32,000 nt of DNA from Candidatus Saccharimonadota bacterium (GTDB taxonomy: Bacteria > Bacteroidota > Bacteroidia > Cytophagales > Amoebophilaceae). The position numbers and the translations under genes were made by a program. The notes under the pieces were generated by a model, which did not search any database, was not told the origin of the DNA, and saw nothing but the letters and a program-made list of their open reading frames with translations. The DNA lies in NCBI RefSeq assembly GCF_964030745.1, contig NZ_OZ034918.1, positions 720,001 through 752,000 on the forward strand. The letters run 5' to 3'. Of this stretch, positions 1 to 32,000 are shown one piece after another. How positions within the stretch are numbered: position 1 is the stretch's first letter; every line of letters starts with the position of its first letter.

Positions 1-2
1 GG

Positions 3-974
3 TCAGATAACAAAAGGGGTACTTCACCTCATGTTAGCGCTGGGGGGGAGGCTGTAAATCTTGTAGCATTTTTGCAGAATGTATATAAATGCAGGCATAA
101 CAAGCTAGTAATTACAATAGGTCGTTTTGTGGATACACTTTCAATTATACAAATACACGATTTGTCTGCAGATAGCTCATTGCATAGCGTATCTGGAGAT
201 ACCCCATTCCATATTGCAGCCAGAGTTTGCAATAAAGAGATTTTTGAAGAGCTTCTAAAGAAATTAGAGGGTTTAGCGCTTTCGGCAGGTGTTCACTCAA
301 ATGAAGTGATATATAACGTTTTAAGTATAAAAAATAATGATGGTCTTACTGTGGCTGATGTTGCAAAACAAAATGGTGCTATAGTTATTCTTGAAGTGTG
401 CAAGAAATATGGTGTATCACCAGATATTATACGTATTGCTTGGCAAACTGTTGTCGCGCATCCAGATGTAGTTGAAGATTTAGAGGATATATCTGATAAA
501 GAGCAATGTGATCAATATAAAATGGCTCAAGAGAAGGCTATCAAATTATGCTACGTTGTGTGCGCTACATTAGCTACGCCTCACTCCATAGATAGCCATA
601 TGAATCACTCAACACATAATAGCACATTAGTGGATCAAACTAGATATGCTACACTTGCTACTGCAATCAGCAATAATGATCTAGATACTATTAAAGGATG
701 CTTAAATAATCTTGATGCACAAGAATATATAAATCAAGTCTATGTTAGAAAGCATGGTCAAGCATATGCTCCATTTGAGCTTGCAGTCATAGAGTCTCGA
801 GACAATATTCTCAAATGGTTCTTGAGTTTTCATACGAAAGATTTACCTATTCAATCAGTAGCGATTGCTTATGAATGGGCACTTGCTTTTTCTTGTGAAT
901 ATAAAAAATATGAACGTGTGGCTAATATTTTAGGAAAATTCTTAGCATCTAGTAAATTTCGTATGTCATGGTAG
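3..974 (+). CDS. ankyrin-repeat protein; the 5' end lies outside the window
   Basis: Frame 3 is open from nt 3, with no stop before the listed TTG at 72. It contains ANK-like units: RGTSPHVSAGGEAVNLVAFL, GDTPFHIAARVCNKEIFEELL and NDGLTVADVAKQNGAIVILEV. The stop TAG (972-974) overlaps the ATG (968) of the next ORF. Confidence 0.7.
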   Translation, partial: SDNKRGTSPHVSAGGEAVNLVAFLQNVYKCRHNKLVITIGRFVDTLSIIQIHDLSADSSLHSVSGDTPFHIAARVCNKEIFEELLKKLEGLALSAGVHSNEVIYNVLSIKNNDGLTVADVAKQNGAIVILEVCKKYGVSPDIIRIAWQTVVAHPDVVEDLEDISDKEQCDQYKMAQEKAIKLCYVVCATLATPHSIDSHMNHSTHNSTLVDQTRYATLATAISNNDLDTIKGCLNNLDAQEYINQVYVRKHGQAYAPFELAVIESRDNILKWFLSFHTKDLPIQSVAIAYEWALAFSCEYKKYERVANILGKFLASSKFRMSW

Positions 975-1265
975 AAAATAAGAAGTTTTTTGTATGTTAT
1001 CTGCTGGCATTAGCTCTATCAGTTGGGTGTAATATAGCTCAGAGGAATCTAATGTCTGGTGGGATGGATATGGGTATATCTCTTTCTATTCGTCTTACGA
1101 AAAAGCTCAAAACGGTTTATAAGGAGGTTTATGATAAAAAGATTAAAGATGTTGAAACTAGCATAGGTCATGCTGACTGTATTACACACAATGGGACTAG
1201 CGAGCATATAGGTGCTAAAGCCAAGGTAGTTAGAAGTCTTAGCAGTCAAAAAAAGATATATGAGG

Positions 1266-2455
1266 TGTAGTAGTTGATATTTAATCTGACATTTATTAAT
1301 TTGTGTTGATATAAATACCGACTACTATTATGAATTTACATCAAAAAATCATCAAGCCGAAAGTAGGCTTATTGGAGCTAGCAAAAACGTTGGGGAACAT
1401 TTCATCGGCGTGTAAAACTATGGGTTATAGTAGAGATAGCTATTATCGCTTCAAAGCCTTGTATGAAACAGGCGGTCAAGAGGCTTTACAAGAGATAAGC
1501 CGTAGGAAGCCGATTATGGCTAATAGAGTAGATCCTAGTATAGAAAAAGCAGTAGTAGATATGGCGATAGATTATCCAGCCTATGGCCAGCTTAGAGTAT
1601 CTAATGAACTAAAGCAACAAGGTATCCTGGTCTCTCCTGGCGGTGTCAGGTCTATCTGGTTACGTAATGACTTAAATAATATAAAAAAACGTCTTAAAGC
1701 CTTAGAAGCTAAAATGGCTCAAGATGGCCTTGTTTTAACGGAATCTCAGCTATCCGCATTAGAAAAACGTAAGCATGAACAAGAAGCATGTGGAGAAATA
1801 GATACAGAACACCCTGGTTATTTAGGCTGTCAAGATACTTATTACGTTGGTAACTTTAAAGGGATAGGTAAGGTTTATACGCAAGTATTTATAGATAGTT
1901 ATTCTCGGGTAGCTCATGCAAAACTCTATACTGATAAGACAGCCTTGACAGCTGCTGATATGTTAAATGATAGAGTATTGCCTTGGTATCAAGAACAAAG
2001 CATACCCCTCTTGCGCATTCTAACAGATCGTGGTACTGAGTATAAAGGTAAAATAGAGCATCATGCCTTTGAGTTGTTTTTAAGCATAGAAGGCATAGAA
2101 CATACTGTTACTAAAGCCTATTCACCGCAAACCAACGGGTTCTGTGAGCGGTTTAATAAAACGATGAAACAGGAATTCTTTGATACAGCTATGCGTAAGA
2201 AGATCTATACAGACCTGGATGTCTTGAAACAAGATTTAGATAGCTGGTTACATTATTATAATCATGAGCGACCACATTCTGGAAAGTACTGTTACGGTAA
2301 AACGCCTATACAAACTTGGGAAGATAGTAAAAAACTAGCCTTTGAAAAAAATAATCAAATCGCGTATCTTAAGAGCATACCTGACAAACTAAACTTAACT
2401 GACATCTATACAGTCTAATTTTTACTGCCTGTCAGATTAAATATCAACTACTACA
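1266..2455 (+). mobile_element. IS481-family insertion sequence, apparently intact
   Basis: Perfect 26-bp terminal inverted repeats TGTAGTAGTTGATATTTAATCTGACA (1266-1291; reverse complement at 2430-2455). A 7-bp direct repeat TATGAGG flanks it (1259-1265 and 2456-2462). It carries a single transposase ORF. Confidence 0.9.
1330..2418 (+). CDS. IS481-family DDE transposase (N-terminal HTH plus rve/integrase core)
   Basis: 362 aa. Integrase-core pattern: [14 protein letters not shown] ... [10 protein letters not shown] ... [20 protein letters not shown]. It sits between the IRs. Confidence 0.9.
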
Positions 2456-2671
2456 TATGAGGCTATGTCTGAACTGTATCCGACTATCCTTAAGTATATA
2501 TATATACTTCTAGACCTAGAAAAACGTAAGAATAAGGTTTTTGAGCATCAGACTTTAGATCAGCAAAATGAGAGCCAGACACAGCTAAAGCTTCCTCATG
2601 CAGCTTATCTTGACATGCACATTAAAAAGGTTCATGAGAAGCTTGAGGATCTTCACGCTCCGTTTGTTAAC

Positions 2672-2830
2672 CTTCAGCTTGAACTTAGTGGGCTTCAGTT
2701 TGGTGAGCTTCAGCTTGCGCTTGATACGCTTCAGCCTCACCTTGGTGAGCTTCAGTTTGACCTTGATAAGCTTAAGCGTGAGCTTGGTGGGCTTCAGCTT
2801 GAACTTTCTAAGCTTCAGCGTCAGCTTAAT
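2672..2830 (+). repeat. in-frame degenerate tandem repeats (GCTTCAG-containing units) encoding a leucine/glutamine coiled-coil
   Basis: GCTTCAG recurs about 8 times in 160 nt. The peptide is LQLELSGLQFGELQLALDTLQPHLGELQFDLDKLKRELGGLQLELSKLQRQL. The repeat keeps a second frame open, which explains the spurious ORF 2598-2927. Confidence 0.8.
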
Positions 2831-2910
2831 AAGGCTAATGAAGCGTACTCGTTCAAATTATTGCATTGGCTTTGGTTTAAAATCATTCAGCCTATCTGTT
2901 CAAGGCGATA

Positions 2911-3060
2911 GTGGCTCCGGCCAGTAAGGATGTTAGGCCAGATTTAAAACAAATGGTGCTTAATCTAGCTACTACAGGGGCAGCTTCTTTGCCGGTTTGG
3001 ATGGAAGCATATAAAAGAAATGCTTCTGATAAAGTTGTTTTGCAACAAGCAGCTTTATAG
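2911..3060 (+). pseudogene. short remnant of an IS1634/IS4-like transposase
   Basis: The translation VAPASKDVRPDLKQMVLNLATTGAASLPVWMEAYKRNASDKVVLQQAAL* carries the SKD-x-RPDLKQ ... GN-x-SD pattern I associate with IS1634-type transposases. There is only ~50 codons, with no start and no catalytic core. Confidence 0.4.
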
Positions 3061-3121
3061 TTTTGATTTGTATTGAACTCATGTATAACAACCTAACTAT
3101 TTTAAACAGGTCTACAGTAAT

Positions 3122-4885
3122 ATGAACAAGTTACCGATTGGGGTTAGTAACTTTCAGGAGTTAGTAAAAGGGAATTACCTTTTTTGTGATAAAACAGCTA
3201 TGATTTCTGAATTTTTAAACAAAGGAGAGAAGGCTACGTTAATCGCTCGTCCTCGCCGTTGGGGCAAGACACTCAATATGTCTATGTTGCAGCATTTCTT
3301 TGCATCAGAGGTTAGTGGCGTAAGTACAAAAGGTCTATTTGATAATTTAGCGATTAGCAAGTTAGAAGGTGGTAACCACATTGATCAACATCAAGGTAAG
3401 TACCCGGTTATTATGCTAAGTTTTAAGGATGTTAATGCAGATAACTTTGCAGGCGCTTACAACAAAATAAGCAAACAAATATCTTTCCTGTTTAGCTCAT
3501 TTGAGTATTTATTAAAGGGTTCAAAGCTCAATACGGCACAGTTAAAAACTTTTAAAGATATTATTAATCAATCTGCTGACCAACAAGCTTTAGAGGATTC
3601 GATAAAACTCCTTAGTCAATGCCTTTACCAACACCATGGTCAAAAAGTTTATATCCTCATAGATGAATACGACACCCCACTCAACAAAGCTTATGGCAAT
3701 AAAGAACACTTGGATGCGATGGTCGCATTTATGCGTAATCTATTTAGTGCTGCCTTAAAAGATAATGATTATTTAGGAAGAGGTGTTTTAACGGGAATAT
3801 TGCGTGTTTCAAAGGATAGTATGCTATCTGGATTGAATAACCTGAAAACTTATACAATTTTAGATCAAGGCTATAGCAGCCACTTTGGTTTAAGCGAAAT
3901 GGAAGTTCAAGATTTATTTACCAAACAAGATCTTTCTATTTGTATGGATCAAGTAAAAAATTGGTATAATGGCTATAGGGTAGGCAGCTTGGTTATGTAT
4001 AATCCTTGGTCTATTATTTATTGTTTAAGCGAGAAAGGCCTTTTTGATCTCTATTGGGTCAATACGGGTAATAATGATCTAATCAAGCATCTGATTCTTA
4101 GCTCTAATAATAGCATTAAAGAGCAATTTGAAACATTGATGCAAGAGGAAACTTTAAAGGTTGCTGTTGATAAACATCTTGCCTTTGATTTGTTAGGTAC
4201 CAGCGAAAATGCTTTATGGAGTTTGCTTTTATTTGCTGGCTATTTAACTTTTGAAAAAAGTATTTTAAGTAAGCATAGTGATTTATATGATTGCTCAGTT
4301 AAGATTCCTAATAATGAAGTACGCAGGCTCTATAATAGATTTTTTGAAGAATGGTTGCTTAGTAAATTTCCTAGTCAGCATAGGTATGATACTTTTTTGA
4401 ATCATTTACTTTCTGGTAAAATAAATGAATTTACACGAGATTTAAACGCCTATCTCTTACAAAGTGCTAGCTTTTTTGATGTGCATGCTGCTAAACAAGG
4501 CGAAAGCTTTTACCATGGCTTTGTACTAGCTATGCTGGCTAGCATTAGTGACAGATACTATATACGCTCTAATAGGGAAAGTGGCTTTGGCCGTTATGAT
4601 GTGCTATTGATTCCCCAAAAATCATCTAAAGCCATTCTATTGGAATTTAAACATCTACGTAAGGAAGAAGAGCTGGAAAATGTAGCAAAAGTTGCGCTAA
4701 AACAAATCCAAGATCAATCTTACCATACTGAATTATTACACCATCCTCATGTAAATGAAGTAGTAGAAGTGGGCATTGCTTTTTCAGGCAAGTCAGTTGT
4801 ATCGGCTTATTCCACTTATGATTTGATTAGTAAAAAAACTGGTGATATTATTTTTGCAAGTAGCTATCAGCAGGAAGAAGCGTAA
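3122..4885 (+). CDS. predicted AAA-ATPase-like protein with a C-terminal PD-(D/E)XK nuclease-like domain (AAA-ATPase_like + PDDEXK_9 architecture)
   Basis: 587 aa. The N-terminus KLPIGVSNFQELVKGNYLFCDKT...IARPRRWGKTLNMSML and ILIDEYDTP are typical of this family. The C-terminus ESGFGRYDVLLIPQKSSKAILLEFK is a PD-(D/E)XK-like motif. Confidence 0.75.
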   Translation: MNKLPIGVSNFQELVKGNYLFCDKTAMISEFLNKGEKATLIARPRRWGKTLNMSMLQHFFASEVSGVSTKGLFDNLAISKLEGGNHIDQHQGKYPVIMLSFKDVNADNFAGAYNKISKQISFLFSSFEYLLKGSKLNTAQLKTFKDIINQSADQQALEDSIKLLSQCLYQHHGQKVYILIDEYDTPLNKAYGNKEHLDAMVAFMRNLFSAALKDNDYLGRGVLTGILRVSKDSMLSGLNNLKTYTILDQGYSSHFGLSEMEVQDLFTKQDLSICMDQVKNWYNGYRVGSLVMYNPWSIIYCLSEKGLFDLYWVNTGNNDLIKHLILSSNNSIKEQFETLMQEETLKVAVDKHLAFDLLGTSENALWSLLLFAGYLTFEKSILSKHSDLYDCSVKIPNNEVRRLYNRFFEEWLLSKFPSQHRYDTFLNHLLSGKINEFTRDLNAYLLQSASFFDVHAAKQGESFYHGFVLAMLASISDRYYIRSNRESGFGRYDVLLIPQKSSKAILLEFKHLRKEEELENVAKVALKQIQDQSYHTELLHHPHVNEVVEVGIAFSGKSVVSAYSTYDLISKKTGDIIFASSYQQEEA

Positions 4886-5064
4886 GAATAGTCTCTACCT
4901 TAAATAGTCGACCCTGAAGTATTCATACTTCAAGTTATTTATTAAAAAAATAATCACCTGCCCCATTTCAATTTTTTCATGTTCTGTATCTATTCTAATC
5001 CTGGTATCTGTATACGTTAGTTCAGGATAAAGCATCTTAGTGCTATAGGTTTTATTTTACCTGA

Positions 5065-5910
5065 TTAGGTGGGTATTAGGAATGTTTTTCTTGTAATAAG
5101 GCGTAGATTATGGCTAATAGCACATAGAATAGCATTGAGTTTGTCTCCCAATATTCCTTTCAAGTAGTTAACCGCTAATTTACCATCAGATTTCATATGA
5201 CCAATATGTGGTTCAATAGCAGATCTTCTTTTTAGTGCTTTTTTGAGACTAGGCGTTATACCTCTTTTAGAGCCGCTTATAAATATATTACATTGACTAT
5301 TAGGTATATTATGACCTCTGTAACCCCTGTCTACGAAGACGTGTTTTACCTGAGTACCAGATAGTTTTTCTGCTTGTAATAAACTTCTATGCAAGGTATG
5401 TCCATCATATTCATTAGGATGTAAAGCTTCCGTTGATACAATCAAGCCTTGTTTATGGGTGAGCGTAAATTGCACCTTACAACCATACTCATAGGGATTT
5501 AAAGCCTTACCTTTACTTACGCAGTAAACAGCAGGTTCATGGATACTATAGACTTTATTTTTACTTTTTTTTGATTGGTTAATAATCCTTTTACTTATAG
5601 AAAGCAGATGTCTAAACTGGGTGCGTATTGCTTCATCACACGATTGTATAGAGCGTTCTACATCTCTTACCACCCGACCAAGATAGTTTTTTAATGTTTT
5701 AACGCCTTTGGCTAAACGTTTAAACTGTTTAGCATGTGCATAGCCATCTACTTTACGTTTGATAGCTGGCCCTAGACGTTGGTAGGTTTGACGGAGTTTA
5801 ACGCCTGTTTTCTTAGCTATAGCCACTAGTTTTTGTCTAGCCTTATTAAGCAACGAAGAATCAGTTGGATAGCGAATATTTTTCTCCATTACAGTAGTGT
5901 CGGATATCAC
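5065..5910 (-). CDS. IS5-family transposase, DDE catalytic part (orfB); the -1 frame is open back to nt 5943
   Basis: 281 aa. Contains DTTVMEKNIRYPTDSSLL, VFVDRGYRGH and RRSAIEPHIGHMKSDGKLAVNYLKG (DDE_Tnp_1 pattern). Its frame overlaps the orfA end at the A AAA AAG motif. Confidence 0.8.
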   Translation of the reverse strand: MISDTTVMEKNIRYPTDSSLLNKARQKLVAIAKKTGVKLRQTYQRLGPAIKRKVDGYAHAKQFKRLAKGVKTLKNYLGRVVRDVERSIQSCDEAIRTQFRHLLSISKRIINQSKKSKNKVYSIHEPAVYCVSKGKALNPYEYGCKVQFTLTHKQGLIVSTEALHPNEYDGHTLHRSLLQAEKLSGTQVKHVFVDRGYRGHNIPNSQCNIFISGSKRGITPSLKKALKRRSAIEPHIGHMKSDGKLAVNYLKGILGDKLNAILCAISHNLRLITRKTFLIPT

Positions 5911-5933
5911 TTTTTCAAGTTCTTTTGGGCAGA

Positions 5934-6344
5934 CTACTTTTTTTTAATGGCTAATTGTATAGTCATCGATAAGATCTTATTAAGACCTTCTGCTCCCAAT
6001 CTTTGACGCCAACGAGTTAATGAACTAGGGTGACAAGCTGCCTTAATCTGAAAATAATCATAGCCACAAAGGTATTGCCAATAAGGATTTTCTACCCATC
6101 TAGCAACTACTTGCTCATCAGAAACTTGGTACATATGACTGATAATGAGTAGGCCTACAATCAAACGAATAGGTAAAGGAGGTTGACCGGGTCCATAGCT
6201 AAAGCTGCGGTCTAAATCTGATTCTAAGGATTGCCAAGGAATGGAATCAGCTAACTGAAATAAGGCGTGTTGGGGATTAAGAATCCCAGATAAGCGTTGC
6301 TCAAAAAGCCTACCACAAGAATGATTTATCCTCTTAGATTTCAT
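5934..6344 (-). CDS. IS5-family transposase, N-terminal part (orfA, DUF772/InsH N-terminal-like)
   Basis: 136 aa. PLPIRLIVGLLIISHMYQVSDEQVVARWVENPYWQYLCGYDYF...HPSSLTRWRQRLG is typical of IS5-family transposase N-termini. It ends in ...AIKKK* on an A8 run. Confidence 0.8.
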   Translation of the reverse strand: MKSKRINHSCGRLFEQRLSGILNPQHALFQLADSIPWQSLESDLDRSFSYGPGQPPLPIRLIVGLLIISHMYQVSDEQVVARWVENPYWQYLCGYDYFQIKAACHPSSLTRWRQRLGAEGLNKILSMTIQLAIKKK

Positions 6345-6599
6345 CCCTATTTTGCAAGGTTTTATACAAAAAAACTCTAAAAATGGTTATTATATATACT
6401 ATAATATACGGTTTTTTATATTCATAAACAAATAAATATATAATATTTCAGGGCCGACTAAATAGTTTACTAATGTTCTTTAAAAAGTTAGTATTGGACT
6501 GGTCAAGATTTTGCCTGAAAGAAGTATAGAAAGACCCGAATCTCTAGCCTAAATAGACTACAAGAAATATCACTTAATCCTTAACTTGACGCATATGGT

Positions 6600-9500
6600 T
6601 TAGTGAACACTTCCATTTAAAATCTGATTACATATATTTTCCATTTCTGATAACCAAGTTAAAATATTATTTTTTTGGGACCATGGAATATAAAAGTCCA
6701 TAGTATCTTTGGCTATTCTTTTTTGGTCTTCTAGTTTTCGTGCAGCTATAGTTCTTAGATTGTGAAGTCTATCAGCTAGCTTAATCTGAACGACACGAAT
6801 ATCCTTACACTTATTTAATATATTTTGATTATCAGACTTATCTAGTTTCCATCGCAAACCATAAGTATTATAATGCGTAACCATGTCTACTATATAAGCA
6901 ACTTCCATTCCATATAGTAGTTCTATTTGCTCTAATGTAACGATTGTATCCTCTACTACATCATGTAATAGAGCCGCTAAAATGGTTTCAGCATTCTTTG
7001 TAGCTTCTAATACAATCTTAGCTACCCCCATGGGGTGGGTATAATAAGGATCACCTGACTTACGTATAACATTGCCATGTGCTTGCTTAATAAAGTGAAT
7101 GGTTGCTTTTACCTTTTGTTCAGTTAACGTTGTGTTGCTTACAAGCAGGCTAATAAGCTCTTTTTCTTGGGTTAAACTTGCATCAGTTTCTGCTAACTTA
7201 TTAGATAAGTCATCGGTATGATATCGTTTAAACTGCATAACTTTTTTGCCATCAATAGGTAATATATAGAAACAGGCTAAACCACTTTCTGTTTCTATGG
7301 TTTCTATATATCCTCCATGAGCTTGTACAATTTTTCTACTTTCTTCTTGATATAGATTATTGATGGTCTTAGGTACGAAGTATGAATTAATCTTATCTGT
7401 AATTACATAAGTAGGTGCTATATTGGGATTATCTGTATCTGTGGATATAGAAAAAGCGAGTGCAGGTAATATAGGAGCGCTTAATTGCTTCTCAGAGGTA
7501 CTATATATGGATACCTGGTTAGGCTCAGGAAAAGGGTAAGATAACAATGTGTCTGAAATAGTTAAATAAACGGTATGATCTATGGTATATTTACTCTGGC
7601 ATAGGTTTAAAAAATTTATAGTCAATAATCTTTCAAAGATAGTTGGGTCGGTTAATAAATATTTTTCTTTTGTTTTTTTCGTTAAAAGCAGCTGTATAGG
7701 TATATCTAGTTTCCTAACGGTTTCATAAGATTTTAGGATCAGTTTCTCTATGTCAACTTTATGGATAGATTTGGAATCTAACGTGTACGTATGTTCTTCC
7801 TTAGCTCTTTTTAGTAACGATTGTCTAAATACATATAACTGTTTCTGGTGTTTCTCTATAGGTAGGTTTTTTGCATGTATGCCCAGTTCATCAGCTATAT
7901 CTTGCAACACTTTTCCGCTATAGGTAGGATCTAATCTGTTCCAGTTTTCTTGATTATGTAGAGAAGCTAGCGTATACTGTTGATCGCAGATTCTAGTTAA
8001 CGCTATAGTTTGTAATTGTCTGTTAACTTTATTTCTTAAATATCGATAGACTAGGCAACTAAGTAGAATGGTTAACCCTATCATTGTTTCTGTAGTTATC
8101 CATTCTTTACAACTTACAAGGTCTAAATGAGGCGGTATCCATTTATATATCAATAATACGACAGATAGCATTATTATTGTTATGGTATATGGCAATAATA
8201 GACTACTTATACCTATGTTGATTATAAACATTGCGCAAGCCATAGGTTCAAAATGGCTTAGTTTCATATAGGTGATGCCAGAAATAAAAAGGACTCCATA
8301 TAAAACTATAGGCCACAATCCATGCAACAGACTATTACCTTCCTGTTTATAAGCATGAAGTGTAGGATAGATGGTTATTACTGTTCCTATAGCCATGACA
8401 GATATATACCAGTATATGTAAGGAAATAGATATACTTGCTTCACATAGAAAAGTAGTATGGCGTTGTAAACAATAAAATAAATACCTGACGCTATGAAAG
8501 TAGTAGCGCTTTTAGGAAATATATCTTTCCAGTAAGAAATAGTAAAAATTGATTGAAAATAGTATAATTTTCTTAACCACCAACGTTTGGTTTCTTGGTT
8601 TTGTAGTTTTACTGGACTATCATCTGGAATCCCCACCCAACCCGTATTTGGCTTTTTAGGTAGCAGGTAATGAAGGATCAATAAAATGGACGCACCATAT
8701 ATAAGGGATAGAAATACATCTCGTTCTCTTATAGGTTGTCCTTTTATAAAGATATGGTAAACTGTCATAGCCGTGTTAATTCCCATCGACCATAAGACAG
8801 CAGCTGAACGAGGTCTAAATCCAAAGCAAGCCATAATCATTGGAACTGTAACCGAAGGCGTATAGAAATAAAATACTTTATTTAAAAATTGTCTAATATT
8901 ACTCATGTGTAATGTGATCAGAATGGTAGCTATACCTATTAAACCAGAGGATATTCGTACAACTCTTAGAGAATATTTATCAGTTCGTTCTCTAGAACCG
9001 GTTATGAAAGGCCATATATCATTAGCAAATAACACAGAACCTGTATGTAAATAAGAATCAACTGTAGAAATACATAAAGCAATAATAGATGTTATAAGCA
9101 ACCCTTTGATTCCAGGAAAATGATTAAGCTGCATAATATAGTCTAGTATTTTTTGTTTAGGTGGAATACTATTGCCACTCGTGTATAAAGCAGCAATAAC
9201 AACTAAAAATAGAAGTGAAAAAACGATCCGAATTGTACCACTCTTGAAAAATACTTTGGTTGCTTGTTGAATAGAAGAAGACATATAAAAACGCTGAATT
9301 TGCGCTGGATCAAAAGTAAATATGGAATGCCAAATGAAATAAGTAAACAGATGAACTAAGGAGTTATCCCATGTAGGAGAGATATCCCAAGTAGCTACTT
9401 GGGATAAATTAAACTGTGACATATTGACAAATTTTTGCCAGTTAATCCATTGGTTTTTAGAATTATATAACAAAGTAAAAGTTAGAATAGGCAAACAAAC

Positions 9501-10067
9501 ACTGAAAAAACAAAATTGATAAACATCTGTTAGCGCTACAGACCTGGCCCCACCTAAAATAGTGTAAGCCGTAACTAGTAGGCCCAAAATAACTGTATAG
9601 TAATTAGAATATGCTGGTGCATTACAAGAAGTAATAGATTCAATAATAATTAAACTAATCTTAAACTGAGCAGAAACTTTAGCTATCGTTACTACAATAC
9701 CAAATATAGCTGTAAGAATTCGCACTGATCTCCCACATAGCCTACCCATAGATTCAGCAATGGAATAATCTCCTAGCCACTCTTTCATTCTAACAATAAT
9801 GAACCGAGAGGCTAAATAAAATCTAAGTGGACTACCTAGACTTAGTATTAACATATATAATCCTTGATAGTAATAACCAGTTAGTTGAGTATGTAAAAAA
9901 TTCCCTCCATATATGGTAGCTATTAAAGAGATAGTAACTACCCAAGTGGACATATTTCTACTGCCAACTGCATAGTCTTTAAATGTAGTAACTGACTTAC
10001 TACAGTATAATCCTATTGCCAGTGTAGTGACTAAGAATATTATTATGATCAATAGGTCGATATCCAT
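6600..10067 (-). CDS. multidomain membrane protein: sodium:solute symporter (SSS/SLC5)-like domain + ~6 extra TM helices + histidine-kinase-ATPase-like region + RelA/SpoT-type HD (alarmone hydrolase) domain
   Basis: 1155 aa, one uninterrupted ORF. The N-terminal ~480 aa are polytopic and SSS-like (TTFKDYAVG, GGARSVALTDVYQF). The C-terminal 165 aa (nt ~6603-7097) match the RSH hydrolase domain: RKSGDPYYTHPMGVA, AALLHDVVEDT (HD codons at 6960-6965) and VQIKLADRLHNLRT. No synthetase domain follows. Confidence 0.8.
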   Translation of the reverse strand: MDIDLLIIIIFLVTTLAIGLYCSKSVTTFKDYAVGSRNMSTWVVTISLIATIYGGNFLHTQLTGYYYQGLYMLILSLGSPLRFYLASRFIIVRMKEWLGDYSIAESMGRLCGRSVRILTAIFGIVVTIAKVSAQFKISLIIIESITSCNAPAYSNYYTVILGLLVTAYTILGGARSVALTDVYQFCFFSVCLPILTFTLLYNSKNQWINWQKFVNMSQFNLSQVATWDISPTWDNSLVHLFTYFIWHSIFTFDPAQIQRFYMSSSIQQATKVFFKSGTIRIVFSLLFLVVIAALYTSGNSIPPKQKILDYIMQLNHFPGIKGLLITSIIALCISTVDSYLHTGSVLFANDIWPFITGSRERTDKYSLRVVRISSGLIGIATILITLHMSNIRQFLNKVFYFYTPSVTVPMIMACFGFRPRSAAVLWSMGINTAMTVYHIFIKGQPIRERDVFLSLIYGASILLILHYLLPKKPNTGWVGIPDDSPVKLQNQETKRWWLRKLYYFQSIFTISYWKDIFPKSATTFIASGIYFIVYNAILLFYVKQVYLFPYIYWYISVMAIGTVITIYPTLHAYKQEGNSLLHGLWPIVLYGVLFISGITYMKLSHFEPMACAMFIINIGISSLLLPYTITIIMLSVVLLIYKWIPPHLDLVSCKEWITTETMIGLTILLSCLVYRYLRNKVNRQLQTIALTRICDQQYTLASLHNQENWNRLDPTYSGKVLQDIADELGIHAKNLPIEKHQKQLYVFRQSLLKRAKEEHTYTLDSKSIHKVDIEKLILKSYETVRKLDIPIQLLLTKKTKEKYLLTDPTIFERLLTINFLNLCQSKYTIDHTVYLTISDTLLSYPFPEPNQVSIYSTSEKQLSAPILPALAFSISTDTDNPNIAPTYVITDKINSYFVPKTINNLYQEESRKIVQAHGGYIETIETESGLACFYILPIDGKKVMQFKRYHTDDLSNKLAETDASLTQEKELISLLVSNTTLTEQKVKATIHFIKQAHGNVIRKSGDPYYTHPMGVAKIVLEATKNAETILAALLHDVVEDTIVTLEQIELLYGMEVAYIVDMVTHYNTYGLRWKLDKSDNQNILNKCKDIRVVQIKLADRLHNLRTIAARKLEDQKRIAKDTMDFYIPWSQKNNILTWLSEMENICNQILNGSVH

Positions 10068-10208
10068 GGATTATCTGTATTTATTGTTTTTAGTGCAACA
10101 CTATAATAAAATTTATTGAATACTTCCATCCTTCATGGTAATGGCAGATAATATTCATTTAATTTTTGTATTAAATGTTATGATATATGTATATACATAT
10201 ACTATATA

Positions 10209-10943
10209 GTGGATAATAGTCAGATTAAAAAAATCCTATTTGCTATGTTTCGTTTATTTATACTTTTTTATCTATGTCTTGTTTCTTGCAGCTGTATAAC
10301 GAATAAACCTAATAGAAAATCAATTCCTAGCCAAGCACAGTTAGAATATGATTCAACAGTGTGTAGTTACGACAGTAGCACTATACTTGCAAGAAGATTA
10401 AAAAATAATCTAAAGGCCAGTGTTGGTGTTTTGCTTTGTTATACTAATGACAAACAAGAAAGTTTTGTCTTATTAGGTAGAGAACGAGTAGGTAAACGTG
10501 ATGGGGCAACATGGTGTGAATTAGGTGGAAGTGTAGAAACAGGTGAAAGTTTTTTAGAAGCTGCTATTCGCGAATCAAAAGAGGAAAGTGGAGGCGTATA
10601 TCAATTGGATCCAAATGATTTATTGAATAATGGAGTGGTTTGTTATAATAAATATAAACAAAAGGATGGGCGTATTAGAGAAGAAGTATATATTTTACTG
10701 AATATAAATAATTATTATCCTTCTGATGTATTATGTAAAGCAGTCAATCGGCAAAATAAGGATACTTATAGGGAGAAAGATGACTTCAAATGGGTTTCAT
10801 GCACTAGTTTATGCACAATCGATCACAATCCTTGTATATTAACAGATATAGATGGTAATGAGCATACGTTTACGCTAAGAAAGTTTTTCTATGAAGCATT
10901 GAAAAGAGATTCATTTCGAATGAAATTATTATATGTAATGTAG
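10209..10943 (+). CDS. NUDIX hydrolase with an N-terminal lipoprotein-type signal peptide
   Basis: NUDIX box GSVETGESFLEAAIRESKEESGG fits Gx5Ex7REUxEExG. The N-terminus MFRLFILFYLCLVSCSC has an L-V-S-C lipobox. The listed start is GTG 10209; an alternative ATG is at 10245. Confidence 0.75.
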   Translation: MDNSQIKKILFAMFRLFILFYLCLVSCSCITNKPNRKSIPSQAQLEYDSTVCSYDSSTILARRLKNNLKASVGVLLCYTNDKQESFVLLGRERVGKRDGATWCELGGSVETGESFLEAAIRESKEESGGVYQLDPNDLLNNGVVCYNKYKQKDGRIREEVYILLNINNYYPSDVLCKAVNRQNKDTYREKDDFKWVSCTSLCTIDHNPCILTDIDGNEHTFTLRKFFYEALKRDSFRMKLLYVM

Positions 10944-11077
10944 TTATAAAGGAGGTACATAAACATAACGCATAATTTGTTTCAATAAATATATAGAAAG
11001 GATTTCCAAATATAATTTATCACATAATGGATTTAATAGGTACCTAATATTGAAGTTATACAAATAAACATTACAAA

Positions 11078-11512
11078 ATGAAAGACTATACTTTACAAGT
11101 AACAGCTAGAGCGCTAATAGTAAAAAATAGGCAATTACTACTTGTTAGTAATGATTATAAGCTTTGGTATACACCTGGCGGGCATTTAGAACCAAGTGAA
11201 ACGCTTCCAGCGTGCATGGTAAGAGAAGTAAAAGAAGAAACTGGACTTGATGTTAAACCAAACCAAATTGTCCATGTTGCAGAATTTTTTGATAAAAAGT
11301 ATAATGCACATAAGATAGAGGTCTATTTTTCCGCAGAAATAGATGTAAATGAGCTGCCTAAAAATTGGTCAGATAAAGATGGTCCAGTTACAACCTCTCA
11401 ATTTTTTGATGTTGAAGCCTTAAAAGATATCCATGTTGTACCAGCCTTTTTAAAAACAGGTAAATGGTCAAATTTTGATCTTGATGTTTATCAAGGATCA
11501 GAAAAGAGATAA
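11078..11512 (+). CDS. NUDIX hydrolase (cytoplasmic, MutT-like size)
   Basis: 144 aa. NUDIX box GHLEPSETLPACMVREVKEETGL is a perfect fit to Gx5Ex7REUxEExGU. Confidence 0.85.
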   Translation: MKDYTLQVTARALIVKNRQLLLVSNDYKLWYTPGGHLEPSETLPACMVREVKEETGLDVKPNQIVHVAEFFDKKYNAHKIEVYFSAEIDVNELPKNWSDKDGPVTTSQFFDVEALKDIHVVPAFLKTGKWSNFDLDVYQGSEKR

Positions 11513-11533
11513 AGTTATATCAGATATAAAAAT

Positions 11534-12141
11534 TGTAGTAGTTGATATTTAATCTGCCACGTGGAGGGTAACAACCTATACGAATCACACACTTAGTTGG
11601 ACCATAGGCGTCAAGTTAAGTCTATGATTTGTATAAACGTTGAGTAGTATAATGGACTGAATAATTCGGACAAAAATTTTTCACTTTATTTTCGTATCTG
11701 TTCAACACTATGGCCATAGTGATAAAATGCCCCTGTAAAAAGTTTCGAAATAGAAGCCACCCCTTGCAGATGATTGGGAAAAACAGATTCCTTTGAAGCC
11801 CGCGTAGCGGGCGACTTCTGTTTTTCCATCTGTAAGGGGTGGGTTCCGGAACTTTTTGCCGAGGGCTTGATTTTTTGTCCACTTTTTTATCAAGAAAAAA
11901 GTGGAATACAATTCATTATTAACCAGTGACGTGAATAGATACTTATTTTCCGTATGTTTTAGTTTTAAACTGGCTAATATTATTTATACAACTGAAAACC
12001 AATTGTATAATTTTTAGGTTAACAGCATTGAGTGAACGATAGTTGAGAAATATGTAAATAACAAAAAATAGTTACCTGCTTAACTAGAAAAAGCAGATAC
12101 CTAATTTTTACTGATTGTCAGATTAAATATCAATTTCTACA
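11534..12141. mobile_element. 608-bp transposase-less element bounded by IS481-type ends (deletion derivative or MITE-like)
   Basis: Left end TGTAGTAGTTGATATTTAATCTG (11534-11556) is identical to the IRL of the 1266-2455 IS. The right end ...CTAATTTTTACTGATTGTCAGATTAAATATCAATTTCTACA (to 12141) matches its IRR plus ~15 nt of subterminal sequence, with a few mismatches. The interior has no transposase and no clear TSD. Confidence 0.65.
11710..11933 (-). repeat. copy B of a ~230-bp structured MITE-like repeat (inverted relative to copy A at 31274-31507)
   Basis: The reverse complement aligns along its whole length with 31274-31507 (CACGTCACTGGTTAATAATGAATT...GGCCATAGTGTTGAAC), with roughly one substitution per ten bases. 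Confidence 0.8.
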
Positions 12142-12158
12142 AAGGACGATTTGGGGAT

Positions 12159-14627
12159 TTACTCTTTGTGCGGCAACCGTCCTAAGATTTCATTTAAGCT
12201 TGCCTCATCTGGCACCAACACTTCTCTAGCTTTGCTGCCCTCAAAGGGGCCTACAATACCTGCCGCTTCCAATTGGTCTATAAGTCTTCCAGAGCGGTTA
12301 TAGCCCAACTTCAGCTTGCGTTGGATCAAAGAAGTACTGCCCTGTTGGTGCAATACAATCAACCTGGCCGCTTCTTCAAATAAGGGATCCGTTGCCTGCA
12401 AATCTACAGATACCATATCCTCTTTATCCTCTTCATCGTAAGTAGGTAACATATAGGCAGATGCATAGCCTTGCTGTGCACCAATATAGCTGCAAACACG
12501 TTCTACCTCTTCTGTATCTAAAAAGGGCGTTTGCAAACGAATGATATCAGAATTCATGGAAAGCAACATGTCTCCATTGCCTACCAATTGCTCCGCACCA
12601 CTCGCATCTAAAATCGTTCTAGAGTCAATCCGTGAGCTTACTTTATAGGAAATCCTAACAGGAAAATTCGCTTTGATAATACCTGTAATCACATTCACAG
12701 AAGGCCTTTGTGTAGCCAAAACAAGATGGATGCCAATGGCACGTGCCAATTGGGCCAGTCGTGCAATGGGTACCTCTATTTCCTTACCTGCTGTCATCAT
12801 CATATCGGCAAACTCATCTATCACCAATACAATATAGGGTAAAAAACGGTGGCCTTCTTGAGGGTTTAGTATCCTTTTTATAAACTTTTCATTGTATTCT
12901 TTAATATTACGTGTGCCCGCTTCCTTTAGTAGTTCATAGCGGTGGTCCATTTCAATGCATAAAGAATTCAAGGTATGAATTACCTTTTTGGTTTCTGTAA
13001 TAATCGGTTCTTCACTGATCGGTAATTTGGCTAAAAAATGACGTTCTAATTTGTTATAGAGCGAAAGTTCTACCTTTTTAGGGTCTACCAATACCAGTTT
13101 TAATTGGGAGGGATGCTTTTTATAAATCAAAGAGGTCAATAGCACATTGAGCCCGACAGATTTGCCTTGCCCAGTAGCACCTGCAATAAGTAGATGAGGC
13201 ATGCGGCCTAAATCTGCAATAAACAGCTCATTAGAGATACTTTTACCCAATACAATAGGTAAATCCATCTTCCCTTTTAAAAACTTTTCAGAGGCAAGCA
13301 TCTCCTGAAGCGGTACGACTTCTCTATTTTTATTGGGTACTTCAATGCCAATGGTGCCTTTCCCTGGTATGGGCGCAATGATACGAATCCCTAACGCAGC
13401 TAGGTTGAGGGCAATGTCGTCCTCCAGGTTTTTTATCTTGGAAATTTTTACCCCTGCTTCAGGTACAATTTCATAAAGGGTAACGGTAGGGCCAATAGTA
13501 GCTTTAATTTTGGCAATATTAATCTTAAAGTTTTGTAGGGTTTGTACAATATTGTTTTTATTGATAGCCAACTCTTCCTGTGTAACAGATAGCTGTTCTT
13601 GTTCATATCGTTCCAATAGATCTAAAGAAGGATATTTGTAGTGCGATAGGTCTAAGGTTGGATCGTAGTTTTCGCTTCGAATATGGGGCATTGTCGAAGG
13701 TGTAGGAGAGGAGGAGGCTTGAGGCAGTTTTTTAGAGGATGGTTGAGGGGCGACTACTTCAAAGTCTATATTGCTTTTGTCAGGCGTTTCTATACTGATT
13801 TTCAGATTTGTATCTGCTGCATCTGTAGGGGTAGGTTCGCTGTCATTGATTTTTTTTTTACTAGATGGCGGCTCACTTTCTGATTCAAATGGATCACTTT
13901 CTCTGTTATTTTCCTCTTTGGGTGAATATCTATGCTCTTTTTGTGTATGTTTCCGTGCAAATAAACGAGGTGACGGAAAAGAAGTTACATTGAAAAATAT
14001 CACCATGAAGATGAGCAAGGCAATAAAAAGCAAGATAAAAGTGCCATAGCCTAATAGTCCTTTAAATAACGTGCCAAGCGTATAGCCCACTCCTCCTAGA
14101 TGGTTAGCCAGTAAGGTGGCAGTTGGGTAGAGTGTGTATAGGTAGCCTAGTAAAATATTGAACCATAATACAAGAAAAATAGAAGCCATCATCACTTTTA
14201 ATAAGGAAAGGTGAGGACAAATTTTTTGTGTGACCATTTTTATGCCTGTTAAAAATGGAAAAGGCAAAAAGATAAAAGCGGTGATGCCCCACCAGATATG
14301 GATACAATAATAACTTATAAAAGCACCCGTAAAACCCAGCCAGTTGGAAATAGCCAGACTAGATGCCTTGAAACCTAAAGACCGAAAAGATTCAATAAGA
14401 TGCTGATCTTTAGCGCCATGAATAAGATGCGACAGGAAGGAAAATGCTAAAAAAATACTAATCCCCTGTAGAAAAAATCCAATGGTTATTTTAGTACGTT
14501 GGTCTAATATAAATGGCTTGGATGGAGCACTTTTTTTAGGCGTAGCTGGCTGAACTTTATAATTATTTGGGGCCATTGAATAAACAAAAGAAAAATAGGA
14601 TACCTCCAGTAAGGCAAAATTAAGCAA
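12159..14627 (-). CDS. ftsK: DNA translocase FtsK
   Basis: N-terminal TM helices, a Pro/Ser/Lys-rich linker, Walker A GATGQGKSVGLN, Walker B VLVIDEFADMMM, and a C-terminal gamma domain GSTSLIQRKLKLGYNRSGRLIDQLEAAGIVGP. The real start may be MAPNNYK at 14576. Confidence 0.9.
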   Translation of the reverse strand: MLNFALLEVSYFSFVYSMAPNNYKVQPATPKKSAPSKPFILDQRTKITIGFFLQGISIFLAFSFLSHLIHGAKDQHLIESFRSLGFKASSLAISNWLGFTGAFISYYCIHIWWGITAFIFLPFPFLTGIKMVTQKICPHLSLLKVMMASIFLVLWFNILLGYLYTLYPTATLLANHLGGVGYTLGTLFKGLLGYGTFILLFIALLIFMVIFFNVTSFPSPRLFARKHTQKEHRYSPKEENNRESDPFESESEPPSSKKKINDSEPTPTDAADTNLKISIETPDKSNIDFEVVAPQPSSKKLPQASSSPTPSTMPHIRSENYDPTLDLSHYKYPSLDLLERYEQEQLSVTQEELAINKNNIVQTLQNFKINIAKIKATIGPTVTLYEIVPEAGVKISKIKNLEDDIALNLAALGIRIIAPIPGKGTIGIEVPNKNREVVPLQEMLASEKFLKGKMDLPIVLGKSISNELFIADLGRMPHLLIAGATGQGKSVGLNVLLTSLIYKKHPSQLKLVLVDPKKVELSLYNKLERHFLAKLPISEEPIITETKKVIHTLNSLCIEMDHRYELLKEAGTRNIKEYNEKFIKRILNPQEGHRFLPYIVLVIDEFADMMMTAGKEIEVPIARLAQLARAIGIHLVLATQRPSVNVITGIIKANFPVRISYKVSSRIDSRTILDASGAEQLVGNGDMLLSMNSDIIRLQTPFLDTEEVERVCSYIGAQQGYASAYMLPTYDEEDKEDMVSVDLQATDPLFEEAARLIVLHQQGSTSLIQRKLKLGYNRSGRLIDQLEAAGIVGPFEGSKAREVLVPDEASLNEILGRLPHKE

Positions 14628-14922
14628 ATCCCAATTCTAACTTAGCTGCTTGAGACATTCGATCTATTGTATAAGGAGGCTCAAAGGTAATATCTACCTT
14701 TACTTCATGCACTCCTTCTATCGCTTTAATCTTTTCTTCTACTTGGCTAGGTATGATATCTGCTGCTGGACAATTGGGAGAAGTAAGTGTCATTAAGACC
14801 TCAATGTTATTGAGCGGCAAGATGGTAATGTCATAGATAAGTCCTAGTTCATAAACATCTACTGGTATCTCTGGATCATACACTTGTTTAATAGCTGCTA
14901 TAATTTGTTCTTTTTGAATCAT
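14620..14922 (-). CDS. DUF59 / SufT-like Fe-S cluster assembly protein
   Basis: 100 aa. VYDPEIPVDVYELGLIY...LTSPNCPAADIIPSQVE is the typical DUF59 (MIP18/PaaD-like) pattern. Confidence 0.75.
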   Translation of the reverse strand: MIQKEQIIAAIKQVYDPEIPVDVYELGLIYDITILPLNNIEVLMTLTSPNCPAADIIPSQVEEKIKAIEGVHEVKVDITFEPPYTIDRMSQAAKLELGFA

Positions 14923-15061
14923 AATGATGATAGATTTGAATACCCCACCCTTGCGAAACCAAAATTACCATTAGAAGTAGGCTTTAAAAGAGGTCCAAGA
15001 GTGAATGCGCTGCAATATAACCAATCATCTCTAAAAAGGCTACCATCTGTTTACATAGTAA

Positions 15062-18000
15062 CTAACTGCTTGTATCCCTTTTGTTATTTTTTTCGATACT
15101 GTTTCCTACCTTCAGAGCCTTTTTAGCTGCTACTTCTAATACTGTGGCTATCTCTGGGCCTAAGTACGTATTGGCCAGTTTCACATCTATAGCCAATGTT
15201 TCTTGTGCCATATGTTGCACCTCTGTTGGATGGATATAACCTGCTGCATGGCGTAGGTCATAGAGCCGTTCTGCCAGTTTAATAAATAGAACAGAAAGCT
15301 GTATATGTTCTTCCTTGATCGCTTCTTTCAGTCGATTCTGCACATATAGCAAAGAAGGATGGTCTAGCGATTGCCGTTTATCGATCCCTACCACATTCAA
15401 GACAAAAGCATAGACGCCTAAGTTATAATGTTCCTTGACATAAGAAAGCGGTAAACAGGTACGACGCACCAGTTCATACAACAAAGCAGCATAGATTACT
15501 TTAGGAGAGTGAAAAGCCCACTCTACTACCAATTCAGCAATCCCTACCGCCCGCACATAAAACAATTGACCAGAAGCATGTCGTTTAAAACCAAAATGTT
15601 GCCTCAGCAATAAAAGCAATCCAGAAATAGTGCCCACATCCACAGGATCCATCTGATAAGAGAACTTGCAAACATAGTCATGGAACTTCATGAGTACCAT
15701 CATCGAATCGGCTTGCTCCTTAGGGGTGGCGGGTGCTTCTAAGGTTAAGGCATCTAGAGGGAGTGTAGTAGTCATCCTACCTAGGATATCTGTGACATCA
15801 TTAGGCAATACCAACAGCATCGAGGGGTGCTTTTTTCCACCCAACGTTTCCCAATAGCCATAATGGGCACCAACAATACTGGATAAGGTTTCCTGTTGCA
15901 AGTCTATAGAGGGTGGTGTTTCTGGTTTACCTTGAGGGTCGATCGCATCTATGGCATCGCCATAGGTCTGCTTCACTTTAGGTAGTGTTTCAGGAGCAGC
16001 AGTAGCCTGGCTGATTACCAAAGCCGTAGCTTGAAAAAGAATGCATACAGGTTGGCTGCCATCAACAGGATCGGCTAGCTTAAACTGCAAAGCAGTCGAA
16101 TGGAGTTGTATCCGCACAACGGGTCTAACCGCCTCCTGTAGCTTACCGACACGTAAAACAGCCTTAACCAATAAGTAGACTACTTGATGGATATCACATA
16201 CCATATAAGGGGATGCCCCCCCATTGGCACTAGTTATGGTTTCTACCAGTAGTCTAGGTGGATCAGTCACCTCTTGCGACAAGGCCAACTCTACCTTACG
16301 TATTAACTTATCTAATGTGATCTGCGTAGGTTGCAACAGTGCATGCTTTTTAGCTTTAGCCCTTCTATTGAAGTAGGCCGCCCAATCGTAGAGCTTATTG
16401 ATAATACTTTGAAAGTCCTGTTTATAAAGCGGAATATTGCTATCTAAAAAAGAAATAGATTCCTCAATCTTACCTATTACCTCCGTTAGAATGGCACCAT
16501 ACCCTTTGGCCTTACCAACCGTAGGCCCTGCAGCTGCATCATAAAGAGAGGCTTTGAGTTGCTGGGATTTTCTTATTTTTTCATGATTTTCAAGGTAAAG
16601 AATTTTATTTATGTAAATATTTTGGTTGACTTTAAACCAAATAATAATCGCAACGATTAATAGGCTCACCACAAATAGTGGCAACAAGGTACACAACATG
16701 GGCAGCGTAAATCCCACGGAAATAGGATAAAGCGCCAGTAGTAATGTACCAGTTACAACCCCTATACCCAGATAGAGGGGAAAGAGCGATAAGATTACCG
16801 CACAATGGGCCAACGACAAGGATGTGGTAAAGACCGGGTCTACCAGGTTCCACCAGTGCTCAAGTAGATTTACAGGGAGGTAAACCGCTAGTCCTATTAG
16901 CCAACACACACCCATGCACCAAGCTGGAATGGTTTTGCTAAAAAAGGTTTTAGAAGAGGTAAAAAGCGCCCCCACAAGGACTTGACAAATCGCCCAATAG
17001 ATGTGATCGGGCCTAATAAACCAATAATCTAGAATAGCAGTAGCGACCATATATAGACCTATTAAGCGTATGGTACGATCACTGGGCATCAGTTTGAGTA
17101 AAATAGCTTTTTTATTGGTCCAGCCATTTTTAATAGCTTCTTTTCGTTCCACACGTTTGCGTCTATGAGCTTGTTGGAGTTGTTTAAACTGGTAATCCGG
17201 ATCCATCCACCCCGTGTCTTTAGGTTGTTTAAATAAATGGTGGGCTGCCATCATAGCTAGGCCATTTGCTACCATAGCAGGGAAAGAGCCATCCATACCT
17301 GTTGAAGGTTTAACCCATTTGTTCCAAGCTACAATAGCCAGTCCACCTGTTGCCATACCGACTAAAGCAGTACGAGTAGTCCCTCGAAAACCAAAAGCAG
17401 CTAAGATAAAAGGAGCTGTTACGATAGGTATAGAGCAGTTAAGGGACCAATACAGTAATTTTAACAGGTCTTGATTTTTAAAAGCTAACAGCATAGCCAA
17501 TAGACCCACCACTAATGTAGCCCGTCTAGCTATTTTAAGTTGATAGCCATCTGTAATTTCTTTTCCTTTTTGTAGACTTTTCACGATATCATGGCCAACC
17601 ATAACAGAGCAAGCATTTAAGCAAGAATCAGCTGTGGACATTGCCATAGCCAGCAAACTAATGGTCACAAATCCTTTAAAAAAAGGAGGGATGTGGTTCA
17701 TTATATATTCCAAAATTGCTTCCTTCGGTAAATCTGGTGCTTTTACAAAAACAAATAGACTTATTAAAGTGATAAAAGAAGTTATAACAAGGCTAAAAAG
17801 AGTAGCATATGAAAAAACTTTCTGAGCCTGAATAGGGCCAGAAGCCATATACACCCGTTGCATAGTGTGTGGACTTACTCGAGATGTTAAAGCACTTAAC
17901 ACACGCAACAATAGCGCTATGAGTATGGTATAGCCATGGAGTAGACTACTAAATTGAAATTTAGTATGGCCTTGTAGCATAGGAATAATGGTTGCAGCTG

Positions 18001-18613
18001 GCTTGTCTGCTTTTGCAAACATACACCAAGCTAAAAGGGGAATAATAATGGAAAAGGTTAGAAACTGCAATACATCTGTAAAGGTAACGGCACGAATACC
18101 TCCAAAAGTGGAATAGAAGATCAGGAGTAAGCTTGCAAGGGCAGTGATTACATAGGGATTAGTCAATACCAGACAAATTTCAATGGCCTTGCTCATTACA
18201 ATCATTTGGCTAGTAATGATAACGATACAACTACATATACTAACCAAAGCAGTAAGAATCCGTGGATAGATACCATACACACTACCTATTGTTTCAGCTA
18301 TAGAGAGGTGTTGCATAAATGGCCCCATACGCAATGCTAATCTACCAATGAACCAATTACCAAAACAATTTAAAAGTATAACAATGATCCAAAATAAGCC
18401 AAGTTCATAAATACACTCTACATTACGTATTAAGCCTCCTCCACCATAATCAGTAGCCAATACTGTAGCAACTAGGGTGGCGGTAGCAAATTGTTTATTC
18501 CCCACTGCATATTCCCGAAAGGTGGTTTTTTTTCTACTAAAGTAAATACCTACCACCAGCGTTAAGGATAAAAAAGCGGCTACTATAAATAAGGCCATAC
18601 TGAAGTAGATCAT
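15062..18613 (-). CDS. paralogue of 6600-10067: SSS-like domain + extra TMs + kinase-like region + degenerate (predicted inactive) HD domain
   Basis: 1183 aa with the same architecture and alignable termini (TTFREYAVG vs TTFKDYAVG). In the HD region AALLYELVRRT replaces AALLHDVVEDT (YE codons at 15473-15478), FYVRAVGIA replaces YYTHPMGVA, and IKLAERLYDLRH replaces IKLADRLHNLRT. Confidence 0.75.
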   Translation of the reverse strand: MIYFSMALFIVAAFLSLTLVVGIYFSRKKTTFREYAVGNKQFATATLVATVLATDYGGGGLIRNVECIYELGLFWIIVILLNCFGNWFIGRLALRMGPFMQHLSIAETIGSVYGIYPRILTALVSICSCIVIITSQMIVMSKAIEICLVLTNPYVITALASLLLIFYSTFGGIRAVTFTDVLQFLTFSIIIPLLAWCMFAKADKPAATIIPMLQGHTKFQFSSLLHGYTILIALLLRVLSALTSRVSPHTMQRVYMASGPIQAQKVFSYATLFSLVITSFITLISLFVFVKAPDLPKEAILEYIMNHIPPFFKGFVTISLLAMAMSTADSCLNACSVMVGHDIVKSLQKGKEITDGYQLKIARRATLVVGLLAMLLAFKNQDLLKLLYWSLNCSIPIVTAPFILAAFGFRGTTRTALVGMATGGLAIVAWNKWVKPSTGMDGSFPAMVANGLAMMAAHHLFKQPKDTGWMDPDYQFKQLQQAHRRKRVERKEAIKNGWTNKKAILLKLMPSDRTIRLIGLYMVATAILDYWFIRPDHIYWAICQVLVGALFTSSKTFFSKTIPAWCMGVCWLIGLAVYLPVNLLEHWWNLVDPVFTTSLSLAHCAVILSLFPLYLGIGVVTGTLLLALYPISVGFTLPMLCTLLPLFVVSLLIVAIIIWFKVNQNIYINKILYLENHEKIRKSQQLKASLYDAAAGPTVGKAKGYGAILTEVIGKIEESISFLDSNIPLYKQDFQSIINKLYDWAAYFNRRAKAKKHALLQPTQITLDKLIRKVELALSQEVTDPPRLLVETITSANGGASPYMVCDIHQVVYLLVKAVLRVGKLQEAVRPVVRIQLHSTALQFKLADPVDGSQPVCILFQATALVISQATAAPETLPKVKQTYGDAIDAIDPQGKPETPPSIDLQQETLSSIVGAHYGYWETLGGKKHPSMLLVLPNDVTDILGRMTTTLPLDALTLEAPATPKEQADSMMVLMKFHDYVCKFSYQMDPVDVGTISGLLLLLRQHFGFKRHASGQLFYVRAVGIAELVVEWAFHSPKVIYAALLYELVRRTCLPLSYVKEHYNLGVYAFVLNVVGIDKRQSLDHPSLLYVQNRLKEAIKEEHIQLSVLFIKLAERLYDLRHAAGYIHPTEVQHMAQETLAIDVKLANTYLGPEIATVLEVAAKKALKVGNSIEKNNKRDTSS

Positions 18614-18712
18614 AAAGGATGCGTTCTTAAAAAGATTAAAAATAGTTGTCAGCCTAGCACACCAATTATAATGGTAGGGATTTTGGGCTAAAAATCAAAA
18701 AAAGGAAAGTTG

Positions 18713-19333
18713 TTAAAGTGTAAGATAAGGCATTATTTTTTTCCCCCAATTAGCATGGTACCCTGGTAGCCTTTGTATGGTATGAAGAGTTATAAACTTC
18801 CCTGCTCGTTTTCTATAATCTATAATGGCTTTGGCCATAGCAGCTGAAATATAAGGATGAGCGACTAATGTTTTAAAGCTTGCTTGGTTTAAGGATAATT
18901 TTTTAGGCCTATAGTAGGTGCATATAGTTGTCCGTTTGATTAATCGTGTTTGAAGATGGTTCGATAGACCATATACCTCCTTATATTGATCGAAGCAAAT
19001 AAACCCACCTAGTTTGTTTCTATACCGTAGGATGCGAACGGCCAGCTGTGCTGTAATGCCTTCTATCTCTTGTAACGCTTCTGGAGTGGCTGTGTTGATG
19101 TTAATCAGGGATACTTTACCAGAGTTTGCTTGCAGTAGCGTTAATTTTTTTTCTAAAAACGCAATAGCTGCGCTATGGTCCAGTGGCTTATGGGTGTATG
19201 TATAGTATAACTTGTATACCTTAGGTGCAATGATGCAAAGTAGCATCAGCGTAATCATGGCGAGCAAACCATTGCTTTCCCGATTAGAAAAATGAAAAGC
19301 TTGTTTGATCCAACGGGTTAGCTTACGCCACAT
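18713..19333 (-). CDS. ComEA-like helix-hairpin-helix DNA-binding protein (membrane-anchored)
   Basis: N-terminal TM LLAMITLMLLCIIAP. Two HhH units: INTATPEALQEIEGITAQLAVRILRYR and LNQASFKTLVAHPYISAAMAKAIIDYR. Confidence 0.65.
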   Translation of the reverse strand: MWRKLTRWIKQAFHFSNRESNGLLAMITLMLLCIIAPKVYKLYYTYTHKPLDHSAAIAFLEKKLTLLQANSGKVSLININTATPEALQEIEGITAQLAVRILRYRNKLGGFICFDQYKEVYGLSNHLQTRLIKRTTICTYYRPKKLSLNQASFKTLVAHPYISAAMAKAIIDYRKRAGKFITLHTIQRLPGYHANWGKKIMPYLTL

Positions 19334-20351
19334 GATGCCTATGAGCGGTTACATATTTTTCCCACTTCTCTATTAGTTTAACAAAATTTTCTGGTAAAGG
19401 GGCTTCAAATGAGAGCGCTACTTTTGTTATTGGGTGGTTAAATCCAAGTACCGCTGCATGTAGTGCCTGGTAAGGCATCAGCTTAAAACAGTTTTGGACA
19501 AAGGCCTTATAGGAGGCATACCGTTGGCCACTAACGATCACATTGCCCCCATACTGAAGGTCACCAAAGACAGGGTGGCCTATATGCTTCATATGGACAC
19601 GAATCTGATGGGTACGTCCTGTTTCTAATCTGCAGGCTACAAGCGAAACATGGTGGAGCCGTTTGATGACTTGATAATGGGTAACCGCTCTTTTTCCTTG
19701 TTGGTTGTCTGGAAAAGCTGCTATTCTTTGATAGTTATGACTGTCTTTACCTACATTGATATGAATCGTTCCAGTCTCATGTTGGGGGGTGCCCCAAACC
19801 AATGTATAGTAGGTCCGTGTTACCGTATGGTTGTAAAATTGACGGGCCAAATCAGCCAGGCTATCTGCTGTTTTGGCCACTACCAATAGGCCTGATGTGT
19901 TTTTATCAATTCGATGTACCAAACCGGGTCTGGTAGCCATATTGTCTTTTAAAGGCAGATGCTTATAGCGATACAGTAATGCATGGGCGAGCGTTCCAGT
20001 GCGATGTGCGCTATCTGGATGTACTGCCATTTGGGCTGGTTTATGGACAACCAGCAGATGATCATCTTCATATACAATATCCAATGGTATCTCTTCTGGC
20101 GTAACCGTTTCTATATCAATGGGTGTAGGTATATGGGCTACTATTGCATCTCCAGGCTGAACGACATAGTTGGGCTTGATAAGGTGCCTATTGACAGTAA
20201 CCGATTGACCAGTAATCGCTTCTTGAATTTTATTTCGACTGATTTGCAAAGCCTCTGATAAAAACTTGTCTATACGGAGCTTAGCTTGTTCGTTTGTAAC
20301 GGTAACGGCATATTCTGTTAGAGAGGGTATGGGTAGGCTGTAATCTTTCAT
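19323..20351 (-). CDS. rluD: 23S rRNA pseudouridine synthase, RluD/RluA family
   Basis: S4-like N-terminus (LRIDKFLSE...SRNKIQEAI), catalytic motif HRIDKNTSGLLVVAK, and RTHQIRVH. I place the start at MKDYSLP (ATG 20349-20351) rather than at the listed 20405. Confidence 0.85.
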   Translation of the reverse strand: MKDYSLPIPSLTEYAVTVTNEQAKLRIDKFLSEALQISRNKIQEAITGQSVTVNRHLIKPNYVVQPGDAIVAHIPTPIDIETVTPEEIPLDIVYEDDHLLVVHKPAQMAVHPDSAHRTGTLAHALLYRYKHLPLKDNMATRPGLVHRIDKNTSGLLVVAKTADSLADLARQFYNHTVTRTYYTLVWGTPQHETGTIHINVGKDSHNYQRIAAFPDNQQGKRAVTHYQVIKRLHHVSLVACRLETGRTHQIRVHMKHIGHPVFGDLQYGGNVIVSGQRYASYKAFVQNCFKLMPYQALHAAVLGFNHPITKVALSFEAPLPENFVKLIEKWEKYVTAHRHHVA

Positions 20352-20361
20352 CTGTAATCTT

Positions 20362-20739
20362 TCAAAAGTATTTTCGTTGGATAAATGCATGCATGAGCAG
20401 TCCATTTCTAAATAATTTTTGTTTCCTACTAAAAGAGGTTTTGCACTCCGTTATGGAGCTAGAAGCGGGTTGGGAGGAGTTGGGCTTTGCTGTTACGCTC
20501 TGGAATAAAGGTGCAGCTTGAGGCGTTTTATCTGTCATTTTTCTAGTGATGGGTATTGTCGTAATAGGAGGGTACTCCTTGATTCCTGGCTGATCTTCTA
20601 TCTCATCTTGATCTGGTTCCTCATTGGATACTACATCATTCGATCCATTCAGATGGCTATATAGCCATCGAATGCCCCAAAAGACTAAAACCATAATAAG
20701 CTTAGTTTCTGCTTCAGATTTTAAGACAAAAAATTCCAT
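20362..20739 (-). CDS. hypothetical small membrane-anchored protein
   Basis: 125-aa ORF with one N-terminal hydrophobic helix (LIMVLVFWGIRWLY), then an acidic and a Ser/Pro-rich segment. It lies between infB and rluD on the same strand. No recognisable motif. Confidence 0.35.
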   Translation of the reverse strand: MEFFVLKSEAETKLIMVLVFWGIRWLYSHLNGSNDVVSNEEPDQDEIEDQPGIKEYPPITTIPITRKMTDKTPQAAPLFQSVTAKPNSSQPASSSITECKTSFSRKQKLFRNGLLMHAFIQRKYF

Positions 20740-20793
20740 AAGTTACCCTTATTTATTGCTCAGTAACATTGCGCAAAAGGGCGCTTTACGGGC

Positions 20794-23523
20794 CTAGAGC
20801 TCGCGTTTGATTTCCTTCCGCTCAAAACCTTCTATAATGTCCCCCACTTCAATCTCGTCAAAATTTTTAATATGTATACCACATTCAGAAACAGATTTTA
20901 CTTGCTTAATCTCTTCTAGTCCATGCTTTATAGTATGGATCACACCCGTGAATACAACCTGCTCTTTCCTGATGACGCGTATAGGATTGGATTGTTTGAT
21001 AAAACCTGTTTGTACTTGACAACCTGCAATATTACCAATTTTTGAAAAAGTAAAGATCTTTTTAATTTCTGCGCGACCAGTAGGTGCTTCTTCTATAGTA
21101 GGCGCTAAAAGTCCCTCTACTGCACCACGCACATCATCTATAGCACTGTAAATAATCGAATATTGTTTGATTTCTACTCCCTCTCTCTCAGCCAATTTTT
21201 TGGCTTGCGCAGATGGTTTAATATGAAAAGCAATAATAATGGCTGCAGCAGTAGTAGCCAGGAGTACATCAGATTCTGAAACTGCCCCTACGCCCTTGTG
21301 TAGAATATTTACCTCTACCTCCTCATGAGACAACCTAAGCAATGCGTCCGCTAATGCTTCAATAGAGCCATCCATATCTCCTTTAATGATAATGTTTAGT
21401 TGCTTAAAGTTTCCTACCGTTAAGCGGCGCCCAATTTCATCAAGGGTAAGCTGGGATTTGGTACGCAATGCTTGTTCGCGCAACAGCTGTTGCTTTTTTT
21501 GTGCCAGTTCTCCTGCTTCTTTTATACTATCCATCACACGAAAGGTATCCCCTGCCCTAGGGGCACCATTTAAGCCCAATACCTGTACAGAGGTTGCAGG
21601 GGAGGCTGTTTTTTGGGGAATGTTTTGGTGGTTTAACATCGCTTTGACCTTTCCATAGTAGACACCAGCTAGCACAATATCGCCTACACGTAAGGTGCCA
21701 TCTTGTACAATGCCAGTCGATATATACCCTCTACCGGGATCTAGGAAGGATTCCAGAATGGTACCCCTTGCCTTTTTAGAAGGGGTTGCTTGTAGCTCTA
21801 ATAGCGATGCTTCCAGAAGAATTTTTTCTAAAAGCTCATTTATCCCTTTCCCTGTTTTGGCCGAAATCTCTTGGCATTGGTATTTTCCACCCCAATCTTC
21901 TACTAAGATATTGAGGTTGGCTAAATCTTCTTTAACCTTTTCTGGGTTGGCTTGCGTTTTATCAATTTTATTGATGGCAATAATAATGGGACAACCCGCT
22001 ACTTGCGCATGGCTAATGGACTCCTTAGTCTGAGGCATAATACTATCATCTGCCGCTACCACAATCACGATAATATCGGTTACCTGTGCCCCCCTGGTAC
22101 GCATAGCTGTAAAAGCTTCATGACCAGGTGTATCTAAAAACACAATTTTTTTGTTTTGATCGGTAGTAATATCATAGGCCCCAATGTGCTGTGTAATGCC
22201 ACCAGCCTCTTTTGCAGTTACCTGCGTAGTACGGATATAATCTAGTAATGAAGTTTTTCCGTGATCTACGTGGCCCATAATGGTTACAATAGGCGGACGT
22301 TCCACAAGCTCACCACCTTCTTCCTCTATATCTTTAGAGGCTTCTTCGTTATGGAGGTCAACAAATTCTACGCTATAGCCAAACTCATCTGCAACAACGG
22401 TAATGGCTTCTGCATCCAGACGTTGGTTGATAGAGATAATCATACCTAACGCCATACAGGTAGAAAGCACCTCATTTACGGTAACATCCATAAAAGAAGC
22501 TAATTCATTGGCTGAAATAAATTCCGTAATTTTTAAAACCTTTTCTGTTGCTTTTTCCTGACGTTGACGTTTTTCTTCAGCTTCTAGATGGGCACTACGT
22601 CTATCTCTTTTATACTTAGAGCGTGCTCCATCTCCGCCAGTTTGGTGCAATCTTGCTAAGGTTTTTTTAATTTGGCTTTCTATTTCCTGAGCAGATACGC
22701 CTTCTTGTTCCTGTGGGGTTGTTTTTATTTTAGTATCCTTCTCTCTACGTACGGGAGTAGTAGTAAATTTAGCTTTACTACCGATAGGCCTAGATGTAAT
22801 AGTGGGATTTATGGGGCTTTTTATTCTAACTTGTGGCTTTGGCTCTCCTGTTTTAGGGGAGTCTATTGCACCATGAAGCTTTTGTGATGAAGTGCCACGG
22901 CTATGGTGCTGCCTTCTAAAAGTGTGTTCAGGTAAGGTCATTTTACCTACTATAGTAGGTCTTTTAAGTGGTTCTGAAAAAGATATTTTATCTGGTTTGT
23001 CAGGAGCTTGCTCCGTTGCTTTGTCCAATGGCTGTGATGTAGCATCAGAGCCTCTTGTTGGTGGAGCAACTGGTAAGGTTTCCGCATCAACTGAAGTGAG
23101 GTCACCTTCGGTTTTATTTTTTTCAGGGGTTAAGTCAATCTTTCCAACAGCCTTTAAGCCAGGTAAAACAGGAACAGAAGCTTCGTAATGATCAGGGAGG
23201 ACAGTCTCTTCTTGCGTGATGTTTTTAACTTTTGTGTGTGCTTTCTTGGCAGGTTCTTTGCTTTTTATCTGATCATGCTTACCAGTAGGGGCAGAAAGGC
23301 TGGGGTAGGCTTTGCCGATGGTTACATGCGCGGCTTCTTGTTTATCTACACCAGCTGAAATAAATTCAGCAGCCAGTATATTAAATTGTTCAGCCGTTAT
23401 TTTAGCATTGGGCTTATTGTCTACTGCAAACCCTTTTTGGGCTAAAAAAGAGGCAATTGTCTCTGTTCCTACATTTAACTTTCGAGCCACTTGGCTGAGT
23501 CGCATGTTTTTTTCTTCATTCAT
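20794..23523 (-). CDS. infB: translation initiation factor IF-2
   Basis: GTPase motifs GHVDHGKTSLLD, DTPGHEAF and NKID, a long low-complexity N-terminal region, and a position immediately downstream of nusA. Confidence 0.95.
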   Translation of the reverse strand: MNEEKNMRLSQVARKLNVGTETIASFLAQKGFAVDNKPNAKITAEQFNILAAEFISAGVDKQEAAHVTIGKAYPSLSAPTGKHDQIKSKEPAKKAHTKVKNITQEETVLPDHYEASVPVLPGLKAVGKIDLTPEKNKTEGDLTSVDAETLPVAPPTRGSDATSQPLDKATEQAPDKPDKISFSEPLKRPTIVGKMTLPEHTFRRQHHSRGTSSQKLHGAIDSPKTGEPKPQVRIKSPINPTITSRPIGSKAKFTTTPVRREKDTKIKTTPQEQEGVSAQEIESQIKKTLARLHQTGGDGARSKYKRDRRSAHLEAEEKRQRQEKATEKVLKITEFISANELASFMDVTVNEVLSTCMALGMIISINQRLDAEAITVVADEFGYSVEFVDLHNEEASKDIEEEGGELVERPPIVTIMGHVDHGKTSLLDYIRTTQVTAKEAGGITQHIGAYDITTDQNKKIVFLDTPGHEAFTAMRTRGAQVTDIIVIVVAADDSIMPQTKESISHAQVAGCPIIIAINKIDKTQANPEKVKEDLANLNILVEDWGGKYQCQEISAKTGKGINELLEKILLEASLLELQATPSKKARGTILESFLDPGRGYISTGIVQDGTLRVGDIVLAGVYYGKVKAMLNHQNIPQKTASPATSVQVLGLNGAPRAGDTFRVMDSIKEAGELAQKKQQLLREQALRTKSQLTLDEIGRRLTVGNFKQLNIIIKGDMDGSIEALADALLRLSHEEVEVNILHKGVGAVSESDVLLATTAAAIIIAFHIKPSAQAKKLAEREGVEIKQYSIIYSAIDDVRGAVEGLLAPTIEEAPTGRAEIKKIFTFSKIGNIAGCQVQTGFIKQSNPIRVIRKEQVVFTGVIHTIKHGLEEIKQVKSVSECGIHIKNFDEIEVGDIIEGFERKEIKREL

Positions 23524-23558
23524 GGGCTATTGTTCTCTATCTAGAAGGCATATTTAGG

Positions 23559-24800
23559 TTAACCATTAAGCGCCTGATCTAATATAGCATAGATTTCATC
23601 TATTGTTTCCTCTTCTAAGTCAACACGTTGCTCAAGGGTTTCCTTAGATAGGGCTAAAACGCTTCTGGCTGAGTCTAAACCGACTTTATGCAACGCTTCC
23701 AAAATCCAAGGCTCAATCGTATCACTAAACTCAGAAAGCGGAATATCATTTTGCTCTAAATGACTGGGAATATCTCTATAAACATCTATTTCTTTGCCAA
23801 TGAGCAGGCCTGCTAGTTTGATATTTTGACCTCCTTTGCCAATGGCTAATGCGACTTGATCGGGCTCTAAGTAGACAGATACCCTTTCACCATTTTGCTC
23901 GACTCGATTGATACATGCAGGGTGGAGGGTACGCGCAATATATAGTTCTAAGTTATCAGTATAATTGATGATATCAATGTTTTCATATTGGAGCTCTTTG
24001 GTAATGCCATGTATACGAGATCCTTTGATACCTACACAGGCCCCAACTGGGTCAATCCTGTCATCAAAAGTCTCAACAGCTACCTTAGCGCGTGCTCCTG
24101 GGTCTCTTACAATTTTTTTTATGGCAATAAGCCCATCCTGGATTTCAGGAATCTCATTTTCAAATAGCCTTTCTAAGAAAAGAGGAGATGTTCTAGAGAG
24201 TATGACGCGAGGAATTGCATTGTTAAATGTTATTCTGCAAATGACTGCACGAATATGTTCCCCTTTTTTAAATTGATCCTTAGGTATTTGCTCTGATTTT
24301 GGTAAAAAAAGCTCATTGTTTTCATCATCTAATAAGATGATTTCTTTACCCAAAATTTGATTTACTTCAGCTGAAATCAAACAACCTACTAGCTGTTCGT
24401 ATTTATTATACAGGGCTTCTTTTTCTAGTTCTCGGATCTTTTGTATAAGCATTTGCTTGGCAGTCAGTATGAGCCTTCTGCCAAAATCGGAAATTTTAAT
24501 TTCCTCAGATAACTCTTCCCCTAGTTCAAAATCGGCCTCTATTTTTCTAGCTTCTGAAAGGGGTATTTTATTAGGCGCGCCTACATCTACTGCATCATCA
24601 GCTACAACTTCACGAAAACGCCATATCTGCAAATCTCCTTTATCAAGATTGATAATGATGTCAAAATTATCACTATTTCCAAATTTGCTCAGCATAACCG
24701 CACGAAATACATCTTCTAAAATACGTATGACGGTAGGCCTATCAATATTTTTAGATTTGGCAAATTCTGCAAATGATTCTACTAATTTATTACTATCCAT
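23559..24800 (-). CDS. nusA: transcription termination/antitermination factor NusA
   Basis: 413 aa. Has the S1 region and two KH motifs (GACVGIKGSRIHGITKEL, AIGKGGQNIKLAGLLIGKEIDV) and is followed by infB. Confidence 0.95.
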   Translation of the reverse strand: MDSNKLVESFAEFAKSKNIDRPTVIRILEDVFRAVMLSKFGNSDNFDIIINLDKGDLQIWRFREVVADDAVDVGAPNKIPLSEARKIEADFELGEELSEEIKISDFGRRLILTAKQMLIQKIRELEKEALYNKYEQLVGCLISAEVNQILGKEIILLDDENNELFLPKSEQIPKDQFKKGEHIRAVICRITFNNAIPRVILSRTSPLFLERLFENEIPEIQDGLIAIKKIVRDPGARAKVAVETFDDRIDPVGACVGIKGSRIHGITKELQYENIDIINYTDNLELYIARTLHPACINRVEQNGERVSVYLEPDQVALAIGKGGQNIKLAGLLIGKEIDVYRDIPSHLEQNDIPLSEFSDTIEPWILEALHKVGLDSARSVLALSKETLEQRVDLEEETIDEIYAILDQALNG

Positions 24801-25017
24801 TGATCACTAAAACATACACACGTATACAATAAAATACGTACAAAAAGGAAGAATAAAGAGAAATTCAAGGCTACACAAACCTGCGTTTCTCGAACGGATG
24901 CTATATGGCAACCCTCAATTTATGCTTTTTAAGCATGATTCCAGCTTACAACGGTAAGGTTGGAATCCTGACAATATACAAAAAAAATAGCTGTAAAACA
25001 TTAACGTGCCATCTTAA

Positions 25018-26187
25018 TTATTTGGGATTTTTTTTATACCTATTATAGCGAATACCAGCAACTTCTTTTTTTACACTCAGTAGCTCTGTATCGATTTCTC
25101 CTTGACTGATGCTTAATAAAATGCCAAGTGCAATACCTGTAAAGACAAGTGAGGTGCCACCCATACTCACGAATGGTAATGGCAACCCTGTGACAGGTCC
25201 AAGGCCTACTGCAATCGCCATGTTCAATAAAGCTTGTAATACAAGTAAAAGACTTATTCCGGTAGCCAAAATGCCTCCATAGTAACTAGTTGCTGTAGGC
25301 AGCAAAGCGATGGCCCTATAGAGCAAAAGCAAATAAAGCACTATAACAAATATACCGCCTATGAGGCCATATTCCTCAATTAAGATGGCATAAATAAAAT
25401 CGGAGTAGGGGTGGGGCAAGAAGTTACGTTGGGTGCTATTACCAGGTCCTTTACCAGCCAGTCCGCCTGTTGCAATAGCAATGTAAGATTGCTCAGCTTG
25501 AAAGGAGACATTACCTTTGAGAAAATTTTCTATCCGTTTGATGGCTGTTCCGCCACGTTGCCCCCAGGTCAATGCCCCCCCTGCAACTAGGAGACCAGAA
25601 ATTATAATAATCAGTAAGTACTTAATAGGAATTCTGCCGATGAACATGAGTACCAAACAAGTACCAAATAATAGAATGGCGCTAGAGAAATTGGTTAAGG
25701 CGATTAAACCGCTAATCAAGCCAGACCAGGTTAACATAGGCAAACAAGCAGTTCTAAAGTAAGTGATATTTTTTTGTTGTTTGGCCAACATATGGGCCAT
25801 GCGTATAATGAGCGCAAGTTGTGCTAGGTCAGATGGTTGAAAGGATTTATTGATAAAAGGGATATTCAGCCAACGAGAAGCTTCATTTAACTTTAAACCA
25901 TATTGCCAAGTTACCAACAATAGTGGTATGGACATCCAAAGCGCAACTTTTGCCATAGCAGCATAGTAGCGGTGATCCACCCGATGGCTTAGCCACATAG
26001 CGGATAATCCAGCGCCTATGAGCAGGGTCTGCCTAAGCAAATAATATTCGGTATTATGGTGCATTTGTCTATAGGCTAAAGAGCTAGAAGCACTGTAGAC
26101 GGTTAGAATACTTAGGCTAGACAATACCAATGCAATGGCCCATATGATGGGGTCTCCTTTTAGTTTTGCTTTAATCAACTGCTTCAT
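25018..26187 (-). CDS. FtsW/RodA/SpoVE (SEDS) family peptidoglycan polymerase
   Basis: 389 aa, ~10 TM helices. Contains GDPIIWAIALVLSSLSILTVYSASS, HPYSDFIYAILIEEYGLIGG and GLPLPFVSMGGTS. Confidence 0.85.
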   Translation of the reverse strand: MKQLIKAKLKGDPIIWAIALVLSSLSILTVYSASSSLAYRQMHHNTEYYLLRQTLLIGAGLSAMWLSHRVDHRYYAAMAKVALWMSIPLLLVTWQYGLKLNEASRWLNIPFINKSFQPSDLAQLALIIRMAHMLAKQQKNITYFRTACLPMLTWSGLISGLIALTNFSSAILLFGTCLVLMFIGRIPIKYLLIIIISGLLVAGGALTWGQRGGTAIKRIENFLKGNVSFQAEQSYIAIATGGLAGKGPGNSTQRNFLPHPYSDFIYAILIEEYGLIGGIFVIVLYLLLLYRAIALLPTATSYYGGILATGISLLLVLQALLNMAIAVGLGPVTGLPLPFVSMGGTSLVFTGIALGILLSISQGEIDTELLSVKKEVAGIRYNRYKKNPK

Positions 26188-26238
26188 AGGCGATGTATAG
26201 AATGCTTATGCCTGAACCGTATCATGGAAAAGTGCATA

Positions 26239-26246
26239 CAAACTTA
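26239..26246 (-). promoter_or_regulatory. candidate Bacteroidota-type -7 promoter element (TAnnTTTG) for the SEDS gene
   Basis: The minus strand reads TAAGTTTG ~52 nt upstream of the start at 26187. No convincing -33 TTTG partner was seen. Confidence 0.25.
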
Positions 26247-26353
26247 ACGCTATTTTATAAGATGTAAGTTTATAAAACTTCTACTGGAAACAAAATTGAC
26301 TTAGGAAGCCTATATAATATTAATCTTCATAATCAATTAATATGGTTTTTTAC

Positions 26354-26361
26354 TATCTTTG
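26354..26361 (+). promoter_or_regulatory. candidate Bacteroidota-type -7 promoter element (TAnnTTTG) for the 26452 gene
   Basis: TATCTTTG lies ~90 nt upstream of ATG 26452 in the divergent intergenic region. No clear -33 element. Confidence 0.25.
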
Positions 26362-26451
26362 CTTTTCTAAATATTTTATGGGAAAGCAATATGGTCATGC
26401 ATCCATGAAAATATTCAGTAACATCAACAGCATAACTTTCAAGTTTAATTC

Positions 26452-32000: not shown

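What the first reader, a model, noticed from the sequence alone, without database searches (positions are those of the whole stretch)
6600..10067. Transporter-like sensor fused to an intact SpoT/RelA-type alarmone hydrolase domain
Seen in sequence:
- A single 1155-aa ORF joins an SSS/SLC5-like 13-TM-type domain to about six further TM helices.
- A ~300-aa cytoplasmic region follows. Its end (LTDPTIFERLLTINFLNLCQ...IVQAHGGYIETIETESGLACFYILP, nt ~7230-7655) looks like a degenerate histidine-kinase ATPase fold lacking the G1/G2 glycine boxes.
- The C-terminal 165 aa align almost residue for residue with the RSH hydrolase (HD) domain. All catalytic signatures are kept: RKSGDPYYTHP, HDVVED, KLADRLHN.
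- No (p)ppGpp synthetase domain is present.

Established knowledge: SLC5-domain sensor kinases (CbrA/CrbS type) use a transporter-like module as the input domain. Stand-alone HD-only RSH proteins (small alarmone hydrolases) degrade (p)ppGpp/(p)ppApp.

Inference: this is a one-polypeptide 'transceptor' that couples solute availability, perhaps a host-derived metabolite, directly to alarmone hydrolysis. I do not know of a characterised protein with this architecture.
Basis: partly seen in the sequence, partly recalled or inferred. Interest (0 to 1): 0.85.

Follow-up and report, generated by a model that had tools for sequence, protein, structure and literature searches.

The report
Transporter-like sensor fused to alarmone hydrolase
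An insect-symbiont (Cardinium) gene joins a nutrient-transporter-like membrane sensor, through a dead histidine-kinase relay, to an intact enzyme domain of the kind that destroys the bacterial starvation signal (p)ppGpp; such genes have been counted as "symporters" but never explained.

Summary
ORF 6600..10067(-) encodes 1155 aa in five modules:
- a complete SSF/SLC5 domain
- six further TM helices
- a His-less DHp-like hairpin
- a CA-like domain lacking the G1/G2 boxes (kinase fold confirmed by structure search)
- an RSH-type HD hydrolase domain with every catalytic residue and no synthetase domain

All modules are under purifying selection (dN/dS 0.08–0.37).

The source is Cardinium (Amoebophilaceae). 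The gene belongs to a family with 13 full-length paralogs in one genome. A second paralog in the window (15062..18613) has a conserved but catalytically dead HD.

New evidence:
- Relatives in Rickettsiales are true SSF-sensor kinases.
- A kinase-dead subclass there sits next to a stand-alone RSH hydrolase gene at 4 of 5 diverged loci. Intact-kinase loci show this at 0 of 3. The parts are separate neighbours in one lineage and fused in another.
- Across paralogs the HD is the most conserved module and the SSF among the most diverged.

Best reading: solute-gated (p)ppGpp hydrolases that modulate alarmone made by a canonical Rel. A Rel is reported for Amoebophilus; in Cardinium it is suggested only by annotation.

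The family was already catalogued as "Na+/solute symporters" or "rickSpo". Its architecture, ancestry and mechanism were not described in the library I searched. It is a new variant of known kinds, and the function is inferred.

The parts
6600..10067 (-). Whole gene (paralog A), 1155 aa: SSF, 6 TM, DHp-like, CA-like, RSH HD hydrolase
   Evidence: ORF. Pfam and NCBIfam hits. AF2 model with pLDDT 79.4. Orthologs at 89%, 83% and 66% identity give whole-gene dN/dS of 0.19-0.28.
8658..10067 (-). SSF/SLC5-type transporter-like domain, residues 1-470
   Evidence: Pfam SSF covers profile positions 1-403 of 406. Foldseek matches SiaT 5nv9 at target TM-score 0.82, and also CHT1, SGLT and NIS. Family-invariant polar membrane residues are T180-D181, Q258-R259, S334-T335-x-D337-S338 and D350.
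8025..8657 (-). Cytoplasmic Lys/Arg-rich loop with conserved 'HYLLPKKPNTGWVGIPDD' motif and amphipathic helix, then a second membrane domain of six helices (residues 471-681)
   Evidence: Helices in the AF2 model. H466, G476 and W477 are invariant. The motif and the domain are shared with the kinase relatives P0066-P0070 and with the unfused Rickettsiaceae protein.
7773..8024 (-). DHp-like helical hairpin without a phospho-acceptor histidine (residues 682-765)
   Evidence: Helices 659-709, 714-729 and 737-759. Foldseek hits cover DHp plus CA of ZraS, RetS, HK853, CckA and DivL. 'NWNRLDPTYSG' lies where the kinases have 'FxRNxSHExxxPMxG'.
7233..7772 (-). CA-like (HATPase_c-fold) domain lacking the G1 and G2 boxes (residues 766-945)
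   Evidence: No Pfam HATPase_c hit at E<=1. The fold matches kinase CA domains. The family profile hits ZraS CA at E 0.0012. hhalign against kinase relatives is colinear with E 1.9e-4. The G1 box DxGxGIP and G2 box GGRGxGL are absent, while the terminal 'AHGGY' strand is kept.
7113..7232 (-). Linker between the CA-like and HD domains (residues 946-985); contains a low-confidence tether and the conserved 'AETxxSL...' helix
   Evidence: pLDDT is below 50 at residues 945-954. The unfused Rickettsiaceae protein is colinear up to residue 980 and then ends.
6603..7112 (-). RSH-type HD (HD_4) pyrophosphohydrolase domain with the complete catalytic set (residues 986-1155)
   Evidence: Pfam HD_4 at E 4e-25. 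Rel-Seq 1vj7 at E 3.7e-29 with all catalytic residues aligned. Foldseek matches to Rel/SpoT at rmsd about 3 A and 34% identity. dN/dS 0.21-0.24.
15062..18613 (-). Second family member in the window (paralog B, 1183 aa) with a catalytically dead HD domain
   Evidence: Pfam SSF plus HD_4 at E 4e-9. It is 23% identical to paralog A. Catalytic changes are R44->H, H53->R, HD->YE, ED->RR, D144->E and N148->D. Its HD region is the best-conserved part against the C. hertigii counterpart P0067: 62% versus 52% overall.

Best explanation
The gene encodes a membrane receptor-enzyme.

Proposed mechanism:
- A sodium/solute-symporter-type domain binds, and perhaps also transports, a host-derived solute.
- The conformational change passes through a second six-helix membrane domain.
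- It then passes through a kinase-derived but catalytically dead DHp/CA scaffold, which probably still serves as the dimerisation and relay module.
- The signal reaches a C-terminal RelA/SpoT-type HD domain that hydrolyses (p)ppGpp.

The protein is one of many paralogs in Amoebophilaceae. These paralogs have diverged inputs and a conserved output. Together they would tune the alarmone pool, made by a canonical Rel, to what the host cell supplies.

Shown here:
- the domain architecture
- the intact catalytic set
- purifying selection on all modules
- kinase ancestry of the middle region
- separate-but-adjacent sensor and hydrolase genes in Rickettsiaceae

Inferred:
- that the substrate is (p)ppGpp
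- that solute binding controls hydrolysis, and in which direction
- that the protein dimerises
For: Architecture:
- The SSF and HD_4 Pfam hits are above their cut-offs.
- The AF2 model has pLDDT 79.
- The SSF fold matches SiaT at TM-score 0.82, and the HD fold matches Rel/SpoT at about 3 A.
- The middle region is a DHp-CA fold: all top 50 hits are kinases.

Catalysis is likely:
- All Rel-Seq hydrolase residues are present.
- They are kept in 41 of 45 family members, which are only 22-89% identical overall.
- dN/dS for the HD domain is 0.21-0.24.

The membrane module is a signalling input:
- Colinear relatives carry HisKA plus HATPase_c with an intact H-box and intact G1 and G2 boxes.

Functional link between sensor and hydrolase:
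- Kinase-dead unfused homologs are 36-45% identical to each other.
- They lie next to a stand-alone, catalytically intact HD_4 gene in L003, L084, L091-93 (convergent) and L090 (co-directional, 123-bp gap).
- The three intact-kinase loci examined have no HD neighbour.

Variable input, constant output:
- Mean pairwise identity is SSF 46% versus HD 63% across the family.
- It is 66% versus 85% among 13 paralogs of one genome.

A substrate source is plausible:
- Amoebophilus has one Rel[HS] plus 14 'rickSpo' (PMC3153485 supplement).
- A 'relA' orthogroup is in the Cardinium core and is shared with outgroup Bacteroidetes (PMC6232779 supplement).

Expression:
- All 12 copies are expressed in cEper1, two of them among the top genes (PMC5698495).
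- The genes are stage-regulated in Amoebophilus (PMC8831229).
Against: - Substrate specificity of an HD_4 domain cannot be read from sequence alone; for example, the metazoan homolog Mesh1 is reported to hydrolyse NADPH (abstract of PMC9765508).
- The tether between the CA-like and HD domains is predicted with low confidence (pLDDT below 50 at residues 945-954). A rigid allosteric path is therefore not demonstrated.
- The presence of a synthetase in Cardinium rests on an annotation name in a supplementary table. I did not see the domain itself.
- The adjacency statistics are small: 4 of 5 versus 0 of 3, Fisher p = 0.14.
- Some family members lack the HD (P0053, P0054, P0010) or carry a dead one (paralog B, P0067, P0065, P0019). 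Hydrolysis is therefore not the only function of the family.
- The conserved ion-site-like residues are equally compatible with plain transport.
Confidence: 0.5

Rival explanations
1. The protein is primarily a nutrient importer, which is the current annotation. On this view the C-terminal modules regulate transport: the HD domain binds or consumes (p)ppGpp so that uptake is matched to growth state. Information would flow from alarmone to transporter, not from solute to alarmone.
For: - The SSF core is complete, with family-invariant polar residues at the positions I recall as the PutP and SiaT ion sites: S334-T335, D181 and D337-S338 (the mapping is by motif from memory, not by a tool).
- These residues are also kept in members with a dead or missing HD.
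- Genome papers assume uptake of host nutrients (PMC8831229, PMC5698495).
- The symbiont is a metabolic parasite; a TLC ATP/ADP translocase lies in the same window.
Against: - The identical membrane module is the input of true sensor kinases in relatives.
- A regulator that only binds its ligand would not need the full catalytic set in 41 of 45 members.
- The HD is the most conserved module.
- Stand-alone HD enzymes next to the unfused forms keep all catalytic motifs.
Confidence: 0.22
2. The HD domain acts on a substrate other than the cell's own (p)ppGpp. Candidates are (p)ppApp or alarmones made by toxin synthetases (an immunity or detoxification role), NADPH as reported for Mesh1, or an imported host nucleotide. 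The SSF domain might even deliver that substrate.
For: - Small alarmone hydrolases neutralise toxic synthetases (PMC7229694).
- RelA/SpoT-like toxin domains exist in polymorphic toxins (PMC3482391).
- An orphan bacterial small alarmone hydrolase has been characterised as metabolically promiscuous, and metazoan Mesh1 is reported to hydrolyse NADPH (title and abstract of PMC9765508).
- Stand-alone HD partners occur in mobile-element contexts: TraD and DUF1016 in L090, and RAGE cargo lists include stringent-response hydrolases, synthetases and histidine-kinase proteins (PMC4316617).
- Two NUDIX nucleotide hydrolase genes flank paralog A.
Against: - The domain is closest in sequence and fold to the hydrolase domains of long Rel/SpoT enzymes: E about 1e-27 to 1e-29 and 34% identity. 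Mesh1-type hydrolases score 1e-11 to 1e-13, and a (p)ppApp hydrolase 7e-4.
- An immunity function gives no reason for a transporter-like sensor and a kinase-derived relay.
- No synthetase-toxin gene was seen next to any locus examined.
Confidence: 0.15
3. The gene is a selfish or decaying repeat-family member without a specific cellular role. One paper lists symporter and HD fragments among MITE-like elements.
For: - The copy number is high.
- Fragments and possible split copies exist: P0010 (990 aa) and P0073 (212 aa) are both reported from a 1,259,597-bp contig.
- PMC12039267 counts 81 such fragments.
- Transposase genes flank paralog A.
Against: - This copy is intact over 1155 codons.
- dN/dS is 0.08-0.37 in every module against three orthologs.
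- The catalytic residues are invariant.
- All copies are expressed in cEper1, two among the top genes (PMC5698495).
Confidence: 0.03
4. The middle region is still an active, if unusual, histidine kinase. The protein would then signal by phosphotransfer, with the HD domain as an accessory.
For: - The DHp-CA fold is retained.
- hhalign aligned a near-invariant Asn (N818) with the N-box Asn.
Against: - There is no Pfam HisKA or HATPase_c hit at E<=1.
- The family has no conserved His at the H-box position. The glycines of G1 (DxGxG) and G2 (GxGxG) are absent.
- The N-box assignment changes with the alignment method.
Confidence: 0.03

Closest known systems
SLC5/SSF-domain sensor histidine kinases (CbrA/CrbS type), and the closer Rickettsiales 'Na+/proline symporter/signal transduction histidine kinase' proteins such as P0066, P0068, P0069 and P0070
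   Same: - All have an N-terminal SSF transporter-like domain as the input of a cytoplasmic signalling module.
- The Rickettsiales proteins are colinear homologs (25-30% identity) through the SSF domain, the 'HYLLxQPGGWVGIKD' motif, the second membrane domain and the DHp-CA region.
   Different: - The window protein has lost the phospho-acceptor His and the G1 and G2 ATP-lid glycines.
- It has gained a tail after the CA domain and an RSH hydrolase as output.
- Compared with CbrA as I recall it (SLC5, STAC, PAS, kinase; from memory), no further Pfam domain such as PAS was detected, and a six-helix membrane domain is present instead.
Hydrolase (HD) domain of long RSH enzymes Rel/SpoT (e.g. Rel-Seq 1vj7, A. 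baumannii SpoT 7qpr, T. thermophilus Rel 6s2v)
   Same: - The fold is the same: rmsd about 3 A over about 190-200 columns, at 34% identity.
- All metal-binding and catalytic residues are the same.
   Different: - There are no synthetase, TGS or ACT domains.
- The HD is at the C-terminus of a polytopic membrane protein, not at the N-terminus of a ribosome-associated soluble enzyme.
- The regulatory partner would be a dead kinase module, not the synthetase and C-terminal domains.
Small alarmone hydrolases, in particular the 'rickSpo' subgroup of Atkinson et al. 2011 (Rickettsiales and Amoebophilus)
   Same: - These are hydrolase-only RSH members.
- The 14 non-Rel RSH proteins of Amoebophilus, plausibly this same family, were assigned to rickSpo (PMC3153485).
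- The stand-alone Rickettsiaceae HD proteins next to the unfused sensors are 37-45% identical to the fused HD.
   Different: - Small alarmone hydrolases are defined as single-domain proteins of about 200 aa.
- This protein is 1155 aa with four other modules.
- The RSH papers I read do not mention symporter or transmembrane parts: a text search found 0 occurrences of 'symporter' or 'transmembrane'.
Kinase-dead or non-canonical histidine-kinase scaffolds (RetS, DivL, plant phytochrome kinase-related domain)
   Same: - A DHp-CA fold is retained without canonical kinase chemistry and is used as a signalling scaffold.
- These proteins are among the top structural matches.
   Different: Those proteins act through other kinases or response regulators. 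Here the scaffold is covalently joined to a nucleotide hydrolase.

Membership tests
Sodium:solute symporter family (SSF, Pfam PF00474 / SLC5) | Profile match above the curated threshold across the full core | tested here: met
   PF00474 scores 49.7 bits against a cut-off of 22.8 and covers profile positions 1-403 of 406. The TIGR00813 superfamily model matches at E 1.6e-17 but is below its own cut-off.
Sodium:solute symporter family (SSF, Pfam PF00474 / SLC5) | LeuT-type SSF fold | tested here: met
   Foldseek matches SiaT 5nv9 at E 4.8e-11 and target TM-score 0.82. It also matches CHT1, SGLT1/2, NIS and vSGLT.
Sodium:solute symporter family (SSF, Pfam PF00474 / SLC5) | Na+-coupled solute transport | not testable with these tools
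   Only conserved polar residues could be examined (S334-T335, D181, D337-S338). I mapped them by motif, from memory, onto PutP S340/T341 and D187 and onto the SiaT Na2 and Na3 sites.
RelA/SpoT homolog (RSH) superfamily, hydrolase domain (HD_4, PF13328) | Profile match above threshold | tested here: met
   PF13328 scores 88.8 bits against a cut-off of 27.2, at residues 991-1131.
RelA/SpoT homolog (RSH) superfamily, hydrolase domain (HD_4, PF13328) | Mn2+ ligands H53, H77, D78 and D144, the E81-D82 dyad, and R44 and N148 (Rel-Seq numbering) | tested here: met
   The corresponding residues are H1011, H1035, D1036, D1099, E1039, D1040, R1002 and N1103.
RelA/SpoT homolog (RSH) superfamily, hydrolase domain (HD_4, PF13328) | (p)ppGpp 3'-pyrophosphohydrolase activity | not testable with these tools
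   This needs an enzyme assay.
Long RSH (Rel/SpoT/RelA) | Synthetase domain (PF04607) plus TGS and ACT regulatory domains | tested here: not met
   No such Pfam hit at E<=1. TIGR00691 scores 135.8 bits against a cut-off of 499.2 and covers only model positions 4-150 of 687.
Small alarmone hydrolase (SAH, incl. rickSpo) | Single-domain protein consisting of the HD domain only | tested here: not met
   The protein is 1155 aa with SSF, a second membrane domain, and DHp-like and CA-like modules ahead of the HD.
Small alarmone hydrolase (SAH, incl. rickSpo) | Match to the rickSpo subgroup HMM of Atkinson et al. | not tested
   The HMM is not available here. The 14 non-Rel RSH proteins of Amoebophilus were assigned to rickSpo by those authors. 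Whether they are the same genes as this family was not checked.
Sensor histidine kinase (HisKA + HATPase_c) | DHp-CA fold | tested here: met
   All top 50 Foldseek hits are kinase DHp-CA modules. The family profile hits ZraS at E 0.0012.
Sensor histidine kinase (HisKA + HATPase_c) | Conserved phospho-acceptor histidine in the H-box | tested here: not met
   Pro or variable residues occupy the aligned position, and the family has no conserved His there.
Sensor histidine kinase (HisKA + HATPase_c) | ATP-binding N, G1 and G2 boxes; Pfam HATPase_c match | tested here: not met
   No HATPase_c or HisKA hit at E<=1. G1 and G2 are absent. The N-box Asn assignment is ambiguous between hhalign and MAFFT.
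CbrA/CrbS-type SLC5 sensor kinases | SLC5 input joined to an active kinase (with STAC and PAS in CbrA, from memory) | tested here: not met
   The SLC5 input is present, but the kinase is dead and no additional Pfam domain was detected.

The most novel reading that the evidence does not exclude
Amoebophilaceae, and in split form some Rickettsiaceae, have a previously unrecognised class of signal transducer: transporter-like receptors whose output is direct enzymatic destruction of the alarmone (p)ppGpp. The signal is relayed through a kinase-derived pseudo-enzyme. The class has expanded into an array of about 7-19 receptors with different ligand specificities. This array lets an obligate intracellular bacterium read host metabolite supply and set its growth or dormancy state without phosphotransfer. 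Catalytically dead members such as paralog B would act as alarmone-binding or modulatory subunits.
Probability: 0.35. Interest if true: 0.85.

Novelty: new variant of a known kind. Interest (0 to 1): 0.66.

Why it matters
**Control of (p)ppGpp hydrolysis.** How hydrolysis is controlled is much less understood than how synthesis is controlled. Known hydrolases are either domains of ribosome-associated Rel/SpoT enzymes or small soluble proteins. If this family consists of ligand-gated membrane hydrolases, it is a new way of wiring nutrient sensing to the stringent response.

**Host sensing by intracellular bacteria.** It would also give a concrete handle on how obligate intracellular symbionts that manipulate arthropod reproduction sense their host.

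**Annotation.** Several percent of each Cardinium or Amoebophilus genome is currently labelled 'putative sodium/solute symporter, function unknown'. That label would change.

**Rickettsiales.** The work predicts a functional pairing between a kinase-dead SSF protein and the proliferated 'SpoT' hydrolase genes of Rickettsia. These appear as cargo of mobile elements but have no explained role.

**Testability.** The hypothesis can be tested directly with a soluble C-terminal fragment and with (p)ppGpp-toxicity rescue assays in E. coli.

Tried and rejected
1. **Genome-collection scan with the family alignment.** It could not be used to look for a synthetase or to count copies. It did deliver L003.
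2. **P0072 as a possible symbiont Rel.** This was the only long RSH pulled in by the first search. Its gene does not translate under table 11, so it probably uses another genetic code. Rejected.
3. **HD-only homology search.** It listed only short proteins and fragments, so it is uninformative about long Rel proteins in Cardinium. Nearest outsiders are generic Rel HD domains at 40-47% identity.
5. **phmmer of the membrane domain alone against PDB.** It returned nothing, even at E<=10. I therefore could not get a residue-level alignment to SiaT. The ion-site mapping rests on motifs I recall.
6. **Sigma-70 promoter and terminator scan.** It found fewer sites than the shuffles, and this is not the Bacteroidota promoter type. 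Uninformative.
7. **NUDIX genes as dedicated partners.** The divergent NUDIX neighbour is conserved only among close orthologs (L087, L088) and is absent at the 66%-identity ortholog L001. I treat it as local synteny, not as part of the system.
8. **Retained N-box Asn.** hhalign suggested it but MAFFT did not. Reported as ambiguous.
9. **L089 (Tisiphia) downstream 217-aa gene as a diverged HD.** It is LRR-like and has no similarity to HD proteins. This locus counts as lacking the neighbour.
10. **Supplements of the RSH 2020 paper and the 2025 Cardinium comparative paper.** They held nothing usable.

Full report
**1. What is in the sequence**

The window has one uninterrupted ORF of 1155 codons at 6600..10067 on the minus strand.

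- Pfam finds a full-length sodium:solute symporter domain (SSF) at residues 32-428. It covers profile positions 1-403 of 406 and scores 49.7 bits against a cut-off of 22.8.
- Pfam also finds an HD_4 domain at residues 991-1131, scoring 88.8 bits against 27.2.
- NCBIfam's RelA/SpoT model matches only its first 150 of 687 positions and scores far below its cut-off. Only the hydrolase part of an RSH enzyme is present. There is no synthetase, TGS or ACT domain.
- The best PDB sequence match is the hydrolase domain of Rel-Seq (1vj7, E 3.7e-29). Reading that alignment, every residue known to bind Mn2+ or act in catalysis is present: R1002/R44, H1011/H53, H1035-D1036/H77-D78, E1039-D1040/E81-D82, D1099/D144 and N1103/N148.

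**2. Structure**

An AlphaFold2 model built on 45 family sequences has mean pLDDT 79.4 and pTM 0.68.

- Its N-terminal part superposes on the sialic-acid symporter SiaT (target TM-score 0.82) and on CHT1, SGLT and NIS.
- Its C-terminal part superposes on Rel and SpoT hydrolase domains at about 3 A and 34% identity.
- After the SSF core there is a Lys/Arg-rich loop with an invariant H466...G476-W477 motif and an amphipathic helix.
- Six hydrophobic helices follow. The last one continues without a break into a long cytoplasmic helix (659-709).
- An even number of extra helices keeps the rest of the protein on the same side of the membrane as the loop that follows the SSF core. I take that side to be the cytoplasm, from the Lys/Arg-rich flanks and from what I recall of PutP topology (inference).

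I modelled residues 655-962 separately (pLDDT 76.8).

- All of the top 50 Foldseek hits in the PDB are histidine-kinase DHp-CA modules: ZraS, RetS, HK853, CckA, DivL and phytochrome kinase-related domains (E 3e-9 to 2e-7).
- A family profile hits the ZraS catalytic domain by sequence (E 0.0012).
- A profile-profile comparison with kinase-bearing relatives is colinear over 249 columns (E 1.9e-4).
- Pfam sees no HisKA or HATPase_c.
- A direct alignment shows that the H-box histidine, the G1 box (DxGxGIP) and the G2 box (GGRGxGL) are all gone. The last CA strand ('AHGGY') is kept.

It extends to a His-less DHp-like hairpin in front of it. The tether between the CA-like domain and the HD domain (945-954) is predicted with low confidence, so the physical coupling is not resolved.

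**3. Where it comes from, and the family**

All close homologs are from Candidatus Cardinium and other Amoebophilaceae.

- The best match is only 89% identical, so this strain is not in the protein collection.
- Thirteen full-length homologs are reported from a single 1,193,042-bp C. hertigii contig.
- Amoebophilus asiaticus has homologs such as Aasi_1009.
- The window holds a second member at 15062..18613(-), which is 23% identical to the first.
- An exhaustive search of 1.84 billion cluster representatives with the cytoplasmic half finds 91 clusters at E<=1e-30. By my count from the table, about 36 of the listed hits are 1100-1245 aa proteins with the CA-like and HD modules together at the C-terminus.
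- The named ones are Amoebophilaceae or Bacteroidota MAGs. One sits in a eukaryote proteome set.

**4. Is the gene functional?**

Against orthologs at 89%, 83% and 66% protein identity, dN/dS is 0.19-0.28 for the whole gene. It is 0.08-0.37 for each module, including the dead-kinase region and the HD.

The catalytic set is intact in 41 of 45 aligned members, although overall identity falls to about 25%.

Published transcriptomes report three things:
- All 12 'putative sodium-solute symporters' of strain cEper1 are expressed.
- The 19 Amoebophilus genes are regulated over the infection cycle (PMC8831229).

**5. Ancestry and the split-gene evidence**

The most distant hits of the first search are proteins of about 920-970 aa. 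They carry the same SSF domain, the same post-SSF motif and the same second membrane domain. They end in a genuine HisKA plus HATPase_c kinase with an intact H-box and intact G1 and G2 boxes. JGI annotates such proteins as 'Na+/proline symporter/signal transduction histidine kinase', and they are common in Rickettsiales-type genomes.

A second class of about 980-1014 aa has SSF as its only Pfam hit. It occurs in Rickettsiaceae MAGs, Ca. Tisiphia and Rickettsia endosymbionts.

- One of these, in locus L003, is colinear with the window protein from residue 3 to residue 980.
- That span includes the His-less kinase-like region and the tail after the CA domain. The protein stops where the HD domain would begin.
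- Its gene overlaps, tail to tail by 12 nt, a 193-aa stand-alone HD_4 gene. That HD is 41% identical to the fused HD and has all catalytic motifs.

| Locus | Source | Class | HD_4 neighbour |
|---|---|---|---|
| L003 | Rickettsiaceae MAG | kinase-dead | yes, convergent, 12-nt overlap |
| L084 | ENA metagenome | kinase-dead | yes, convergent |
| L091-L093 | ENA metagenomes | kinase-dead | yes, convergent, overlapping |
| L090 | Rickettsia endosymbiont | kinase-dead | yes, same strand, 123 bp downstream, beside TraD and DUF1016 genes |
| L089 | Ca. Tisiphia | kinase-dead | no; an LRR-like gene sits there |
| L083, L085, L086 | various | intact kinase | none |

- The membrane proteins at the four positive loci are only 36-45% identical to each other, and L003 and L084 share no detectable nucleotide similarity. 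This is a conserved neighbourhood.
- The L089 membrane protein is 81% identical to that of L090.
- The counts are small (4 of 5 versus 0 of 3, Fisher p = 0.14).
- The pattern is nonetheless coherent. Where the kinase has died, an RSH hydrolase is attached, either as a neighbouring gene (Rickettsiaceae) or as a fused domain (Amoebophilaceae).
- The unfused and fused forms also share a tail after the CA domain that the true kinases lack.
- Rickettsial mobile elements (RAGEs) are described as carrying stringent-response hydrolases, synthetases and histidine-kinase proteins as cargo (PMC4316617). The L090 context fits that description. Whether the RAGE 'HK' is this protein is my inference.

**6. 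Input varies, output is conserved**

| Comparison | SSF | Second membrane domain | DHp-like | CA-like | HD |
|---|---|---|---|---|---|
| 41 catalytically intact members, mean pairwise identity | 46% | 47% | 40% | 47% | 63% |
| 13 paralogs of one genome, mean pairwise identity | 66% | 75% | 75% | 84% | 85% |

This is what one would expect of a set of receptors with different ligands and a common enzymatic output. Faster evolution of membrane domains in general, or gene conversion of the 3' halves, could contribute.

**7. Is there an alarmone to hydrolyse?**

- Atkinson et al. list one Rel[HS] plus 14 'rickSpo' hydrolases for Amoebophilus (PMC3153485).
- For Cardinium I could not scan a genome.
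- The ortholog tables of Brown et al. place a group named relA (CarP1452) in the core of three Cardinium strains. They also place it among groups shared with the core of free-living outgroup Bacteroidetes.
- In the quoted passage of that second list, the neighbouring 'Sodium/proline symporter' group is missing (PMC6232779 supplement).
- This is annotation-level evidence for a canonical Rel.

**8. Most likely mechanism**

The protein is a receptor-enzyme.

- The SSF domain binds, and possibly transports, a host solute together with Na+.
- The signal travels through the second membrane domain into the continuous helix and the DHp-like hairpin. By analogy with kinases these probably form a dimeric four-helix bundle.
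- The CA-like domain no longer handles ATP and serves as a scaffold.
- The activity or accessibility of the C-terminal (p)ppGpp hydrolase changes.
- With many paralogs, the symbiont could integrate several host metabolites into one alarmone level.

The architecture, ancestry, selection and gene-neighbourhood link are shown. The substrate, the gating, its sign and the dimerisation are inferred. I put about 0.5 on this reading.

Rivals:
- The proteins are mainly importers, with the C-terminus as a growth-state regulator (0.22).
- The HD acts on another nucleotide, including a detoxification role (0.15).
- A selfish or decaying repeat family (0.03). This is contradicted by selection and expression.
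- A still-active kinase (0.03). This is contradicted by the lost motifs.

**9. Paralog B**

The second copy in the window has replaced the metal ligands and the catalytic dyad: HD to YE, ED to RR, D144 to E, N148 to D.

- Its C. hertigii counterpart P0067 shows almost the same pattern.
- The dead HD is the best-conserved part between the two: 62% against 52% overall.
- This is a conserved pseudo-hydrolase lineage. It may bind the nucleotide or act as a modulatory partner.
- It shows that hydrolysis is not the family's only role.

**10. What was already known**

The genes are in public databases as 'sodium:solute symporter family protein', 'HD domain-containing protein' or, wrongly, 'bifunctional (p)ppGpp synthase/hydrolase'.

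- Genome and transcriptome papers count them as symporters of unknown substrate (PMC3486910, PMC5698495, PMC8831229).
- The RSH classification counted the Amoebophilus HD domains as small alarmone hydrolases. It does not mention membrane parts: there are 0 occurrences of 'symporter' or 'transmembrane'.
- One paper names the combination in passing: 'spoT ... /sodium glucose cotransporter' (PMC6232779).
- Another treats fragments as MITE-like repeats (PMC12039267).
- In the library I could search, I found no description of the dead-kinase relay, of the link to true SSF kinases, of the split arrangement in Rickettsiaceae, or of a mechanism.

I therefore rate it a new variant of known kinds: SLC5-type sensor proteins, RSH hydrolases and pseudo-kinase scaffolds. 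It is not categorically new.

**11. Limits**

- No enzymology was possible.
- No ligand is identified.
- No genome-wide synthetase scan was possible.
- The adjacency sample is small.
- The ion-site mapping is by motif from memory.
- The CA-to-HD tether is poorly predicted.

Noticed in passing
window 15062..18613 (-): A second SSF / dead-kinase / HD family member (1183 aa). All of its HD catalytic residues are replaced. The degenerate pattern is shared with C. hertigii P0067. The dead HD is the most conserved part between the two (62% versus 52% overall), which points to a conserved pseudo-hydrolase lineage.
   Followed up: partly
window 10209..10943 (+) and 11078..11512 (+): Two NUDIX hydrolase genes are transcribed divergently from paralog A, with a 141-bp intergenic gap. 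A NUDIX gene sits in the same position next to the close orthologs in L087 and L088, but not next to the 66%-identity ortholog in L001. NCBIfam gives only weak, sub-threshold matches (NudI, MutT, YtkD types). A role in nucleotide or alarmone turnover is possible but unsupported.
   Followed up: partly
L003 9983..13546; L084 605..4301; L091 4001..7591; L090 3022..6846: In Rickettsiaceae-type genomes, the kinase-dead SSF protein and a stand-alone, catalytically intact RSH hydrolase are neighbouring genes. They are convergent and overlapping in three lineages. In L090 they are co-directional with a 123-bp gap, beside TraD and DUF1016 genes (mobile-element context). The unfused membrane proteins end in a short tail with a weak Pfam HTH_Rpn_C hit.
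   Followed up: yes
window 5065..6344 (-); 28398..29432 (-); 1330..2418 (+): Mobile-element genes surround the locus. A DUF772 / DDE_Tnp_1 transposase split into two ORFs lies immediately downstream of paralog A. An intact 344-aa copy of the same type lies at 28398..29432. An rve-type integrase lies at 1330..2418.
   Followed up: no
window 3122..4885 (+): A 587-aa protein carries AAA-ATPase_like (PF09820) and PDDEXK_9 (PF08011) domains. This is the same domain pair that PMC12039267 describes for the DUF1703 family, which that paper counts among expanded, MITE-like families in Cardinium.
   Followed up: no
window 26452..28266 (+) and 29700..31253 (-); 72..974 (+): Host-interaction and parasitism genes: a 604-aa protein whose C-terminus matches the IpgD virulence-protein family (E 5.7e-7), a TLC ATP/ADP translocase (E 5e-133), and an ankyrin-repeat protein.
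   Followed up: no
P0010 (990 aa) and P0073 (212 aa), both reported from a 1,259,597-bp Cardinium sp. contig: Together these two proteins cover the whole architecture, overlapping around residues 944-993 of paralog A. This looks like one family member split by a frameshift or a real fission. Other Cardinium members (P0053, P0054, about 965 aa) lack the HD altogether. I did not verify that the two genes are adjacent.
   Followed up: no
window 6600..10067 versus L001 10001..13438: Identity to the 66% ortholog is uneven. The SSF and second membrane domain are 56-58% identical, but the CA-like and HD domains are 74-83% identical. This suggests faster evolution of the input half, or recombination or gene conversion of the 3' half among paralogs.
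   Followed up: partly
P0266 (1110 aa, source 'eukprot'): A full-length family member is filed in a eukaryote proteome collection. It is presumably an unrecognised Amoebophilaceae-like symbiont or a contaminant in a protist data set.
   Followed up: no
whole window: The closest database protein to paralog A is only 89% identical. The window therefore appears to come from a Cardinium strain that is not represented in the protein collection searched.
   Followed up: no

Follow-up and report, generated by a model that had tools for sequence, protein, structure and literature searches.

Several described systems bear on the gene family considered here. The SLC5/STAC sensor histidine kinases (CbrA, CrbS, RpuS) carry an N-terminal SLC5/SSS domain, which in CbrA transports histidine (PMC7096432), and a cytoplasmic DHp-CA core. 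The RickSpo small alarmone hydrolases belong to the RSH superfamily and have the Rel/SpoT hydrolase fold; they are expanded in A. asiaticus, which has 15 RSHs, and Rel is reported only for this organism (Atkinson et al. 2011, PMC3153485). Three Cardinium strains have 7, 3 and 2 homologues labelled 'spoT / sodium glucose cotransporter', and A. asiaticus has 18 (Brown et al. 2018, PMC6232779); a count of 19 such symporters in A. asiaticus, regulated in expression over the life cycle, is given in PMC8831229. Both surveys report copies of the hydrolase type, with no mention of a clade that is catalytically dead. A dead hydrolase is known from RelA of the gamma- and beta-proteobacteria, in which the HD fold is conserved though catalysis is lost and the pseudo-hydrolase, which regulates the adjacent synthetase, is a regulatory switch (PMC8012599).

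The window, which is the whole stretch of 32,000 nucleotides that was analyzed, comes from the 1.09-Mb genome of an insect endosymbiont, the Cardinium endosymbiont of Philonthus spinipes. It contains a gene whose product has an HD domain with the hydrolase residues replaced (dead-HD) and a relative of it with these residues intact (live-HD); the coordinates of both genes and of their features are collected in Table 1. The dead-HD product is predicted to be a protein of 19 TM helices that comprises, from N to C terminus, a complete SSS/SLC5 transporter, six further membrane helices, a DHp-CA core like that of dimeric kinases, and an HD domain of the Rel/SpoT fold. It resembles the SLC5/STAC kinases in joining an N-terminal SLC5/SSS domain to a cytoplasmic DHp-CA core, but unlike the CbrA/CrbS-type kinases it has neither the phospho-acceptor His nor any of the boxes N, G1 and G2, and it adds the C-terminal HD domain. 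The SLC5 domain is followed by one cytoplasmic helix and six TM helices, and Pfam searches at E-values up to 1 found SSF and HD_4 alone (no STAC or PAS). The HD domain has the fold of the RickSpo proteins; at 1183 aa and 19 TM helices, however, the protein is not 'small' as they are. It differs from RelA in having no SYNTH domain, the neighbours of its pseudo-HD being a pseudo-kinase and a transporter, and in a catalytic loss that was independent and produced another set of replacement residues. We found no prior description of the dead-HD clade, of its fixed replacement residues or of the kinase-like core in the searchable literature.

Table 1. Features of the dead-HD and live-HD genes and of the flanking synteny anchors (positions in the window)
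Feature	Position	Strand	Basis or remark
Dead-HD gene	15062..18613	(-)	1183-aa ORF with stop codon; SSS / pseudo-kinase / HD family
SSS/SLC5 LeuT-fold domain, TM1-TM13, aa 1-470	17204..18613	(-)	Pfam SSF 3.7e-17; AF2 pLDDT 92.6; SiaT 5nva
Ser326-Thr327 of MSTADS on TM9 (core TM8), putative Na2-site ligands	17633..17638	(-)	Codons verified
Amphipathic cytoplasmic helix (aa 474-499) and TM14-19 (aa 512-665)	16619..17203	(-)	AF2 model, DSSP helices
Predicted pseudo-histidine-kinase core (DHp helices and CA alpha/beta), aa 671-950	15764..16603	(-)	Foldseek, collinear alignment, hhalign
Pseudo-HD (Rel/SpoT/RickSpo-type hydrolase fold), aa 964-1183	15065..15724	(-)	Pfam HD_4, Foldseek, phmmer
Arg1021 for first metal-binding His (RelSeq H53)	15551..15553	(-)	Alignment to Rel structures
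Y1046-E1047-L-V-R1050-R1051 for HD..ED (RelSeq H77 D78 / E81 D82)	15461..15478	(-)	Alignment
E1115-R-L-Y1118-D1119 for D-R-L-H-N (RelSeq D144, H147, N148)	15257..15271	(-)	Alignment
FtsK + FeS-assembly-P gene	12159..14922	(-)	Directly downstream of dead-HD gene; synteny anchors
Live-HD family member	6600..10067	(-)	1155 aa, WP_342265054.1; same architecture, hydrolase residues all intact
Intact HD_4/HD domain of the live copy	6675..7097	(-)	R1002, H1011, H1035-D1036, E1039-D1040, D1099, H1102, N1103

The transporter domain was modeled by AF2 as a LeuT-fold core of 13 TM helices with broken TM2 and TM7, and Pfam SSF (PF00474) matches aa 35-423 at 62.7 bits (cut-off 22.8), covering the full model (1-406). 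The top PDB match of the model was SiaT (5nva), with a TM-score of 0.83 (normalised by target length) and an rmsd of 3.5 Å over 485 columns; Foldseek matched the domain to SiaT and CHT1. Numerous polar intramembrane residues of the core are near-invariant. S326 and T327 of the MSTADS motif, which we equate with S340/T341 of PutP, presuming an Na2 site by analogy with PutP and vSGLT, are conserved at 94% or more in the dead-HD and live-HD clades alike. Judged by these residues the transporter core looks functional, with Na+-coupled transport as its putative activity. The region of aa 474-665 that follows has block pLDDT values of 81-91 in the AF2 model, where TM19 continues directly into a cytoplasmic stalk.

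The middle domain had gone unnoticed in the sequence-only reading. The predicted structure and a weak profile match indicate that it is a degenerate histidine-kinase core. A second AF2 model has a pLDDT of 81.2, and the best Foldseek matches of the kinase-like core were CckA (5idj, 8e-7), RetS (6dk7) and HK853 (2c2a). The nearest homologues outside the family are true SSF+HisKA+HATPase_c proteins, and the distant homologues of this type (P0186-P0189) are collinear with both the dead-HD and the live-HD clades. At the H-box column of the kinases (consensus R-N-[IVM]-[ST]-H) the phospho-acceptor His is absent and Pfam HisKA gives no match; the N, G1 and G2 boxes are all replaced in the alignment to P0186-P0189, and there is no Pfam HATPase_c match. 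All four boxes are missing in both clades, and only the terminal 'AH(Y/G)GY ... LP' segment of the ATP-binding part is still present. When the core was compared with true kinases by hhalign, the intact clade reached an E-value of 2e-4 and the dead clade one of 0.03; hmmsearch of this region against true kinases gave no match. The likeness to RetS-type non-canonical histidine kinases is one of fold only (13-15% identity); RetS signals by protein-protein interaction and not by canonical phosphotransfer.

At the C terminus, Pfam HD_4 matches aa 1005-1148 at 36.7 bits (cut-off 27.2; 4.4e-9), Foldseek finds T. thermophilus Rel (6s2u), SpoT (7qpr) and RelSeq (1vj7), and phmmer against the PDB Rel chains gives an E-value of 1e-3. 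In the phmmer alignments to Rel structures (8acu/6yxa, 1vj7) HASGQLFYVRAVG lies opposite RKSGEPYIIHPIQ, LLYELVRRT opposite FLHDVVEDT and KLAERLYDLR opposite KLADRLHNMR. The metal ligands H...HD...D are replaced by R1021, Y1046-E1047 and E1115, while R1050-R1051 take the place of the catalytic ED pair and D1119 that of the DxxHN Asn; in RelSeq numbering we take the changes to be R44H, H53R, H77Y, D78E, E81R, D82R, D144E, H147Y and N148D. The earlier claim that every metal-binding and catalytic residue of the HD domain is substituted is thus upheld by alignment to solved Rel structures, with the refinement that the change given as H to V/R is an exchange of His for Arg. The replacements hardly vary across the dead-HD clade (R, Y, R, E, Y, D): position 1021 is R in all members except P0031 (H), Y1046 is invariant, and R1050, E1115, Y1118 and D1119 each occur in at least 90% of the proteins, with variation at 1047 (E/D/G) and 1051 (R/H/Y). 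The clade also has conserved motifs that are absent from the live clade, for example TCLPLSY, FYVR and SVL, and the pocket positions SG, Y, K and R are kept in both. The RelA_SpoT (PF04607) synthetase domain has no match in the protein, whose chain ends after the HD fold. With these replacements the dead-HD domain would be unable to hydrolyse (p)ppGpp. The arginine that we assume to stack on the guanine base in Rel hydrolases (RelSeq R44) is also changed, to a His fixed in the dead-HD clade, so that retained (p)ppGpp binding is far from assured. The domain could also be a re-tooled enzyme that uses a new, possibly metal-independent Arg/Tyr/Glu/Asp set on a different substrate, as the near-invariance and chemical reactivity of the replacement residues and the pocket positions common to both clades might suggest. 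We regard this as very unlikely, since the HD fold has lost all four metal ligands together with the ED pair, there is free variation at two formerly catalytic positions, and no member of the HD superfamily is known to us to function once the metal site is gone.

The gene had been read as the second copy of an active/inactive pair. This description does not fit the size of the family, which has at least 10 members in the Philonthus symbiont genome (at least eight dead-HD and two live-HD) and 14 dead-HD plus 13 live-HD copies in the DK880 Cardinium genome. Both HD types are present together in every well-sampled genome examined. The dead-HD proteins (82 aligned sequences) form one clade restricted to Amoebophilaceae that is monophyletic in NJ trees of the N-terminal and of the C-terminal region, and the dead-HD state appears to have had a single origin. 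The live-HD sister clade, whose hydrolase looks capable of catalysis, occurs also in other Bacteroidota-labelled MAGs (e.g. P0117, P0120).

Purifying selection is strong in each domain of the dead-HD gene, with a dN/dS of 0.04-0.16 in the pseudo-HD versus 0.23-0.30 in the SSF domain and 0.16-0.31 in the kinase-like core (whole gene, 0.19-0.26), ratios that are approximate because dS is ~1, near saturation, in the between-species comparisons. Among within-genome paralogues pN in the pseudo-HD is 0.04-0.09 at a pS of 0.15-0.64, and the fall of local pS to 0.15-0.29 indicates that part of the C-terminal uniformity is due to gene conversion and not to selection. Across Cardinium the HD window is the best conserved stretch (0.74-0.82 identity). 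Mean paralogue identity in the transporter core versus the HD domain was 0.50 versus 0.93 in the DK880 dead clade, 0.65 versus 0.87 in the DK880 live clade and 0.57 versus 0.86 in the Philonthus dead clade; the pair P0004 and P0013 is a mosaic, 100% identical at aa 1-50 and from aa 401 to the end and just 40-62% identical at aa 51-400. In both clades, most of the divergence between paralogues therefore lies in the transporter core, and purifying selection and gene conversion keep the C-terminal module nearly constant. These patterns bear on the possibility that the protein is a plain Na+/solute importer of a host-dependent bacterium, its C-terminal domains being vestigial or needed for folding, stability or oligomerisation. 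Such an importer would explain why the diversification falls in the transporter core, and would suit a complete, confidently predicted SSS fold with a conserved Na2-type motif and the literature label of 'putative sodium/solute symporters' (PMC5698495, PMC8831229). A vestigial part should, however, be the least constrained, whereas the C-terminal HD is the most constrained by both dN/dS and paralogue identity; fixed new residues occupy its former active-site positions, and some 500 cytoplasmic residues per copy are kept in genomes of about 1 Mb. We therefore consider a plain importer rather unlikely.

The ORF runs over 3.5 kb without interruption; the NCBI start is Met6 (nt 18598), which gives a product of 1178 aa (P0001, 100% identical). 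IS elements lie close to the gene in the window. Synteny at this locus extends to the orthologue in the Nabis limbatus Cardinium (L002), with FeS-assembly and FtsK neighbours in both genomes, and a search for terminal inverted repeats around the gene found none. SSS/HD fragments of the Tyrophagus putrescentiae Cardinium have been put forward as MITE candidates (PMC12039267), and an origin as a decaying gene or repeat/MITE-like mobile-element cargo could likewise be proposed here, given the nearby IS elements and the existence of broken copies (short ORFs at L017 of the Nabis limbatus Cardinium, and partial proteins among the homologues). For this copy it is effectively refuted by the intact ORF, the purifying selection on every domain, the synteny and the lack of flanking terminal inverted repeats. 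The view that the gene encodes a pseudo-enzyme with retained function is in turn strengthened: there is neither a frameshift or stop nor relaxed selection, the clade is monophyletic with nearly invariant replacement residues, and the pseudo-HD has the lowest dN/dS in the protein and a low within-genome pN.

The live-HD product has the same 19-TM / kinase-like / HD layout, is collinear over its full length and has likewise lost the kinase motifs. Pfam finds SSF, HD_4 (88.8 bits) and HD in it, and it matches RelSeq 1vj7 at an E-value of 1e-30 with every listed hydrolase residue kept. The two proteins align in BLASTP along their whole length (1175 columns, 24% identity, E 5e-60), in agreement with the shared domain order and alignable ends reported earlier. 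The live copy differs in its intact hydrolase residues and its membership of the sister clade, and in composition: GC is 41.3% (GC3 36.6%) in the dead-HD gene versus 33.0% (GC3 25.3%) in the live-HD gene, as hand counts had indicated in direction and rough size. The gap had been taken as a possible sign of different ages or origins, which is not borne out, because each gene resembles its own neighbours (window genes range from 31.7 to 43.1%) and the syntenic orthologue of the Nabis limbatus Cardinium is similarly GC-rich (41.1%, flanks 40.3%). Dead-HD copies of other genomes range from 34 to 41%. The gap is real and reflects local composition, and both clades are old and inherited vertically within Amoebophilaceae.

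It had further been suggested that the dead-HD protein heteromerises with or antagonises the active copy; contact would be made by the DHp-like helices, and the hydrolase of the live-HD protein would be antagonised or regulated. This is conceivable in that the DHp-CA core, normally a dimerisation module, occurs in both clades, with RetS among the best structural matches; the interference of RetS with GacS would be a precedent. Both HD types also coexist in all well-sampled genomes and lie 5 kb apart in the window. We nevertheless think it unlikely, as the clades are only ~20% identical in the cytoplasmic region and their DHp segments look unlike, the copy numbers are unpaired (at least 8:2 in the Philonthus symbiont and 14:13 in DK880), and the tandem neighbour at the syntenic locus of the Nabis limbatus Cardinium is another dead-HD copy and not a live one.

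Taken as a whole, the data are best explained, in our opinion and with moderate confidence, by transporter-sensors of SLC5 descent that are coupled to a common module, non-catalytic in the dead-HD clade. The family would consist of 'transceptors' whose ancestors were SLC5-type sensor kinases of the kind of CbrA and CrbS. Each solute-specific transporter would relay its conformational cycle through TM14-19 and the DHp stalk to the common cytoplasmic module. This module would break down (p)ppGpp or a related nucleotide in the live-HD clade, and in the dead-HD clade it would act without catalysis, as a binding domain or regulator whose ligand or partner protein is common to the copies. Many uptake systems would in this way be tied to one intracellular signal, or would report to one partner. 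As a first guess, the two new arginines may bind an alarmone or a nucleotide phosphate. Either direction of signalling, towards the module or towards the transporter, is purely conjectural. A more specific version, which we offer only tentatively, has arrays of 10 to 27 or more solute-specific transceptors in Amoebophilaceae symbionts, with two outputs, one alarmone-degrading and the other a doubly dead module (pseudo-kinase and pseudo-alarmone-hydrolase) turned into a receptor for that alarmone, another nucleotide or a common partner protein. If true, a single intracellular signal would be connected with dozens of uptake systems, the proteins would represent a hitherto unrecognised class of nucleotide-gated or nucleotide-reporting transporters, and a bacterium that has hardly any conventional regulators would have a new way of sensing nutrients.

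The open reading frame at 15062-18613(-) runs without interruption through 1183 aa, and its product (P0001 among the homologues that we found) is the exact protein named by NCBI 'sodium:solute symporter family transporter [Cardinium endosymbiont of Philonthus spinipes]', encoded on a 1,093,165-bp contig. The gene at 6600-10067(-), whose product in the same genome is WP_342265054.1, carries the same two Pfam domains, SSF and HD_4, with a far stronger HD_4 score (88.8 bits) plus PF01966, and the two proteins can be aligned end to end by BLASTP (24% identity, E 5e-60). The intact 3.5-kb frame and the shared, alignable domain order described in the sequence-only reading are thus both upheld. A phmmer comparison with PDB sequences aligned the C-terminal domain to Rel of B. 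subtilis and to RelSeq, pairing HASGQLFYVRAVG with RKSGEPYIIHPIQ, LLYELVRRT with FLHDVVEDT and KLAERLYDLR with KLADRLHNMR of the solved proteins. In RelSeq numbering the residues replaced are the metal ligands H53, H77, D78 and D144, the catalytic E81 and D82, N148, and R44, which contacts the guanine base. The reading had also claimed that the hydrolase residues were replaced, and this is correct because the alignment puts the losses at metal and catalytic positions while the 6600-10067 copy keeps every one of these residues. The match to RelSeq (1vj7) has an E of 1e-30 for that copy vs 3e-3 for the protein under study. We refer to the two forms as live-HD and dead-HD.

Residues at RelSeq active-site positions in the 15062-18613 protein and in the two clades
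RelSeq position	15062-18613 protein	Dead-HD clade (82 sequences)	Live-HD clade (57 sequences)
R44	H		
H53	R	R	H
H77	Y	Y	H
D78	E	E/D/G	D
E81	R	R	E
D82	R	R/H/Y	D
D144	E	E	D
H147		Y	H
N148	D	D	N

The gene had been described as the second copy of a pair, which does not hold. A homologue search returned 379 proteins, including at least eight full-length dead-HD proteins (P0001, P0002, P0004, P0009, P0010, P0013, P0033, P0034) and at least two live-HD copies (the 6600-10067 gene and P0131) in the Philonthus genome, and at least 14 dead and at least 13 live representatives on the 1,193,042-bp contig of C. hertigii DK880, all of these being lower bounds because the database was clustered at 90% identity. 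Ten copies of ~3.5 kb amount to ~3% of the 1.09-Mb Philonthus genome, and the 27 copies in DK880 to ~8% of the 1.19-Mb contig. The state of the HD motif is binary across 148 aligned sequences; P0139 and P0185 in the live clade show independent partial decay, and P0031 in the dead clade has H at position 1021 where its clade has R. Motifs such as TCLPLSY and SVL are conserved in the dead clade and absent from the live clade, and the only positions common to the HD of both are S1014, G1015, Y1019, LL, T1052, V1071, K1112, A1114 and R1116. Members of both clades occur together in these genomes; that dead-HD and live-HD proteins heteromerise across the clades strikes us as quite improbable.

The dead-HD sequences are monophyletic in separate neighbor-joining trees of the N-terminal and C-terminal halves, which indicates that the residues were lost once, long ago, before the clade expanded. 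When the pseudo-HD alone was compared exhaustively with 1.84 billion representatives by phmmer, only 31 clusters were found at E <= 1e-10, in all of which the domain is C-terminal in long or fragmentary proteins, and past these the matches were ordinary RSH hydrolases of 22-32% identity. When a (p)ppGpp synthetase was sought in Cardinium, the sole long RSH match, P0191, was a very AT-rich, K/N/I-rich sequence that does not resemble Amoebophilaceae proteins.

An AlphaFold2 (AF2) model of aa 1-680 (pLDDT 92.6, pTM 0.82), from which the transmembrane helices were counted, has 13 helices with TM2 and TM7 broken as in the LeuT fold, then one helix in the cytoplasm (aa 474-499) and another six that span the membrane, the last one reaching into the cytoplasm. 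The closest PDB folds are the Na+/sialic-acid symporter SiaT (TM 0.83, rmsd 3.5 A), CHT1, SGLT and NIS. The MSTADS motif of TM9 has a conservation of 94% or more in each clade, and the least conserved helices are TM2b, TM3 and TM7a, a variability suggestive of substrate-site diversification. For the model of aa 671-1183 (pLDDT 81), Foldseek returned DHp-CA histidine kinases first (CckA at 8e-7, then RetS, HK853, ZraS and CusS), and for the last 210 residues Rel/SpoT hydrolase domains (6s2u, 7qpr, 1vj7). The family is collinear in a common alignment with the distant homologues P0186-P0189, genuine SSF+HisKA+HATPase_c proteins, in which neither clade has the His of the H box, the Asn of the N box, or the G1 (DxGxG) and G2 (GxGxG) boxes. 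The Pfam scan of the 15062-18613 protein gave neither HisKA nor HATPase_c. The middle domain (aa 671-950) would thus be a degenerate DHp-CA kinase-like core, an assignment based mainly on predicted structure and collinear alignment because searches of true SSF kinases with profiles of the family's middle domain retrieved zero kinases (the sole match was P0184) and profile-profile comparison of the middle domain with kinases gave weak matches (E 2e-4 with a probability of 48%; E 0.03). With the kinase boxes and the HD residues both lost, the protein therefore combines a seemingly intact transporter with two enzyme modules that are dead. We infer that the family descends from SSF-kinase-like ancestors. 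P0186-P0189 are its nearest outside relatives; P0187 comes from a Rickettsiaceae MAG, which recalls the link between Rickettsiales and Amoebophilus already known from RickSpo hydrolases.

Selection and gene-conversion tests were run on the Nabis, Oedothorax and cEina3 genomes. The syntenic orthologue, at locus L002 of the Nabis limbatus Cardinium, shares its FeS-assembly and FtsK neighbours with our gene, and dN/dS between the two (Nei-Gojobori; approximate ratios because dS is ~1) is lowest in the HD (0.04), followed by the middle domain (0.16), TM14-19 (0.26) and the symporter (0.27), an ordering with which pN by itself agrees (0.06 vs 0.18). Five further comparisons gave 0.06-0.16 for the HD. 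For four paralogues of the Nabis genome, the pN of the HD is 0.04-0.09 while pS reaches 0.6, and conservation of the HD therefore reflects selection and not homogenisation alone; patches of low pS (0.15-0.29) in the same paralogues indicate that gene conversion is also at work. The retained function postulated earlier thus takes the form of a conserved pseudo-enzyme, with HD dN/dS (0.04-0.16) the lowest in the protein. A plain transporter, apparently intact, whose C-terminal part is a structural appendage is in our estimate an unlikely description of the protein. P0004 and P0013, at Philonthus loci outside the window, are 100% identical over aa 1-50 and 401-1183 and 40-62% identical over aa 51-400, which points to recent exchange of the transporter core or of the remainder of the gene. 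Mean paralogue identity is 0.50 in the transporter core vs 0.93 in the HD for the DK880 dead clade, 0.65 vs 0.87 for the DK880 live clade and 0.57 vs 0.86 for the Philonthus dead clade. 'Variable input, constant output' is therefore a family-wide pattern, with the dead HD conserved no less tightly than the live one. The Nabis limbatus Cardinium also has a second dead-HD member in tandem, directly upstream at the orthologous locus, and, ~10 kb off, a copy split into many short ORFs, and so the family undergoes birth and death.

The greater GC content that had been noticed for the dead-HD gene is real (41.3%, GC3 36.6%, vs 33.0%, GC3 25.3%, for the live-HD copy), but the different origin proposed from it is not: window genes range from 31.7 to 43.1% GC, each of the two genes resembles its own neighbours, and the syntenic Nabis orthologue (41.1%) and its flanks (40.3%) are equally GC-rich, so that the gap is one of local composition and foreign origin is ruled out as its meaning. 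Dead-HD genes in other genomes have 34-41% GC. Carriage as mobile-element cargo was rejected, there being no terminal inverted repeats around the dead-HD gene. The two IS5-like copies of the window have no detectable DNA similarity to each other. Some NUDIX enzymes degrade alarmones, and two NUDIX genes lie between the live-HD gene and FtsK. The 243-bp inverted repeat, of which both copies are intergenic, may be a MITE-like element or a regulatory one. Neither the Rfam scan nor the tRNA scan of the whole window gave a match, and a sigma-70 promoter and terminator scan gave fewer than in shuffled sequence.

Features of the dead-HD protein, the window and the Nabis limbatus Cardinium loci
Feature	Location	Strand	Remarks
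SSF (sodium:solute symporter), full-length	aa 35-423 of 15062-18613 protein	-	Pfam 62.7 bits
HD_4, weak yet above threshold	aa 1005-1148 of 15062-18613 protein	-	Pfam 36.7 bits vs cut-off 27.2
Ankyrin-repeat protein	window 72-974	+	typical of obligate intracellular life
IS transposase, rve-type	window 1330-2418	+	
Low-GC block	window ~3000-11500		GC 30-35%; IS elements, live-HD gene, NUDIX genes
AAA-ATPase_like + PDDEXK_9 protein	window 3122-4885	+	DUF1703 type; in the literature another Cardinium-expanded family
IS transposase, IS5-like	window 5065-6344	-	split into two ORFs; adjoins live-HD gene
NUDIX hydrolase gene	window 10209-10943	+	
NUDIX hydrolase gene	window 11078-11512	+	
Inverted repeat copy	window 11700-11942		91% identity to other copy; between second NUDIX gene and FtsK
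GC-richer block	window 12000-23500		GC 38-44%; abuts low-GC block; FtsK, dead-HD gene, RluD, IF2
Candidate host-interaction effector	window 26452-28266	+	604 aa; weak IpgD phosphoinositide-phosphatase effector match (PF05925, E 5.7e-7)
IS transposase, IS5-like	window 28398-29432	-	intact
TLC-type ATP/ADP translocase	window 29700-31253	-	typical of obligate intracellular life
Inverted repeat copy	window 31265-31507		upstream of ATP/ADP translocase
Tandem dead-HD member	L002:3-2861		
Broken family copy	L017:3001-6414		

Our preferred reading, which we hold to be somewhat probable, is that the cytoplasmic part of the dead-HD protein is a non-catalytic regulatory or output module of a transceptor array. 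TM14-19 and the DHp stalk would probably link the state of the transporter to this cytoplasmic module, on the model of SLC5 sensor kinases such as CbrA, whose SLC5 domain is a histidine transporter that also modulates the kinase (PMC7096432). The output of the module would be alarmone hydrolysis in the live clade, and in the dead clade the module would act by binding a ligand or partner, in parallel to the pseudo-hydrolase of RelA, which works as a switch (PMC8012599). The two nearly invariant Arg at the former metal site would suit a phosphate-bearing ligand, and the fixed R44->H replacement argues against plain retention of ppGpp binding. The dead-HD protein is a variant of SLC5 sensor kinases, RSH hydrolases and RelA-type pseudo-hydrolases.

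Previous work has labelled these genes only 'putative sodium/solute symporters' or 'spoT homologues'. Atkinson et al. 2011 described a RickSpo expansion in A. asiaticus (Rel + RickSpo, 15 RSHs; PMC3153485), Brown et al. 2018 found that Amoebophilus has 18 homologues of 'spoT ... sodium glucose cotransporter' and that three Cardinium strains have 7, 3 and 2 (PMC6232779), and Selberherr et al. 2022 gave 19 in A. asiaticus, with function stated there as unknown (PMC8831229). For cEper1, Mann et al. 2017 listed 12 'putative sodium-solute symporters', every one of them expressed and two among the top-ranked genes; family members, CAHE_0796 and CAHE_0352 being the highly expressed genes, are among the most highly transcribed of this Cardinium (PMC5698495). 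The difference between 3 'spoT' and 12 'symporters' in cEper1 may mean that hydrolase-based searches missed the dead-HD copies. Fragments of the family were entered as MITE candidates in one paper (PMC12039267), the words symporter, sodium and ppGpp are all absent from a 2025 Cardinium review, and the open-access and bioRxiv papers that we searched describe neither the dead-HD clade nor the kinase-like core nor the mosaic evolution.

What is new here is that the family consists of transporter/pseudo-kinase/hydrolase fusions, and that most copies in the genomes studied have a dead hydrolase domain that is yet the most constrained part of the protein. The RSH superfamily thereby gains a second independent pseudo-hydrolase lineage besides RelA, and the family is a clear example of 'variable input, constant output' evolution upheld by selection and gene conversion. 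It is of interest because it is abundant in reduced symbiont genomes and experimentally tractable: the question 'what do they import?' gives way to 'what do they sense or signal?', and the soluble C-terminal domains offer a practicable way to study how reproductive manipulators that resist culture sense nutrients and, possibly, signal through alarmones.
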